From a virus, in the IMG/VR virus record IMGVR_UViG_2585428081_000003: DNA of 64,000 nt. One strand, given 5' to 3'. Below the pieces are notes generated by a model that saw only the letters and a program-made list of their open reading frames with translations, did no database searches and had not been told where the DNA came from. The translations under genes and the position numbers were made by a program. Below, in pieces: positions 1 through 64,000 of the stretch (position 1 is its first letter; every line of letters begins with the position of its first letter).

Positions 1-113
1 TTCAGGAATTTCCATTAGAAGATCAATCTCTTTGTAATCTGTCATTGTTCCCTCTTTATAGCTAATTTTCGTTTCATTGAAACTTGTTCCTGCCATTATA
101 CTTCACTCCTTTA

Positions 114-467
114 TTATTGGTACACTATTAAATTTCTTTTATCTACAATTCCTCTAAATCTCATTGTTTTATGTTTTACCTTTGGGTCAGGTACATCTCC
201 CATAAACTCTCTTCTAAATCCAATGGAATTCATCTTTTCGTTTACTTGCTTAGCCAATTCTCCTGTACTTCTGTTGTGCCATATATCTATTTGAATTACT
301 ATTTCAGTCAGTAATTCAGGGCCTTTTTTAAAATGATCATTATTAAATTGCTCATAAAAAGATATCTTAGGTAAATTAGTAAAATCATCAGGGTATGAAT
401 CTGATACATTGTCTTCTCCTACTATTTCTTCTAATAATTGATTTACCTTAGGTTTTATATCATACAC
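114..467 (-). CDS. Phage tail terminator/completion protein
   Basis: 117 aa after HK97-gp10-like gene; IQIDIW-type motif; position in neck module. Confidence 0.65.
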   Translation of the reverse strand: MYDIKPKVNQLLEEIVGEDNVSDSYPDDFTNLPKISFYEQFNNDHFKKGPELLTEIVIQIDIWHNRSTGELAKQVNEKMNSIGFRREFMGDVPDPKVKHKTMRFRGIVDKRNLIVYQ

Positions 468-468
468 A

Positions 469-990
469 TCAATCGCCCTTCTTTATTTCCATTCTCACAC
501 TAGCAGCAATGGATTCTTTTATATATTCTTCATTCTGTTTCATAGCTGGATACAAATAAGGTTGTGCGGCTTGGCCATAAGTTCCATAAAACACACCATC
601 TTTTGTTTCTATCTTTATAAAGTGATACTGTTCGGCTATAGCTGGATCTATTTGGCTTTCATGTATCCACCACATTCCTTCCCTATATTGAGGTTCTATT
701 CCTGGAGGTAAGTCCTTTGGAGAAGCCCTCCCTACTGGTCCGGTACCAAACTCCACATATGCACTATGTTCTGCTGTTGCTGATATTTCTCCAATTACCT
801 CTCCAACTTCTTCTTTTACATCTGTTACTATTCCATTTCTTAATTGGCCATAGTTTACTGGGGCTAAGTCCTTTGCGTCTCCTTGTACTTTTTTAGTTGC
901 GTTTGCTACACCTTTCTTGACCACTTCATTAGCATTAATACTCAAATTATTTAGCTTTTTCAATAGACTGTCTAATCCTTCAATAGTCAT
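469..990 (-). CDS. HK97 gp10-family tail completion protein
   Basis: APVNYGQLR, YVEFGTG and AQPYLYPA motifs. Confidence 0.85.
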   Translation of the reverse strand: MTIEGLDSLLKKLNNLSINANEVVKKGVANATKKVQGDAKDLAPVNYGQLRNGIVTDVKEEVGEVIGEISATAEHSAYVEFGTGPVGRASPKDLPPGIEPQYREGMWWIHESQIDPAIAEQYHFIKIETKDGVFYGTYGQAAQPYLYPAMKQNEEYIKESIAASVRMEIKKGD

Positions 991-1322
991 TAACGATTCA
1001 CCTTCTCTAAATCAGCTACAGTGTGTGTGTTATATCGTCTAATAGCCACTATTTTATAATCAGGATCTTTAGTATTATCTACATAGGCACACACGCCATC
1101 ATTTTCTTTTATATCTACATTACTTTGACAATACATAGTAAGCATATAAGCTAATCTCAACCCATATATTTCACTTAACATTTTGCCGCCTGCCGGTTGA
1201 ATATTGGCCTTGATGGTTTTGTCTGTAGGTTCATACCCTGTATATTTAGTACCATCTGTGTCTTTAAAGGTACCGTGTTTTTTTACTGTATAAGGTTTTA
1301 AATCCCTTTGCCTAAGTCTCAT
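990..1322 (-). CDS. Phage head closure / head-tail adaptor
   Basis: 110 aa, synteny after connector. Confidence 0.65.
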   Translation of the reverse strand: MRLRQRDLKPYTVKKHGTFKDTDGTKYTGYEPTDKTIKANIQPAGGKMLSEIYGLRLAYMLTMYCQSNVDIKENDGVCAYVDNTKDPDYKIVAIRRYNTHTVADLEKVNR

Positions 1323-1326
1323 ATAA

Positions 1327-1629
1327 TCACCTCGGCAATCTTCTTGCGGATCTAATTTTCTTCATTATGCTTTCAGGAATACCTTCTTCAAAGGATCTGC
1401 TTATTCCACCTTCGCTATGGCTTGTTTGCCCTTCAATTCCTTGTTTGTTATACATAATAATAGCTAAATCTATTTGAGTTGATAATAAATTAGATGGAAT
1501 TTTATCCAAATGAGTTAATTCTAATATTTCATTTTCTGCATCTTCTAAGTACAAATTCAGCAAATTATCTTCGTCCGTATCTCCCAAAGATACCCCTAAT
1601 TTTATTTTCAATCTATCTAGCTGCTCCAT
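1327..1629 (-). CDS. Phage head-tail connector (gp6/gp15-like)
   Basis: LKIKLG...SHSEGGISRSF pattern; follows capsid. Confidence 0.8.
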   Translation of the reverse strand: MEQLDRLKIKLGVSLGDTDEDNLLNLYLEDAENEILELTHLDKIPSNLLSTQIDLAIIMYNKQGIEGQTSHSEGGISRSFEEGIPESIMKKIRSARRLPR

Positions 1630-1645
1630 ATAATCACCTACTCAA

Positions 1646-1676
1646 TAAAAAGAAGGCCACTATTTAGTAGCCTTCC
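1646..1676 (-). terminator. Intrinsic terminator after capsid operon segment
   Basis: GAAGGC/GCCTTC stem followed by T-run on minus strand. Confidence 0.55.
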
Positions 1677-1788
1677 CTTTTGGTTTTTCATTTTCCTTCA
1701 CTTCAACAAACCCCTTGCTTTCTAATTTTTCTTTTTCATATTCTGTAGCTACTATTTTAACTACATTTAGTCTTTCTAGTTTAAACAC
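1660..1788 (-). CDS. Small phage protein (42 aa, MFKLERLNVVKIVATEYEKEKLESKGF...), not in ORF track
   Basis: GTG start 16 nt after capsid stop with GGTGA RBS; open to TAG. Confidence 0.6.
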   Translation of the reverse strand: MFKLERLNVVKIVATEYEKEKLESKGFVEVKENEKPKGKATK

Positions 1789-1804
1789 TTATCATCACCA
1801 CCTA

Positions 1805-2779
1805 TTATGCTAATGCTTCTTTGATATTTACCCTCATTGCAGTAAATTGATTATCTTTTATCCATAAATCATGATACTTTCTATAGTCAAGCTTCCAAGC
1901 ATCTGCCTTTTGGTTCATGTCTGGTTCAAATATTCTAATCTTATCAGTCTTTGATACTGCTATAGGAGCAGTTCTAGGAGTGATGATCCAGTTGATATTC
2001 TTTGCTGCAGCATCTGCTTTAAATCCTCCTGCTTCCTGTCCTACTGTTTTACCATCATTAAATACATACTTGGTTTTCATTCTCATAGAAGGAACTTTGA
2101 TGATAGGGTTGTTGTCTATTCCCCTTACAATAGTCTTGATGTCTCCCTGAGTAAAGTCTATTACCGATAGTTGTTTAGCTAGTTCTGTTGAATTTTCAAG
2201 TATTGCTGCTATTTGCATATTCATTGTAATCACTAGAGGAATTTCTCCTGCTACATCATAAATTGTATATATATCCTCTTTTAGTTTTGATAATATTGTT
2301 GCTGCATCTGCTGTGTATCCTCCTACTGCTGATTTTTTAGCTATAGCTTGGCTTGCAATAGAGCTATATCTATATGCGTCAATTTCAGGAATAACTAATG
2401 TTCTTTGGAATTCTCCCATTACATTTGCAGCAGTTGCGACAAAGTTTGTTTCATCTACATCCATTCTGTCTAACTGGAATGTTCTACCTCTGTCTTGAGT
2501 TAGTTTTTTTGTCTCATACTCTAATGTTACTGAACCATCAACAAATCCATTGGTTCTGTCATAATCTCCAAGTCCATCCATAGAGATTATAGGAATTTTC
2601 ACTTCATCTCCACCATTATACTTAACAAGCCCTGCATTAGCTTCCATCCATCCAGATGTAGCTTGTGCAACTACTTGCTTATCTAATTGTTCCATAAATA
2701 TCTTTGCATATTCTAAAACATTTGGTTTTGCATGAAATTGTAAATTTAATTTAAAATTATTTAGTCCTGTTTTATCCAT
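1805..2779 (-). CDS. Major capsid protein
   Basis: 324 aa following scaffold; GGDEVKIP and DRGRTFQLD motifs of Firmicutes phage capsids. Confidence 0.85.
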   Translation of the reverse strand: MDKTGLNNFKLNLQFHAKPNVLEYAKIFMEQLDKQVVAQATSGWMEANAGLVKYNGGDEVKIPIISMDGLGDYDRTNGFVDGSVTLEYETKKLTQDRGRTFQLDRMDVDETNFVATAANVMGEFQRTLVIPEIDAYRYSSIASQAIAKKSAVGGYTADAATILSKLKEDIYTIYDVAGEIPLVITMNMQIAAILENSTELAKQLSVIDFTQGDIKTIVRGIDNNPIIKVPSMRMKTKYVFNDGKTVGQEAGGFKADAAAKNINWIITPRTAPIAVSKTDKIRIFEPDMNQKADAWKLDYRKYHDLWIKDNQFTAMRVNIKEALA

Positions 2780-2798
2780 AACTTAACACTCTCCTTTT

Positions 2799-3368
2799 CT
2801 AAAATCCTAAATTTTGTCTTATTGTTTCTGCCACTTGGTCTAGACCATCACCATTGCCAGAATCCCCTGTATTGTTTGGAGAATTTCCTTTTAATGGCTG
2901 TTCAAATAGATCTTTGTAGTTTTCTTTGATTGTTTTCATCTGTTCATCCAATCCTAATATGGTTCCATCATCATTGATTTTAAGATTTTCTCTGTCAAAC
3001 TTACCCATGAGCAAATCCTCATATTTGGCTTTATTGTCCTTTAGTGTCAATTTGATAGCATTGTCTAGAGTAACATTTTTAATCTTTGCTTCATATTCTT
3101 CTTTAGCTTTTTTATTAGTTTCTTGTAATTCTTTTATTTGATTCTCTAGATTTTCATTACCTTTCGCTTTATCTCCTAGATCCTTTAATTGCTTATCTCT
3201 TTCTGCTATATCAGTTTCCAGTTGTTTTTTAGCTTCTGATACCTCATTATATTTATCTTTAGGCACTGCATATTTAGGAAACTCTTTGTTTACATCTTTT
3301 ATTAGTGCTTCTTGGTCTAACTTTCCATCTTTTGTGTACTTTTCAATTAACTTTAGAATCCAATCCAT
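2799..3368 (-). CDS. Scaffolding protein (minor structural protein GP20 family)
   Basis: AVPKDKYNEV, coiled coil, GLDEQ...LKE...YLF-like tail. Confidence 0.85.
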   Translation of the reverse strand: MDWILKLIEKYTKDGKLDQEALIKDVNKEFPKYAVPKDKYNEVSEAKKQLETDIAERDKQLKDLGDKAKGNENLENQIKELQETNKKAKEEYEAKIKNVTLDNAIKLTLKDNKAKYEDLLMGKFDRENLKINDDGTILGLDEQMKTIKENYKDLFEQPLKGNSPNNTGDSGNGDGLDQVAETIRQNLGF

Positions 3369-3473
3369 TTTTCATTACCTCCTATACTTTTTTATACTGG
3401 TCAGTGCCAGTCTTGGGTTCTTTGTTCTTTATGCTCTGCAAATACTAAAAAAGAGCAATAAAAAAAGACTCTA

Positions 3474-3698
3474 TTATAAAGTCCTATTAAATTCACATCT
3501 TATATTTTTATAAAAATCTTCTTCTATACTTTTCTTTATTTTTTCTAAGCTGGTATCTATGGTGCAATTCTCACCCCTGTAGATTGCTATAGGTGTATAT
3601 TCCTTTACCATTATTCCACAAGCCACCATTCTCTTTTCATCACAAGTATCTTTTTCTTTACATTTATCACACCTAGGATGTAGTTTTGACAATAGCAT
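3474..3698 (-). CDS. Hypothetical Cys-containing phage protein
   Basis: ORF track 74 aa. Confidence 0.5.
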   Translation of the reverse strand: MLLSKLHPRCDKCKEKDTCDEKRMVACGIMVKEYTPIAIYRGENCTIDTSLEKIKKSIEEDFYKNIRCEFNRTL

Positions 3699-3781
3699 TA
3701 CTTCTCCCCTTTCTTCTCAATCAAATATAAAGTTATAATTGTTAAACATATAGTTAATGTTACCTGTGTAGCTGTAGCCAT
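3698..3781 (-). CDS. 27-aa hydrophobic peptide MATATQVTLTICLTIITLYLIEKKGEK
   Basis: GGAGG RBS; TAATG stop/start overlap with next ORF. Confidence 0.5.
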   Translation of the reverse strand: MATATQVTLTICLTIITLYLIEKKGEK

Positions 3782-3805
3782 GTTAATCCCTCCATTTTCA
3801 AGCAT

Positions 3806-3843
3806 AATAAAAGCACCTACTATTTTTTATTTAGTAAGTGCTT
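3806..3843 (-). terminator. Terminator after putative immunity gene
   Basis: AAGCACTTACTA...TAGTAGGTGCTT stem then T-rich tract. Confidence 0.65.
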
Positions 3844-4078
3844 ATTTACATACTACATTTTCTATATTATTATCTGATTCAATAAACAGTGCCCCTATTT
3901 CTTCATCATTTTTTAGTATTACCTTGCCTTCTCCATACTTAAATATAGCATACAAACTACCATCAACATCTTCCAAGACTTTATCCTGCATTTTAAATCC
4001 TTTAGTTTTCTTGAGCTTTTCTAAACATTTATAAAAAAGATCCTTATCCGTTTGATTACATACATTAACATAATACAT
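3842..4078 (-). CDS. Putative immunity protein for MuF C-terminal toxin
   Basis: 78 aa directly downstream of extended MuF gene; LEDVDGS motif recalled from small proteins downstream of polymorphic toxins. Confidence 0.5.
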   Translation of the reverse strand: MYYVNVCNQTDKDLFYKCLEKLKKTKGFKMQDKVLEDVDGSLYAIFKYGEGKVILKNDEEIGALFIESDNNIENVVCK

Positions 4079-4088
4079 ACAATCACCT

Positions 4089-5681
4089 CTAATCTAAGTT
4101 AAATTTTTTATTTACTTCTTTATTAGTTTTCTTTGCTGTGCCAATTATATCCCTTATAGCTTCATCTCTTGTCATATCTTTTCTACCCATTTTATCTGTT
4201 ATTAAATCGTCAAATGTTAAAATAGGTCTTGTCTCATCTAAACATTTTCTTCCTTCTTGGTCTTTCATCATTTTCCTAGCTTCAAGTTTATACTTAGATC
4301 TTAGCGCATAAGATTCTCTCGCTTGATTTTCTAAACTTTTAGTATTGTCTATTAAATCATGTATGTCATTGCAGTGTGCTATATACCATTCTCTTACTTC
4401 TTTATTGCCAAACATACCAAAAAAATCATCTCTATAATCTAAAGAATTTAATGTTTCTTGCTTTTTGGCTTTAACATCTTCCCATTCTTTAACATTATTA
4501 TACTTTAATTCTTGAAAATCATCAAGGTTAGAAGGTATCTTATCTCCAAATATTAATTTATATTTTTCACACTGTTTCTTATCACTAGCTTTGTTTAATA
4601 TCTTCTTTTTCATTACCTCAGCTTGGTCTTGGCCATATTTATCTACTACATACTTTCTATACCAATCTTTATAGTTCATATCTCCAGGAACTAAATAAGC
4701 CTTTCCTGTCTTAGGGTCCCTGGCTCTTCTTTTTATCTTTGCTAATTCTTCTTCACTTATATAACTTCTAGTAGTGCACCTGCAGTTTGGATGCATAGGT
4801 GGAAGATTCTTTCCTGGTTCTGCTTTAGATACTTCAAATACTTTTCTATCTAACTCTTGACATGTCTTACAAGTTCTTAAATCTAATGTAGCAACATAAA
4901 TATATTTCCCTATTCCACATTCTTTGTAACTTTCTATCTCTGCCATATTGGCCATATAAGTTGTTTCTGTTCTCACTACTCTCATAGCTGCATACTTGCC
5001 ATATTCAGCATATTCTTCAAGTTCTTTAGCCATTTTATAATAGCTTTTACCACTCATGAAACCACCTGTAATTATTTCCGTTAGTTTTTCAGCTAATATA
5101 TCAGTGTTCTTCCATATCCTTTTAGAAAAGTGTTTACCACTCCAAGGATTTTTAAGGATCTGTTCTATAGTTTTAGTTGGTATGGCAGCAAAATCAAATC
5201 CTATTCCTAAACCTTTGTGAATATCAAATATATTACTATAGTAAGCTTGATTAATAGTATCTATATACTGTCTTTCACTAGCTTGTATTTCAACATCCGC
5301 TATTCTTTTACACCCCACATATACACGTTCCTTTAAAGCTTCTAGTCTCGTCATTCTAGCTTTATAAGCTGGACCATTAAGTCTGCTTATTAGGTATCTT
5401 TTTATTTCTTCATTTTCAGTAGTATAGACAATCCCTCTTATTTCATCTAACTCTTTACTACTTACTTTTTCATTTAATATTTTTCTAGCTTCTTCAGGAG
5501 ACAATTCTCCATCTTTTGCAAACTTATTGAATATCTTTTGTATCTCTTTCTCTATGTCTTTTATAGCCTTGTCATAAGCCTTGGTTATAAGCCTTATAGT
5601 TTTATCACTATTCCTATGATAATCATTCATTCTTTCCTTTGCTCTATTGGCCCAGTATTTATTATTCTTCATCTTCCCCAC
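4089..5681 (-). CDS. Minor capsid protein (SPP1 gp7/MuF) with C-terminal putative toxin extension
   Basis: RVVRTET, ATLDLRTC, PPMHPNCRCT MuF motifs; ~190 extra C-terminal residues. Confidence 0.85.
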   Translation of the reverse strand: MGKMKNNKYWANRAKERMNDYHRNSDKTIRLITKAYDKAIKDIEKEIQKIFNKFAKDGELSPEEARKILNEKVSSKELDEIRGIVYTTENEEIKRYLISRLNGPAYKARMTRLEALKERVYVGCKRIADVEIQASERQYIDTINQAYYSNIFDIHKGLGIGFDFAAIPTKTIEQILKNPWSGKHFSKRIWKNTDILAEKLTEIITGGFMSGKSYYKMAKELEEYAEYGKYAAMRVVRTETTYMANMAEIESYKECGIGKYIYVATLDLRTCKTCQELDRKVFEVSKAEPGKNLPPMHPNCRCTTRSYISEEELAKIKRRARDPKTGKAYLVPGDMNYKDWYRKYVVDKYGQDQAEVMKKKILNKASDKKQCEKYKLIFGDKIPSNLDDFQELKYNNVKEWEDVKAKKQETLNSLDYRDDFFGMFGNKEVREWYIAHCNDIHDLIDNTKSLENQARESYALRSKYKLEARKMMKDQEGRKCLDETRPILTFDDLITDKMGRKDMTRDEAIRDIIGTAKKTNKEVNKKFNLD

Positions 5682-7110
5682 CTTCTAAGTTGGAGAATTT
5701 ATCAGTTCCAAAAGCTTTGGCCGCTGTCTTTGCCTTTTCTTTTCTTTCCTCTTTAAGCCTTTTCAATTCTCCTTCAACATCATTTACCCATGGATGATTA
5801 GCAACTATAGTTTCTTGACTTATTACATCTTCTGATGACACACAATTGCTGATGGCTTCTGTCTCATTTATCTGTATATCCCTGTTAAATATAAGCTCTA
5901 CTTCTTCATTTTCATAGCTACCTTGTCCATTTTCGGCCAAATATATATTTACAAAATATAATAGCTGTTCAAACGCTCTTTTAAACTCTACTTCTAGATG
6001 GTTGCATTTTAAATCTAATCCAGAATATAAAAATTTTAAGCTTATACCACTTGGAGAATTACCAAACTTGTCTAAGTCTTTAGGTACACCTTGGCCAAAC
6101 TCATTTATGTCCCTCTTTAACTGTTCAAAATGCTCTTTTGCTGCTTGAATATCTATGGTAGGATTAAGAGTATCTACTCCACCATGCTCAGGATCATCAA
6201 TTTTTATAGCACGATAATAATTTAAATCACTTATAAACTCTGCTAGATTTTCCCCACCATAGCCTTTGAGGATATAAATTAGATTCTTAGTTTCCTCAAT
6301 GAAATTATCTATATCACTTCTAGATTTATCGTAACTATCTACAAGAGATTTAATGAATCTCACATCTGGATATTCTATATGGTTATTCTTAAAGCCTATA
6401 AAAGGTACTTTTCCCCATCCTCTACCTTCTTCGCCTTTCATATAGTGAAGTATAGGACCGCCTTCGTGTTGTTCTATGTCAGGTATTAGCTGTTCGCCAT
6501 CCATAACATAAAAATAGACTTCATTTTCTGTATAATGCTCTACTCTAGTGATTTTCTTCTTTTCTTTTCCTTCATATACAGTTTGAATATAAAACCTAAT
6601 CATTCCATCTAGTTCAGTATGAGTATTATCTCTCCAAAGCGGTACACATTGCTCTGATGGTATTAGCATAGTTCCAAATTTACCATTATCATCAATATAA
6701 ACTTGTAACCACGCTATTCCTTTGTTACTTGCTTCATAGCCAAGTCTAGTTAATGTGTATTGGAAATACTTCCCTAATACATCTTTAACTTTTTCTATAT
6801 ATAATTCATTGTCGCATTGTAGAGCATAGTCTTTTGTAAGAAGATATCCTACCTTTTCATCAACTAGATTCTTCACAAAGCCATGGGCTAGTTTATTATT
6901 AGCCTTTGTTTTATCTTCCATTGAGCCACTTTCAGTATGTCTCAATATTCGCCTATCGTATATGTCATTCTCAACCCTGTAGTACTTGTCTCCTTCTACC
7001 ATCCAAGCTCTTTTATCTGATACGTTGAATTCTTTTATTTCGTTGTAGAGTATTTCTTCTGTTGTCATTATATTTATATCATTTCTAAATAAATCTCTAA
7101 AGTTTATCAA
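5662..7110 (-). CDS. Portal protein (SPP1 gp6-like)
   Basis: NNKLAHGFVKNLVDEKVGYL and SGISLKFLYSGLDLK motifs. Confidence 0.92.
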   Translation of the reverse strand: MINFRDLFRNDINIMTTEEILYNEIKEFNVSDKRAWMVEGDKYYRVENDIYDRRILRHTESGSMEDKTKANNKLAHGFVKNLVDEKVGYLLTKDYALQCDNELYIEKVKDVLGKYFQYTLTRLGYEASNKGIAWLQVYIDDNGKFGTMLIPSEQCVPLWRDNTHTELDGMIRFYIQTVYEGKEKKKITRVEHYTENEVYFYVMDGEQLIPDIEQHEGGPILHYMKGEEGRGWGKVPFIGFKNNHIEYPDVRFIKSLVDSYDKSRSDIDNFIEETKNLIYILKGYGGENLAEFISDLNYYRAIKIDDPEHGGVDTLNPTIDIQAAKEHFEQLKRDINEFGQGVPKDLDKFGNSPSGISLKFLYSGLDLKCNHLEVEFKRAFEQLLYFVNIYLAENGQGSYENEEVELIFNRDIQINETEAISNCVSSEDVISQETIVANHPWVNDVEGELKRLKEERKEKAKTAAKAFGTDKFSNLEGGEDEE

Positions 7111-7125
7111 TTTATATCACCTTCT

Positions 7126-8535
7126 TTATTTAAGTATAGATAAGCCATTACCTGTGCCTATTTTTTCAGCTATCCCTGTAGTTGCGTCAGGTGCGTCATC
7201 ATGTTTGTTTTTACCCTCTCTCTGATAAGTTGTCATAGCTTTATAATATTCTGGCCATTTATCTCTCCAATTTGCAGGATAATATATGTGATCCATAACC
7301 CATGTACTGTTGGATAGTATTCTAGCTTGCTTATTCTTGCTTTGATGGAACCATTTAATTATGGTTTTATTGCTCCTGTGTTTTTCTTTAAGTATTCTTT
7401 CGACTGCTCTTGCAAATCCTCTACCACCGTTGTTAGATTCTATATTAGCTACATTTACGCTATACTCGTAAAACCTTCTCGCCACTTCACTTTCCGTAAT
7501 CTCCATTGGATCTTTTGTATAATAAATATCTAATATATAAGCTTCTCTATTATATTCACCATAAATTATTGAACATAGATAGTCAGAACCTTCGTCAGCT
7601 GTATCTGTATATGCTCCAATTCTAGTAAATAGTGAGTTGCCCTTATCATCTCTAGGAATGTCCGCATAAGTCCTAAACGAACTGTATAATTTGCCTTTGA
7701 TATCTATAGGTACCTGCTGATAGTTCGCACTTGCAATATCTTCACCCATTGCTCTAACTTTAGTGTTATAGCTCTTCTTTGATAGTATTTCATCACATAG
7801 CATAGTCCCATTATCTTGCAATGCTTTCATTGACACATGCCTTACTTTTTTCTTTTCTCCTTCGAAATGTTCTAGTGCTCTTCCTGCTAAATCTCCTGTG
7901 GCCCATCTAGTCATTATTATTATTATTTTTCCGCCTTCCTCAAGTCTGGACAGCATTGTATTAGTAAACCAGCCCCAATGCTTTTCTAGTACATTTTCAT
8001 TGTAGGCTTCTTCACTATTCTTGATAAGGTCATCTATAATCATTAAAGAACAACCAAAGCCTGTGGCGGTACCTGTAGGAGAAGTTGCTAAATAGTTATT
8101 ATATCCACCTTCCAAAGACCATAGATTCATTGCTCCATCACCTTGTTTTATTCTTACATCTGGGAATATATCACTAAATACAATTTTATCTTTATCAGCC
8201 TTTTGCTCCTGGATACCATTTCTAACATTCTTTGAAAAAGTTGTCGATAAAGTTTCATTGTATGACCCAGTCATTATTTTTTCATTTTTATTTTGTCCAA
8301 ATACCCATTGAGCAAATTGTCCTGCTGTTCTGGATTTCCCATGCCTTGGAGGCATATTGATTACTAGTACATCATCATCAGAATGATAGAAATCCTGCAT
8401 TTCGTCGCATAGTTCTTTTAGATATTCTCTGTCTTTCTTATAGAAATCAGGGGCTAATAAATTGCAAAAATAAAAGAACTCACGTCTTGCAAGTTCTTTT
8501 TTTGCTTCTAGTTTTACTAAATCCATATCAATCAT
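7126..8535 (-). CDS. terL: Terminase large subunit
   Basis: Walker A MPPRHGKS, Walker B MIIDD, nuclease DTADEGSD, C-terminal HDDAPD. Confidence 0.95.
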   Translation of the reverse strand: MIDMDLVKLEAKKELARREFFYFCNLLAPDFYKKDREYLKELCDEMQDFYHSDDDVLVINMPPRHGKSRTAGQFAQWVFGQNKNEKIMTGSYNETLSTTFSKNVRNGIQEQKADKDKIVFSDIFPDVRIKQGDGAMNLWSLEGGYNNYLATSPTGTATGFGCSLMIIDDLIKNSEEAYNENVLEKHWGWFTNTMLSRLEEGGKIIIIMTRWATGDLAGRALEHFEGEKKKVRHVSMKALQDNGTMLCDEILSKKSYNTKVRAMGEDIASANYQQVPIDIKGKLYSSFRTYADIPRDDKGNSLFTRIGAYTDTADEGSDYLCSIIYGEYNREAYILDIYYTKDPMEITESEVARRFYEYSVNVANIESNNGGRGFARAVERILKEKHRSNKTIIKWFHQSKNKQARILSNSTWVMDHIYYPANWRDKWPEYYKAMTTYQREGKNKHDDAPDATTGIAEKIGTGNGLSILK

Positions 8536-9061
8536 CTTGTATCAACTTCTTTAGTTCATCAGTTGTTAAATCTTTAAGTGGATTATTTACTTCCATATCT
8601 CCTCTTACATCAATGTCTTGTTTATCTCTCCACTGTTCAGGTTTCCTATTCTTCAACCAGAATATCTGTGCTGTTGTATCTGGTTGGACTTCTTTTCTAA
8701 CTTTTTTAGTAGTTACCATTTCATAGACTGGGAATCCATGTAAATCTGTCATAGGATCACCTTTTACATCTTTTTTTATTATTCTTTCTTTGGTAACTTC
8801 TTCATATCGATATCCTAATGCTCTTTTTAACAATGCGTTTTCTACTTCTCTATCTACTACTTCTTTCCCCTTTTTTAAGGCAGCCGTTAAGTCCGAAAAC
8901 TTCTTTTTATATTCCTTAAAAGTAGAATAGGCAACTCCTAAATTTTTAGCTATTTGTTCATCTATAAGCCCATCTCTAGCCCATCCTTCTATTTCCATCA
9001 GTCTAGGCTCTACATGCGTTTCATATTTACTTGGTCTTCCACCTTTCTTTTTCTTTGCCAT
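8528..9061 (-). CDS. terS: Terminase small subunit (HTH)
   Basis: GRPSKY, WARDGL, PDTTAQIFWLKNR; overlaps terL start. Confidence 0.85.
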   Translation of the reverse strand: MAKKKKGGRPSKYETHVEPRLMEIEGWARDGLIDEQIAKNLGVAYSTFKEYKKKFSDLTAALKKGKEVVDREVENALLKRALGYRYEEVTKERIIKKDVKGDPMTDLHGFPVYEMVTTKKVRKEVQPDTTAQIFWLKNRKPEQWRDKQDIDVRGDMEVNNPLKDLTTDELKKLIQDD

Positions 9062-9091
9062 CTATCACCACCTACCTTGATTTTATACGTG

Positions 9092-9113
9092 AAAAAAGAG
9101 CCTTATAGGCTCT
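9092..9113 (-). terminator. Terminator closing the ferritin-like moron
   Basis: AGAGCC-TATAA-GGCTCT followed by TTTTT on minus strand. Confidence 0.7.
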
Positions 9114-9122
9114 ATTGCTTAT

Positions 9123-9554
9123 CTATAATAATTTCTTCAACTTCTCAATAGACTTTCTATCTTTTTCTAATATCTCACCTGCTATATCTCTAGATCTATC
9201 ATCCAATTTTCCTCTTAAAACTTTTTCAGTCATATTAACTCCTTTAGTTTCTCCTTCAATAGATTTTTTAATAATTTCATTTGTATCCGCTTCAGTACCT
9301 AAATCCATATTGAGCATCATTTCACCCATTTTACCCTTCATACCAAGGTTTTCATCTGGCTGTCCTTCAATATATTGTATATAACTTGCTAACTTATCAA
9401 TGTTTTCTCTATGTTGCTTCTGAACCTCTTGAAAGGTCTTTTTCACATTCTCATCTTCTAGTCTAGATATGAAATTATTAAAACTATCTACCGCCATGTA
9501 TTCCCCTTGTAATAATTCATTAAGTGATTTTATTGTTTCTGTATTATTATCCAA
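9123..9554 (-). CDS. Ferritin-like four-helix protein (DUF2383/PA2169-like), moron
   Basis: LNELLQGEYMAVDSF...QKQH pattern; own RBS and terminator. Confidence 0.7.
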   Translation of the reverse strand: MDNNTETIKSLNELLQGEYMAVDSFNNFISRLEDENVKKTFQEVQKQHRENIDKLASYIQYIEGQPDENLGMKGKMGEMMLNMDLGTEADTNEIIKKSIEGETKGVNMTEKVLRGKLDDRSRDIAGEILEKDRKSIEKLKKLL

Positions 9555-9621
9555 TTTATTTCCTCCTTAGTGATGATTTATTATATATTATTATTTTTCC
9601 ACTAAGTTTAAATTTAATACA

Positions 9622-9798
9622 TTATCCCCACTTTACTTGTCTAACTCTCCTACCCTGTTTCCTATAACTATCATGTTGCATAAGTCTTTCTGGTCTATCT
9701 CCAAGCTTAATGTCTTTTTTCTTCTGCATTCTACCTATATTCTTCAATTCTCTATATGTATCTATATCATTCTTTTTAAGATATTCTCCTATAATCAT
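9622..9798 (-). CDS. Small basic phage protein (58 aa, ...LMQHDSYRKQGRRVRQVKWG)
   Basis: Open frame with AGGTG RBS; MQHDSY motif familiar from clostridial phage proteins. Confidence 0.55.
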   Translation of the reverse strand: MIIGEYLKKNDIDTYRELKNIGRMQKKKDIKLGDRPERLMQHDSYRKQGRRVRQVKWG

Positions 9799-9855
9799 TT
9801 AGTTCACCTTCTTTTACATATTATAAGGGAGAGAATTTCTTCCCTCCCTTATCGT

Positions 9856-10029
9856 TTACTTGTCCATACTTTGATTAAGTATTCTATAGTACTCATTCAA
9901 AACAGAATCAAGCATTTGACTTACAGCAACCACTTCCGGATCAAGTAAGTCACTTTTTTCTTTAAGTAATTCATTCATGTCTTTGCGAATTTTTTCAATT
10001 TGTTCCGCAATATCTTTTACTTCGCACAT
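9856..10029 (-). CDS. spo0E: Spo0E-family aspartyl-phosphate phosphatase (57 aa), not in ORF track
   Basis: MCEVKDIAEQIEKIRKDMNELLKEKSDLLDPEVVAVSQMLDSVLNEYYRILNQSMDK; SQxLD signature; GGAGGGGTG RBS. Confidence 0.85.
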   Translation of the reverse strand: MCEVKDIAEQIEKIRKDMNELLKEKSDLLDPEVVAVSQMLDSVLNEYYRILNQSMDK

Positions 10030-10123
10030 TTTCACCCCTCCTTTCCAGTTGAGTATATAAAAAGAGGGATTTTATTAATATGCTTAATTTTTTCCAGTAT
10101 TCTAAAAAACCTAATTGAAAAGT

Positions 10124-10156
10124 AAAAACAGCCACATTTTTCTGTGACTGTCTCCC
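10124..10156 (-). terminator. Terminator after late activator
   Basis: ACAGTCAC...GTGGCTGT stem followed by TTTT. Confidence 0.6.
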
Positions 10157-10274
10157 GTTAGTCCTATATTTTGTTTTATTAAACCCTGTTGCTTAAATTT
10201 CTTCCCAATAACATAATATCACATATAAAATATAAAAGCTGTCCCAAAACTGCCCCTTTTCTGCCCCAAATCTG

Positions 10275-10793
10275 TTACTTTTTGATTTTGAACCTCATAT
10301 AGTATGGTTCAAGTATTCTTGCCAGTAGCTCTAAAGCCTCCGAATTCATTTTTCTTATTCCTGAAACTGTTATATAATTCTGCTGTCTAAATTTATCGTT
10401 AAAATTGATTTCTATATCTCTCCAAAACATATTCTCAAAATATTTACATTCTATTATAAATCTTTCTTGCCTTGTCAATGCATTTAAAGCTCCATTTAGT
10501 TGCTCCAATTCTATCTGATATGGATATATCCTTGATTGATCATCCTTTATCCATTCTTTTAAAAGCCCTATGGCTTCTTCTTTATCCTCTATAGCTAATT
10601 CTACAAGTGATTTTTTCCCTCCTGTGCCCCTAGGCATACCTGGTTCCCTTGGTGAACCTAAAAATACATATTCAAACGAATCTGGATTGTTAATAGTTTC
10701 TTTATAGTTTTCTACCCTAGCTAAAGTAGTTTCTACTACCGATTTTTTTCTTTTATAATCCTTTAATGCATTTTCTATAACCTTAATGTCCAT
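10275..10793 (-). CDS. ArpU/RinA-like late transcriptional activator
   Basis: ALNALTRQERFIIECKYFENMFWRDI sigma-region-4-like C-terminus; position before packaging genes. Confidence 0.75.
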   Translation of the reverse strand: MDIKVIENALKDYKRKKSVVETTLARVENYKETINNPDSFEYVFLGSPREPGMPRGTGGKKSLVELAIEDKEEAIGLLKEWIKDDQSRIYPYQIELEQLNGALNALTRQERFIIECKYFENMFWRDIEINFNDKFRQQNYITVSGIRKMNSEALELLARILEPYYMRFKIKK

Positions 10794-10807
10794 ATTAATC
10801 TTCCTCC

Positions 10808-11137
10808 TTATTCTCCCCTCATAGTAGCTTCTATCTGCTTTTGTACTATTTCAATATTTATTTTAGTAGAGTATATGTATTGCATATTGCTTTCATAAAG
10901 ACTTTCTGCTATATCCCTCTCCATCTTCAAGTTTGCTATTTTTTTATTACCTCGACATACATCTGATATTATTGTTACTAGCATACCTTCTGCTCTTAGT
11001 TTTAATATTTCCTTGGATAACTCTACTCTGTAATCCCTCTCTGCTTTTGCCTTTGCTTGTCCTCTCTCTTTCAATTCTTTTATAGCTTTATTTAAATTGC
11101 TTCTATGGATGTTTAGTTCTGTAACTAGATCCTGCAT
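10808..11137 (-). CDS. Conserved phage coiled-coil hypothetical protein
   Basis: ORF track 109 aa. Confidence 0.6.
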   Translation of the reverse strand: MQDLVTELNIHRSNLNKAIKELKERGQAKAKAERDYRVELSKEILKLRAEGMLVTIISDVCRGNKKIANLKMERDIAESLYESNMQYIYSTKINIEIVQKQIEATMRGE

Positions 11138-11184
11138 AGTATCACCTCTACTTTTCTATCATGCTTTCCCTCCTCAATCTCAAT

Positions 11185-11260
11185 AAAAAAGGACACCAAA
11201 CCATTTGCCTGGTGTTAGCAATATGGTCTAGTGTCCGCTGTCTAGGTACAGTAGGACTTA
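11185..11260 (-). promoter_or_regulatory. Attenuator-like terminator/antiterminator structure
   Basis: GGACACTA...TGGTGTCC stem + T-run; upstream GTCC can alternatively pair with the GGAC of the stem. Confidence 0.5.
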
Positions 11261-11296
11261 TTTAGTTCTATATTTAGTTTATTAGCATATAATTTA

Positions 11297-11376
11297 TTAA
11301 TGGATTTTGAGAGTCACTCGGACCCGTTTGATGCCAACTTCCATTAAAGAGTCGCTAGCGCTGGCGGCTCTATTTT
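11297..11376 (+). ncRNA. Candidate antisense small RNA
   Basis: TATAAT at 11288-11293, TTAATGGA/TCCATTAA stem, then a 10-bp GC-rich hairpin with G-U pairs favouring the + strand and ATTTT. Confidence 0.4.
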
Positions 11377-11402
11377 ATTACATATAATATTTGTTATGTT
11401 CA

Positions 11403-12095
11403 TTAAGTATATCTGTTTTCTATTTGCAAAGTTCCCTTTTCATCCCCCACAATCTTATCCGATATACTAAATTTTTCACCATCCTCTACTCCCTTAAAAT
11501 ATGCTTCATTAAACCCTTGAAAGTTGGTATTTGTATTAATACTGCCTATAAATTCTTTTTTCTCATAAGCTTCCACTACTTCTTTATCTCTCGCTAATAC
11601 TAATCCCCACTCTTGGTTTTCTTGTTTCTGTTCTTCGAAAGCATACTCTAAGCCTTCTATGAAGCCTAAAGCATAATCATTTTCTAATCCTTTTGTCGAA
11701 TAACCTTCTTTTCTATATTGATATCTTAATCTGTTTACTACAGAATTTATACTATCTACTGCATATTCAAGCACCATTTTACAAACAGTTACATCCTCAT
11801 CTTTTCCCATAAAGATAATTGTATGGGTTCTGTTAGTTCCATAGTAATGATAGCATCCAAAATTTTCAGCAATTAAATCTGCTAACTTTCCTTTCCATTT
11901 TCCTTGCCTGAATGTTATATTCGTTTTACCTTCCATTACGTTTATATCTTCATGTTCCTCTATCTCTTTTAATGAAAGCTTATGCTTGGCCAATAATTCT
12001 TGAGCCTTTAACATGGCCACCTTTGCTTCATATTCATTTGAGCTTTCACTTAATGCTAAGAGCTTTTTTATTTTTATAATTATGTTATTTTCCAC
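11403..12095 (-). CDS. DUF2786-domain protein
   Basis: IKKLLALSESSNEYEAKVAMLKAQELLAKH N-terminus. Confidence 0.85.
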   Translation of the reverse strand: MENNIIIKIKKLLALSESSNEYEAKVAMLKAQELLAKHKLSLKEIEEHEDINVMEGKTNITFRQGKWKGKLADLIAENFGCYHYYGTNRTHTIIFMGKDEDVTVCKMVLEYAVDSINSVVNRLRYQYRKEGYSTKGLENDYALGFIEGLEYAFEEQKQENQEWGLVLARDKEVVEAYEKKEFIGSINTNTNFQGFNEAYFKGVEDGEKFSISDKIVGDEKGTLQIENRYT

Positions 12096-12287
12096 TTAAT
12101 ACACCTTCTTTCTATTTTTCAGTGTATACTCTGCATTCAGCTGCCCTTCATGATTTTTTATTTCTATTGTGAAAAAGTCTAAACTATTCATTTTTTCAGC
12201 TGTATCTACTATTTCATCTATGTAGCATATGATTTCATTTTTTAAACTTTGTTTTTTTGTTCTACTGTATTGCTGATTTATCTCCAT
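12096..12287 (-). CDS. Hypothetical phage protein
   Basis: ORF track, co-oriented, tightly packed. Confidence 0.55.
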   Translation of the reverse strand: MEINQQYSRTKKQSLKNEIICYIDEIVDTAEKMNSLDFFTIEIKNHEGQLNAEYTLKNRKKVY

Positions 12288-12298
12288 AGCTGTTCCTC

Positions 12299-12619
12299 CT
12301 ACTCTTCATTTCCTAGATGAGTTTTACGAAAGTACTCTATGTCAAAATGTTCATTGTAAAAATAGTCTTTCTCTGCTATGGCCCTGCAAAGACAATATCT
12401 TTGTTTATCAGAAATCCTTCTGCTTTTGTCATAATAATCTAATATTTTGCCTACTAAGTCGTACTCTTCTATGATGTATTCGCTTTCTTCTTCCTCTAAC
12501 ACCTGCCTTGCAAGTGTTATTATTTCTTTGTCAGTAAAGCTTAAAAATGTTTCAGCCCTTCCTTGAATTTCCAGCTCTTCTAAACGATATCTTTCTTCAT
12601 GTTCATCATAAATACTCAC
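12299..12619 (-). CDS. Hypothetical phage protein
   Basis: ORF track with GGAGG RBS. Confidence 0.55.
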   Translation of the reverse strand: MSIYDEHEERYRLEELEIQGRAETFLSFTDKEIITLARQVLEEEESEYIIEEYDLVGKILDYYDKSRRISDKQRYCLCRAIAEKDYFYNEHFDIEYFRKTHLGNEE

Positions 12620-12630
12620 TTTTATCCCTC

Positions 12631-12828
12631 CTATATGCTCTTACCAATTAACCAATTAATGCACTCATCTTTTGTTTTAAATATTCCAGTTATAGCTTTC
12701 CCTTTGCTATTGTTGATACCTACATAGTAATCTAAATCACCTAAGGGGAAGCTATAGTAGAATAACCCTTTGGGCTCTTTATTCTTTGTTACTCTTATAC
12801 CTTCTTGTTGAGTTATTTCATTAACCAT
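12631..12828 (-). CDS. Hypothetical phage protein
   Basis: ORF track with GGAGGGG RBS. Confidence 0.55.
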   Translation of the reverse strand: MVNEITQQEGIRVTKNKEPKGLFYYSFPLGDLDYYVGINNSKGKAITGIFKTKDECINWLIGKSI

Positions 12829-12838
12829 ATTTCCCCTC

Positions 12839-13018
12839 CTAACTCACCATCTCATATAGTTTTTCTCTTGTCTGTCTTGGTACCATCTCTCCTATAGCCG
12901 CTATACAATTCTCCTGTTCGTATATCTTCATAGCCTTATTTGTATAAGACTTGAAAAGGTCCATGTCTCCATTGAGGTATCTTATCACCGCTCTGGCACA
13001 ATATTCCATAGCAAGCAT
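12839..13018 (-). CDS. Hypothetical 59-aa phage protein (MLAMEYCARAVIRYLNGD...)
   Basis: Fills gap in operon; open frame read manually. Confidence 0.55.
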   Translation of the reverse strand: MLAMEYCARAVIRYLNGDMDLFKSYTNKAMKIYEQENCIAAIGEMVPRQTREKLYEMVS

Positions 13019-13021
13019 TAT

Positions 13022-13312
13022 TTATTCCTCCTCGTCCCAAATATTTTCATCTAAAATTTGTTCATGGACTATATCTATATTCTCGTCGTATTCCGTTCCA
13101 AAATAGTTTGTATATACCATTTCTTCATACTTGAACACAATTAAAATTTCGCTATTTTCTTTGAATTTCATGTCGTCTAGATAAAAAGATAACCCTACTT
13201 CTTCTAAAAAATATTGTACTCTTTCATCGGGATAATATATATCCTCTGCATATTCAACCTTGCCATCTTCTCCTGTTATAATCCTTGCATATCCTAGCTC
13301 GATACATTCCAT
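13022..13312 (-). CDS. Hypothetical acidic phage protein
   Basis: ORF track. Confidence 0.5.
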   Translation of the reverse strand: MECIELGYARIITGEDGKVEYAEDIYYPDERVQYFLEEVGLSFYLDDMKFKENSEILIVFKYEEMVYTNYFGTEYDENIDIVHEQILDENIWDEEE

Positions 13313-13698
13313 TATTTCACCACCTTCAAACTTAAATCTGGATACTGATACTCAAACAACTTCTTTTTCAGTTTAAACACATCAGTTTCCATCCCTTTAA
13401 CATCAACTATTTCTACTTTCCCATCTGCATATGTAACTTTGAAATCTGCTATATATGTTATTGCTCTATGTGTTTTACCGTTCTTTTTAAATTTTTCTTG
13501 AAGTATAAACTTAGGTTGTAGTTCTATTTCTTTAACTATTCCAGCTCGTTTTAGTAACTTTAAACTGCAGTAATATTCAGCTTCCTTCTTGCTATCAAAT
13601 GTAATGCCATCTACAACTGATTTCTTGTTGCTATATTTAGACTTCTTTGGTTTCTTCTGTCCCATGTATTCTAAATATTGTTCTTTTGACCATCTCAA
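13312..13698 (-). CDS. DUF1064-family PD-(D/E)xK nuclease (putative resolvase)
   Basis: KYSNKK..VDGITFDSKKEAEYY, YIADF, VDVKG. Confidence 0.85.
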   Translation of the reverse strand: MRWSKEQYLEYMGQKKPKKSKYSNKKSVVDGITFDSKKEAEYYCSLKLLKRAGIVKEIELQPKFILQEKFKKNGKTHRAITYIADFKVTYADGKVEIVDVKGMETDVFKLKKKLFEYQYPDLSLKVVK

Positions 13699-13782
13699 TG
13701 TATCAGCTCCTTAAAATTTTGCTATACATGTAAGTTTTTAATAACGTTCCTTTAATTAGCTTTTTCCATAGCTTTCTAACCC

Positions 13783-13920
13783 TCATTTCCAGTTCAGCTC
13801 CTTCAAAATCTTATAAATATGGTGTATGCTTAAACCAGTCATTTCCGATATCTCTCTCATTGTGTACTCCGCTAAATACATGATCTTAACTTTTTCTATC
13901 AGTTCTTCTGGATAAGTCAC
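13783..13920 (-). CDS. Small HTH protein (45 aa)
   Basis: MTYPEELIEKVKIMYLAEYTMREISEMTGLSIHHIYKILK; GGAGAG RBS. Confidence 0.5.
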   Translation of the reverse strand: MTYPEELIEKVKIMYLAEYTMREISEMTGLSIHHIYKILKELNWK

Positions 13921-14030
13921 ATTATCAACTCTCCTTTCTTTTTTAGATAACTTTAATCACACTTTCTTCAGTCATACATAAACTATTACTGAGTTTTAAA
14001 AAATCTATTTTAAATAGGAGGCGTTTTATT

Positions 14031-14162
14031 ATGACTGATAATCAATGCCGTCGTGGAATATTCGGTGGTGGAGATTGTGGTATGGATGATTCTCTACTAT
14101 TCTTTTTCCTACTTTTAGTAATTCTTTTCTGTAACTGCGATATGTTTGGCGGAAGATGTTAA
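14031..14162 (+). CDS. 43-aa Cys/Gly-rich membrane peptide (sporulation-type small protein), moron
   Basis: MTDNQCRRGIFGGGDCGMDDSLLFFFLLLVILFCNCDMFGGRC; AGGAGG RBS; GC-rich hairpin downstream; opposite strand to host operon. Confidence 0.7.
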   Translation: MTDNQCRRGIFGGGDCGMDDSLLFFFLLLVILFCNCDMFGGRC

Positions 14163-14232
14163 TTGTCACACCAGTCGGGGCTTGTCCCCGATTTTCTTAT
14201 GTCCCCAATCCCTCCTAAATACTTAATAAAGC

Positions 14233-15099
14233 CTACAATGCTTCACTTTGCTTTTTTAACTTTTCCATATATTCTTGTCTTTTTCTTTCCGCTACAGCTT
14301 CAAGCTCATCAGCCGAATACTTGTCCGAACGCTGTTTAAAGTTGTGAAATTTAGTCTTTTTAGCCTGTACTGTATTTTGTGTTTTATCTTGGTCCGTAGA
14401 TAGTTTCATTCCTCCACTAGCTTTCCAATTTTGGAGTATTCCCTCTACATACGTTTTGGTCCGTTTCCCTCTTTTTTCAGCTTCTAATATTGCGTTTTTA
14501 ACCCAATCAAATCCATATCTATCTTTAAGATCCATAAGCCAATCAGAAGTTAGACCATTAACATCAAAACCACATTTCTGATAAAGTTTTGCTAGTTCCT
14601 TAAATTCTTCGTCAAAACTTTCTTTTTCTATTTCTGTAGTAGTACTATTACATATGTTTTGTTTAGTTTCGTTTAGTTTATATAATGCTGAAGGGTTTAC
14701 CTCATGACTTACCTCATGACTTACCTCATGACTTACCTCAATATTTGAGGTATCCTCTTTTCTTACCTCAGTATTTGAGGTAACACTGTTGTTATCTTCT
14801 TGTTTTACCTCAGTATTTGAGGTAAAAGATATTATTCTATATTTGCCAGCTTTCTGTTTTCCTTGATTTTTATATTCAATTCTTCCTTTTTGTATAAGGA
14901 TATTTCTATGTTTATTTAAAGTGTTTTCTGAGATTCCCACCTTTGCCATTAAGGTTAGATTGGCTATTGTAAACCACTCTGGCCAACCACTCTTGTTTGC
15001 AATTGCCATAATATGAAACCACAAAGCCTGTGTGTTTGCTTCCAATGGGTTTATTTCAAGCCAATCCATAAAGGAATTAATCTCTCTAATATAGTTCAT
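14233..15099 (-). CDS. Phage replication initiator with DnaD-like domain
   Basis: N-terminal wHTH (QALWFHIM), C-terminal YVEGILQNW DnaD motif. Confidence 0.85.
   Translation of the reverse strand: MNYIREINSFMDWLEINPLEANTQALWFHIMAIANKSGWPEWFTIANLTLMAKVGISENTLNKHRNILIQKGRIEYKNQGKQKAGKYRIISFTSNTEVKQEDNNSVTSNTEVRKEDTSNIEVSHEVSHEVSHEVNPSALYKLNETKQNICNSTTTEIEKESFDEEFKELAKLYQKCGFDVNGLTSDWLMDLKDRYGFDWVKNAILEAEKRGKRTKTYVEGILQNWKASGGMKLSTDQDKTQNTVQAKKTKFHNFKQRSDKYSADELEAVAERKRQEYMEKLKKQSEAL
14697..14825. repeat. Iterons of phage replication origin
   Basis: 3 x TTACCTCATGAC tandem plus 3 x TTACCTCA-N5-TGAGGTA palindromes inside the initiator gene. Confidence 0.8.
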
Positions 15100-15143
15100 C
15101 TAGCTATCACCTACTTCTAAGGACCAGGGGCAAAACCCCTAGC

Positions 15144-16061
15144 CTAAAATGGTATATCTTCATCTGCTCCATCTTGATTCCATGGAAGGTTAGCTTCTTC
15201 TTCTGGGTCTATTCCTTCAAAACCATCAATTACTTCTGGTTCTTTTGGTTGTGCTTTATTTTTATTTCCCTTTGCTTGCTTATTGCCATCCAATACCATC
15301 TTTGCTGCCTTTTTAACTACTTCTTCCTTCGCTTTGTCTATTAGCCATTCCAAATAATCTGGTTGCACTTTTAATATTTCTTTCAATGTTTTCCCTTTAA
15401 ACTTACCAAAATCTAATCTTAGGTTTTCTGCTTCTGTTTCTGTCAGATTCGTTACTTCTTCCTGCTGTATAAATTCTTTCATATCTTCTATATCCTGAGT
15501 AAATACTTCGCTTAGGCTGGCTACTGCTAAAGTTGCGTCTATCTGCGCTCTTTTCTTAGCCATTTTGAGTATTGTATTAGCTTGGCTATATATTTCATCA
15601 TTCTCAACCTGATATTCTGTCTTACCCCATCTATTTGTCTTCTGCTTCAAACTATCTTTATCGATTCCTATAGGAAGATCTTCTTCTTTAGTCCATCTCC
15701 ACCTATATTTATTTTCTTTAGAATTACAAGAACCTACTCCTTCTGTTATTTTGTAGCCACCTTTTGACAAAATACATTTCATTGTATATGCAAATATTCC
15801 TTTATCATAATCTTCTATCTTTTCAACTATTTCATATTCACTAGTAAGACCAAACATCATCAAGAGTTTTTCTGCACCAGGTTTAAGTAGTGTTGGCTTT
15901 GAAGTACCTGGAATTGTATCATAATCATGACCTGCCTTTAATGATGCCTGTACTGCTGCTTGTACCTGTGTAATTTTTTTCAACGTACCAACAATCTCAT
16001 TTACTTCCACACTTTCAATCAAACTCATCATCATGTTTTCTTCACTCATATTATTAGTCAT
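15144..16061 (-). CDS. Putative ssDNA-annealing/recombination protein with C-terminal FGKxKG domain
   Basis: KPTLLKPGAEKL, NTILKMAKKRAQID, LDFGKFKGKTL..PDYLEWL; next to Gam-like gene. Confidence 0.6.
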   Translation of the reverse strand: MTNNMSEENMMMSLIESVEVNEIVGTLKKITQVQAAVQASLKAGHDYDTIPGTSKPTLLKPGAEKLLMMFGLTSEYEIVEKIEDYDKGIFAYTMKCILSKGGYKITEGVGSCNSKENKYRWRWTKEEDLPIGIDKDSLKQKTNRWGKTEYQVENDEIYSQANTILKMAKKRAQIDATLAVASLSEVFTQDIEDMKEFIQQEEVTNLTETEAENLRLDFGKFKGKTLKEILKVQPDYLEWLIDKAKEEVVKKAAKMVLDGNKQAKGNKNKAQPKEPEVIDGFEGIDPEEEANLPWNQDGADEDIPF

Positions 16062-16063
16062 GC

Positions 16064-16504
16064 TTACACCTCCACTTTAAATTCTTCTGGTTTGGTCTCT
16101 AGTTTAAGGCCTTCTATTTCGACTATTTCACCAGTTTCTTTATCAATTATATGATTGCCATTGATATCTAATTTCTTCTTAAATTCAGCCCAATCAAAAT
16201 CTTTTTTCATTTTTATATATTCTTGCATATTCTCATGCTTATCTGCTTCAAAATATTCTCTTAGCTTTGATTCAAAGAAACTTGTTTCTTGTTCCATTTT
16301 TTCTCTTTCTTTCTTTAGGGCCTCTTCTATCTGTTGTATCTTTGCTTTTGCTACCATTTCAAATCTATTGTATTCCGCCTTAGATTCTCTAATCTTATCC
16401 AAACACCAATCAGCTTCTAAATCATCTTTAACTTTCCAAACTTCTTTTTCTTCCTCTTGAATATCTAAAACCTCATCAATCATATTTATCATTAAATTTT
16501 CCAT
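16064..16504 (-). CDS. Mu Gam-like host-nuclease inhibitor (possibly internally shortened)
   Basis: ADWCLDKI coiled coil and DWAEFKK motif. Confidence 0.7.
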   Translation of the reverse strand: MENLMINMIDEVLDIQEEEKEVWKVKDDLEADWCLDKIRESKAEYNRFEMVAKAKIQQIEEALKKEREKMEQETSFFESKLREYFEADKHENMQEYIKMKKDFDWAEFKKKLDINGNHIIDKETGEIVEIEGLKLETKPEEFKVEV

Positions 16505-16506
16505 TA

Positions 16507-16716
16507 CTATTCCTCCCCCTCAATTTTTCTAGTTTGTGTTTTTATTTCTAATTCTGCTTTAACTACAAAGTCTTTATCACATCCACCCTCATCAGCATCA
16601 CAAGTCACAACAATTGGGGCTATATAACTCCCCGTCCTAGGAAAATCTACTGCCATGCATACATCTTTCCCACAATAAGGACATTTTACTTTTATGTTTC
16701 TATACATCTTTGACAT
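16507..16716 (-). CDS. Small zinc-ribbon protein
   Basis: CPYC ... C-x5-GGC. Confidence 0.6.
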   Translation of the reverse strand: MSKMYRNIKVKCPYCGKDVCMAVDFPRTGSYIAPIVVTCDADEGGCDKDFVVKAELEIKTQTRKIEGEE

Positions 16717-16742
16717 TTTTATTCCTCCTTCGACATTTTCAA

Positions 16743-17162
16743 TTATATGGCCACTTTCTCATAATCTTGGACTTGTTTTATTTGCAATTCTAATATTTTC
16801 TTAAAAATTCTATATTCCAATCCATTTGGAATCTTTGTGTGTTTTCTTAATTCCCTTACCGATTCCTGCCCTTCTATAATTGCTTGTCTCACATCAGTTT
16901 CATCCATGCTATATGTCTCATTAAAAATTAATGTTAGTGGTTGTACTGGAGCAATAGAAACTTCTTCCTCTACAACTACTACATTGTCTTTGCTACCTCT
17001 TTTCATTGCATCTTTATATGTTTGTTCTGTAATCAATTCCCATTCTATACATCCATCACTATTATTTGTAAAAGCCTTTTGTTTCAGGAAAAATACTTGT
17101 CCCTCTAAAATGTATTGGTAGTACCTACTCCATCTAAGTCTAAAACTACTATGTCTCCCCAT
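16743..17162 (-). CDS. Hypothetical phage protein
   Basis: ORF track. Confidence 0.5.
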   Translation of the reverse strand: MGRHSSFRLRWSRYYQYILEGQVFFLKQKAFTNNSDGCIEWELITEQTYKDAMKRGSKDNVVVVEEEVSIAPVQPLTLIFNETYSMDETDVRQAIIEGQESVRELRKHTKIPNGLEYRIFKKILELQIKQVQDYEKVAI

Positions 17163-17238
17163 TTTTATTCTCCTTTCATCTTCTACTAAAAAATGTGCTA
17201 TAATAGAAGTAATCTAATTTTTTATTTCTTGGATCTTT

Positions 17239-17526
17239 TCAGATTGCCGTCTGAGAGATCCTTTTTTTATAGCGTTCTATTCTCCAATCCACGCTGTAAG
17301 GACTTATCCCATATATTTCTCCTATTTTTCGGCGGTACATTCCTTGTTCTTTCATCTTTATCATGTCCTTAACATCTTCGTCGGTTAGCTTGTATGCTGA
17401 CTCGGATATTACTGCAAAGGCTTGTTCTGGTGTTGCCACATCTTCTCGAAGAATCGCTATGCATAAAGCTGCTATGTTGTATCTTAAATCAAATGCTGTT
17501 TCTCCCATCTTACTCACCCCTTTCAC
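17239..17526 (-). CDS. HTH-containing phage protein
   Basis: RRKIGEIYGISPYSV. Confidence 0.55.
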   Translation of the reverse strand: MKGVSKMGETAFDLRYNIAALCIAILREDVATPEQAFAVISESAYKLTDEDVKDMIKMKEQGMYRRKIGEIYGISPYSVDWRIERYKKRISQTAI

Positions 17527-17957
17527 TTTGAAAATACAACTGATAGTGCAGCACCTGCCATTTCAAATACTTCTTTAGTAACTTCACTCCATTCTTTTTC
17601 TTCATGTTCTTCTACTTCTCCATCACATGCAATTTTTATCATTGAAGGTTTAATAGTCTCTACATCCCCAGATTCTTTCTGTAACACTAATACTGACTTA
17701 GCTATATCTTCTATATTGATTTCAGGTAAACACCTTCTTCCAACCTTTGTTGATAACCTTAAGTGTTCATATCCCAGCCAACTAGCTTCATATATTTCTA
17801 CCATCTTGTCCACTATTTCTCCATTAGGAATTGGATCACATGCTTCATATCCTGCCAATGTCCTTGTCCCAACATTAAGTAATTCAGCTGCTTGTTCTTG
17901 AGTTAATTCTGCACGATTCCTTGCTAATTGATATATACTTCTGCACCTTTCTTTCAT
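17523..17957 (-). CDS. XRE-family HTH regulator with phage CII-like C-terminus
   Basis: LTQEQAAELLNVGTRTLAGYE. Confidence 0.75.
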   Translation of the reverse strand: MKERCRSIYQLARNRAELTQEQAAELLNVGTRTLAGYEACDPIPNGEIVDKMVEIYEASWLGYEHLRLSTKVGRRCLPEINIEDIAKSVLVLQKESGDVETIKPSMIKIACDGEVEEHEEKEWSEVTKEVFEMAGAALSVVFSK

Positions 17958-18180
17958 TCTTTTTCACTCCTTTCAGTGATATTATTTAATTAATGAAGAA
18001 ACTAAGTTTGATTCTTTTCTACCTTCCCCATATTGCTTACCAGTAAGAAGGTACCTATCTCTCTTCTTTTTCCTCTCTCTTCATGTCCATAGCTAATGTC
18101 ACTAGATATATTCCTGCTAAAACAAAAGCTATTATAGGATTCAAAGGGCTACATATAAAACTGTCCATCATTTCACCCCC

Positions 18181-18411
18181 TTAACCCCATGTTCCATTGC
18201 TGTAATAGTGCAACCAGTCACCATTTTTAAAATGAACTTCTATAAAATTCTTATACTCTATTACTCTGATAGGTTTATAATCATCTTTATAATAGCTTCC
18301 AACTACTGAATTATGTTCCTTGTATACTCTCTCAAAATGTTTCTTAGCTGCTTCTGACATTTGGTTGTAGCCTTTTACTTTTGAAAAATCAATTTCAATG
18401 TAATTCATCAT
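18181..18411 (-). CDS. Hypothetical phage protein
   Basis: ORF track. Confidence 0.5.
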   Translation of the reverse strand: MMNYIEIDFSKVKGYNQMSEAAKKHFERVYKEHNSVVGSYYKDDYKPIRVIEYKNFIEVHFKNGDWLHYYSNGTWG

Positions 18412-18414
18412 TTT

Positions 18415-18606
18415 TCACTCCAATCTTAAAAATCTCTTTATTTCCTCAACTGACTTTCCTTCCTCTGCCATTTTAATGACTTCTCCAGTAACTATTTCAG
18501 CTGCCATATCTGTATTTCTCTCTATTATCTTTCTTCTATGTTCTTCTGTAAGTTCCTCAAATGGAACTCCTTCAATTGTGACTATTATTCTTTCAGGAAC
18601 TGCCAT
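18415..18606 (-). CDS. Hypothetical phage protein
   Basis: ORF track. Confidence 0.5.
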   Translation of the reverse strand: MAVPERIIVTIEGVPFEELTEEHRRKIIERNTDMAAEIVTGEVIKMAEEGKSVEEIKRFLRLE

Positions 18607-18673
18607 ATCATCACCTCAATAGAATGTATGAATTTTCTAGTTTGTACTATTCCTATGCAGCATATTTTTATCT

Positions 18674-19366
18674 TTAAGCTATTTCTTTTTTTTGAAATAT
18701 ATCTAATAAAAATTGTCTTCCAGTTTCAGTCCATTTTCTGTCATAAACAACTTTTCCGTTTTCAAGAACGTTTTGTTTTATGCTTACATATCCTCTTTCT
18801 GAATAACTAGCAGTTAAAACCCAAGTTCTATTTACCTTGTACTGTATTTTGTTTTTTTCTAATTCCTTATTTAAAGCCGTAGCACTTCTAAAACCTAGTT
18901 CCTTTGCTATTTCTGTAGTTGTATACAATTTATTTGAATGTGTAAGCATTTCAAGTTTCCCGGATAATTCTATGACTTTGTTCTGGTAGTCTAACATTTT
19001 CACATTAGCTATTTGTAATGCTCTAGCCATAACGCTTTCAGGCGAATTCCATTGCTTTTCTACTTCTATAAAATAATCTCTAATTCTCCAAGCTTTTTCT
19101 CCACCAGATACCATACATAAATGTTTAGCTATATCAATTGGAATGACATAATCAATGAATTCTTGATTATTATTGTTAGTGTACCTTGAGGTACAGTAGG
19201 TTTTATTTTCTTCTAACCCAAGTCTTTCTACTTGATTTTCCCACCAAGACGAAAATCTTTTATTGATTCCTAATTTTCCATGCAATTCTCTTGCACTTAT
19301 AATTTGTTGACCTTTATTATCAATTTCAACTTTGATTAAACCGTTCATCATTTGTCCCCCTTTCAC
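18674..19366 (-). CDS. Antirepressor (AntA/AntB N-terminus + KilA-C/ANT C-terminus)
   Basis: ISARELHGKL, IDIAKHLCMV, TTTEIAKELG...SATALNK, KWTETGRQFL. Confidence 0.9.
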   Translation of the reverse strand: MKGGQMMNGLIKVEIDNKGQQIISARELHGKLGINKRFSSWWENQVERLGLEENKTYCTSRYTNNNNQEFIDYVIPIDIAKHLCMVSGGEKAWRIRDYFIEVEKQWNSPESVMARALQIANVKMLDYQNKVIELSGKLEMLTHSNKLYTTTEIAKELGFRSATALNKELEKNKIQYKVNRTWVLTASYSERGYVSIKQNVLENGKVVYDRKWTETGRQFLLDIFQKKEIA

Positions 19367-19368
19367 TT

Positions 19369-19599
19369 TTATTCAATATCTACAACTAACAAATTTTCAT
19401 ATCTCTCTTTCTCGTAATCATCCATTACTTCATAAGCTTTTTTATTAAACTTATTCTCATTAAAACTACTAACTGCATGACCATCTTCTATTACTGATAT
19501 AAAGCCTGTTCTTAAATAAAAATCATTCATATCTTGTACTTCAAGATCATCAACAAAGTTTTCCCTTGCCATTTTTCTCTCTCCTTTCTTTCTGTCCAC
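19369..19599 (-). CDS. Hypothetical phage protein
   Basis: ORF track. Confidence 0.5.
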   Translation of the reverse strand: MDRKKGERKMARENFVDDLEVQDMNDFYLRTGFISVIEDGHAVSSFNENKFNKKAYEVMDDYEKERYENLLVVDIE

Positions 19600-19642
19600 T
19601 CATCCCCGTTATGGTAAAATGTTCTAAAGGGGGTGAATAGAA

Positions 19643-19921
19643 TTGACCGAAAAAGAATTTCTTGATTTTTTCAATCAAATAGACGAAAACATTTTAAAAT
19701 TAGTAATTGAAGATTCTTGTAAACAGGGTCAAGAACACTACAATAATCTCATTCTAGAAGGCTGGTCACAAGATGAAGCATTGTTTGATTTGATAATGAA
19801 AACTTCATATCGAGCTATGAAATATGCTGTTATGGCAACCTTGTATTTCTCTACTAACTTAGAATCTGAAAAACCTAAAACTAAAGAAGAATTAAAGAAA
19901 CTTTTTACTATCATCAAATAA
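19643..19921 (+). CDS. Hypothetical protein (counter-oriented)
   Basis: ORF track, GGGGGTG RBS. Confidence 0.5.
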   Translation: MTEKEFLDFFNQIDENILKLVIEDSCKQGQEHYNNLILEGWSQDEALFDLIMKTSYRAMKYAVMATLYFSTNLESEKPKTKEELKKLFTIIK

Positions 19922-20112
19922 TTTTTTCAATCTAGGTCTTTCTAAATCTGGTTTTTGACAATTTAATTTATAATCATCCTTTGATTCAAGCTGCTCTTGG
20001 ACTAACTCTCCAAGAGTGGCAATCCTTTTTTCTAATTTTCCCTTTTCCACCTCTTGCACCTCCTTCTAAAATTTACTTCTTTTTTTGAATCGTTTTATGT
20101 GTGATAATTTAA

Positions 20113-20316
20113 CTATGCTGGTTTATCATCCAACAATTCTACTACTGATACTCCTAAGGCTTTTGCTATTCTTTTTATTTCCTCTACGTTTGGGATACTC
20201 TTTGAATTCTCCCAATCTGATATTGTAGTCTGTGGAATTAAAGCTCTTTTACCAAGTTCTGTTTGACTCATTTTTAGTTCAAGTCTTAAAGTTCTAATTC
20301 TATTACCTAGCTGCAT
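20113..20316 (-). CDS. Cro-like XRE regulator (switch 2)
   Basis: MSQTELGKRALIPQTTISDWE HTH. Confidence 0.85.
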   Translation of the reverse strand: MQLGNRIRTLRLELKMSQTELGKRALIPQTTISDWENSKSIPNVEEIKRIAKALGVSVVELLDDKPA

Positions 20317-20336
20317 TGACTTTCCTCCTCTCGCAT

Positions 20337-20448
20337 TAACGTTGTGTCGTTATCTTTAATTATATATTGAGTTTTTAGAATTGTCAACGGTGTATCGTTA
20401 ATATTTTTTAAATTTCTTTGATATAATTTATTTAACGATTGTCCGTTA
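20337..20448. promoter_or_regulatory. Three operators (T/C)AACG-N6-CGTTA with sigmaA promoter (switch 2)
   Basis: 20337-20352, 20385-20400, 20433-20448; TTGACA(20382-87)-17-TATAAT(20359-64) on minus strand. Confidence 0.8.
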
Positions 20449-20458
20449 TTATATTAAG

Positions 20459-20707
20459 GTGGTGCTAATCTTGACTATTGCTGAGGCTACTGCTCAAAGA
20501 ATATTAGATTTATGCCAAGAAAATAACATTAGTATAAATAAACTTGCTAACTTATCAGGGATTACTCAGTCAACTTTAAATAGCATTGTTAATGGTGAGA
20601 GTAAAAACCCCCAACTTAAAACTATCGTAAAAATTTGTTACGGCTTAGACATATCTTTAAAGACATTCTTTGATAGCTACATCTTTGATGACTTAGATGT
20701 TTTCTAA
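20459..20707 (+). CDS. XRE repressor (switch 2)
   Basis: SINKLANLSGITQSTLNSIVNG HTH; divergent from 20113 gene. Confidence 0.85.
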   Translation: MVLILTIAEATAQRILDLCQENNISINKLANLSGITQSTLNSIVNGESKNPQLKTIVKICYGLDISLKTFFDSYIFDDLDVF

Positions 20708-20730
20708 ATACATATAAGGAGTGTGATTTA

Positions 20731-21195
20731 ATGGCTAAGTATCTATGGGACTTAAATCTTGATGAAATCCCTTTAGGTTGGGAAAACACCTATCAAGATG
20801 CTTTAAATCAATGTCCAAAAGGTGAAATTATCGAAATGGCAGAAATGGATAGCCCAGATAGTATTATTACTAATCAATATTTTTATGATCCTGTTGGATA
20901 TAAAAATACTATCTATACCATTTTCAACGAATACAAAATAAAGGCTAAAACCTTATTTGAGTCTAGAAACAAACATGAAATCAAACCATTCATCAACGAA
21001 TTGATTAAATTTGACTGCATCTTATATGGTCTTCTTGCTGAATGGACATGTAACGGTAACGAATTTGATGGTTCTAGCTTTGATCCAAATTATTTAAAAA
21101 ATAATTTACTGGATTATAATTACTACTTTGGTTCTTACAATTTCGAAACTGACTTTGAGAAACAGTATAAAAAATACAAGTTAATCAGCCTATAA
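20731..21195 (+). CDS. Hypothetical protein
   Basis: ORF track 154 aa, GGAGTG RBS. Confidence 0.6.
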   Translation: MAKYLWDLNLDEIPLGWENTYQDALNQCPKGEIIEMAEMDSPDSIITNQYFYDPVGYKNTIYTIFNEYKIKAKTLFESRNKHEIKPFINELIKFDCILYGLLAEWTCNGNEFDGSSFDPNYLKNNLLDYNYYFGSYNFETDFEKQYKKYKLISL

Positions 21196-21442
21196 AGTTG
21201 TAATAGTGTCAGAGTTACATCTTATTTAAAAACTCTATTAACTTATTAGACTCTACTCTGACACTTTCACCTCTCTTCAATTTAATCGCACTATGCTTTC
21301 CAATTCCAAAAATTTCTTCTATTTTAGCTAATGACATATCACTAATAATTAAATTGAATTTTGTCTTAATATCCATCCCTTTCACCCCTTCCATTATTTA
21401 CTCCTTTTTTTGAATCTGATTTTGTGTGATAATTTATTTATG

Positions 21443-21670
21443 CTATACTATGCGATTGTTAGTTGAAGTTTCTTGAACCTCTTTAGTAAAAAAAATGCTC
21501 GGATCAACATTTAAAATTTTGGATATTTTTATTGCTCTATCAACAGAAAGTTTCACATTTCCATTTTCAAGGTGATTGTATCCGCTTTTATCCTTATAGC
21601 CAAGCTTTTCAGCCATATATTCTTGAGTATATCCTTTTTCTATACGTATCTTTTTTAAAATTTCACTCAT
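21443..21670 (-). CDS. Cro-like repressor (main switch)
   Basis: YTQEYMAEKLGYKDKSGYNHLENG HTH. Confidence 0.85.
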   Translation of the reverse strand: MSEILKKIRIEKGYTQEYMAEKLGYKDKSGYNHLENGNVKLSVDRAIKISKILNVDPSIFFTKEVQETSTNNRIV

Positions 21671-21686
21671 ATCAACACCTCCTATT

Positions 21687-21834
21687 GTTTAAGTTACTTC
21701 AACTCTATAATCTAATTATAGTTTAAATTTCTTCAACTGTCAACCTCTATTTTTAATTTTGTTGAACTTTTATAAACATTTGTTACAAATATAAAATTAT
21801 GTTATATAATTTAATTAGTTTAAGTATTTTAAAC
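21687..21834. promoter_or_regulatory. Operators GTTNAA-N5-(T/A)TNAAC with sigmaA promoter (main switch)
   Basis: 21687-21703, 21721-21737, 21761-21777, 21818-21834 plus a fifth at 21462-21478; TTGACA(21738-43)-17-TATAAT(21715-20) on minus strand. Confidence 0.8.
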
Positions 21835-21850
21835 TTGAAGGAGTGAAAAA

Positions 21851-22225
21851 ATGTCTACATTATCTAATAGAATTAGAGAACTACGAACAGAAAAAGAGCT
21901 TACACAAGAAGAGTTTGGTAAACTATTTGGGATTGTAAAATCCACGGTTTCACTATACGAAAGTGGCAAAAGCGCTCCTGATGATGAAATAAAAAAGAAA
22001 ATAGCCAAATATTTCAATGTATCCTTAGACTACTTAATGGGAGTATCTGATGTTAAAAATCCATATATCAACGATAAAGATTTAGATGAAGTAGATAAAT
22101 TTCTGCTTGAATTAAAAAAAGAAGCGGAAAAAGAGGGATTAGAATTCGACGAAACTTCTCCACAAGAACTTATTGAAACTTATAAATTATTAAAGGAATT
22201 TAAAAAGAGGACAAAAGGGGATTAG
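21851..22225 (+). CDS. CI/ImmR-like repressor
   Basis: LTQEEFGKLFGIVKSTVSLYESG...FNVSLDYLMG. Confidence 0.9.
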   Translation: MSTLSNRIRELRTEKELTQEEFGKLFGIVKSTVSLYESGKSAPDDEIKKKIAKYFNVSLDYLMGVSDVKNPYINDKDLDEVDKFLLELKKEAEKEGLEFDETSPQELIETYKLLKEFKKRTKGD

Positions 22226-22254
22226 ATTATTATTGGATAAAGGAGCGTGAAATC

Positions 22255-22638
22255 ATGAATAATGAAGAAAAAATTTATGACTTACTAGAAAAGATATATA
22301 TCGAGTTACAAGATACTAAAAAAGAATTGAAAAATTTTAAAGATGAAACTAGTTCTAGGTTTAACAAGATAGATACTAAATTTGATGAAACAAACACAAA
22401 AATAGACAATAACCATAAAGAAATCAATGCAAAGGTAGATATTAATCATGCGGAAGTTTTAAATGAACTCCAAGAGATTAAAGAACAAATCCACGAACTA
22501 GATACTAAAAATGCTGCTAATCATATTGCTACTAATACTAGATTAGATAAAGTATCGGATGATCTAGACTTCCTTACCCATAAAGAATTTCAAACTGAAA
22601 AAGAAATCTTTAAGCTAAAGAAAAAAATTGCTAAATAA
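22255..22638 (+). CDS. Coiled-coil hypothetical protein
   Basis: ORF track. Confidence 0.6.
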   Translation: MNNEEKIYDLLEKIYIELQDTKKELKNFKDETSSRFNKIDTKFDETNTKIDNNHKEINAKVDINHAEVLNELQEIKEQIHELDTKNAANHIATNTRLDKVSDDLDFLTHKEFQTEKEIFKLKKKIAK

Positions 22639-22667
22639 AATGCACTATAGAAGGAAGAAAGAGGCAA

Positions 22668-22796
22668 CTAACTTAACGGTAAATTGCCTTTTTTGTTATC
22701 AATTATGCACCTTATTGCTTCTTTCCTTTCTTCCTTTGTAAATTCTATGATTATTTTTTTGATTAAGTTTTTTATGCACTCTATATCTTCCACCAC
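22668..22796 (-). CDS. 42-aa protein under putative LexA control (candidate antirepressor)
   Basis: MVEDIECIKNLIKKIIIEFTKEERKEAIRCIIDNKKGNLPLS; AAAGGGGG RBS; promoter and SOS boxes upstream. Confidence 0.55.
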   Translation of the reverse strand: MVEDIECIKNLIKKIIIEFTKEERKEAIRCIIDNKKGNLPLS

Positions 22797-22827
22797 TCTT
22801 GCCCCCTTTATGTAAATATCGCAGTGG

Positions 22828-22875
22828 CGAACGTACGTTTAAATATATTATAGCAAACGTTTGTTCTTTGTGCAA
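22828..22875 (-). promoter_or_regulatory. sigmaA promoter with two Firmicutes LexA (Cheo) boxes
   Basis: CGAACGTACGTTTA (22828-41) and AGAACAAACGTTTG (rc 22854-67) vs consensus CGAACRNRYGTTYC; TTGCAC-17-TATAAT. Confidence 0.7.
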
Positions 22876-23192
22876 TGGATATTACCGTTTATTTTCATGT
22901 ATATAATTTAAATTTTCAATATATTTTTAATTTATAGATATAATACCATAATGCTATAAACGTGTCAACCAAGCCATTTATATCACTTATAGACAACATG
23001 GTTTTATATTTTGCCTATAGTATATTTTAGTATTATAGGCAATAAAAAATCGGTGCGAAGTTAATCACACCGATTAGATTAGTTTTATAAATAAATCAAA
23101 CGGAAAGGATGATTGATATGTGTGTGTTAAGTTTATAATTGTCACTTATTTTAAAAGCCAATACTTGCAACTATTTACTGAGGAGGATTAAT

Positions 23193-24638
23193 GTGAATAA
23201 CGAAAATTATACAAGAAAACAAATTAATATTAACGATATACTTCTTGATACTGAAAATCCAAGGTTTGAAAAGGTTAATAATCAAGAAGAAGCACTTGAA
23301 ATTATGATTCGTGAGTATGAGGAAAAAATATATAACTTAGCTAAACATATCACAGAAAATGGTATGAATCCTACTGAGCTTTCGGCAGTTATAAAATCTG
23401 ACAATAAGTATATAATTTTAGATGGCAATAGAAGGTTAACAGCCCTAAGGATATTAAATAATCCCGATTTATTAAATCAAGATTTTGAAAAGCTGAAATC
23501 TAAAATCATGAAATTAGATAGAGCAAATATACCAGATACGATTAACGCTATCGAATTTGAAAGTGAAGAAGAAGCAAATTTATGGATTAAGTTAAAACAT
23601 ACTGGTGAAAACGATGGACTCGGAACAGTTGAATGGACTGCCTTACAACAATCACGTTTTGATGATGACAAATATCCACTTTCCATACAATTACTTAAAT
23701 ATATGGAAAGTGCAGACTTAATAGATGAATCTATTTCTAAAAATATAATAAACTTAAAAATTACAAACCTAGAAAGACTTTTAACAGATCCCGATGTTAG
23801 GAATATATTGTCAATTACACGTTCTAAAAACGAATTACATTTTCCTATACCAAACGGAAAAATAAAAAACATCTTAAATAGCCTGTTGATGGAGCTATTA
23901 TCAGAAGACTTCACTGTAAATAAAATACGTAATAAACCTGATAGAATCAATTTCATGAATTCTTTTAAGGAAAAATATAACTTAACAGAGGATGATATTA
24001 AAGATTTGAAAGATTGTGAAGTAACCACTGTTAAGGAGTATGAAAATTTAAAAGAAAAAACAGATGATAAAGCAAGCCCTAAGGAGGCACCTAAGGAAAG
24101 TACAAAAGATAATAAAAAAGATACTATAGCTAATAAAACTATTCCCAAACCTAAACCACCTGAAATGCCAAGCACAAAAGATAGATATACTCTAATACCA
24201 AAGGACTTTAATCTTACCATTAATAATTCTAAAATCAATGATATATATAAAGAACTAAAAGAAATATCGGTTGATGATTACCCAAATGTAATCGGTGCTT
24301 CATTCAGAGTATTTTTGGAATTATCTATTGACTACTATATAGAAGAAAACAAGGATGAAATAGATATAATAGCAAACGATAAGCTTAAAAACAAGCTTGA
24401 AAAAGTGAAAACCCATTTGAACAATAAATTAAAGCTAGATAGCAACCAACTTAAAGACATTAATAGGGCCATTGGTAGCAATGACAACATAGTTTCTATT
24501 GACATATTACATGGCTACATTCATTCAACAGTAGCTCAAGCAAGTGCAGATGGACTAAAAACTACTTGGAATAATTATGAGAGGTTTTTTGAACTTCTCT
24601 ATGAAGTTCTTAATGATTTACCTCTGGCCAAAGCATAA
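23193..24638 (+). CDS. ParB-like N-terminal domain + HEPN-like C-terminal domain protein (ORF track starts 23139)
   Basis: DILLDTENPRF and ILDGNRRLTAL ParB motifs; GASFRVFLELS and LHGYIH helical C-terminus; GAGGAGG RBS precedes GTG at 23193. Confidence 0.65.
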   Translation: MNNENYTRKQININDILLDTENPRFEKVNNQEEALEIMIREYEEKIYNLAKHITENGMNPTELSAVIKSDNKYIILDGNRRLTALRILNNPDLLNQDFEKLKSKIMKLDRANIPDTINAIEFESEEEANLWIKLKHTGENDGLGTVEWTALQQSRFDDDKYPLSIQLLKYMESADLIDESISKNIINLKITNLERLLTDPDVRNILSITRSKNELHFPIPNGKIKNILNSLLMELLSEDFTVNKIRNKPDRINFMNSFKEKYNLTEDDIKDLKDCEVTTVKEYENLKEKTDDKASPKEAPKESTKDNKKDTIANKTIPKPKPPEMPSTKDRYTLIPKDFNLTINNSKINDIYKELKEISVDDYPNVIGASFRVFLELSIDYYIEENKDEIDIIANDKLKNKLEKVKTHLNNKLKLDSNQLKDINRAIGSNDNIVSIDILHGYIHSTVAQASADGLKTTWNNYERFFELLYEVLNDLPLAKA

Positions 24639-24677
24639 TTCTCATGATATAATAGGATATAGGGGGGTGTTTTAGCT

Positions 24678-25520
24678 ATGACCAGGACTCTTTCTCCGCT
24701 TAGATATCCAGGTGGTAAAACCAAGCTATATAAATATACAAAAAAACTAATAGAACATAATAATTTAGTAGGTTGTACTTATGTTGAACCGTTCGCTGGT
24801 GGATGTGGATTAGCCATTGGATTACTTCACACTAATATAGTTAATAATATTATTCTAAATGATATTGATAGATCCATTTATGCATTTTGGAAAACTGTAT
24901 TAGATAGAAATGAAGAACTAATTGAGAAAATTGACACTACTCCAATTACAATAGATGAATGGCACAAACAAAAAGAAATACAAGATAGTAAATTTGATGC
25001 AGATTTATTCGAATTAGGATTTTCCACTCTTTTTTTAAACAGGACTAACTTTTCTGGTATAATAAAAGCTGGTCCTATTGGCGGTCATGATCAGAACGGT
25101 CCTAATAAACTTGATTGTAGATTTAATAAAAAAGATATAATTAGAAAACTCAAGTTGATAAAGGCTCATAGAGAGCAAATCCAATTTTACAATGAGGACG
25201 CAATTGATTTCTTTAATATATTAAACGAATTGAATCATGATAATTTTTTTATTTTTTTAGATCCTCCATATTTTGAAAACGGACCAGGTCTTTATACCAA
25301 TTTTTATACTGAAGAAGATCACAGAAACCTAGCTCGACATGTATCTGAGTTAAATCATAATTGGATTGTTACTTATGACAATGTTGATAAAATTAAAGAA
25401 ATATACCAAGAATATAATTTTGAGTCTAAAGAATACTCATTGAGATATAGCGCTTACAATAAATATGAGGGTACAGAAATAATGTTTTATTCAAATAACC
25501 TTATTCCTGTTAATTTCTAA
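24678..25520 (+). CDS. dam: DNA adenine methyltransferase (Dam/D12 class)
   Basis: LRYPGGKT, YVEPFAGG, FLDPPY motifs. Confidence 0.92.
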   Translation: MTRTLSPLRYPGGKTKLYKYTKKLIEHNNLVGCTYVEPFAGGCGLAIGLLHTNIVNNIILNDIDRSIYAFWKTVLDRNEELIEKIDTTPITIDEWHKQKEIQDSKFDADLFELGFSTLFLNRTNFSGIIKAGPIGGHDQNGPNKLDCRFNKKDIIRKLKLIKAHREQIQFYNEDAIDFFNILNELNHDNFFIFLDPPYFENGPGLYTNFYTEEDHRNLARHVSELNHNWIVTYDNVDKIKEIYQEYNFESKEYSLRYSAYNKYEGTEIMFYSNNLIPVNF

Positions 25521-25620
25521 TTTCATAATATCGTTATAAAAAGCTATGATTAAATCAATAGCTTTTCTTTTTACTATTTTTTCAATATAATAAACATATA
25601 ACTACCAATGAGGTGATCCA

Positions 25621-27207
25621 ATGAAAATAGCAATATATTCTAGGAAAAGTAAATTTACTGGCAAGGGCGAAAGTATTCAAAACCAAATAGAAATGTGTAA
25701 AGAGTATTGCAACAAACACTTTGGCCAATGCGAATTTATTATTTACGAAGATGAAGGGTTTTCTGGCGGAAACACAGATAGACCCCAATACAAACGTATG
25801 ATGGAAGATGTTAGAAAGAAAAAATTTCAGGCAGTTGCATGCTATAGACTAGATAGAATCTCCCGTAATGTTTCAGATTTCTCCCAGACATTAGAAGAAT
25901 TAAATAATAAGAACATAGCTTTTATTTCAATAAATGAACAATTTGATACATCCACACCAATGGGAAGAGCCATGACCTATATAGCAAGTGTTTTTGCACA
26001 GCTTGAAAGGGAAACTATTGCAGAAAGGGTCAGAGACAATATGCTACAACTAGCACGTTCTGGAAGATGGCTTGGAGGAATTGCTCCTACAGGGTATAAA
26101 AGTGAACCTATTACATACTTAGACAGCAATATGAAAGAGAAAAAAATGTACAAGTTGTCTCCTGTAAAACAAGAATTAGAAGTTGTAAAGCTTATATACA
26201 AAAAATATTTAGAATTTCAATCCTTAAGTCAATTAGAAACATACTGCTTGCAAAATAATATAAGAACAGTCAATAATAGAGACTTTCAAAAATATACTTT
26301 AAGGACTATATTGACTAATCCTGTATATTCTAAAGCTGACCAAAGTGTGTATAACTATTTCTATTCTAGGGAAGCTCAAATTTGCAATAACAAAAATGAA
26401 TTTACTGGTAAATATGGCATTATGGCTTATAATAAAAACTTGGTTAAAAAAGGACAATCTGTCAAAACTAAAAATATGGATGAATGGATTATAGCTATAG
26501 GTAAACACAAAGGAATAATAGAAGGAAGTGAATGGGTTATGGTACAAAATACATTGAATAAGAATAAAAGCCTTGCTCCAAGACAAGGGACTTCCGCTGC
26601 TGCTATGCTTTCAGGATTACTCTATTGCAAAAATTGTGGCAATTTTATGAGGGTTAAATATGGCCAAAAGAAAAAAAATAGTGATGAAAGGCACTATTAC
26701 TATGTATGCAGTATGAAAGACAACTCTAGAGGTTCCAGATGTAATATGAAAAATCTAAAAGGTGAAGATACTGATCAGTATGTAATAGAAAAATTAAAAG
26801 AGATGATTGAATCTGGAATATTAAAAGATATAGATAATGCTAAAAAAAATATTGAGGACAAAAAGAAAATAAATAAAAATGTCTATGACAAAATAACTGC
26901 TAATGAAAAAGCTATAGAAAATTTATTGAAACAGCTTTCACAAAATGAAAATGAAACTGTAGCAAAATATATTTTCTCTGAAATAGAAAAACTAGACAAA
27001 GAAAATAAAGAATTAAAATCCAAATTAGATAAATATGACAGTGAAACAAATATTACAAATTTAGAACTATTTAAAGAGGCTGTAGTGCGCTTTTATGAGT
27101 CTATAGATGGGGTACCTTATGAACAGAAAAGAAACCTTATACAAGGAATTGTGAAACGTATAGAATGGGATGGAAAAGACCTTCATATTGATATTTTTGA
27201 TATATAA
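25621..27207 (+). CDS. Large serine integrase of the prophage
   Basis: IYSRKS catalytic Ser, YEDEGFSG, RLDRISR, recombinase domain, CKNCG..C zinc ribbon, coiled coil. Confidence 0.95.
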   Translation: MKIAIYSRKSKFTGKGESIQNQIEMCKEYCNKHFGQCEFIIYEDEGFSGGNTDRPQYKRMMEDVRKKKFQAVACYRLDRISRNVSDFSQTLEELNNKNIAFISINEQFDTSTPMGRAMTYIASVFAQLERETIAERVRDNMLQLARSGRWLGGIAPTGYKSEPITYLDSNMKEKKMYKLSPVKQELEVVKLIYKKYLEFQSLSQLETYCLQNNIRTVNNRDFQKYTLRTILTNPVYSKADQSVYNYFYSREAQICNNKNEFTGKYGIMAYNKNLVKKGQSVKTKNMDEWIIAIGKHKGIIEGSEWVMVQNTLNKNKSLAPRQGTSAAAMLSGLLYCKNCGNFMRVKYGQKKKNSDERHYYYVCSMKDNSRGSRCNMKNLKGEDTDQYVIEKLKEMIESGILKDIDNAKKNIEDKKKINKNVYDKITANEKAIENLLKQLSQNENETVAKYIFSEIEKLDKENKELKSKLDKYDSETNITNLELFKEAVVRFYESIDGVPYEQKRNLIQGIVKRIEWDGKDLHIDIFDI

Positions 27208-27245
27208 CTATGTAGCACTTTGTCAGCATAGCATTATCTATACAC
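27208..27245. other. Prophage attachment junction (hybrid att) at the sigK DN^E codons
   Basis: sigK frame continues to ...ATAGATAATG then diverges (GCT instead of GAA); imperfect inverted repeat GTATAG-ATAATG-CTATGC; ~25 bp from integrase stop. Confidence 0.7.
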
Positions 27246-27310
27246 CTAGCTGCATAAGTTGCCAATCTGGTGCCTTTTTTTTTGTCATAGGTGGATATGG
27301 CTTTTATAAG
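27233..27310 (-). CDS. sigK: Internal fragment (mini-exon) of sporulation sigma factor K, region 2.2-2.4
   Basis: Translates to LIKAISTYDKKKGTRLATYAARCIDN with no start, RBS or own stop; similarity to sigma factor ends abruptly on both sides. Confidence 0.9.
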
Positions 27311-27323
27311 AGTAAATGTATCA
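27305..27323. other. ICE attachment junction (hybrid att) at the sigK G^LIKA codons
   Basis: Expected IGTIG-LIKA replaced by TFT-LIKA; 13 bp from the recombinase stop. Confidence 0.65.
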
Positions 27324-28895
27324 TTAAAACAGCCAATGGATTTTAACTACTTGTTCTCCTGTTATTTTGTTTTTTTCTCCAATTTCTATAAAATCTATAA
27401 GTTCATTTACCATTGTATGAGTTAATTTATCAAAATCCCTATATTTTTTTACTGTTTTAGTCCACTCTCCTATATCATTTGCTTTATTACTTATTTCCTC
27501 AATTTGTTTTTCAATGTTTTTTTTCTTTTGTTCACAAAATTCTTTTCTTTTATTGAATTCAGAATTGAGACTAACAAACATTTCCTCTGAAATTATTCCC
27601 TTTACTTTATCAATATATAATGATTTTAACAACTGGGTTTGTTCCTCCAAGTACATGTCAGTCTTATCGAATTCTTTTTCAAGACTTTTAACTTTATTGT
27701 TTGCTTCACTTTCAATTTTTAATATATTAACAGCATTATCTTCATCTAAATAATTATTTATATACTCTTTTATTTTATTTGTAACAACCTCTTCAAGAGT
27801 ATCTAATCTAATGTAATGAGATGTGCACATTTTATTTTCTTTAGGGGTTTTTAAATAAAGTTTACACCTCAAAAAGGAATATTTTCCTTTATCTTTTGAA
27901 GTTGTACCCTTTTCCATAGTACTTCTACAATCTAAACATTTTACTTTAGTTGCAAATATATGTGCCTGACCCTCACATGTACTTCTTTGTCTAAGTTTAA
28001 AACGTCTTTGCACCTCTAAAAAAACACTTTCCTTAACAATCGGCTCATGAGTGTTTTTCACAACAATCCATTCATCTTTAGGAATCGTAACAAACTTTTT
28101 AGATTTATAACTTACTTTTTTAATTTTTCCTTGTGCCATATGTCCAGCATATAAAGGATTTTGAAGTATCCTTTTAACCGTAGTTCTATTCCAAAGGCTA
28201 TTATTATCAACAGTTTTTTTGTAATTTGATCCTGATCGTTTTTTATAAATTGTAGGATTAGGTATTTGTCTTTTATTTAATTCATGAGTTATTCGTTGAA
28301 TTCCAAAGCCTTCTAAATACCAATCATAGATTTGCCTTACAATTTTAGCAGCTTCTTCATCTACAATAAGTTTATTATTGTCATTTGGATCTTTTATATA
28401 TCCAAAGGCAGCAAACGAACCAATAAATTTACCTGATTTTCTTTTAACATCAAAAGCAGCTTTGACATTGTCGGAAACATCCTCGCAATACCATTCATTA
28501 GTTAAACCAATAATCTGCCTTTGCTTTTTGTTGCCTTTGTTGGAAGTATCCGCATTGTCAACTAAACCAATAAATCTAATGCCCCATTCTATGAATTTTT
28601 TATGAATATATTTTTCTACTGCTTCCATATCTCTTGTAAATCTTGATTGACTTTTACATATAATCGTATCAAACTTCCCAGCTTCCGCATCTTTTAAAAG
28701 TCTATTCCAATCAGGTCTATCTGCATCTAGCCCAGACCAATCATCATCAGAATAAACATCATATATCTGCCAGTTATTTGCTAATGCATAACCTTCCAAA
28801 AGTGCCCTTTGATTTTGAATACTCTCTGATACATCTGAAGGATTGATTTTATCTTTATCTTCTTCTGAAAGTCTACAATACAGAGCTACTTTCAA
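27324..28895 (-). CDS. Large serine recombinase of the ICE (SpoIVCA-like)
   Basis: LYCRLS, YSDDDWSG, KSQSRFTR, GSFAAFGY, CLDC..C zinc ribbon. Confidence 0.95.
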   Translation of the reverse strand: MKVALYCRLSEEDKDKINPSDVSESIQNQRALLEGYALANNWQIYDVYSDDDWSGLDADRPDWNRLLKDAEAGKFDTIICKSQSRFTRDMEAVEKYIHKKFIEWGIRFIGLVDNADTSNKGNKKQRQIIGLTNEWYCEDVSDNVKAAFDVKRKSGKFIGSFAAFGYIKDPNDNNKLIVDEEAAKIVRQIYDWYLEGFGIQRITHELNKRQIPNPTIYKKRSGSNYKKTVDNNSLWNRTTVKRILQNPLYAGHMAQGKIKKVSYKSKKFVTIPKDEWIVVKNTHEPIVKESVFLEVQRRFKLRQRSTCEGQAHIFATKVKCLDCRSTMEKGTTSKDKGKYSFLRCKLYLKTPKENKMCTSHYIRLDTLEEVVTNKIKEYINNYLDEDNAVNILKIESEANNKVKSLEKEFDKTDMYLEEQTQLLKSLYIDKVKGIISEEMFVSLNSEFNKRKEFCEQKKKNIEKQIEEISNKANDIGEWTKTVKKYRDFDKLTHTMVNELIDFIEIGEKNKITGEQVVKIHWLF

Positions 28896-28988
28896 TTTTA
28901 AATTATACCTCCTTTTACCTAACTAATAGGAGATATAACCACTTACTTTATTCTACTTTAGTATAACAAAATAAGTGGTTATAATCAA

Positions 28989-29117
28989 TTAAATAACTTT
29001 TTCTAACTCTTTTTTCTTCATAATTTTTATAAATATTTCATTGAATTTAGTTGCTCTTTGTTTTTTATCCTGGCTTTGAAATTTTTCTTCTACAACTATC
29101 TTTGTATTGCTACTCAA
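28989..29117 (-). CDS. 42-aa basic protein upstream of recombinase; candidate recombination directionality factor
   Basis: MSSNTKIVVEEKFQSQDKKQRATKFNEIFIKIMKKKELEKVI; TTG start, AAAGGGGG RBS. Confidence 0.55.
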   Translation of the reverse strand: MSSNTKIVVEEKFQSQDKKQRATKFNEIFIKIMKKKELEKVI

Positions 29118-29157
29118 AATTATCCCCCTTTCTTTTAAGCTCCCTATGTGTTTACTA

Positions 29158-29186
29158 ATATATGATTGTAAAAGCTTGTATAATTA
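29158..29186 (-). promoter_or_regulatory. Candidate mother-cell sigmaE promoter with SpoIIID-like box
   Basis: AATTATA-14 nt-CATATATT; overlapping TTATACAAGC matches WWRRACARNY at 9/10. Confidence 0.45.
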
Positions 29187-29269
29187 CCGTATTTAGACTA
29201 ATTTTATATGAATACAAAAACAAAATAATTATTTTATATAGTTAATTCTGCTAATCTATTTTTAGTAAT

Positions 29270-29296
29270 AAAAAAAGATAGCCTATTAAAGCTATC
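29270..29296 (-). terminator. GATAGC/GCTATC terminator (copy 1 of 3)
   Basis: Hairpin + T-run; copies at 31515-31540 and 32540-32566. Confidence 0.75.
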
Positions 29297-29323
29297 CTAT
29301 ATATGTATAATTTCTATTCAATT

Positions 29324-29647
29324 TTATCTTTCTATTTCCCAATCTTTTTCATCTTCAATATTAGTATTTATGCTTTCATCCATAGTAACTGCTACTTCTT
29401 TAATTGTTTCTTGATGCAATTCTAATAACATTATTTTTTCTATATTATTAACATCCGGAAAAACAACTTTTATATTAAGTTTAATAAGTTGTCTTATCTG
29501 TTTCATATTATTATTTATGATTTTTTGAATTGTTGTATGAACAGGTACGGCATTCCCATTTTCCTTATTTCTCATCAGCTTTGGATCTTTAACTTTATTA
29601 AAAAAATCATCTTTAATATGATACGCATATCCCTCTTTAAATTCCAT
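29324..29647 (-). pseudogene. Internally deleted CptN-like type III toxin
   Basis: GYAYHIKDDFF...LMRNKENGN start and VVFPDVNNIEKIML end, middle missing; no antitoxin repeats upstream. Confidence 0.65.
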
Positions 29648-29683
29648 AAAAAACCGCCTTATTTTGTAATTACATAATTTATA

Positions 29684-31105
29684 TTAGTTTCCCTTATCTT
29701 CTGGCTTTTTACTAATATTGCCAATATCATATTTATTTTTGTCACTTAATGGTTTCCAATTGTTTATTCTAGATATCACCTTACAAATATATTCTTTTGC
29801 ATTTTCGTCTTGAAGTAATATTTTTGCTTTTTGATTATTAAAAAATATATGTGGAGATATCTTATCCGCATATGTTTTTTTATTTACATTAATAAATTCT
29901 AACCCATACCTTAAATCTTCATAATCTAAATATACTTTATAATCTGTTCCCATTAATAACTTTTCAAGCTTATTTTTAATAATAGTATAATTGGTTTCAT
30001 TAACAACTAGTTTTGCTTGTAATATAATATCCCTTTCACATATAGTAGGATTCTTTTCTGTTAGCTTCCTCCCATATATTTTCATAAAATTTTTGTTAGT
30101 TAAATATAATTCACTTTCTATTCTTTGCTTATCATCTCTAAACTTGAAATAAATATTTTTATCATCTAATCCTGATATGGATACTCTGTCTCCTGTCAAC
30201 ATATTTTTAAAATTTTCTAGTAGTCCATATATAAAATCTTTTTCATAAATCAAAGGAATTATTTGATTACTAATAATTGAGGAATTGTTTCTTATGTCAT
30301 TAATTAATTCCTCTTGATTATATGAATCTTGATTTATAATCCAATTGTAGATTTGCTTTGTGCATATGAGTTTATTGCCTTTATTTTTATCAATAAAACT
30401 CCATGCTTGTATCATTAATTTTTTTCTTTCATCCATAAGAATTCCAAATCTTTCTAAACTTTTTTCAGATCCCATCCCTTTTATATAATTTTTGAAAATT
30501 ATATTTGCTTCTTTATGAATATTTAATATGTTGTTATGTAAATTTGCAGGCAAAATTATAGGTAAATTATTATATTCAAAATTCCATTTTGATAACATTT
30601 CCCTAGCATCAGGAAATACTTTATTAAAATCTTCTAAATACTTTAATTCAGCATATTCTCTCATCCTTTTATTTTTATATTGTTTTGGGGTCATTCCTTT
30701 TGGTAGTTTAGCATCTATACCTGGAAATTTTTCAATACACTCAGAACCAACATTTAATTTTTTATTATTATACCTATTGATTATATAATATATATATACG
30801 TTCCTTCTGCCACATAAAGAGCACTGTACTCTATCTTTTACGTTTGGTGGATCTATTATATCCATAGTTCCAGTTCCATACCACTCTTGTTCTGCTTGCT
30901 TCTTAATATCTTTAAAAACAAATAAGATTAAATTTTTTAGTTCATCATCAAAATCTTTATTCCCTATAATATCTTTTTCATAAATCCTTTTATATTTCTT
31001 TAAAACTTTCTTTAACTTAGGATATCTTTCTATAATTACACTATTCAATACAAGCTGTCTTTCTTCCTTATCTATCAATACCCTACGTTTTCTTTTCTTT
31101 TTCAT
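29684..31105 (-). CDS. Hypothetical 473-aa protein with zinc-finger-like motif
   Basis: CSLCG...VGSEC motif; Lys/Asn/Ile-rich. Confidence 0.6.
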   Translation of the reverse strand: MKKKRKRRVLIDKEERQLVLNSVIIERYPKLKKVLKKYKRIYEKDIIGNKDFDDELKNLILFVFKDIKKQAEQEWYGTGTMDIIDPPNVKDRVQCSLCGRRNVYIYYIINRYNNKKLNVGSECIEKFPGIDAKLPKGMTPKQYKNKRMREYAELKYLEDFNKVFPDAREMLSKWNFEYNNLPIILPANLHNNILNIHKEANIIFKNYIKGMGSEKSLERFGILMDERKKLMIQAWSFIDKNKGNKLICTKQIYNWIINQDSYNQEELINDIRNNSSIISNQIIPLIYEKDFIYGLLENFKNMLTGDRVSISGLDDKNIYFKFRDDKQRIESELYLTNKNFMKIYGRKLTEKNPTICERDIILQAKLVVNETNYTIIKNKLEKLLMGTDYKVYLDYEDLRYGLEFINVNKKTYADKISPHIFFNNQKAKILLQDENAKEYICKVISRINNWKPLSDKNKYDIGNISKKPEDKGN

Positions 31106-31181
31106 AGTGTTTTCCCCCTTTTTTATCTCTATATGCTTAATTAGACAAAAAAAGGGGAAATCCTTCTTTTTAGCTACAACC

Positions 31182-31481
31182 TTATTTTAAAGCTTTATTC
31201 CCTCCTTTCTTCTTCCTCATCTCTTCAATCACTCCCCAAGTTCTAGCCCAACATTCAAATTCTTCTTTAGGATCAGTGTAATGACTTATACCCATGCATC
31301 CTAAGTCATTTAAACCATCTTCATCATCCATAAATACATAATCTTCAACATTTTTAGAATGACAATAAGGACAAATTATTTCTTCTGTAGCATTTTCTCT
31401 TTGATATTCACTCAAAATAAACTCTTTGTCGCAAGTAAAACAATGATACTTTTCTAAATTATCCAATACATATGAAGACAT
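31182..31481 (-). CDS. Small zinc-ribbon protein
   Basis: CFTC...CPYC. Confidence 0.6.
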   Translation of the reverse strand: MSSYVLDNLEKYHCFTCDKEFILSEYQRENATEEIICPYCHSKNVEDYVFMDDEDGLNDLGCMGISHYTDPKEEFECWARTWGVIEEMRKKKGGNKALK

Positions 31482-31514
31482 AAAAATCCCCCTTAATTTT
31501 ATTTTTTATATAAT

Positions 31515-31540
31515 AAAAAAGATAGCTCATAAAAGCTATC
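31515..31540 (-). terminator. GATAGC/GCTATC terminator (copy 2)
   Basis: Hairpin + T-run ~27 nt downstream of 383-bp element copy 1. Confidence 0.75.
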
Positions 31541-31566
31541 CTATATATGTAAAATTGTTATTATTT

Positions 31567-31949
31567 TATATGTACAATCTATAATATTTCAAGCTATCCT
31601 TGGTTAAAGGATACATAGCACCAAAATATGGTAACCATCGGAAACCAATATTCTAGTAACTCTCCGATTTTATCCGAGCCACTCTCCAGGGGATCTCCTA
31701 GGACTGAATGGAAGTATCATTATTTCCCCCCTGCTGGTCATGGCGATATAGGTTACCAACCTATTTTGAGTGTTGAATATGGATATTGAAAAAATATCCG
31801 TCCACTCTTTCGCTCTTCCCTACTAGGCAGCAAGAGTAATGTACTTGAAATACTTATATCCATTTTTCAAAGTTCAAATGCTTGTACTACTTTTATATAT
31901 TTAAATATGTGGGCTTATTTAAAAGCTCATACATATATAAATCAAAGTT
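31567..31949 (-). ncRNA. 383-bp structured non-coding element, copy 1 (candidate ncRNA)
   Basis: Own sigmaA promoter upstream and terminator downstream, many hairpins, no ORF in track; 6 substitutions + 2 indels vs copy 2. Confidence 0.55.
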
Positions 31950-31981
31950 GGTATAACGAAGAAATAATTGGTTATAATCAT

Positions 31982-32010
31982 ATTGTATATTTTCGTATAC
32001 ATAATGTCAA
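31982..32010 (-). promoter_or_regulatory. sigmaA promoter with palindromic operator
   Basis: TTGACA-17-TACAAT; TGTATA-N6-TATACA palindrome overlapping it. Confidence 0.7.
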
Positions 32011-32073
32011 GTATAATAAACTTTGATTTTATTGTTTTATTTCTTTTTTTAATTTTTTATATTACAATAGTAA

Positions 32074-32511
32074 TTGAGGAGTGATGAAATGGATACGTTG
32101 CAAGAAATACTAATAAATAAAAGAAAAGATTTAGGTCTAAGCCTTCGTAAAGCAGCAAAATTAATAGGCATCAGTCATTCTTATTTAAATAATTTAGAAA
32201 AAGGCATTGATCCTAATACGAAAGCTCCTGTCAACCCCACTCCTGAAACACTGTCTTTAATTAGTGAAGCCTATAAAATTGACTATAATGAATTAATGAT
32301 AGCAGCTGGTTATATAACTGTTGGTGAAAATACAAAAGTATATGACCAAGATGAAACCAAAGAAGGAATAGAGGATATGCTTAATTATTATAGAAGTCTA
32401 CAGCTTTCAAATTTAATTTTAGAGCTATCCCCTAAAAATCAAGAAAGAGTAATTGAGTATGTAAAACTATTAAAATTAAGCGAAAAACAAGGTTTAGACT
32501 TAGACGAATAA
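32074..32511 (+). CDS. XRE-family repressor
   Basis: LSLRKAAKLIGISHSYLNNLEKG HTH. Confidence 0.85.
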   Translation: MRSDEMDTLQEILINKRKDLGLSLRKAAKLIGISHSYLNNLEKGIDPNTKAPVNPTPETLSLISEAYKIDYNELMIAAGYITVGENTKVYDQDETKEGIEDMLNYYRSLQLSNLILELSPKNQERVIEYVKLLKLSEKQGLDLDE

Positions 32512-32539
32512 ATAATTTTAATAATATTTATTTTGCTAT

Positions 32540-32566
32540 AAAAAAAGATAGCCTATAAAAGCTATC
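32540..32566 (-). terminator. GATAGC/GCTATC terminator (copy 3)
   Basis: Hairpin after toxN; likely bidirectional. Confidence 0.75.
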
Positions 32567-32594
32567 CATAACGCACATAATTTCTATATAATTT

Positions 32595-33167
32595 TTATCT
32601 CTCTATTTCCCAATCATTTTTATTTTTATTTTCTTTTTCAATATCCCTATCTTCTATTTTCTTTGTAGCAGCTACTTCTTCAATTGGCTGTAGATAAGAT
32701 TGATATTCTAAGCATTTTTCTTCTAGAAGCTTAAAATCACAACAATTTTTTATCAGCGTTTTATCATAACCAGAATTATATCGTTTGTAAATATAATTAG
32801 CTTTAGATATTATTTTATCTTTAATGGAATTGCAATATTGCCATTCTTCTAATAGCAACCTTCTATATTTATATTCCTCTTTAGAAAAATTTTTTATTTT
32901 TATTTCATTCTTAGGAATAGGGATCATAAAACTAAACCTTATACTACTAATTGTTTCTCCATTAGAATTTTTTATTAGGATATTTGTTTTTTGTTGCTTG
33001 CTAAATGATGAAATTGGTGCAAAATAATCAAAACCATCCACCGAAAGCACAACACCACATACAAATTTATTATTTTTATCATAATTTATATTTGGTATTT
33101 TAGATTCAAATAATTTTAAATAATTTATGTACTGATTTGAAACCTCATAGAACATTAACTTCCCCAT
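32595..33167 (-). CDS. toxN: Type III toxin, ToxN/AbiQ family endoribonuclease
   Basis: YINYLK.F, GVVL, YFAPISS, SIRFSFMIP motifs; repeat array and terminator upstream. Confidence 0.9.
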   Translation of the reverse strand: MGKLMFYEVSNQYINYLKLFESKIPNINYDKNNKFVCGVVLSVDGFDYFAPISSFSKQQKTNILIKNSNGETISSIRFSFMIPIPKNEIKIKNFSKEEYKYRRLLLEEWQYCNSIKDKIISKANYIYKRYNSGYDKTLIKNCCDFKLLEEKCLEYQSYLQPIEEVAATKKIEDRDIEKENKNKNDWEIER

Positions 33168-33186
33168 AACATCCCCCTAAAAAGTA

Positions 33187-33216
33187 GAATGCGACTAGAA
33201 AATTCTAGTCGTATTC
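33187..33216 (-). terminator. ToxI/ToxN intergenic terminator
   Basis: GAATACGACTAGAA-TT-TTCTAGTCGCATTC hairpin then TACTTTT. Confidence 0.85.
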
Positions 33217-33222
33217 AGAATT

Positions 33223-33333
33223 ACAAGTCGCTCTTACTGTGGCGAAACACCCTGTATAAACAAGTCGCTCTTATTGTGGCGAAACACCCTGTATAAGCAA
33301 GTCGCTCTTACTGTGGCGAAACACCTTGTATTA
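33223..33333 (-). ncRNA. toxI: Type III antitoxin RNA (ToxI/antiQ-like), 3 x 37-nt repeats
   Basis: Repeats 33223-59, 33260-96, 33297-333 without spacers; TTGACA(33401-06)-17-TATAAT(33378-83) promoter. Confidence 0.9.
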
Positions 33334-33442
33334 TTAATTTCTTAACTTAAATTTGATAGTTTCCTATCGTTAATATTATTATACTTAAATACGTAAATTA
33401 TGTCAAATATATATGTTGTACTAAGACGATATATATAAAAAC

Positions 33443-33825
33443 TATATGTACAATCTATAATATTTCAAGCTATCCTTGGTTAAAGGATACATAGTACCAA
33501 AATATGGTCACCATCGGAAACCAATACTCTAGTAACTCTCTGATTTTATCCGAGCCACTTCTCCAGGGGATCTCCTAGGACTGAATGGAAGTATCATTAT
33601 TTCCCTCCTGCTGGTCATGGCGATATAGATTACCAACCTATTTTGAGTGTTGAATATGGATATTGAAAAAATATCCGTCCACTCTTTCGCTCTTCCCTAC
33701 TAGGCAGCAAGAGTAATGTACTTGAAATACTTATATCCATTTTTCAAAGTTCAAATGCTTGTACTACTTTTATATATTTAAATATGTGGGCTTATTAAAA
33801 GCTCATACATATATAAATCAAAGTT
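33443..33825 (-). repeat. 383-bp structured non-coding element, copy 2
   Basis: ~98% identical to 31567-31949; begins right after stop of the HTH gene 33828-34046. Confidence 0.9.
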
Positions 33826-33827
33826 AA

Positions 33828-34046
33828 TTAGTTATTATTTATGATAATTTCGTTTAAAAAAATATCATCATCTTCTGTTCTTAATATCTTTTTTAAAATT
33901 AAACTAACTTCTAAAGATGGAGTAATTATGCCTAGTTCATAGCTTGTATATGTACTTCGGCTTCTACCTATCTTTTTAGCTATATCCTTTTGAGTCAATC
34001 CTAATTCTTTTCTTCTCTTAATCATATTCTTCCTTATTTTAATCAC
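33828..34046 (-). CDS. Cro-like XRE regulator
   Basis: LTQKDIAKKIGRSRSTYTSYELG. Confidence 0.85.
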   Translation of the reverse strand: MIKIRKNMIKRRKELGLTQKDIAKKIGRSRSTYTSYELGIITPSLEVSLILKKILRTEDDDIFLNEIIINNN

Positions 34047-34077
34047 TCCCTAAAAAATAGATAAAATCTATAATTAA

Positions 34078-34106
34078 ATTATAGTCATTTTAAATGACCA
34101 TGTCAA
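34078..34106 (-). promoter_or_regulatory. sigmaA promoter with operator in the spacer
   Basis: TTGACA-17-TATAAT; perfect palindrome GTCATTT-T-AAATGAC at 34084-34098. Confidence 0.8.
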
Positions 34107-34196
34107 TAGTTTTACCATGGAATGTTTTTATTAATGACATTAGTGGATATTAATTGTTTTAATTACTATAATCAAATTAATAGGGGAGGTCATATT

Positions 34197-34598
34197 ATGA
34201 ATAATATTTCTTTATTTAAATATAGGCTTAAAACATTAAGAAAAGAATATAAAATGACCCAAGAAAACTTAGCTGAAAAACTTGGACTTGTTCGAACTGC
34301 TATTGCAAACTATGAAACAGGAAGAACTACTCCTGATGCTGAAACATTAAGTTTAATAGCTGATATTTTTAATACCACTACTGATTATCTTTTGGGTAGA
34401 ACAGATATTAGAAAACGTGTAAATAATAGTGAAAGAATAGAAAAAAAGCCCTCTATTAAAGATGAACTCTCTGAAGAAATACATAATCTATCTCCTCAAA
34501 GCCAAGAAGAAATAAAAAAACTAATTGATTTATATAAAATAAAAGATATGCAAGATAAAAATACTGAGCTTTCGGATGAAATCTCGAAGCCAGACTAA
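34197..34598 (+). CDS. ImmR-like XRE repressor (ORF track starts 34122)
   Basis: MTQENLAEKLGLVRTAIANYETG; GGGGAGGT RBS before ATG 34197. Confidence 0.85.
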   Translation: MNNISLFKYRLKTLRKEYKMTQENLAEKLGLVRTAIANYETGRTTPDAETLSLIADIFNTTTDYLLGRTDIRKRVNNSERIEKKPSIKDELSEEIHNLSPQSQEEIKKLIDLYKIKDMQDKNTELSDEISKPD

Positions 34599-34804
34599 AG
34601 AAAAGTATACAGATTAGGAAAACGTTATTATTGAGTGAACTTAAGGGTAAGTAAGTGGACAAGCAATATAAATTTACATATATGCTTGAAAAGTATTATT
34701 CCGCAAGGAATATATTTTTTTAGTCCTTCCTGCGGAAAATGTTGGTGTTTATGGAAACCGATTGTAGAATTATGTCGAAAAATATTTTGTGTTGGAGTGA
34801 TCTC

Positions 34805-36040
34805 ATGGCCCAAATGTTTCCACCTTCAATAAAAGGTTTTACAAATGAAAATTATAGTGAAATAGAATTATATATGTTTTTAAAATATGCTTTACCAGAC
34901 AATTATTATGTATTTTGGAATATTCGAGTTGAAAATCATTATCCTGATTTTATAATATTGGAACCTAAACTAGGCTTAATAATTCTAGAAGTAAAAGCTT
35001 GGAAGTTAGGCACTATATCAAGTGCAAATGCTAAAAACTACCATTTTAAGCCCAACAATGAAATTAAAATAAATCCACTTGAACAGGCAAGAGGTTATAC
35101 TAATGACTTATCAAATTTTCTAAAAAAAGAAAAAAGACTTTGCCAATCAGATGGATTATATAAAGGTAATCTTAAATTTTGTTATACATATGGTGTTGTC
35201 TTTACAAATATAACTAAAGAAGACTTTTTAAATAGCATAATTTATGAATCTATTAACGAACGGTTTATACTGTTTAAAGATGAGATTGAACATATAGAAA
35301 ATAAGCAAGATTTAAAATTGCTAAAACAAAAATTCAAAAATATGTTTGTCAAAGAAAATAGTTTCAATTTTAATCCTTTGTCTCAAGATGACATTGAACT
35401 GATTAAAAAAGTATTATATAAAGAAAACACTCTGCCAAATGATGAAAGTAGCGAAGAGGAAGAAAATATAGAAATTAAAAATTGCAAACCACCTGTTGAA
35501 GCTATACCAGTAAAAAAAGAAAAACTTAGCATAAAAAAACTTGTAATTAAAATTTTAACTATATACTGGATAATAAGTTTAATTATATTATCATTAAACT
35601 TATGCATAGGTTTATATACCGCATATAAAAAAGATATATCTAGGGCAGCTAGTAAATTCATTACAAAGTTTAACAATAAATTAGAAATATTTACTCAAAA
35701 TAAAACAAATAAATATGTAGAATCAAAACCTATAATGACATTTAAAGTGGGAAGCCATCCTGGATCAAAGGGTACTTTTATCCTTATAAAAGATGGTAAA
35801 AAGCATTTAGTAAATAAAATTTTTACGGAGGGCTCCATTATTGAATTTTATAATAATAAAAAGGTTGTCATTCTTGATTCTAAATCAGATAAAAAAGAAT
35901 TTAATATAGAAAATGATATCATAGATTTAGAAGTTGGAAATACTTATACAAAAATTTATCTACAAGATAAGGAACATAAATACATAAAGGATTTTAAATA
36001 TGATTTTGTAAATAAGGTTATTAGTGAAATTAAAAAATAA
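34805..36040 (+). CDS. NERD nuclease-like domain protein with transmembrane helix (ORF track starts 34739)
   Basis: PDFIIL...GLIILEVKAW, NPLEQAR; hydrophobic ILTIYWIISLIILSLNLCIGLY; GGAGTG RBS. Confidence 0.75.
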   Translation: MAQMFPPSIKGFTNENYSEIELYMFLKYALPDNYYVFWNIRVENHYPDFIILEPKLGLIILEVKAWKLGTISSANAKNYHFKPNNEIKINPLEQARGYTNDLSNFLKKEKRLCQSDGLYKGNLKFCYTYGVVFTNITKEDFLNSIIYESINERFILFKDEIEHIENKQDLKLLKQKFKNMFVKENSFNFNPLSQDDIELIKKVLYKENTLPNDESSEEEENIEIKNCKPPVEAIPVKKEKLSIKKLVIKILTIYWIISLIILSLNLCIGLYTAYKKDISRAASKFITKFNNKLEIFTQNKTNKYVESKPIMTFKVGSHPGSKGTFILIKDGKKHLVNKIFTEGSIIEFYNNKKVVILDSKSDKKEFNIENDIIDLEVGNTYTKIYLQDKEHKYIKDFKYDFVNKVISEIKK

Positions 36041-36232
36041 AGGATTTTATAAGTAGTATAAAAGTTTATATTTATTGAAATTTTATTCTGAAAGGCATAT
36101 ATTTTTTAATCATGTTACCAAAAACATTAGTATTTATAGGAGGTGATTGTAAGGTTTTGCAGAGTATTATTGTATAGTATTTGTGTTATTTAAATTTGGG
36201 AATAATCTAGTTTTGCAAAATATTTAAAGAAG

Positions 36233-36550
36233 GTGGTACAGATAAAACTTAATAAACTATTGAATAAGCTTAAAATTGATTGGACTAATTTTTTTGTTGA
36301 GGAAGATTGTAGGTGCTATGATGATGAACTTAAATTTGATATCTCTTCAAAAGATTTTTTGATATTTGCAAAAGGCGATTATTATTGCTCAACTAAGCAA
36401 GGATTAACTAATGCATTGAGTAATGCTAAAAGAGCAATAGATTGTCAAGTTGATTGGATAATTAGTTATTTAGGTTATGATTATTTGAAATTTAATGATG
36501 CAACTTATCCTAATATAGATAATATCATTAATGAATATGAATCAGTTTAA
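36233..36550 (+). pseudogene. Short, probably truncated helical (HEPN-like) protein
   Basis: LTNALSNAKRAIDCQVD motif, ends soon after. Confidence 0.35.
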
Positions 36551-36667
36551 AAAACCTGATAATTAAAACAAATATTCTTATAATAATATTATTCTTTTAC
36601 TAGAATACTTTATAAATAATGATGATATCTCATAATTTACTAATACGAAAAAGAAGGGAGAATTATA

Positions 36668-38785
36668 ATGAAGGAATCTATAGCATTTAGGCCTAGAGCA
36701 AGATTAATGTCCCAATTAGGGGAACAGCTAATAAAAGATGAAAATATTGCAGTTTTAGAACTAATTAAAAATTCTTATGATGCTGATGCCAAAAATGTTC
36801 AAATCACTATGGAAAATTTAGATAATCCATCGTCTACCATAATTATTATAGAAGATAATGGAGACGGAATGTCTTTAGATATAGTGAAAAACTGTTGGAT
36901 GGAGCCAGGTACTGATAATAAAGAAAAAAAATTAAAATATATGATAGAAAACAATGTACGAAGTAAACTAAATAGATTACCTATGGGTGAAAAAGGGATT
37001 GGAAGATTTGGTGTTCACAAATTAGGAAATAAAATCACATTAATAACTCGTTCTGAAAATAATAATGAAGTTTATTTACAAATTGATTGGACAATTTTTA
37101 ATTCCAATCAATACCTAGAAGACATTCCAATTGAAATAGTAGAGCGTAAACCTACACAACAATTTTTAAAAAATAGTTCTACAGGAACTAAAATTATTAT
37201 TGAAAAGTTAAAAACCTCTTGGACTAGAGGAAAAGTAAGGGAATTATATCGTTCAATTAATTCTCTAAACTCCCCTTTTAAATCCCTTGACTCATTTAAT
37301 GTTGTTTTTAATATCGATAAAAAAGATTGGTTAAAAGGATTAATAGAATATGATGATATTAAGGATTATGCTTTATTTAAAGCTAAAATGACATTATCAG
37401 GTGATAAGATAAAAGATTATAAATATTATTTTATGCCCTGGAAATCAATGACAAAACTCGATAAAAGACCTAATCTAGTTCCTGAAATTAATATGATAAA
37501 CGAAGTTAGAAGAAACGCAAAAAATGGTAAAAGAAGAAAGGAACTAGAACCAATAGATTTATCTAAACATAAAATAGGAGACATCGAAATAGAGTTATTA
37601 GGTTTTGACTTAGATTCTTCTATTTTAAAAATGGGAGTAAAAGATATACAAGGTTTAAAAGCTTACTTAAATACGAATGGAGGAATATTTGTATATCGTG
37701 ATAATATCAGAATATATTCATCTGGTGAAAATGACTGGTTAGGATTAGGAGCAAGCCGTGTTAATGCTCCCGGAGATAAAATAAGTAATAATCTAATACT
37801 AGGCAGCGTTAATATAAATCGTAATGGAAGCTCAGATTTAAAAGAAAAAACAAACAGAGAAGGTTTTATTGAAGATGCTGCTTATAATACATTTAAAGAA
37901 GCCGTTCTTTTTGCAGTAAAAAAATTTGAACGAGATCGTGCCCAAGATAAACAATATTTAAGGAAGTATTATGGAGCTACATCAAAATCCGAACCTGTAA
38001 TAGCAGAAGTATCATTACTCAAACAAAAAGTTGAAGAAAAAATTGTAGATAAAAATTTAAAAAAAGAAATTTTTGGGTGCTTAAATAATATTGAAAAAGA
38101 TTATAAACATATTACTGAGGTTTATCAGAAAAGTTCAAGCGCAGGATTAAGTATGAGTGTAGTTTTACATGAAATAGATAAAATTATTTCTGAACTTGAA
38201 TATGCAATCATTGCTGAACAAACATCAGATCATATAAAACTCCTAGTCAAGCGTTTAAGTACTTTAACTGATGGCTATGCATCAGTTGTTAAATCCAAAT
38301 CAATAAAAATTTTTGATCTAAAGAAAATGATAACTCAAGCATTATTTATGGTAGATTTTAGACTATCTGCTCATGAAATTACAGTTGATAAACAGTACAT
38401 AAACAATAAAACCGATTTTAAAATAAAAGGTAACGAAAGTCTTATTATAAGTAGTATCATTAATATTATAGATAATTCGATATGGTGGCTTAATTATGCT
38501 AAAATACCCAACAAAAAGATTTTTTTCGATATTACTCGTGATATTACTGGATATATAAGTATAATCATTGCTGATAATGGCAAAGGATTTACAATACCTA
38601 CTGACATAGTGACAAAACCCTTTATAACTGACAAACCAAGTGGTATGGGATTGGGCCTTCATCTAGCTAGCGAATTAATGAAACAACATGGCGGGCAACT
38701 TTTCTTTCCAGAATTTGATGATTTACAATTACCAAATGAGTATAAACAAGGAGCACTAATAGCCCTTTCTTTTAAGGAGGATTAA
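36668..38785 (+). CDS. MORC-like GHKL ATPase fused to histidine kinase
   Basis: ELIKNSYDADA, IEDNGDGM, GEKGIGRF, TGTKI; second module VVLHEI H-box, IIDNS, ADNGKG, GMGLGL. Confidence 0.9.
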   Translation: MKESIAFRPRARLMSQLGEQLIKDENIAVLELIKNSYDADAKNVQITMENLDNPSSTIIIIEDNGDGMSLDIVKNCWMEPGTDNKEKKLKYMIENNVRSKLNRLPMGEKGIGRFGVHKLGNKITLITRSENNNEVYLQIDWTIFNSNQYLEDIPIEIVERKPTQQFLKNSSTGTKIIIEKLKTSWTRGKVRELYRSINSLNSPFKSLDSFNVVFNIDKKDWLKGLIEYDDIKDYALFKAKMTLSGDKIKDYKYYFMPWKSMTKLDKRPNLVPEINMINEVRRNAKNGKRRKELEPIDLSKHKIGDIEIELLGFDLDSSILKMGVKDIQGLKAYLNTNGGIFVYRDNIRIYSSGENDWLGLGASRVNAPGDKISNNLILGSVNINRNGSSDLKEKTNREGFIEDAAYNTFKEAVLFAVKKFERDRAQDKQYLRKYYGATSKSEPVIAEVSLLKQKVEEKIVDKNLKKEIFGCLNNIEKDYKHITEVYQKSSSAGLSMSVVLHEIDKIISELEYAIIAEQTSDHIKLLVKRLSTLTDGYASVVKSKSIKIFDLKKMITQALFMVDFRLSAHEITVDKQYINNKTDFKIKGNESLIISSIINIIDNSIWWLNYAKIPNKKIFFDITRDITGYISIIIADNGKGFTIPTDIVTKPFITDKPSGMGLGLHLASELMKQHGGQLFFPEFDDLQLPNEYKQGALIALSFKED

Positions 38786-38786
38786 A

Positions 38787-40310
38787 ATGCAGGAAAATAT
38801 CATTGATAAAGTATTCATAATAGATGATAAATATGAAGAAGTTTTACCCGTTATTCAAGCACTAGCTAAAAAAGGTATACCTACAATTTATTGGAATGGA
38901 AATGTAGATACTAAACCAGAGTATCCTTTAAGTGGGATAAGATTAGTAATCTTAGATATGCGCTTTTCATTTGTCACTGACTCACACACTATAAATACTA
39001 ATCTTTTTAATTTATTAAAAAATGCTATTAGTTATGAAAATGGACCATATATATTATTTATATGGAGTAAACACGACAATGAATATTTAGAAGATTTTAG
39101 GGCTGATCTTCGAAAAGAATCTGAAATTCCACAACCATATTTAATTGTCAATATGGAAAAAAATAAATTTATGAAAACTATATCTGAAAAAAATGAAATA
39201 TATGAAGAAATAGCTAGTACGCTGAATACTGCAAATAATATAGAAATAAAAAAAGAGATTCTTGATATATTGGAAAATGTAGGCTTGAGTGATAGCATAG
39301 AACGCATTAAGACTAAAGAAAATGCTGTTGAAGAATTAATGGATACTTTAGATGAGAAGTTAAAAGAAGCTAATGCATTATATATTCTTCTCATATGGGA
39401 AAGTCTAGTAAGAACATCTGCTAGTAAGTTAGTTAATGATATTGCCAGTTTTTCTGAATTTGATGAAACTTGGGACAATAATATTAAAACATTAATTCAA
39501 CATTTAGCTTTAGCTAATGCTGGAAAAGCTTTAGGTGAAACAGCTAAAGAATATATTATTAATGCTATGTCTTCTCTAAATCATATGCTTCCTGATGAAT
39601 TATGGAATCAAATAATGGGACAACATATAGATGAAAATAATTTTAGTTTTATTAATGAACCTTCAATAATAAAAGAAATAGATAATAATATATACTCAAT
39701 TTCAAAAACAAATACAAAGTTTATTATTAAAGAAAATAATTCTGATTATACTTCATTTAGAAGTTTATCCCAAATAAATGAAGGTGCAGATAAACAGTTA
39801 TGTGAAGAATTATACAACCTCTATTTAGTCTTTTTAGCCAATAGCAACTCTAAATTATTATGTGAAAAAGTAAATTCTAATTGTATTAAAAAACCTGGAG
39901 GTCTGTATAAAATTGATAACCCTGAATTTTCAGGTGAATTAATTAATTCTATATTTAAAAATAATGCAAATATTAATACAGATAATATTTCTTTAATAAA
40001 ATTAGATATATCCTCTTCTTGTGATTATGCTCAAGACAAGCTTAAAAGGATACGTATATTATGGGGACTCATGATTGATCAGAGTTGTTTCTCTTATATT
40101 AATAATACCGAAGACATATATTGTACACCAATAATAAAAACTAATGATAAAATTGTTAAGCTGGTGTTTAATTTTCACTATATTTCAAATGAATCTAAAG
40201 ATATTTTAGAACAATCAGAAAAACTTTTTTCGTTTAGAGAATTACTCTTGACAGAAATAAAACATAAACTTTCTACTTATATATCAAGAGTGGGGATAAT
40301 AAATTTATAA
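38787..40310 (+). CDS. Receiver-domain protein with long C-terminal effector region
   Basis: FIIDD, LVILDM, FIWS receiver motifs; C-terminal SCDYAQ motif; 1-bp gap after kinase. Confidence 0.75.
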   Translation: MQENIIDKVFIIDDKYEEVLPVIQALAKKGIPTIYWNGNVDTKPEYPLSGIRLVILDMRFSFVTDSHTINTNLFNLLKNAISYENGPYILFIWSKHDNEYLEDFRADLRKESEIPQPYLIVNMEKNKFMKTISEKNEIYEEIASTLNTANNIEIKKEILDILENVGLSDSIERIKTKENAVEELMDTLDEKLKEANALYILLIWESLVRTSASKLVNDIASFSEFDETWDNNIKTLIQHLALANAGKALGETAKEYIINAMSSLNHMLPDELWNQIMGQHIDENNFSFINEPSIIKEIDNNIYSISKTNTKFIIKENNSDYTSFRSLSQINEGADKQLCEELYNLYLVFLANSNSKLLCEKVNSNCIKKPGGLYKIDNPEFSGELINSIFKNNANINTDNISLIKLDISSSCDYAQDKLKRIRILWGLMIDQSCFSYINNTEDIYCTPIIKTNDKIVKLVFNFHYISNESKDILEQSEKLFSFRELLLTEIKHKLSTYISRVGIINL

Positions 40311-40382
40311 TAATATTTCTTATTTATTGTAATAATGGTAATCCATGATAAGGTATAGATCATTAAATCTAGAATCTATACC

Positions 40383-41615
40383 TTATCTAAATATGATTGT
40401 CAAAGCTTCCTTTATTTTTTCTGCTATCTTCTCGGCCATTAATGGTGGAACTGCATTACCTATCTGCCTAAAAGCTGCCGTCCTACCTCCTTCAAAATAA
40501 TAACTATCTGGAAAAGATTGAATTCTTGCTGCTTCTCTTATAGATAAAGATCTATTTTGTAATATATCCGGGTGTATATAATAATGCCCATCTTTTGATA
40601 TATGAGCAACTATCGTATGAGATATATCATTATATGGAACAACTTTAAACCTATCAAGAAAACTTTTAGTATTTTTATGTTTGATTAAATATTCTGGTAA
40701 TTCATTGTATTTCAATTTTCTTTTCTCTTCATTCCATATATCTACACATGTTTTATATATTTCCAAATCAATATCCCTATGTGGTCTCGCTTCATGCTGA
40801 ATTAATATATCATCTTTATTCCTTATTTTCAACTCTGTCAAACATTCATTAATTCCAGACGTATATTTATAATCTTCAATTTTTTCACCTGCATTTATAA
40901 AGGGTAGATCATCAAATAAATCTTTTATTGTCCATTTCTGTTCTTCAGCTGTAAATATAGGATAAGAAAATTCAATATCACTTTTCCATCCAATTAGAAT
41001 TACTCTCTCTCTAGATTGAATAACTCCAAAATCTTTAGCATTAAGTATCTTATATTCTATATTGTATCCGCACATTAACATTTCTTTTTTTATTTGCTTG
41101 AAAATTTGACCATTTTTTGCTGATAAAATACCTCTTACATTTTCAAACACAAACACTTTAGGTTTATATATTTCAAGAATTTTTATATAATATTTGTATA
41201 AATAAGTTCTTGGATCATCCTCAACTTTCAATTTATTTCTAGCTCTACCAGCCACTGAAAAGCTTTGACAAGGTGGTCCTCCTATAACAACATGTATTGG
41301 CTTATTGTTCCTTAATTTATCTATTTGTTCAATAATATTTTGTAATGTTTCTTCAGAAATTTCCTGGCATATTACTCTGTCTAAAATTTCATTAGGAATA
41401 TACTTTATTAAATCTTCTCTTGAAATATTATTCATCAAATATTCTTTATATATATCTAGCTTGTCCTTTTCTAGTAAATAATAAAATATCTCTCTAGTTT
41501 GTAATGTTGTAGCAGCCCATTTATCCATTTCCACATGGGCAACGATATTAAATTCTTCTCTTCTAAAACCTTCCGATAACCCTCCCGCGCCAGCAAAGAG
41601 ATCTATAACATTCAT
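40383..41615 (-). CDS. dcm: DNA cytosine-5 methyltransferase
   Basis: DLFAGAGG, GGPPCQ, FENV, QSRER, QIGNAV. Confidence 0.95.
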   Translation of the reverse strand: MNVIDLFAGAGGLSEGFRREEFNIVAHVEMDKWAATTLQTREIFYYLLEKDKLDIYKEYLMNNISREDLIKYIPNEILDRVICQEISEETLQNIIEQIDKLRNNKPIHVVIGGPPCQSFSVAGRARNKLKVEDDPRTYLYKYYIKILEIYKPKVFVFENVRGILSAKNGQIFKQIKKEMLMCGYNIEYKILNAKDFGVIQSRERVILIGWKSDIEFSYPIFTAEEQKWTIKDLFDDLPFINAGEKIEDYKYTSGINECLTELKIRNKDDILIQHEARPHRDIDLEIYKTCVDIWNEEKRKLKYNELPEYLIKHKNTKSFLDRFKVVPYNDISHTIVAHISKDGHYYIHPDILQNRSLSIREAARIQSFPDSYYFEGGRTAAFRQIGNAVPPLMAEKIAEKIKEALTIIFR

Positions 41616-41728
41616 TTATAAATCACCTCTTCTTTTTCCAGGATAACAGTTTTTGATAATAAAGTCAATAAGAACTCGTTATTTCCATATCATGTAAGCA
41701 ACCAACGTTGCTAATATTTTTTGATAGT

Positions 41729-42700
41729 CTATATCAACCCCTGATACCTCAATTCACTATCTATATCCACATCCATTTCATGAATAGAGTTATAAATACA
41801 AGCTTTTAAATATCCAATCTTATTTCTAATCTCTTTCTCTCTACTAGCTTCCTTGAATTTATTTACAGCATGTTCTATTATAAAGAAGTTAAGCTTATCC
41901 ATATCTTTTTTCAGCATCTCCACAGGGATAATACTATCACCAATATTTATCCTTTTTTTATTTTCAATATCTAAATATAATAAACGTATTGCATGAGCAA
42001 CAGCAACTTGATATTTTTCATCTATGCCTTGAAGTTCACAATTTATAATTGTTCTTTTGTAATCTTCTATTAGATGCGTAGATATGTTATCTATCTGTCC
42101 ATCTGTTTTTATTTCATCACTATTTATAGACTGACTGATAGACTTATACTCAGTGTCATTAATATTAGTATTATTTATATCAGTATCATTCGGTGAAAAA
42201 TCTTTACAGTCCTGACTGAAAGATTCTTTCATTCCTGACTGTAAATTATTTTCACTCCCGACTGAAATTTTTTTACACTCCATTTTAGTATTGTTATCAT
42301 CTACTTCAGGACTTCCTTCTTCCTCTTTTTTATGGTTCTTGAGTTTTTCATTTTTTATATTTATTACCGTCAAATATATACGATTAGGTCTATTTGCTCC
42401 TTGCCTTTCTTCTTCCATCAAACCAGCCCCTATAAGTTGCTTAATTGCTTTTCGTAATGTAGGTTGACTACAACCTAACAATTCAGACATATCTTCTCTT
42501 GTAAATATCAAATATACCTCACCTTTTTCATTTATCCATCCATTAGACATACTGAGCTCGTGTCTATCACGTAATAATGAATATAAAATCCTAGCATCAT
42601 TTGAAAGATTTTTAAACTCTCCTTCAAACAAAAATTTAGGCATTTGATAAAATCTATTATTATTAACATCATTAACCGTATATCTAACTCTATTCATCAT
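41729..42700 (-). CDS. repA: RepA_N-family replication initiator
   Basis: FYQMPKFL, LSNDARILYSLLRDR, WINEKGEVYLIF, NRPNRIYL. Confidence 0.9.
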   Translation of the reverse strand: MMNRVRYTVNDVNNNRFYQMPKFLFEGEFKNLSNDARILYSLLRDRHELSMSNGWINEKGEVYLIFTREDMSELLGCSQPTLRKAIKQLIGAGLMEEERQGANRPNRIYLTVINIKNEKLKNHKKEEEGSPEVDDNNTKMECKKISVGSENNLQSGMKESFSQDCKDFSPNDTDINNTNINDTEYKSISQSINSDEIKTDGQIDNISTHLIEDYKRTIINCELQGIDEKYQVAVAHAIRLLYLDIENKKRINIGDSIIPVEMLKKDMDKLNFFIIEHAVNKFKEASREKEIRNKIGYLKACIYNSIHEMDVDIDSELRYQGLI

Positions 42701-42783
42701 CTTAATTCCCCCTCAATATTTTTGGATACAAAAAGAGACACTCGAAGGGGTGTCTCTAACTTTACATTAATATTTAAATAAGA

Positions 42784-43860
42784 TCATAAGGTCTCATGTT
42801 CAACAATATATTCACTTAAAATTGATTCCCATGTTTTTTCATTAATATTGCTATCAAATAAATTTAATGAAGATTTGTTAAAATATAGGCCTCTGTTTCC
42901 TGATAAAATTCTTCTTACATTTTGCATTTCTCCTTTTTCTATCAACTGCACTATTACATCAATTTTTATGTCATCTACAAGCTTTAAAGAATTAACTAAT
43001 TCAGTAATTTCATAAGGTTTTGTTCCTCCACACAATACTTTAACATCCCCAATCCCAAAAACTTTAAGATTTTTTTCTTTCAATATCCCTATATCTACAA
43101 TAGCAAAATTATAGCCCATATCAATTGGAACACTACTATCTAAAAAATAATCTACTCCTTTATAAGAAAAGTAATTGTCAACAATAGGGATATTGGGAAA
43201 AAAGTATGAATGTATCTGCAAAAGATGATTCCTATCATTAGCTTCTGTATAAGAAACTTTAGCTCCTATTTTTGCTAAAAAATTAGCCATATTTATAGCA
43301 GTAGTTGTTGTACCAACCCTATTCATAGCCCCAGCAACCATAATTTTTACATTTTCTTGTGAAAAAGAATACTTTGAAAAATTTTCTACCTGCACATCTT
43401 TATTTATGGTTTTTAAAATATAATCTCTACTCATTCCTTGAGGGCTCATACAAATCCTTATCTCTTCTTGAATTCCATCTATTGTATCAGAAGTAACTAT
43501 ATTATAACACTCCGTTTCAGTTATAAGCCTATTTAGCAAACCATTATCTCCATTTTCTGCAAACAAAATAAGTCTAGTATTATACATAGTTTTAAATGCT
43601 ATTATTGCTTCAATGATATCTTCTGGAGCATCATTCAAAGCAGCTAAATCTATAGCTACATAAGAATATAAATCTAAATTTTTCATATCATATATGATAA
43701 AATTTTTTAAGATAAATTCTCCTGAAAGTTTTTTTACTAGCATACCTGTTTCTTCTGTAAGAAAATCAAACAATCCTATATTCTCATTACTAGTTAAATA
43801 TAAAAGCAAACTTTTCCCTCCTTCATTATCTCCCAATAATCCAAAATGGACCTCCTGCAT
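42784..43860 (-). CDS. P-loop (ParA/MinD-like) protein with N-terminal receiver-like region
   Basis: VAGAMNRVGTTTTAINMA. Confidence 0.6.
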   Translation of the reverse strand: MQEVHFGLLGDNEGGKSLLLYLTSNENIGLFDFLTEETGMLVKKLSGEFILKNFIIYDMKNLDLYSYVAIDLAALNDAPEDIIEAIIAFKTMYNTRLILFAENGDNGLLNRLITETECYNIVTSDTIDGIQEEIRICMSPQGMSRDYILKTINKDVQVENFSKYSFSQENVKIMVAGAMNRVGTTTTAINMANFLAKIGAKVSYTEANDRNHLLQIHSYFFPNIPIVDNYFSYKGVDYFLDSSVPIDMGYNFAIVDIGILKEKNLKVFGIGDVKVLCGGTKPYEITELVNSLKLVDDIKIDVIVQLIEKGEMQNVRRILSGNRGLYFNKSSLNLFDSNINEKTWESILSEYIVEHETL

Positions 43861-44620
43861 CTACTCCTTTCCTTGCTTCATTCAAAATAATTGATAAGTC
43901 CCATTCTTGTTCACTTCTTTTTATGCTTATGGGATCTGCTACTAGAATTTTACCTTCTTGAGTTATTCCTCTAAGTACAATAAAATGTCCCGTACTTGTG
44001 AAATGTCCTTCTCCCATAATAGCAATAATCAATTTCTCATTTGAAAGTGCATCTATAATTTTTTCAGTTTCAGATGCTTTAGCACCTTCCACTTTTAATC
44101 CAAAATGTTTTGCTCCATTAGGAATTAAGCTATGATAGGAACCTGCTCCTTCACAATAATATCCATTCTTATAAGACCAATTGCACACTTCAACAGGATT
44201 AACAGTTTTATCACTTAAAGTAGAAACAACCATAGCAAGTGAAGTTGGACCACAACCAGATCTACCAATGGTACCAGTTTTCCCATAAGGTATATCTTTC
44301 CACCTACTGTCAGCTTGATTATAATAAACTATATCTATAGAGCTATCTTGAAATTCATAAGAACTAAAATCAAATTCAGAACTATAAATATAATCTTCAT
44401 CTTCAATATCTATTGATTGCTCATATCCATATTCATTTCGAACATCTTTTACATATTCTAATTCTTCTTCAGAAAAGTATTGTTCAATAACTTCAAAAGG
44501 ACTAGACAAAATATAAAAAATTGTAACGAAAATCAAAAATTTAACAACGAAAATCGATGTCATAGTAATAATTTTTCTCTCTCTTGCTTCTTCCTCTATT
44601 AATGAATTTATTTTAAACAC
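43826..44620 (-). CDS. C39-like peptidase, membrane anchored (conjugative wall hydrolase candidate)
   Basis: YYNQ, GCGPTS, HFIVL, ADP catalytic motifs. Confidence 0.8.
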   Translation of the reverse strand: MFKINSLIEEEARERKIITMTSIFVVKFLIFVTIFYILSSPFEVIEQYFSEEELEYVKDVRNEYGYEQSIDIEDEDYIYSSEFDFSSYEFQDSSIDIVYYNQADSRWKDIPYGKTGTIGRSGCGPTSLAMVVSTLSDKTVNPVEVCNWSYKNGYYCEGAGSYHSLIPNGAKHFGLKVEGAKASETEKIIDALSNEKLIIAIMGEGHFTSTGHFIVLRGITQEGKILVADPISIKRSEQEWDLSIILNEARKGVDAGGPFWIIGR

Positions 44621-44806
44621 CTCCCCAGAAAAGGCCTTCTAAAATCGTTTATAATGTCATTTACATATGGCGATATACCAATAGCATTGGCACAGAACAA
44701 AATGGCTTATAAAGAGCAAATATTAAGCAAAACTATACATTCTCTTTATAAGCCTATAAAAATATTAACTAATTAATTGATTTTACTCCTTTTCACAAAA
44801 TTTTTC

Positions 44807-46630
44807 TTATCTTCCTCCTGCTGTTCCCATATATTCAAATTTATATTCAGGAATTTCAAAATCAACAGATAATCTTTTTGAGCCAATAAACATTAAAGCA
44901 GTTCCTCTTTTTTTAGCTGCAATAAGTTCCTCTTCTGCTTCCGTTAAATTATATAAATCTTTTGTTTCTTGTAAATTTTTCCCGTCTGTACCCATTATAA
45001 TTTTATATGTTGCTAAATCTAGTAATGCTTGTCCGTACATTTTAACCTTTGGATCCAAAAAGTCTACTACACTATGACTAGCTACGACAATACTTCCCTC
45101 ACTTTTTCTAACTCCTTTTGCTGCATTTCTTAAAAATGCAATAGATTGAGGATTCTCAGGATCAATCATTAGATAGGCTTCATCACAAAAAAGCATTACT
45201 TTTTCAACAGGATCTTTTGTGATTTCTTCCCAAGCCCATTGTAATATACTAAAATATTGTGTAGTAATAATATTTTTGGGAGAATTCTGTAAATCTTTTG
45301 TATCTAAACAAATGCATTTAGAATTTGCAGAAATTGTTGTATAGCCATTCCATAAAAAAGAATCACTACCAAAAGCTATATCTTTTAATAAAAGAGCTAA
45401 ATCCTCATAGTCTTTCTTATAAGGATTTTCCTGCTTTGACTTTTCATATATTTGGTTATGAAGATCTTTCATAATAGGAAAATCTTCATTATTAAGCAAT
45501 GATATATCCGTATCCCAAAATATATTGAATTCATTGTACAGCTCTATTATTTCTCTTTTCAAAATAGCCATTTGCCTATCTGTCAATGATGGAATATAAA
45601 GCTTAAAGAACACTTCTAAATTTTTAATATAAAGTGCCATATCTCCCATGCCTTGACCTTCATCTTCATATAACTTCTCTGTTTCATTTTCATCATCTCT
45701 TGGAGAAGTTCTAATTTGAAGAGGATTTAACATTCCTTTGCTTCCACCTCCACAATTGATCCAGTCTCCTTCTAACTTGTGTGTTAATTCTTTAAATTCT
45801 CTATGTGGATCAATAAAAATAACTTTAGTCCCCTTCATATATTCCGATAATGCTATATGCTTTAAGGCTGTAGATTTTCCTACTCCAGGAACGCCCATAA
45901 ATGTAATATTGGAATTTGTCCTATCTCCTTCTCTCTTCCAAAGATCTAATATAATTAGTCCTCCTAAACTGTCTTTTGCAAAATAATATCCTGTTTTATC
46001 GGTATATCCTACTCTAGCAAAAGGAAAACCGCCGATAAAAGTTGACAAAGGAACTACCTTATTAATTATTGTTTCAACTCTTTCCTCAGTTGTATAAAAT
46101 GGTGACAATTGTTTAAATCCTTCTTTTTGCAAATTAGCAAGATTTCTAATTCTACATTTTGCTACAGAAGCAGTACCTTTAACTTTCTTGTCTGTCTTTT
46201 CAAACACTTCATCATCAGTAGCAATTGGCATTATTGTCACTCCCATAAGTCCAACACTTTCATCTTCTTGATCAATTCTAATCAATGTTTTTTCTGCATC
46301 TTCAGCTGCTTTTTCTGCTCTTGTACGTGTTAAAGAATCTTTTGTAGTATTTGCTAATCCTTTATTTCTACTTATACTCCTTGATAAATTCTCCAAAAAA
46401 ACCCCACTATCTATTGGTTTAAAACTAATAGAACATATTGTATTGGGAATATTAGTTATTCTAGATAGCCATCCATATCTTACACTTTGCGGGTACTTTA
46501 CTATCCCGTACATCTTTCCTGTATTCTCTCCTATAGTCAAAGTATTTCTCGTAAAATTCATTCCTATAGGAGATATGATGTTTAAAAGTGTATTATTAAT
46601 TGAAATAGTTTCTTTACTTTTTTTCTTCAT
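44807..46630 (-). CDS. virB4: VirB4-like conjugation ATPase
   Basis: GVPGVGKS Walker A, FIDP, LFCDEAY Walker B. Confidence 0.92.
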   Translation of the reverse strand: MKKKSKETISINNTLLNIISPIGMNFTRNTLTIGENTGKMYGIVKYPQSVRYGWLSRITNIPNTICSISFKPIDSGVFLENLSRSISRNKGLANTTKDSLTRTRAEKAAEDAEKTLIRIDQEDESVGLMGVTIMPIATDDEVFEKTDKKVKGTASVAKCRIRNLANLQKEGFKQLSPFYTTEERVETIINKVVPLSTFIGGFPFARVGYTDKTGYYFAKDSLGGLIILDLWKREGDRTNSNITFMGVPGVGKSTALKHIALSEYMKGTKVIFIDPHREFKELTHKLEGDWINCGGGSKGMLNPLQIRTSPRDDENETEKLYEDEGQGMGDMALYIKNLEVFFKLYIPSLTDRQMAILKREIIELYNEFNIFWDTDISLLNNEDFPIMKDLHNQIYEKSKQENPYKKDYEDLALLLKDIAFGSDSFLWNGYTTISANSKCICLDTKDLQNSPKNIITTQYFSILQWAWEEITKDPVEKVMLFCDEAYLMIDPENPQSIAFLRNAAKGVRKSEGSIVVASHSVVDFLDPKVKMYGQALLDLATYKIIMGTDGKNLQETKDLYNLTEAEEELIAAKKRGTALMFIGSKRLSVDFEIPEYKFEYMGTAGGR

Positions 46631-46654
46631 CTTTTTTCTCCTTTTATTTTTAAT

Positions 46655-47335
46655 TTAATAAAGGAAAGGAACCGTAGTATTAAAAGTCTCATCCTCACTA
46701 TTTATATAAGCAGGATTATTGACTAAATTACAAAGTCTATAGATTCCTTTTTCTCTTAAAATTTCAGCTGCTATTTCACATGTATTAAATGCTGAAACAA
46801 GGTCATTCCCTCGTTTTAACAATTCCTTTTCTGAATCCTCTTCATAATCTTCCCATAAAATAAAATAGAATTGTCTCTCCACAGCTTCACCATTTAATGA
46901 ATAATCACTTACTGATAAAATTTCCTTTCTCAATAACTCTTTTTGCTTTTGATTTGTTGTTGTTGCTAAAATCTCTTGATACTCACTAATAAGAGGAGAA
47001 ATATCAACAGGCCTTGACACTGCAAGGAACTTTAATTCTTTCTGTATTCCTGAAGTTTGTGATGTAAGTATCTTGGCAAGGGATTTCTGTTCTTTTTTAG
47101 AAAGCAAATTAATATCAATTGGACTAACTTTAATATATAGGATTGTCTTGTTATCTCTTGTATATAGAAATTTATCTTTTATATCCTTTACATTCACAAA
47201 GTCCTGAACTATTTCATTTTCTTGTTTATCTTTTTTTGTTTTTAAGTTAGCATTATGATTTAAAAAATAAAGAACACTTCCTCCTCCCAATAAAGTTAAT
47301 ATTAAAGTAATAATTGGCCTAATAAGCTCTTTCAT
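46655..47335 (-). CDS. Conjugation protein upstream of VirB4
   Basis: FVNVKDI, SRPVDIS, ERQFY motifs; synteny. Confidence 0.65.
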   Translation of the reverse strand: MKELIRPIITLILTLLGGGSVLYFLNHNANLKTKKDKQENEIVQDFVNVKDIKDKFLYTRDNKTILYIKVSPIDINLLSKKEQKSLAKILTSQTSGIQKELKFLAVSRPVDISPLISEYQEILATTTNQKQKELLRKEILSVSDYSLNGEAVERQFYFILWEDYEEDSEKELLKRGNDLVSAFNTCEIAAEILREKGIYRLCNLVNNPAYINSEDETFNTTVPFLY

Positions 47336-47422
47336 ATCATTATTTTCCTCCCTCTTTTACCGAATATGGAAAATAAAAAGAGAAACTATTTGTATAGTTT
47401 CTCTTTTTATTGATATTGTTTT

Positions 47423-49309
47423 TTACCAACCTAACTTTTCTAGAGCATTTATTATTAATGTTATTGCCTCAGCTCTAGTTATCTTATTATTTAACCTTAA
47501 TGTTTTATCTCCATATCCATCTATTATATTTGCTATTTTAACATTATCTAAATTTGCAGTATCTTTATATTCTTTTAAATTGATATAATCTACTTCTTCA
47601 ACTCTTTCTAACATAGTAGTTAGAAGTTCCGCAACTTCAAATCTATTTATTTCTTCCCTAGTTTCTCCTTTATTAAACATTTTATCTATTATTTTTTTAT
47701 TTTCGTATTCTTTTAGATAAGGTTTGTACCAATCTGCTCCTTCATTTTCAACTATATTGTCCAGTTCTTTATATAATGAGGTTTGACCTGTTGGGACTGC
47801 TCCAAATAATCTTCCTACCATAGTATATAATTCAGCACGTGAAATAGTATTGTTAGGCTTTAATGTTGTATTACCTTCTTTATCTGTATAGCCTTCAACC
47901 ATAGCTAAACCATTTGCTCTATCTGTTGTCGATGCATACCATTCACTACCTTTTATATCACTAAAGTTAGGCTGTTTTACAGCAAAAGCTGCTACATATC
48001 CTTCAACATCTTTGTATGTTTCTATTTTATCTTTATCTATTTTAGTTGCTAATGCAACCCATTTTTCTTTTTCTTTATTCCATTCATAAAATCTTGGAGA
48101 TAGTCCCTTTTCGTTCATAATATAAACTTTATCTTCTTGTAGTTCATATGTTGCTTTAGAATTTTCGATTAATATGGGCTCGGGTGATAATACTTCGTGC
48201 CCTTTCCATCTTGCCACAAATTCATTTAAGGATATGTTTTTTAATTCAGGTTTACTTGTTTCAGATTTGTTTTCGTCTTCTTCCTTATTATTATCTATAT
48301 CGTCTTTTATTCTAATATTTTCTTCATTTGGTATAATTACTTTATTTAGTCGATCTTGTAGTTCTTTAATTTTTTTATTAAGTTCATCCTTTTTTTCACT
48401 TCCTGGAAGTTTTTCTACCAAATCTCTTGCTTCGTCTATTTTTGCTTGTGCTTTTTCTTTATTTTCTTTAGTAGGATGTTCTTCAGCTACTTTTACCTTT
48501 TTCTCTGCTTCTTGTACCGCCTTTTCTGCTTCTTTCCATCCTCCCCAATTCATATCTAATTTGTATGTGAAAGTAACCTTTTTCACACTATCAGCAGGTT
48601 TTAACCATATTGTTACTACTGGGGTACTTATTAATTTGCATCCTGATATTTCTGGTGCTGTAATAACCTGCACCCCTAATCCTAAATTTTTCTTTTGAAT
48701 AGTTTTAATAGATTTTCCTTTTTCATCAACTGCAATTATTATAATTTCTCCTTCGGTAGGTAAAGTTTTATCTATATTGGTAATCGTTACTGTCTTTTCT
48801 ACCCTATTCCCAGCTTCATCTTCGGCTATAAAAGTAAATGACCCATTCTCTGTAAATGTATACTCTGTCTTATTTAATGTTCCTTTATCTACTGTTGCAT
48901 AAACCGTTATATCTTCATTAGTTGGTTCAGTTTCATAGGGTTCTATAGTAATTACTGGTGGGACTTTATCTATATTAGTTATCTCTATCGTTTCTTCTGT
49001 TTCATTTCCTGCATTATCTCTTGCTATAAAATTATAACTACCATTTTCAGTTACTATATAAGTTGTTCTTTCCTCTGTAACTTTAGTCCCATCTGGTAAT
49101 ACTATTTCCTTTATTCCACTCCCCTCATCTGTGGCTATTATTGTTAGTATTATATCTTTATTTGTAGGAACAAGGGTTGACTGGGTAATACTTATATCAA
49201 ATTTCTTATCTTTTTCTAGCATAGTACCTTCTCCAAAACTAAATACTGGAGTTAAAATACTTATTAATATTATACAAACTAATAAAATACTTACTTTTCG
49301 TTTAGACAT
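47423..49309 (-). CDS. Secreted surface protein with Ig-like repeats and C-terminal SLH domains
   Basis: Signal peptide; NIDKVPPVI repeats; KPNNTISRAE and ITRAEA SLH motifs. Confidence 0.8.
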   Translation of the reverse strand: MSKRKVSILLVCIILISILTPVFSFGEGTMLEKDKKFDISITQSTLVPTNKDIILTIIATDEGSGIKEIVLPDGTKVTEERTTYIVTENGSYNFIARDNAGNETEETIEITNIDKVPPVITIEPYETEPTNEDITVYATVDKGTLNKTEYTFTENGSFTFIAEDEAGNRVEKTVTITNIDKTLPTEGEIIIIAVDEKGKSIKTIQKKNLGLGVQVITAPEISGCKLISTPVVTIWLKPADSVKKVTFTYKLDMNWGGWKEAEKAVQEAEKKVKVAEEHPTKENKEKAQAKIDEARDLVEKLPGSEKKDELNKKIKELQDRLNKVIIPNEENIRIKDDIDNNKEEDENKSETSKPELKNISLNEFVARWKGHEVLSPEPILIENSKATYELQEDKVYIMNEKGLSPRFYEWNKEKEKWVALATKIDKDKIETYKDVEGYVAAFAVKQPNFSDIKGSEWYASTTDRANGLAMVEGYTDKEGNTTLKPNNTISRAELYTMVGRLFGAVPTGQTSLYKELDNIVENEGADWYKPYLKEYENKKIIDKMFNKGETREEINRFEVAELLTTMLERVEEVDYINLKEYKDTANLDNVKIANIIDGYGDKTLRLNNKITRAEAITLIINALEKLGW

Positions 49310-49372
49310 ATAATTCTCCTTTCCTAATTTAATAATTAATAAGTTGGGGCATATGCCCCAACTCTCTTTAAA

Positions 49373-50182
49373 TTATTCTCCTACAATTATCTTGAGTATT
49401 GGTCTTACTTTATCTATATTAGTTATCTCTACTATTTCCTCTGTTATGTTTCCTGCTTCATCTGTTGCGATAAAAGTAAAACTACCATTTTCCGTGAATA
49501 TATATTCTGTCTCATTTAATGTTCCTTTATCTGTACTTACTTTAACTGTTATATCTTTATTAGTCCATTCTTTTGTGTAATCATCTACCGTAATCACTGG
49601 TGGTACCTTGTCTATATTTGTTATTTCTATTACTTCCTCTGTTTCATTTCCTGCATTATCTCTTGCTATAAAAGTATAACTACCATTCTCACTTACTATA
49701 AATTCAGCTGATTCCTCTTCTATCTTAGTTTCATCTGGCAAAATTATTTCTTTGATTCCGCTACCTTCATCAGTAGCTTTAATAGTTATAGTTACGTCTT
49801 GATTTGTTGGATTAATTGTGCTTGGCACGAGTTCTAAAATAGGTTTTTGTTTATCAATGTTCTTAATCTCTACATAACCTACTGTTTCATTCAATGCATT
49901 ATCGTATACTTTAAATTGATAGTTTCCATTTTCACTTACTATAAATTCAGTTGATTCTTTCTCTACCTTAGTCCCGTCTGGCAACACTATTTCCTTTATG
50001 CCACTTAAATCATCACTTGTTTCTACCGTTATAACAATGTCCTGATTTGTAGGTTCATCAGTATTTACTATAATAGTTACATCATCATTATCTGCTAATG
50101 CCATTATAGAATTATAGGGCATTACCACAATACTTAATATTAAAGCTAATCCCAATACTTTAGCCATTTTTAGCTTTTTCAT
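49373..50182 (-). CDS. Secreted Ig-like repeat protein
   Basis: Three SGIKEI.LPD / NIDK repeats; DNA near-identical in part to the 47423-49309 gene. Confidence 0.75.
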   Translation of the reverse strand: MKKLKMAKVLGLALILSIVVMPYNSIMALADNDDVTIIVNTDEPTNQDIVITVETSDDLSGIKEIVLPDGTKVEKESTEFIVSENGNYQFKVYDNALNETVGYVEIKNIDKQKPILELVPSTINPTNQDVTITIKATDEGSGIKEIILPDETKIEEESAEFIVSENGSYTFIARDNAGNETEEVIEITNIDKVPPVITVDDYTKEWTNKDITVKVSTDKGTLNETEYIFTENGSFTFIATDEAGNITEEIVEITNIDKVRPILKIIVGE

Positions 50183-50259
50183 TTTTAAATTCCTCCCTAA
50201 ACTTTAATTTTATTAATATAAAAAAGACGGGAAAATTCCGCCCAATAGTTAAGTTAAGT

Positions 50260-51111
50260 TTATTTTCCAACTATTATTTTCATAGTTGGAGAAGTTTTAT
50301 CTATTTTTATAGTCCTTGAAATCTCATTAGACTTTCCACCCTTGTCATCTTCAACCCATATTTTTAAAGTATATATACCTTGTGGTATACTACTATCAAT
50401 GGGTATACTATTTGAAAAACTTTGACTGCTTCCATTTGCTGTTATTGTTTGTAAAGTTTTATTAGTATGTGTTGATATCCCATTAATTGTATATTTTACA
50501 CTTAAAGTATCACCATTATCAACATCTTTTACGGAACCAGATACGTTTATTGCTTTTTCCTTACCAAAATAATCATTTTCTCCTGGATTACTTAAAGTTA
50601 AAGTTGGATTATTATTTACTAAGCCTTTCCTTACATACCAGTAGTCTCCTTGTAGACCATCTGAAGGATATTGATTTATTGTACCTGTAACAGTACCAAC
50701 AAAAGAGCCTTTTCGAGGAGTAATTATATCGCATTTCCTTATTGTCTCGTAATAATAATCAAAATCTCCATCACTATGTCTAGTTGCAAAAGAATATTTT
50801 TGAACTTTAGTTGAAGTCACATAATAATAATTACCACTAATGTCTGCCCAAAATACCCGTTCACCATTTGTGCCTTGATAGCCTTCGGTACTTGAAAAAT
50901 AGTAATCTCTATAAAGATAGATAGAATAATTACTGCTATTTTTCTTTAATAAATCTCCGTCATTAACAGATCTATCATTATCATATCTTATTAGATTGTA
51001 CTTTTCATAATAATACAAAGGTTCACTAGCCTGTGCAGTACCTATACTACCAAAGACCATCATACTAACCATTACCAAGGTTAAAATCACCTTACCAAAC
51101 GGTATTTTCAT
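50260..51111 (-). CDS. Secreted protein with C-terminal Ig-like domain
   Basis: Signal peptide; NNNPTL...VEDDKGG...IDKTSP. Confidence 0.65.
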   Translation of the reverse strand: MKIPFGKVILTLVMVSMMVFGSIGTAQASEPLYYYEKYNLIRYDNDRSVNDGDLLKKNSSNYSIYLYRDYYFSSTEGYQGTNGERVFWADISGNYYYVTSTKVQKYSFATRHSDGDFDYYYETIRKCDIITPRKGSFVGTVTGTINQYPSDGLQGDYWYVRKGLVNNNPTLTLSNPGENDYFGKEKAINVSGSVKDVDNGDTLSVKYTINGISTHTNKTLQTITANGSSQSFSNSIPIDSSIPQGIYTLKIWVEDDKGGKSNEISRTIKIDKTSPTMKIIVGK

Positions 51112-51141
51112 TTCACTACCTCCTCATTCTTTGCAAAGTAT

Positions 51142-51687
51142 TTAAAATTTTGCCATGTATTCTGATTTCACTTTTAATCTTATTTTCATTGGCGGTAAGT
51201 GTTCCCAGCCAAACGATAGCGGAACTTCAAGATTGATAAATGTTTCCGCTGAAAATTTATCATTAGATTTTAAAGGTGAGTTGATTATTTCAACTTTAAG
51301 ATTTGATAATTTATACTCATACTCTGAATCTATTTTTTTTACATGATAACCCCCATCTTTTTCTAGTCCTAATAAATCATCAAGCTTCTTATATACATCT
51401 CCTGTATCAATATTCTCTTTCCATTCTTCTTCATTTTCATCATATTTATATCCTGCTGAATATGCTTCTCTTGATGAGCTATATACATTCTCGTAGTTTT
51501 CCGTACTAACAGATATTACTGCTGATTGAACTGCATCTCTAACCCCTTTTGCAATAATTTGTAATCTCATATATTCAGAAACTCCAGCTAATACAATTAA
51601 AGCTATTAACAATATTGATACTATTAGTATAAACATCCCTCCCTCCTTTTCTCTTAGCTTGTTTTTAAATATTTTCGTCATTTCCAA
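51142..51687 (-). CDS. TadE/TadG-like pseudopilin
   Basis: EGG followed by hydrophobic helix. Confidence 0.65.
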   Translation of the reverse strand: MEMTKIFKNKLREKEGGMFILIVSILLIALIVLAGVSEYMRLQIIAKGVRDAVQSAVISVSTENYENVYSSSREAYSAGYKYDENEEEWKENIDTGDVYKKLDDLLGLEKDGGYHVKKIDSEYEYKLSNLKVEIINSPLKSNDKFSAETFINLEVPLSFGWEHLPPMKIRLKVKSEYMAKF

Positions 51688-52085
51688 TACACCTCCGACT
51701 TTCCAGAAGCTTTACCTACAAGAGGTATTGAAAAAGAACCAAAATCCCCAAATAAACCAATATCATAATTTACCTTTGCTATCACTAATATGTCACCATC
51801 TAACTGTATTTTTTTCTCTGAAAAAGTATCTGCTTCCCATATAACCTCTTCAGGAGTAATTCCTAAATTTTTTGATATTTCACTGCAATCTATATCAATT
51901 TCACCTTTTATTTGTGCTTGCCTTAATGCTTCACTTGCAAATTGATTTAATTGATTTTTAAGAATAAAAGCTGGAACTACCTTTGTTATTGTGGCAAGAA
52001 CAAGTACCATAACTAAAACAAAAACGGCAACATCTATGTAACCGTCTCCTCTCTTTTCTCTCATCTTTCTTATTATCCTTTTCAT
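51678..52085 (-). CDS. TadE-like pseudopilin (DUF4320-like)
   Basis: RGDGYID prepilin-like site + hydrophobic helix. Confidence 0.7.
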   Translation of the reverse strand: MKRIIRKMREKRGDGYIDVAVFVLVMVLVLATITKVVPAFILKNQLNQFASEALRQAQIKGEIDIDCSEISKNLGITPEEVIWEADTFSEKKIQLDGDILVIAKVNYDIGLFGDFGSFSIPLVGKASGKSEVYWK

Positions 52086-52954
52086 GAAAACAACCCCTTA
52101 GCTCCTTGAGAAATTGCTACTACAAAGACAACAACATAAATCAATATCATACATCCAAGCATCAATAGAGAATATTTTCTAATCTTCCCAGGTCTTTTAG
52201 CAGCTTCTTGCTTAAGTTTTTGTAATTCTAATTGTTTAAAATCATGAGAAAGCATCTGAAAATATACTACAGCATTGTCCCCTCTTATCACAGCAATAAG
52301 ACCTTTTATTACATCAGAAAGCATAGGACTTTGAATCCTTGTTTCAAATCGCGTTAAAGCTGTTTCATAATTTCCTGTCTTCATGTCAGCAGTAGTTATA
52401 TCCAATTCGTCTTTAAGCATTTGTCCTGCATTTTGTTTATAATTTTCTAATATGAAAAGTATGTCTCTCGTAGATTTCAAATTTTGCTCTATGTCTCTTG
52501 TAAATTTAGGCAGTTCATTCTCTATCTTTTCCCTTTTTATTTTTATCTTCTCCTCTGGAAAACGTACTTCTTTAAAATATATTCTTAATCCTACTACAAG
52601 TAATATTGGAAACATGACTGGAAAAACAAATAAAAAGGGAATCCCAAATAATACTGGAATTCCTGCTTTTATTATAGTAGAAGCAATATGTTTTTCAGGT
52701 GTTTTATTTATACCTGCTGTTTTAAGTTGAGATTGTAACTTTTTTCTTTTGTACTCATTTAATTTTATATACTTCGATAGTCTTTCAGCCACACCATCTA
52801 AATATATATCTATATTTTTTGCTTTGGCTGATCCTTTTCCTAAAGAAAGTATTCCTTTAGATGTTTGTATAGTTGGAACTTTAACAATTTCTGAAATTAA
52901 AAGGTACAATCCAAAAGCAAAAAATATAGACGATAAAAGCATTATTGTATACAT
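52082..52954 (-). CDS. tadC: TadC-like pilus platform protein
   Basis: T2SSF-like ELPKF...GNYETAL.RF; TM helices. Confidence 0.7.
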   Translation of the reverse strand: MYTIMLLSSIFFAFGLYLLISEIVKVPTIQTSKGILSLGKGSAKAKNIDIYLDGVAERLSKYIKLNEYKRKKLQSQLKTAGINKTPEKHIASTIIKAGIPVLFGIPFLFVFPVMFPILLVVGLRIYFKEVRFPEEKIKIKREKIENELPKFTRDIEQNLKSTRDILFILENYKQNAGQMLKDELDITTADMKTGNYETALTRFETRIQSPMLSDVIKGLIAVIRGDNAVVYFQMLSHDFKQLELQKLKQEAAKRPGKIRKYSLLMLGCMILIYVVVFVVAISQGAKGLFS

Positions 52955-52970
52955 TTTAATCCTCCTTTTA

Positions 52971-53903
52971 CTATGCTTTATACTCTATTGGTCTTGTATG
53001 TTTTATAACACCTCCTAGAGATATAAACACTACCAAAACACATACAGCTAAAGCTGCCTTTCCCCAGATAGTAGTAACAAGTATTTTATACCAATCTTTA
53101 TTTAGCATTTTAATTATAGGAATATTTGAAAAAAGAAGAATCGCCATAGTAATATATTCTTTCATAGGTTCATACAACATAGTATCAAGTTCTGCTGATA
53201 CAACTCTTTCATCAGAAAGTTTCTGAACTATAGGAACTAATGTATATTTTAAATTCTTATTATCCATACATGAAATTAAGACATCACACCATTCTTGAAA
53301 AACTTCATTATGAATTTTAGGTTTTATATTTTTTATAGCAAGTTTAGTATTCGAAGTAATTAACTTGGTTTGTGAAAGAAAAAAGCTAAAAACTTCTGAT
53401 ACCGGAGGATTTAAATAATCTATATTTTCTTCTACAGCTTGTATAATATTCTCACTTCTCAAATACGAAGTAGTTATAGTAGATAGTGCTGATTCCAACT
53501 CCTCATTTGTTTCCTTCTGGTAAGAATGAGAAGTATAAATAATATACCAAAAAGGTAAAAGTGCTAGTCCTATAGCTAATACAGGGACTAGAAATATGTT
53601 CCCAACAGAAAGTGAAAAAACTACTCCTATAATAAAAAATATTATTGAAGCTATCCATAATACATTCATCTTTTCACTCCTACCTGTTATTTCTAATATT
53701 GTTTTAGCTTCGTTTACAACTTTTCTAATCCCTCTATCTTCAGTACTATTTATCTGGTTTATTTTTTCTTTTATAGTTAATTTCTTTTCCTTATTTAAAA
53801 AGCTAGCCAAATCATCTGTAAAATCAAAAAAAGACAGGTTAAGAAGAATAAAGCCACCTGTCGTGAAAGCTATAAAAGATATTATACTCAAGAAAGTACT
53901 CAA
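52971..53903 (-). CDS. tadB: TadB-like pilus platform protein
   Basis: TM helices; follows CpaF. Confidence 0.7.
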   Translation of the reverse strand: MSTFLSIISFIAFTTGGFILLNLSFFDFTDDLASFLNKEKKLTIKEKINQINSTEDRGIRKVVNEAKTILEITGRSEKMNVLWIASIIFFIIGVVFSLSVGNIFLVPVLAIGLALLPFWYIIYTSHSYQKETNEELESALSTITTSYLRSENIIQAVEENIDYLNPPVSEVFSFFLSQTKLITSNTKLAIKNIKPKIHNEVFQEWCDVLISCMDNKNLKYTLVPIVQKLSDERVVSAELDTMLYEPMKEYITMAILLFSNIPIIKMLNKDWYKILVTTIWGKAALAVCVLVVFISLGGVIKHTRPIEYKA

Positions 53904-53914
53904 TCTCTTCCCTC

Positions 53915-55243
53915 CTATGATACAATTTTTTGTAAAACACTTTTTTGCATACCATTTTCCAATAGCCTTTTCTGAAGCCCTAGAGAAATATTGTTTACTT
54001 TCTCAAACTGTCCAATAACTTTCTTTTTTCCATCAACTTCTATTACATCTTCTACATTATACTTATATAATGTATTAATTTTTCTATCTCCATTAGACAA
54101 TATTTCACATTCTGTTATCTCCATAATTTTTCTTGACTTATCTTCTAGTCTCCTTGTGAATACTATTATAGGAAAAGCTTCAGTCACTAATGTATAAAGT
54201 GTTTCATCTTTCATGTCATATTTTTGCTTACATAAAGTTATAAATCTTCTGTAAGTAGCTTCACATGAATTTGAATGAACTGTTGAAAGCACTCCATGAC
54301 CAGTTCTAGCTGCTTCTTGAGCTGCAAAAGCTTCAGCAGACTTCATTTCCCCTACAACTATTATATCTGGGTTTGATGTAAGCGCATACTCTAAAAGTTT
54401 TTCCTGATCAACAACTTCCTTTGGGTTTTCACTTTCTTTTGTTACTGTATGAACTACAGAATTAGTAATTTTCCCATATTTATCTCGTCTAATTAAATTA
54501 AACTCTCTAACATTGTTTTCTATTGTATATATCCTTTTATCGTCAGGGATGGTAGAAAGAATAGCATCAAGCAATGTTGTCTTGCCAGAAGTAGTAGCTC
54601 CTGCAACACATATACTGATACCATATCTTGATAAATCAGCTAATATATTAAACATTTCTTCCGTAGCAGTTCCAAGTCTTACAAAATCGTCTATCTTTAA
54701 TTTTTTAGGATTAACTAACCTTATGGATGCAACGACTCCTATCTCATCATCAATTACAGGAGGACAAAAAGCAGTAATCCTTATATTTCCTGCAATATGT
54801 CCCCTTACAACAGGATTTGCATAATCAAGTACCATACCTGAATTTTGCAATAATCTCCTAACAACATCAAGAGCATGACCAGGAGATAAAAACTTCTCTT
54901 CTGGAGAAACTTCATCTCCATTAGAAAAAGTTATTTTTATATCCTCCCATGAATTTATATTAATTTCTTCAATATCTTTAGAGAATAAATATGGTGTTAA
55001 AAATGAGAATTCTGCCATTTCAGCATAAAGTTTTTCTATCAATTGCTCTGTTGTATATTCTTCAACTGAAATATTATAATCCATCAAATACTTTGAAATG
55101 TACATTTTTAATTGCTTTTCTTGAGTTTTCTTATTTTTTGAAATAACTACTGCATATTTTGAAGAAATATATTCTTGTACATCTTTGAGTACTTCCTGAA
55201 AAGATTTTTCATTTGACTTAAAAAACAATTCAGCTTTATTCAA
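53915..55243 (-). CDS. cpaF: CpaF/TadA secretion ATPase
   Basis: GATTSGKTT, TIEN, NPDIIVVGE, STVHSN. Confidence 0.92.
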   Translation of the reverse strand: MNKAELFFKSNEKSFQEVLKDVQEYISSKYAVVISKNKKTQEKQLKMYISKYLMDYNISVEEYTTEQLIEKLYAEMAEFSFLTPYLFSKDIEEININSWEDIKITFSNGDEVSPEEKFLSPGHALDVVRRLLQNSGMVLDYANPVVRGHIAGNIRITAFCPPVIDDEIGVVASIRLVNPKKLKIDDFVRLGTATEEMFNILADLSRYGISICVAGATTSGKTTLLDAILSTIPDDKRIYTIENNVREFNLIRRDKYGKITNSVVHTVTKESENPKEVVDQEKLLEYALTSNPDIIVVGEMKSAEAFAAQEAARTGHGVLSTVHSNSCEATYRRFITLCKQKYDMKDETLYTLVTEAFPIIVFTRRLEDKSRKIMEITECEILSNGDRKINTLYKYNVEDVIEVDGKKKVIGQFEKVNNISLGLQKRLLENGMQKSVLQKIVS

Positions 55244-56087
55244 TACTTATTACCTCCTGTATTATTTCTTTTATTATTCTTTCATAATCTTTTCCTTCCT
55301 TCGAATTCAAATCATTAAATAAGCATCCTTCAGTATATTGTCTCTCAATCTCATCTATATGCTGAAGATATATTCCATTTCCTTTTATTGCACTGTTTAT
55401 AGTATCTTGAGCTTGATAGTCTTTAACATTAGAAACTACCTTTAAATGATTATCAAGCTGAAATCGTTGATCTATTAATAAAGGTAGTACCGATTGAAAA
55501 TATGAAATTCCTTTGAAATCTGCTGTTGATAGCCTTATAACCTTATCGGCTATTTCAAGGCTACAAATTGTTAATATACTCTCTGTTATTATACTGGAAC
55601 AATCTATTACAATATAATCTGCCAAATGTCTCATTAAAATCAATAGATCTACAACCCTTTCTTTTGTATACTCAGCATAAGTCAAAGAATTTTCTCCTTT
55701 CATATAACCTAAAAAAGCTATATATGAATTATTCTTGATTGGCGTAATGCAATTCTCCAATATAACTTCTTGATCTATATTTGGAGAAGTCAGTACCTTT
55801 CCTATAGATTGTTCTTTTTTCTCTAAAGTAGGGAAAAAAACAGGTATTGAAGGACAAAAAACATCATCAAAAACAACTATAACATTCTTTTTTCTTGCTG
55901 CAAGTTCCTTTGCTATTTTCACACTTGTCACAGTCTTTCCACTACTAGGACTACCCCATACTGCTATAATTTGATTTTCCTTTTTATATTGACTATTCTT
56001 CTGAATCTTGCCTTTCTCCTTCAATTTCGGCATTAGTATTTTGGGTAAATTCAACTTTGGTATCTGCATCTTCTTCAACTTCTCCAC
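55236..56087 (-). CDS. CpaE/TadZ-like MinD-family ATPase
   Basis: WGSPSSGKT. Confidence 0.7.
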   Translation of the reverse strand: MEKLKKMQIPKLNLPKILMPKLKEKGKIQKNSQYKKENQIIAVWGSPSSGKTVTSVKIAKELAARKKNVIVVFDDVFCPSIPVFFPTLEKKEQSIGKVLTSPNIDQEVILENCITPIKNNSYIAFLGYMKGENSLTYAEYTKERVVDLLILMRHLADYIVIDCSSIITESILTICSLEIADKVIRLSTADFKGISYFQSVLPLLIDQRFQLDNHLKVVSNVKDYQAQDTINSAIKGNGIYLQHIDEIERQYTEGCLFNDLNSKEGKDYERIIKEIIQEVISIE

Positions 56088-56820
56088 TATTCTCCCCTCC
56101 CTGTTTTATAGATTGAATATATTCATCTTGAATTTGTAAATATTTTTCTTTTTCTAATCCCCTGTAAACTAATGCAAGGTGAATATTTCCACTTTGTTCA
56201 CACATAATAAGTTTTTCAGCTTGTACATCTCCTACGATAAGAGTTACCGTAGCTGGAAGTTCTTCCTCTTCTTCTTTTTCAATATCCCTTTCTTCCTTAT
56301 CTGCTCCTTCTTTGGTAGTTACTGCCAATACTTCAACATATCTTAATTCAGGAACAATAGAAGTACTCTTATCCTCATTGGTAGATATTACAGATACAAT
56401 ATCTCCTGGTTTCAATTTTCCCGATAGACCAGCTGCAAAGTTTTTAATTGTAATTGATACAGCCATTTTATCTTCACCTAGATCGTATAAATATGAATCT
56501 ATATTGGATTTTACATTTGAAATTTTAGAAGATAGAAAATAATCATCTTTATATATATTCTCTTTTGCATATTTCCCAACAACATCATCTGACTTTTTTA
56601 TTACACTTCCAGGTAAATTATATCCTCCTACTTTTATCTTGATAACTTTATCCGAAGTTATCTTTTCACCTTTCTTTATATCTTTACCAGCTCGTACTAT
56701 CTCAACTTGACTTTTCATAGCATTACTCAGCAAAGGAGTAATACCAAAGCTTATTACAAGAGCTAATACAATACTTGCTATTCCTAAAACAGTTCTATTT
56801 TTTAGAAATTTTTTTGCCAA
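55993..56820 (-). CDS. cpaB: Flp pilus assembly protein CpaB/RcpC
   Basis: SAF-like domain; GLSGKLKPGDIVSV; TVTLIV. Confidence 0.85.
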   Translation of the reverse strand: MAKKFLKNRTVLGIASIVLALVISFGITPLLSNAMKSQVEIVRAGKDIKKGEKITSDKVIKIKVGGYNLPGSVIKKSDDVVGKYAKENIYKDDYFLSSKISNVKSNIDSYLYDLGEDKMAVSITIKNFAAGLSGKLKPGDIVSVISTNEDKSTSIVPELRYVEVLAVTTKEGADKEERDIEKEEEEELPATVTLIVGDVQAEKLIMCEQSGNIHLALVYRGLEKEKYLQIQDEYIQSIKQGGENSGEVEEDADTKVEFTQNTNAEIEGERQDSEE

Positions 56821-56835
56821 AATATCATCCTCCTA

Positions 56836-57234
56836 TCAAATCAAAAGTGATATAAAACACCCTATGGTCAAATATGGGGCCATAGGGATTGTATCTTTTC
56901 TATTTCTTTTAAAAACAACAGTTACAAATATAGCTAGAAACTGTCCTACGATTAAAGCTATGGTTCCCTTCATCAGTCCTAGAAAAAAGCCTATAGCAGC
57001 TACTAATTTAATATCACCTCCTCCTATACTATTTTCATCAAACAAAACTGCCATTATAAACGGTATTGGAAGAACAAAAAAACCTATGAGAGATTGAAAT
57101 AAACTGAAATCATAAAGCAAAGAAGATATCATGATTATCACATGAACTTTATCAGGAATAATCCTTTTTTTTAAATCTTCATATCCTGCATATACCAAAG
57201 TTATCGTAAAAATCAAGTTTTTTAATGCTAACAT
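56836..57234 (-). CDS. cpaA: A24 prepilin peptidase
   Basis: YEDLKKRII, GGGDIKL, IPMAPYL. Confidence 0.9.
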   Translation of the reverse strand: MLALKNLIFTITLVYAGYEDLKKRIIPDKVHVIIMISSLLYDFSLFQSLIGFFVLPIPFIMAVLFDENSIGGGDIKLVAAIGFFLGLMKGTIALIVGQFLAIFVTVVFKRNRKDTIPMAPYLTIGCFISLLI

Positions 57235-57235
57235 A

Positions 57236-57610
57236 CTACTTTAATTCATCTAAAGATTTATATTCATACTTTTTTTGGGATTTTGCAAAATTTATCATAT
57301 TGCAAATTTGATTATAAGCCGATAAATTTGTAGTATCTTTTACAAAAAACATAATGCTACCTCCAATAGAAGTTAAAAAAACAACAGAGCAAAGCACTAT
57401 ATTTTTAGTAATAAAATAAATAAAAACATCAATCAGTGTTGATATCCCAACAGTAATCAATGTTTTTATAGCTTCATCTTTTCCAAATCCATCCCAATAT
57501 TCATTTTTTTCCTTTAATCCCATAGGTATATATAAATCATATTTATCTTCTTCCATAATCAAACCTCCCCCTACCCAAAATAGTATATAGCAATATCTTT
57601 TAACTGCCAT
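57236..57610 (-). CDS. PrgI/VirB3-like membrane protein
   Basis: LYIP..., two TM helices, QKKYEY tail. Confidence 0.55.
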   Translation of the reverse strand: MAVKRYCYILFWVGGGLIMEEDKYDLYIPMGLKEKNEYWDGFGKDEAIKTLITVGISTLIDVFIYFITKNIVLCSVVFLTSIGGSIMFFVKDTTNLSAYNQICNMINFAKSQKKYEYKSLDELK

Positions 57611-57786
57611 ACACTTTCAGCAAGTATATAAAAAATAAGTGTATTCCTCATCCTTCTTTTATATACTTCTATTTCTTCATTGTGAGTAGCCTTCACAAAG
57701 CAATATGCTATACGGGCACCTACTCCTGCCCGTACAAGCCAAATTAGAACATTAGATAATTCTACAAGTGTATCCATGTTTTTCAC
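57571..57786 (-). CDS. Small membrane protein (VirB2-like)
   Basis: Two hydrophobic helices; conjugation cluster. Confidence 0.5.
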   Translation of the reverse strand: MKNMDTLVELSNVLIWLVRAGVGARIAYCFVKATHNEEIEVYKRRMRNTLIFYILAESVWQLKDIAIYYFG

Positions 57787-58608
57787 CTATCTCGCTGCAA
57801 ATTTAAGCATCTGAAATATTCTTGCTCCTGAATAAATATTGCTTATTCCATTTCCTTCAGGTAATACTAGGAACTCTTGCAAAAATCGCGGAGTTCTAAT
57901 TCCCATTATAAGAGCAGCAAGCCCCCATAAAGAATCTCCACCCATCATAAATGTAAATGCAAGTTTTGTTAATACAACTTGGACTAAAAGTGTTAATGAA
58001 ACCTGCAAAAGTTTTTGAATATAGGTTTTAAATACCCCTTTATCTGCATCCATTAGCCCCACACAAGCAAGTGGAAGACCTATTCTCAACATCAACATCT
58101 GTATTCCTTTACCTATAAACTGAATGTAAAGAATTAGATAGACAATAAAAAATACAAGTGTAAACACCGCATAGAATATTCTTCCATTAACTATCCTAGC
58201 TAACAAAGAAGAAAAATCAATATCAGTGCTTAACCCTATTGCATTTAATACCCTATCTGTTCCATCTATTATTATATTTGCTAACCATCCATACATTACA
58301 CCAAAACATAAAGCTATGGCCATTGCTCTAAAAAAATTAATAAGCAGCCCAACTGGTTCAGCATCAGGATCCCCATCTGTCCAAAGTATATAAGTTTCAA
58401 AGCCCTTCTTCAAAAATTTTAATACTATCATTGAAATTCCAAATTCCAGAAATATCTTAGAAACATCATCAAATCCTCCTACATTCATACTGAACATGAC
58501 TTTTTCAGGATACAATGCAATAGAAACAACATTTAAAAGCTTATCACCAAAAGTATCTAAGTATCCTTCAAGAAATTCAGTAATAAGGAGTATTATTAAT
58601 TTAGACAT
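57787..58608 (-). CDS. VirB6-like polytopic membrane protein
   Basis: Multiple TM helices; LRIGLPLA motif. Confidence 0.65.
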   Translation of the reverse strand: MSKLIILLITEFLEGYLDTFGDKLLNVVSIALYPEKVMFSMNVGGFDDVSKIFLEFGISMIVLKFLKKGFETYILWTDGDPDAEPVGLLINFFRAMAIALCFGVMYGWLANIIIDGTDRVLNAIGLSTDIDFSSLLARIVNGRIFYAVFTLVFFIVYLILYIQFIGKGIQMLMLRIGLPLACVGLMDADKGVFKTYIQKLLQVSLTLLVQVVLTKLAFTFMMGGDSLWGLAALIMGIRTPRFLQEFLVLPEGNGISNIYSGARIFQMLKFAAR

Positions 58609-58658
58609 TTACTAACTCCTTTCTTTTCAAGAAAAACGAGCTAAAGGTCTTGCTCGTT

Positions 58659-58892
58659 TTATCCTTTATAATTGAACATATCTTGTATTCGTGTCTTCAA
58701 CGTTGGCATTATTGTATCACCCCAAAGGGCATATATACCGGCCAATACTAAAGCACCTATCACTACTGCCATTAAAATTTTGATTCCTGAATCTACATAA
58801 CCTTCTCCTCCTTGTTTGCACTTAATCTTTCTATACATCTTTGTTTGAAACCCCATGAATCTTTTACCTATTGATTTCTTTACTCTTTCCAT
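58659..58892 (-). CDS. Flp-type pilin (DUF6133-like)
   Basis: GEGYVDSGIKILMAVVIGALVLAG; terminator hairpin at ~58631-58660. Confidence 0.75.
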   Translation of the reverse strand: MERVKKSIGKRFMGFQTKMYRKIKCKQGGEGYVDSGIKILMAVVIGALVLAGIYALWGDTIMPTLKTRIQDMFNYKG

Positions 58893-58913
58893 AAAATTTT
58901 CCTCCTTTTTAGT

Positions 58914-59288
58914 TTATTTAAAATAACCACTAACTACAGTTATAATGGCTCCTGAAACAACTGCACCTATTGTACATCCTATTGCAACCTTTATTCTTGT
59001 AGCCCATTTTTTCTGATCCATCTCATCTGCTGCACCTTTTCTGATGAAAAAATATGCAGTAAATACAATACCAACTGGAATTGCAACAACAGGAAGATAA
59101 GAACCAAGGTCATTGAGCATCTTCTCAAGGCCTTTTGCTATTTTAGAGTTTTGAATGCTTTCTGCAAATGCAACATTTGCTTGAATTGTTGAAAACATTA
59201 TTAAAAATATAAAAATTTTACTTTTACTAGTATACCTTTTTCTATTATTCGTACATCTTCCAAATTTCCCATAAGGCAATTTTTTCAT
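58914..59288 (-). CDS. TrbC/VirB2-like membrane protein
   Basis: Signal-like N-terminus, two TM helices. Confidence 0.55.
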   Translation of the reverse strand: MKKLPYGKFGRCTNNRKRYTSKSKIFIFLIMFSTIQANVAFAESIQNSKIAKGLEKMLNDLGSYLPVVAIPVGIVFTAYFFIRKGAADEMDQKKWATRIKVAIGCTIGAVVSGAIITVVSGYFK

Positions 59289-61207
59289 CTCCTTTTCTTG
59301 CAGGTCGTCTATTTTCTCTTGCTTCCCTAACTAATCTGTTATGTTCTTCATTCCCAAGTCCTAACATATTATTAAACTCCCATTTACTTAAATCAGGAGC
59401 AAACATTATAGCTGGATTTCCTCTTGACATAACCAAGCTATAAGGTCTTTCAATAAGCTTTATTTCATTGGTTGTCAAAAGCGGTCTACCAGTTAAATTG
59501 ATACTTTGAGAAGATGAACCTGCTGAATATTTTCCATGAGAAGAACTTAAAGAATATGTTGAAACTGTATAATTTCCAAGTCTTTTTGATATTTCCTCTA
59601 AAGTTTCTGTATCATTAGTCTGAAGGTAAATCCAATTTTGACAGTTTCCTCTAATTATCTTTGATTCTTCTTTTCCATATTTTTTATCTAGCTGTGCAAA
59701 ATCTTGTAAAAATAAATTAAATCGAATCCCCCTTCCTCCTCCTACTGTAAGTTTGGTCGCAAAATCGGGAATTTGTGTAAAGTTTCCAAATTCATCCAGT
59801 ATAAAATTAACCCTCCTTTCTAGTCTTCCTCCTCTTTCATCTGCAACCTTTACTAGCTGTTCATAAACTTGTGATACTAAGAGACTTGCTAAACTATAAT
59901 AAGTCGTTGTTTCATCAGGCAAAATAATAAATAGAGCCATCTTTTTTCTACCTAAATCTTTAGGATCAAAATCACTTTTGTTAGTCATAGAATATATCTT
60001 AGGATTAGTAAATAACCTAAGAGTTGTCAAAGCAGCAGTAAAAAAACTCCCTCGTGTTTTTGAAGGAGCTATTTCTGATATAGCTATAAGTCCCCTAGAA
60101 GGATGAGCAGCATCTAATTCTTTCATGTAATCTGTAATAGGCATTGATTTATCAATAGTCTTGTACATATTGGCAATAAAAAAATATGTGTTAGTCATAT
60201 TTTGATACTTTGTATTATATTTACCTCTGTTATCATACACCACATTCATAATAGATCCAGCTATAGTTGAAGCCTCTCCATTTGTCCATATTTTTTCACC
60301 TTTAGCTTCTCCCACTAAAGCTGATGTAATATCCCATGCACATTCTATTGCTCCCGGAATATCATTTATTTTAACTGCATCTATTGTAGGCTGCAGAAAA
60401 TTATATCTATCACTTTTTAATGGATTTTTAAAATCTATTGCTATAACTTCATAACCTAATCTTTTTAGAAATGGAGTTGTATAATTATATAGTTCTCCTT
60501 TTGGATCTGACATAACCATACTTTCTCCAGCTAATCCAAGAGTACAAATAGTTGGTATAACTACATGTCTAGATTTTCCTGATCTAGTGGAACCTATACA
60601 AATAGTATGAACATCATCTCCTATAGCATATATTTTCTCTGTCCCTTTTTCTTTTGACATTCCTAGTACAATACCTGCTTCGTTAAAATATGGAGTTTTC
60701 TCAACAATTTCTTGAACTAATTCTATTTTCATCACCTCCCTTCATATTTTTTAAATCATCATATCCATATTTCAATAAATTCTTAATCTCTTTATCTTGT
60801 TTAATTTCTAATATAGTAAAAGCTTTTTCCTTCTCTTTTTCCGTCATAAATCTTGCGGAGCCATGTTGTTTCTGACCTGCTGGTACAGGAATACTTATTG
60901 CTGGAGTAATTTGTATCAAGTCACTCTCATAAGCTCTGTCATTTGAAAAAAAGTAAATAAAATTCATTATTATTAGCAACAGTTCAAAACATCCAAGTAG
61001 CTTTAAAGCATTTCTACTGTTCTTTATTATCTCAAATGATTTTTGAATCTTGAAAATATGAATATCAATTTTGCCTTTAGACAACAAAGTATCTAAATAC
61101 ACAGAAAAATATATACTGCCAATAGTTCCTAATATAAGAATTAAAATTGATACTCCAATTTTAAATTTCTTCTGTTTGCTCAAACATTTCCCTCCCTTCT
61201 TGTTCAT
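59245..61207 (-). pseudogene. virD4: VirD4/TraG coupling protein split into 168-aa and 496-aa ORFs by an apparent frameshift near 60700-60735
   Basis: ORF 60701-61207 has TM helices + QHGSARF; ORF 59245-60735 has GIVLG, GSTRSGKS, SDPKGE, LDEFG; overlap in different frames. Confidence 0.7.
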
Positions 61208-61409
61208 CTTCTTGCAAAATAATCTGTATAACCTCCCTTTCTAATATTGCTTTTTTCTTTTTCAATGCCATATTAATAACTTTTAGTTTCTTCCACTCAT
61301 CTATATTTAGCGTTTTATAGTCATTATTATATTTTTTCATCAGTTCTATTGTTATAGATGTGAAAAGAAGTGAAAAAATAATAAGCACTATTGTCATTAA
61401 AAAAATCAT
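61161..61409 (-). CDS. Hypothetical membrane-anchored protein
   Basis: ORF track. Confidence 0.5.
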   Translation of the reverse strand: MIFLMTIVLIIFSLLFTSITIELMKKYNNDYKTLNIDEWKKLKVINMALKKKKAILEREVIQIILQEDEQEGREMFEQTEEI

Positions 61410-61696
61410 TTCATATCTCCCTTCTTTTCTTTTATTTTTTGAAGTTTTCTTATTTCATTTATTAATCTTTCATTTTCACTACAAATGTAGTCATACTCAT
61501 CCTCTACAATCCTTATATTCCCATTGACAATATATGAAGATATAGGTTCTGCTATTTTTTTATAAATAAATAATCCCAATGATGGTATTATCAATAATAG
61601 TAAAGCATATGATACTTTCCAAGTCATTTTATAGCCTCCTAAAATTATTTTAAATTTCAATTTCTTCTTCTGTCTCAAATTCCAATTGTTTTTCAT
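61406..61696 (-). CDS. Hypothetical membrane-anchored protein
   Basis: ORF track. Confidence 0.45.
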   Translation of the reverse strand: MKNNWNLRQKKKLKFKIILGGYKMTWKVSYALLLLIIPSLGLFIYKKIAEPISSYIVNGNIRIVEDEYDYICSENERLINEIRKLQKIKEKKGDMK

Positions 61697-63044
61697 TTAA
61701 TTTTGGTTCTTTTTGTTTTATCTCTTTCGCTTTTTCCATCCCTAACTTAGAAATAGAATAAGAATCATCTTCATTTTTTATAACATACCCCTCTTTAAAA
61801 TTATTTTCTAAACGTTTTTTCAAATATTCATACTGTTTATTAGCATATATTTCATCAGTATATTCTTTTTTAATTTGATTTTTAAGTTCCTTTAAAGTTA
61901 AACTTCCACCTGCCTTTAATATATAACCAAAAACTTTATTAGAATCATATGAAGTAAATTCAAACTCCTCATTTATTTCTTTTGATTCTTCTATTGCTTT
62001 TTGAGTAATAGAATATTTATTATCAACTACTTCTATATATCCTTCGTCAATCAACTTTTCAATTCTTTTTTTCTGTATATTAAATGTCTTTTTAGCTTCT
62101 TTAGGAGATGAATACTTTCTCATTATATTTTCTTTAAGCAATTGTTCTGTATTGTATTTTTTTATTTGTGGAAATATCATATTAACGTCAAATTTTGATA
62201 AATTAAATTCATCTTCAATATCCCTTTTATTTTTTAGATTGTCTTCCTTTTTTATATCCCTAGTTTTATCTTTTTCAACTGATACTCTGCTTATATTTTG
62301 AGATTTTTCTTTAAGTTCATTTGATTTTTCTACCTCTTTATTTGCATAAAAATTTGTATAAGAACTTAATGAATTAGTTTCCATGAATTTTTCTCTCAAT
62401 TGCTCTAATCGACTTTTTTTCATTTCTTCCCAACTATTTTCTGGAGTTATATACTCATAAACATTTATTCCTCGTTCCATTCCAAGCCTTATTTCCCTCA
62501 TCTGTTGCCAATTGTATTCAAGACTATCATAAAAAGATGTATCCAAATCTTTTTCTAATCCCAGACGAATCTCTCTCATTTGCATCCAATCAAAATCAGC
62601 ATTATTAAAGAGTGATACATCTAAACCTTTTTCTAATCCTAGTCTTATTTCTTCCATTTGTTCAACACTCATATTTTTCTTTGCATAATGGCTAACATCA
62701 AGCTCCTTCTCTAATCCTAAGCGAATCTCTCGCATCTGCATCCAATCAAAATCGGTATTATTAAAAAGTGATACATCCAAACCTTTTTCTAATCCTAATC
62801 TTATTTCCTCCATCTGTTCAACACTTATATCTTCTTTTGCATAATGACTGACATCAAGCCCTTTCTCTAATCCTAAACGAATCTCTCGCATCTGCATCCA
62901 GCCAAAATCGGGCTTTCTATAGAAATATACTGGTAAGTCTTTGTTCTCGCCTAATATTATTTCACTCTTTTGTAATTGATCATACTTATGATTCAAATAT
63001 AGAAAAATTCTTTTTAGCCTATTTAAAAAGCTTTTTTTACCCAT
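61650..63044 (-). CDS. Repeat protein: six 26-aa QMxEIRLGLE repeats + two winged-helix-like repeats
   Basis: 78-bp DNA periodicity (156-bp dimer) at ~62427-62894. Confidence 0.75.
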   Translation of the reverse strand: MGKKSFLNRLKRIFLYLNHKYDQLQKSEIILGENKDLPVYFYRKPDFGWMQMREIRLGLEKGLDVSHYAKEDISVEQMEEIRLGLEKGLDVSLFNNTDFDWMQMREIRLGLEKELDVSHYAKKNMSVEQMEEIRLGLEKGLDVSLFNNADFDWMQMREIRLGLEKDLDTSFYDSLEYNWQQMREIRLGMERGINVYEYITPENSWEEMKKSRLEQLREKFMETNSLSSYTNFYANKEVEKSNELKEKSQNISRVSVEKDKTRDIKKEDNLKNKRDIEDEFNLSKFDVNMIFPQIKKYNTEQLLKENIMRKYSSPKEAKKTFNIQKKRIEKLIDEGYIEVVDNKYSITQKAIEESKEINEEFEFTSYDSNKVFGYILKAGGSLTLKELKNQIKKEYTDEIYANKQYEYLKKRLENNFKEGYVIKNEDDSYSISKLGMEKAKEIKQKEPKLNEKQLEFETEEEIEI

Positions 63045-63058
63045 TTCTTCACTCCTCT

Positions 63059-63295
63059 TTATATCTTTCTAATTCCATATTCATTAATGAGAAAATCAAT
63101 TTTAAGGAAACATTCTAAATACCCATTGATAGATTTAAATATATAGAAATCATTATCCATTCCTGACTCCCCTATAAAAATTCCCTTAAAAATATTTGTT
63201 TTTTTATTTCTTGATTTCCCTTTTTTAAAAATTGCATATTCGCTACCTATTTCTAGTCCTAAAATATTCTCCTTAAGTTCATCTACTGTAATCAT
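63059..63295 (-). CDS. Hypothetical protein
   Basis: ORF track, AGGAGGT RBS. Confidence 0.55.
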   Translation of the reverse strand: MITVDELKENILGLEIGSEYAIFKKGKSRNKKTNIFKGIFIGESGMDNDFYIFKSINGYLECFLKIDFLINEYGIRKI

Positions 63296-63468
63296 ATTTA
63301 CCTCCTATTTTTCATTTTTAGATTTCACCTCCTAAAAACAGCCTTCTAAAATGGATTTTGAGGATCTTTAGAAGGCTAGGCATACCCTATAGTATTATCA
63401 AGTTTTAGGCATCAAAAAAACAGCCTATTATTGGCTGTCCTTTTAAAAATACATTGTAAATATTAAAT

Positions 63469-63927
63469 TTAAATATGTTCTTTAAGAACTATAAAAAAGC
63501 TCTCTTTTCTAACAGTAAATCCATTCTTAATATAAAACTTTTTTAAATTGTCTATCCCTATAGGAGTATCAATATATAATTTACCTTTTATCTTACTTAC
63601 TCCTATATTTTTAGCTATATAAATAAACCTCTTCAATATTTGACTTCCATGCCCCTGACGCAATTCTTTCATTGTATCAATTGACTCTATATATGCAGTT
63701 TTTTCTTCATAGAAATCATTTAACCTCAATTTAGCACTTAATTCAGTTATAGGCGATGTTCTTACTGGAACTTGTTCAAGTTTATAAGTATGAAGCTCTA
63801 TAGTATAATCATTTTCCCATATATCTGGTACCCACGTTTCCACAATATAATATGGCTGGTCATTATATAAATACATATTGATATTATAATCATCATATTT
63901 ATCTAAAATAAAATTAAGATTATCCAT
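63469..63927 (-). CDS. GNAT-family acetyltransferase
   Basis: LRQGHGSQIL acetyl-CoA motif; LKKFYIKNGF. Confidence 0.7.
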   Translation of the reverse strand: MDNLNFILDKYDDYNINMYLYNDQPYYIVETWVPDIWENDYTIELHTYKLEQVPVRTSPITELSAKLRLNDFYEEKTAYIESIDTMKELRQGHGSQILKRFIYIAKNIGVSKIKGKLYIDTPIGIDNLKKFYIKNGFTVRKESFFIVLKEHI

Positions 63928-64000
63928 TATATTATCATATGATATTTTGTCTTTTTTAATTTTCCTTATATACTCTCTTTGTTTTTCTAATCTTTCTTCT

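Follow-up and report, generated by a model that had tools for sequence, protein, structure and literature searches.

How can sigmaK be made by a bacterium whose sigK gene is cut by two mobile elements, each with a recombinase of its own? The question is raised by the IMG/VR virus record IMGVR_UViG_2585428081_000003, the whole 64,000 nucleotides of which are referred to here as the window. The textbook example of a programmed rearrangement of bacterial DNA is the skin element. A sequence-only reading of the window had noted two converging genes for large serine recombinases (LSRs) and had taken the gap between them for a fragment of sigK that lacks a start codon, left between one phage and one conjugative element. 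The remainder of the gene was predicted to lie outside the window, with a 5′ piece ending in DLISIGTIG past position 64000 and a 3′ piece starting with EILM before position 1, both on the minus strand and joining in frame with the fragment; no other intact sigK was expected. These predictions have been borne out, as described below, and the remaining question is what the arrangement means for sporulation.

A sigK gene in three pieces

The two recombinase open reading frames, at 25621-27207 on the plus strand and 27324-28895 on the minus strand, leave a gap of 116 nt. Read on the minus strand the gap is FNDTFT|LIKAISTYDKKKGTRLATYAARCIDN|AMLTK, with no start codon. In codons (window 27100-27450, minus strand) it runs TTT AAT GAT ACA TTT ACT | CTT ATA AAA GCC ... 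TGT ATA GAT AAT | GCT ATG CTG, preceded on that strand by the stop codon of the 523-aa recombinase. The central part, LIKAISTYDKKKGTRLATYAARCIDN, is a "mini-exon" of 26 codons (78 nt, 27310->27233, minus strand), which aligns without gaps to the SigK of a congener and fits between two further pieces of the gene. The window corresponds to C30:40596-104595 of the host genome (G000), in a contig, C30, of 348 kb. The 5′ piece (C30:119652->119389, minus strand), beyond window position 64000, is translated from MSMTFWFF... to ...DLISIGTIG and is followed by LAKVS and a stop codon. The 3′ piece (C30:30461->30096, minus strand), before window position 1, starts with EILM, is preceded by LLDSIDN and ends with ...AFENQSC and a stop codon. 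On the same contig and strand as the mini-exon, the 5′ piece is 51.5 kb and the 3′ piece 37.4 kb away from it.

A search of the whole genome with the SigK model TIGR02846 gave three colinear minus-strand matches, all on this contig: the 5′ piece with 121 bits (120.6; C30:119353-119619), the mini-exon with 45 bits (45.4; E 8e-12; C30:67813-67992) and the 3′ piece with 178 bits (178.5; model positions 108-226; C30:30114-30473). The piece scores of 120.6, 45.4 and 178.5 have a rough sum of 344, the joined protein itself being unscored; the curated cut-off is 298.65 bits, and the intact SigK of the congener (G001) scores 361.5 bits. No second sigK was found in this search, the genome being 99% complete. 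The sole other strong match, with 258 bits, is SigE, which scores 396 bits on TIGR02835 (cut-off 349), adjoins a sigG-like gene and is also present in every relative with an intact sigK. Since the 258-bit match is SigE and the genome is 99% complete, there is no uninterrupted sigK in this genome.

Both insertions lie within sigK codons, and joining the pieces in silico restores a reading frame of 235 aa that is colinear, without gaps, with the intact SigK of the congener and about 97% identical to it (6 aa differences). Once the two elements are taken out in silico, the locus is colinear with the congener's over 1704 nt, of which 1.2 kb lie upstream of the gene, at 90.6% identity with one gap. 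The comparison gave a pS of 0.26, a pN of 0.011 and a dN/dS of 0.04 for sigK, and none of the three pieces has a frameshift or stop. A low dN/dS relative to the congener leaves the insertions undated; they may be too recent to have been purged. It is essentially certain that sigK in this genome is split in three by a prophage and a conjugative element (ICE), and that there is no other copy. The N-terminus of the joined protein (MSMTFWFFLGGLLNPFLIFSGYISSTNSFPNPL...) looks like a pro-sequence.

The nearest named relatives of the host, by the C-terminal piece of SigK, are Tissierella simiarum, Anaerosalibacter and [Clostridium] ultunense, with 81-85% identity. The host is probably a Tissierellales-like anaerobic spore former. 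Its spoIIID, spoIVA and spo0A genes are intact and above curated cut-offs, and sigE is likewise intact.

Two elements, two recombinases and two attachment sites

The element to the left of the mini-exon, element A, is a siphovirus-like prophage of 37.4 kb (C30:30471-67826; 37,366 bp between cores), which occupies window positions 1..27231. PHROGs matches and the open reading frame map place the major head protein at 1805-2779, a MuF-like minor head protein at 4089-5681, the portal at 5662-7110, TerL at 7126-8535 and TerS at 8528-9061. A 1157-aa tape measure, tail proteins and an endolysin were recognized by PHROGs outside the window. With this full structural module, element A is a complete-looking temperate siphovirus prophage, in line with the original proposal of a phage.

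The prophage recombinase, LSR_A (25621..27207, plus strand, 528 aa), has Pfam Resolvase, Recombinase and Zn_ribbon_recom domains and ends 25 nt from the core of its insertion site, site A. The phage integrases nearest to it, with 42-43% identity, are those of Terrisporobacter phage TPELB_ph1, Clostridium phage HM T and C. perfringens phage CP51. Its closest relatives (53-58% identity), in Maledivibacter, Anaerosolibacter and a MAG, adjoin a truncated yunB-like gene (L032, L033, L035; ...KIKPTVLTIAEIKA...YQDLYFIRTD..GN...MQANA), named by eye from its sequence. A relative in Clostridium moutaii (L034) adjoins a PilB/GspE-type ATPase gene, also named by eye, that is broken at Walker A.

The 48-nt gap upstream of LSR_A, which follows a terminator, contains no sporulation-type promoter, only a weak sigma70-like -10, and no recombination directionality factor (RDF) for the phage recombinase was found. 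By analogy with sprB of SPbeta, it may be encoded elsewhere in the phage. Where active phages reside in sporulation genes, the RDF under sporulation control can be encoded at a distance from the integrase, as is sprB of SPbeta (PMC4191935), so that little weight attaches to the lack of such a promoter at LSR_A.

The prophage is inserted at codons CI(D/E)N|EILM, here CIDN|EILM, the common skin site. A 10-bp core, ATAGATAATG, marks the site A junction (27232..27241, minus strand) and recurs where the prophage ends on its far side (C30:30461-30470). The rebuilt attP_A reads ...GACAGCATAG ATAATG CTATGCTGAC... and contains an inverted repeat, CAGCATAG-ATAATG-CTATGCTG, centered on the AA of AATG; the crossover is likely to be at this AA. 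AATGA falls in the N-E codons of B. subtilis sigK. A phage-side junction at these codons had been proposed from the window alone, and it was found at AAT|GAA. Since the rebuilt sigK reads GAT AAT GAA at site A, it contains AATGA, as reported for the recombination site of B. subtilis (PMC10745906).

Element B, to the right of the mini-exon, is 51.5 kb in length (C30:67906-119386; 51,483 bp between cores), and its part in the window extends over 27311..64000. Pfam matches and the open reading frame map give a VirB4/TraG-like ATPase at 44807-46630 (a weak TraG P-loop/AAA_10 match), a T2SSE-type ATPase at 53915-55243 and a VirD4-type coupling protein at 59245-60735 (T4SS-DNA_transf/TraG-D_C). Outside the window Pfam identified a MobA/VirD2 relaxase, a DUF3991-Toprim primase, RadC, Fic, ParB and ParA. 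By gene content element B is an ICE, with relaxase, coupling protein, VirB4-like ATPase, ParAB and the integrase LSR_B within one bounded element, so that the earlier assignment to a conjugative element also stands.

The ICE cargo at 34739-41615 resembles defense genes. It comprises a nuclease-related NERD protein (34739-36040), a 705-aa ATPase with two GHKL domains (36668-38785), behind it a 507-aa protein without a family match, and a convergent C5 cytosine methylase (40383-41615).

The ICE recombinase, LSR_B (27324..28895, minus strand, 523 aa), has Pfam Resolvase, Recombinase and zinc ribbon domains and a DUF4368 tail. It ends 13 nt from the crossover of its own site, site B. LSR_A and LSR_B both have all three LSR domains; they are only 23% identical, and the two systems should therefore be orthogonal.

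Relatives of LSR_B are also found in non-sporulation genes, for instance beside threonine dehydrogenase-like and cysteine synthase-like genes named by eye. In three Lachnospiraceae genomes (L019, L021, L023, from ~4590) they adjoin a subtilisin-like protease gene that is broken at the HGTHV motif of the active site, and in others a fragment of a YkuD-type L,D-transpeptidase (L025) or a Cys-rich protein with CGCQRPC repeats (L020). The protease, YkuD and Cys-rich genes may be further cases of interrupted sporulation genes. Among the relatives examined, neither LSR_A nor LSR_B has one beside sigK in another species, and for this reason specificity for sigK could not be shown for either recombinase lineage.

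Large serine recombinases as a rule use a 2-bp crossover, with little identity between attB and attP. At site B (codons IGTIG|LIKA, 78 bp upstream of site A) the two ends have only the dinucleotide CT in common (GGA CT|C GCT and ACT CT|T ATA), located at 27309..27310 on the minus strand and at the far end of the ICE at C30:119387-119388. The rebuilt attP_B, AATGATAC-ATTTACT-CT-CGCTAAG-GTATCATAAA, is self-complementary at 36/62 positions, and its center of symmetry is exactly the CT that yields the in-frame join GGA CTT ATA (G-L-I). The rebuilt attB_B is non-palindromic, with self-complementarity at 12/62. A palindrome around the central crossover was thus found in both attP_A and attP_B.

Upstream of LSR_B the order is: terminator of the preceding gene, a sigmaE-like motif, a ribosome binding site with a 42-aa ORF, an inverted repeat with a sigma70-like site, and LSR_B. 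The 42-aa ORF (28989..29117, minus strand) is, judged by its conservation, a real gene: in each of the eight LSR_B-type loci that were aligned (8/8), a homologue immediately precedes the recombinase gene. In these loci the LSR identities are 41-58% and the consensus of the small ORF is IVVEExFKSxDxKxR...N.L.I.IIKKS. No name for this family was found in Pfam, NCBIfam, the source annotation, a protein atlas or a search of 5.8 billion proteins. Its conserved position makes it a candidate recombination directionality factor.

The small ORF is preceded, at a distance of about 40 nt and in the right orientation, by a sigmaE-type promoter-like motif, ATA-N14-CATATATT (29157..29181, minus strand). On the two strands of the window together, the pattern ATA-N14-CATAYANT was counted 4 times, where chance would give 1.5; the motif is short, lies in AT-rich DNA and was picked post hoc. 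That a sigmaE-type promoter drives the 42-aa ORF is suggestive only. Between this ORF and LSR_B is a perfect 11-bp inverted repeat, ATAACCACTTA...TAAGTGGTTAT (28935-28982, minus strand), which overlaps the sigma70-like site TTGATT-17-TATACT and could be an operator or attenuator.

Occurrence in nature and possible explanations

A stretch of 801 bp that spans both junctions was searched in public sequence data sets. It was present whole, each time in one contig, in two isolate data sets (X1 and X3), and metagenomes of wastewater, digesters and fermentations from four further studies, dated 2018-2025, contained at least 0.92 of its sampled words. Because the stretch is contiguous in independent data sets, it is not an assembly artefact, and a chimera made in assembly has been ruled out.

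The states of the junctions were further traced by alignment of the contigs of four runs to window 26000-28600. In a sludge metagenome (X13) one contig passes from the mini-exon at 27310 directly into the end of the 5′ piece, present as its reverse complement TCCAATGGTTCCAATAGATATGAGATCATC; this is the empty state of site B (depth 26). In another, 27232 is followed by the start of the 3′ piece, likewise reverse-complemented (ACGAATAGTCATAAGTATTT), which is the empty state of site A (depth 19). The phage-occupied junction at site A was also found there at a depth of 20, roughly equal to that of the empty site. A phage-only state is found in a bioreactor metagenome (X15), where the mini-exon in one contig is flanked on one side by the terminus of a phage variant, 5% diverged, and on the other by the 5′ piece. 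A 50-nt contig of the same metagenome joins 27212-27241 to GCTATCTAAAAGACAACATT, which is the predicted attP_A with one substitution, and therefore derives from excised or replicating phage. At both sites the breakpoints in the metagenomes coincide exactly with the junctions placed in silico, contigs switching partner at the site A core and joining the 5′ piece at 27310; both sites are therefore genuine, independently occupied att sites. Empty sites in metagenomes could come from strains that never carried the elements, and so are no proof of excision. The isolates X1 and X3 gave the integrated state and no excision products, though contigs drop rare variants.

One MAG contig, CBETVX010000080.1 (position 1-3), begins exactly at the site B codon (query residue 89, LIKA...). 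The agreement may be accidental, or may reflect a further insertion at site B that broke the assembly.

Among 400 sampled genomes of the same class, ~315 have a strong match to the sigE/sigK model; sigK is split in ~35 of these, and is in two strong pieces in ~33. Nearly all the split genes, in this survey and in three relatives, are divided at site A (model positions 104-118), and a few at ~137-146; site A is also the break in nine of 80 further sigK loci. Site B (IGTIG|LIKA) was seen in none of ~45 other split sigK genes.

In one genome (G138) the element that divides sigK at site A measures only ~1.6 kb (C33:28033-28371, 29990-30349), hardly enough to hold a recombinase gene and below the 2.6-kb minimum of a published survey. 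In another (G273) the pieces are on opposite strands ~1.3 kb apart (C1:179928-180362, minus, model 2-146; C1:181647-181919, plus, model 137-226), so that reconstitution would need inversion, not excision.

The double interruption, of a kind that the sequence-only reading did not know from earlier descriptions, is not unique. In a complete genome of 4.6 Mb from another family (G424), sigK is also in three pieces (locus L039, G424:C1:1665000-1680000; ~1107-1433, 7997-8112 and 13502-13786 within it), separated by two small LSR elements at sites that differ from those described here. The order is ...CIEN, a 6.5-kb element with a 552-aa LSR, a 32-aa mini-exon (EILMQIRASKKIQNEVSLQDPIGVDKEGNEIT), a 5.4-kb element with a 523-aa LSR, and LIDLISND...; the sites are CIEN|EILM and GNEIT|LIDL, with shared cores AAATG and AATGAAATAACAT. 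A further genome (G121) may have a third doubly split sigK. Its 5′ and 3′ pieces are 48 kb apart on one contig and the matching middle piece adjoins a 512-aa LSR on a separate contig of 8.5 kb (the loci concerned are C3:3226-3345 and loci in C10), a layout that reflects either a problem of the draft assembly or a non-colinear arrangement.

Published sigK genes with skin elements, 15 in one survey, are in two fragments only (bioRxiv 10.1101/2022.02.25.481979). In full-text searches of a limited library, neither a sigK with two interruptions nor a natural ICE within this gene was found described. The locus departs from the known cases in three features: the double interruption, an intervening element that is an ICE, and a new attB within sigK.

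The reading that we prefer, with a probability of about 0.7, is that the sporulating mother cell restores sigK by excising both elements. As each has its own serine recombinase inside the gene, both must be excised to rebuild it. In the mother cell each recombinase, with its own directionality factor, would excise its own element as a circle. Only double excision would give a transcribable pro-sigmaK gene, a two-input AND condition on top of processing of the pro-sequence, and the forespore chromosome would retain both elements. Control of the ICE would resemble that of skinCd or gin, with a sigmaE-type promoter in front of the 42-aa partner ORF, the candidate RDF, and with the recombinase gene behind that ORF served by its own sigma70-like promoter-like site. 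Mother-cell excision is favored because the three pieces and the core sporulation genes examined have remained intact, the double allele has been maintained in natural populations and site A is the common skin site; it is also favored by the precedent of published sigK-resident elements, which excise during sporulation (PMC5025042, PMC10745906), and by the sigmaE-like promoter and conserved small ORF beside the ICE recombinase.

The same facts bear on the view that the two insertions have knocked out sigK, leaving an asporogenous lineage, or a poor sporulator, that lives vegetatively in digesters and sludge and whose elements excise only in the course of their own life cycles, by prophage induction or conjugation, and without a developmental cue. 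That no sporulation-linked excision has been observed and no sporulation promoter found for LSR_A agrees with this view, as do the origin of all double-state runs in nutrient-rich engineered anaerobic systems and the integration of LSR_B relatives in non-sporulation genes as well. We nevertheless think it unlikely. Besides the intact state of all three pieces and of spo0A, spoIIID and spoIVA, the double allele recurs across years and studies, site A is used by dozens of spore formers, and the excision of published sigK elements and the sigmaE-like promoter before the small ORF beside LSR_B count against it.

Possible signs of sporulation-specific control are seen in element B, in the sigmaE-like motif before the conserved 42-aa ORF, and nothing comparable was seen in element A. 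This difference would be explained by a mixed state, in which the ICE is domesticated for mother-cell excision by way of sigmaE and the 42-aa ORF, and the phage is a recent, fully active lysogen that leaves the mother-cell chromosome through its own induction circuit, so that the efficiency of sporulation depends on the phage. The complete appearance of the phage, the attP_A junction in X15 and the near-equal depths of occupied and empty site A in X13 are in keeping with such a state, to which, however, we assign a small probability: the RDF can be distant, as in SPbeta (PMC4191935), which weakens the argument from LSR_A's promoter, and the 5%-diverged phage variant at the same site points to a long association. 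There is hardly any chance that the mini-exon is a relic or an artefact of assembly, with an intact sigK elsewhere. Genome-wide only the three pieces and SigE were found, and the pieces, contiguous across the junctions in independent data sets, join exactly; a relic beside an intact gene is accordingly excluded as an explanation.

If mother-cell excision of both elements is correct, they would form a natural two-input recombinase logic gate, and conjugative elements too, not phages alone, could interrupt an essential developmental gene safely in the dead-end mother cell. In its fullest form this reading holds that a natural two-recombinase AND gate acts on sigmaK; that an active phage and the first natural ICE to serve as a sporulation gene-intervening element are both dependent on, and tolerated through, mother-cell excision; that the near-invariant IGTIG|LIKA contains a new attB; and that small proteins of ~35-50 aa form a new RDF family under sigmaE. 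We put this whole set forward tentatively, at somewhat less than even odds. The locus might yield tools, namely two LSR/att pairs that are orthogonal and act at defined sites, and a possible new family of RDFs. For annotation it should be noted that standard pipelines miss triple-split genes such as this sigK.

Relation to known intervening elements

The interruption of one gene by two independent elements, one of them an ICE, is a departure from the single-element skin. In B. subtilis the skin recombinase SpoIVCA acts with the RDF Skr (PMC6957869, PMC4191935), the gene for which precedes spoIVCA behind a sigmaE promoter (PMC6957869). The present locus resembles that of B. subtilis in the AATGA of site A, in the pro-sequence-like N-terminus of SigK and, for element B, in a small ORF upstream of the recombinase behind a sigmaE promoter-like motif. 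It differs in having two elements, with a complete-looking phage, where B. subtilis has one defective element. In comparison with SpoIVCA, the nearest relatives found for LSR_A adjoin a yunB-like gene.

In skinCd of C. difficile the recombinase CD1231 is constitutive, and the 72-aa RDF CD1234 is under the control of sigmaE and SpoIIID (PMC5025042). Element B is similar in layout, with a sigma70-like promoter for the recombinase and a small partner ORF behind a sigmaE-type site, in this case recognized by motif only, and it too has its own attB inside sigK. The insertion sites and recombinases differ, and skinCd is a degenerate element of 14.6 kb in contrast to an ICE of 51.5 kb. SigK of C. difficile also has no pro-sequence, in contrast to the pro-sequence-like N-terminus of the SigK described here.

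Functional phages in sigK are known from C. perfringens (PhiS63; PMC3442830) and Alicyclobacillus (PMC13141910). Both are inducible, complete temperate phages that use sigK as attB with a 10-nt core, and their precise excision restores the gene. Element A appears to be of the same kind: a complete-looking temperate phage with an attB in sigK and a 10-nt core. PhiS63, in contrast to element A, is inserted in the 3′ part of sigK near the sites of skinCd and skinCt, and in both published cases the phage is the sole interruption.

For element B a parallel among non-phage elements in mother-cell sporulation genes is gin, in gerE of B. cereus ATCC 10987 (PMC5595907), which is small, lacks conjugation machinery and resides in another gene. 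An ICE has so far acted as a sporulation gene-intervening element only artificially, by means of swapped recombination units (PMC6957869).

Multiple interruption is best known from the heterocyst genes of cyanobacteria, of which nifBHDK in Calothrix NIES-4101 is in 13 parts (PMC11249958). Phylum, developmental program and element types are different, with neither an ICE nor a complete phage among the latter. What the two settings share is a single developmental gene interrupted by more than one element with a recombinase of its own; in cyanobacteria these elements must all be removed in the terminally differentiated cell, as would be the case here in the mother cell.
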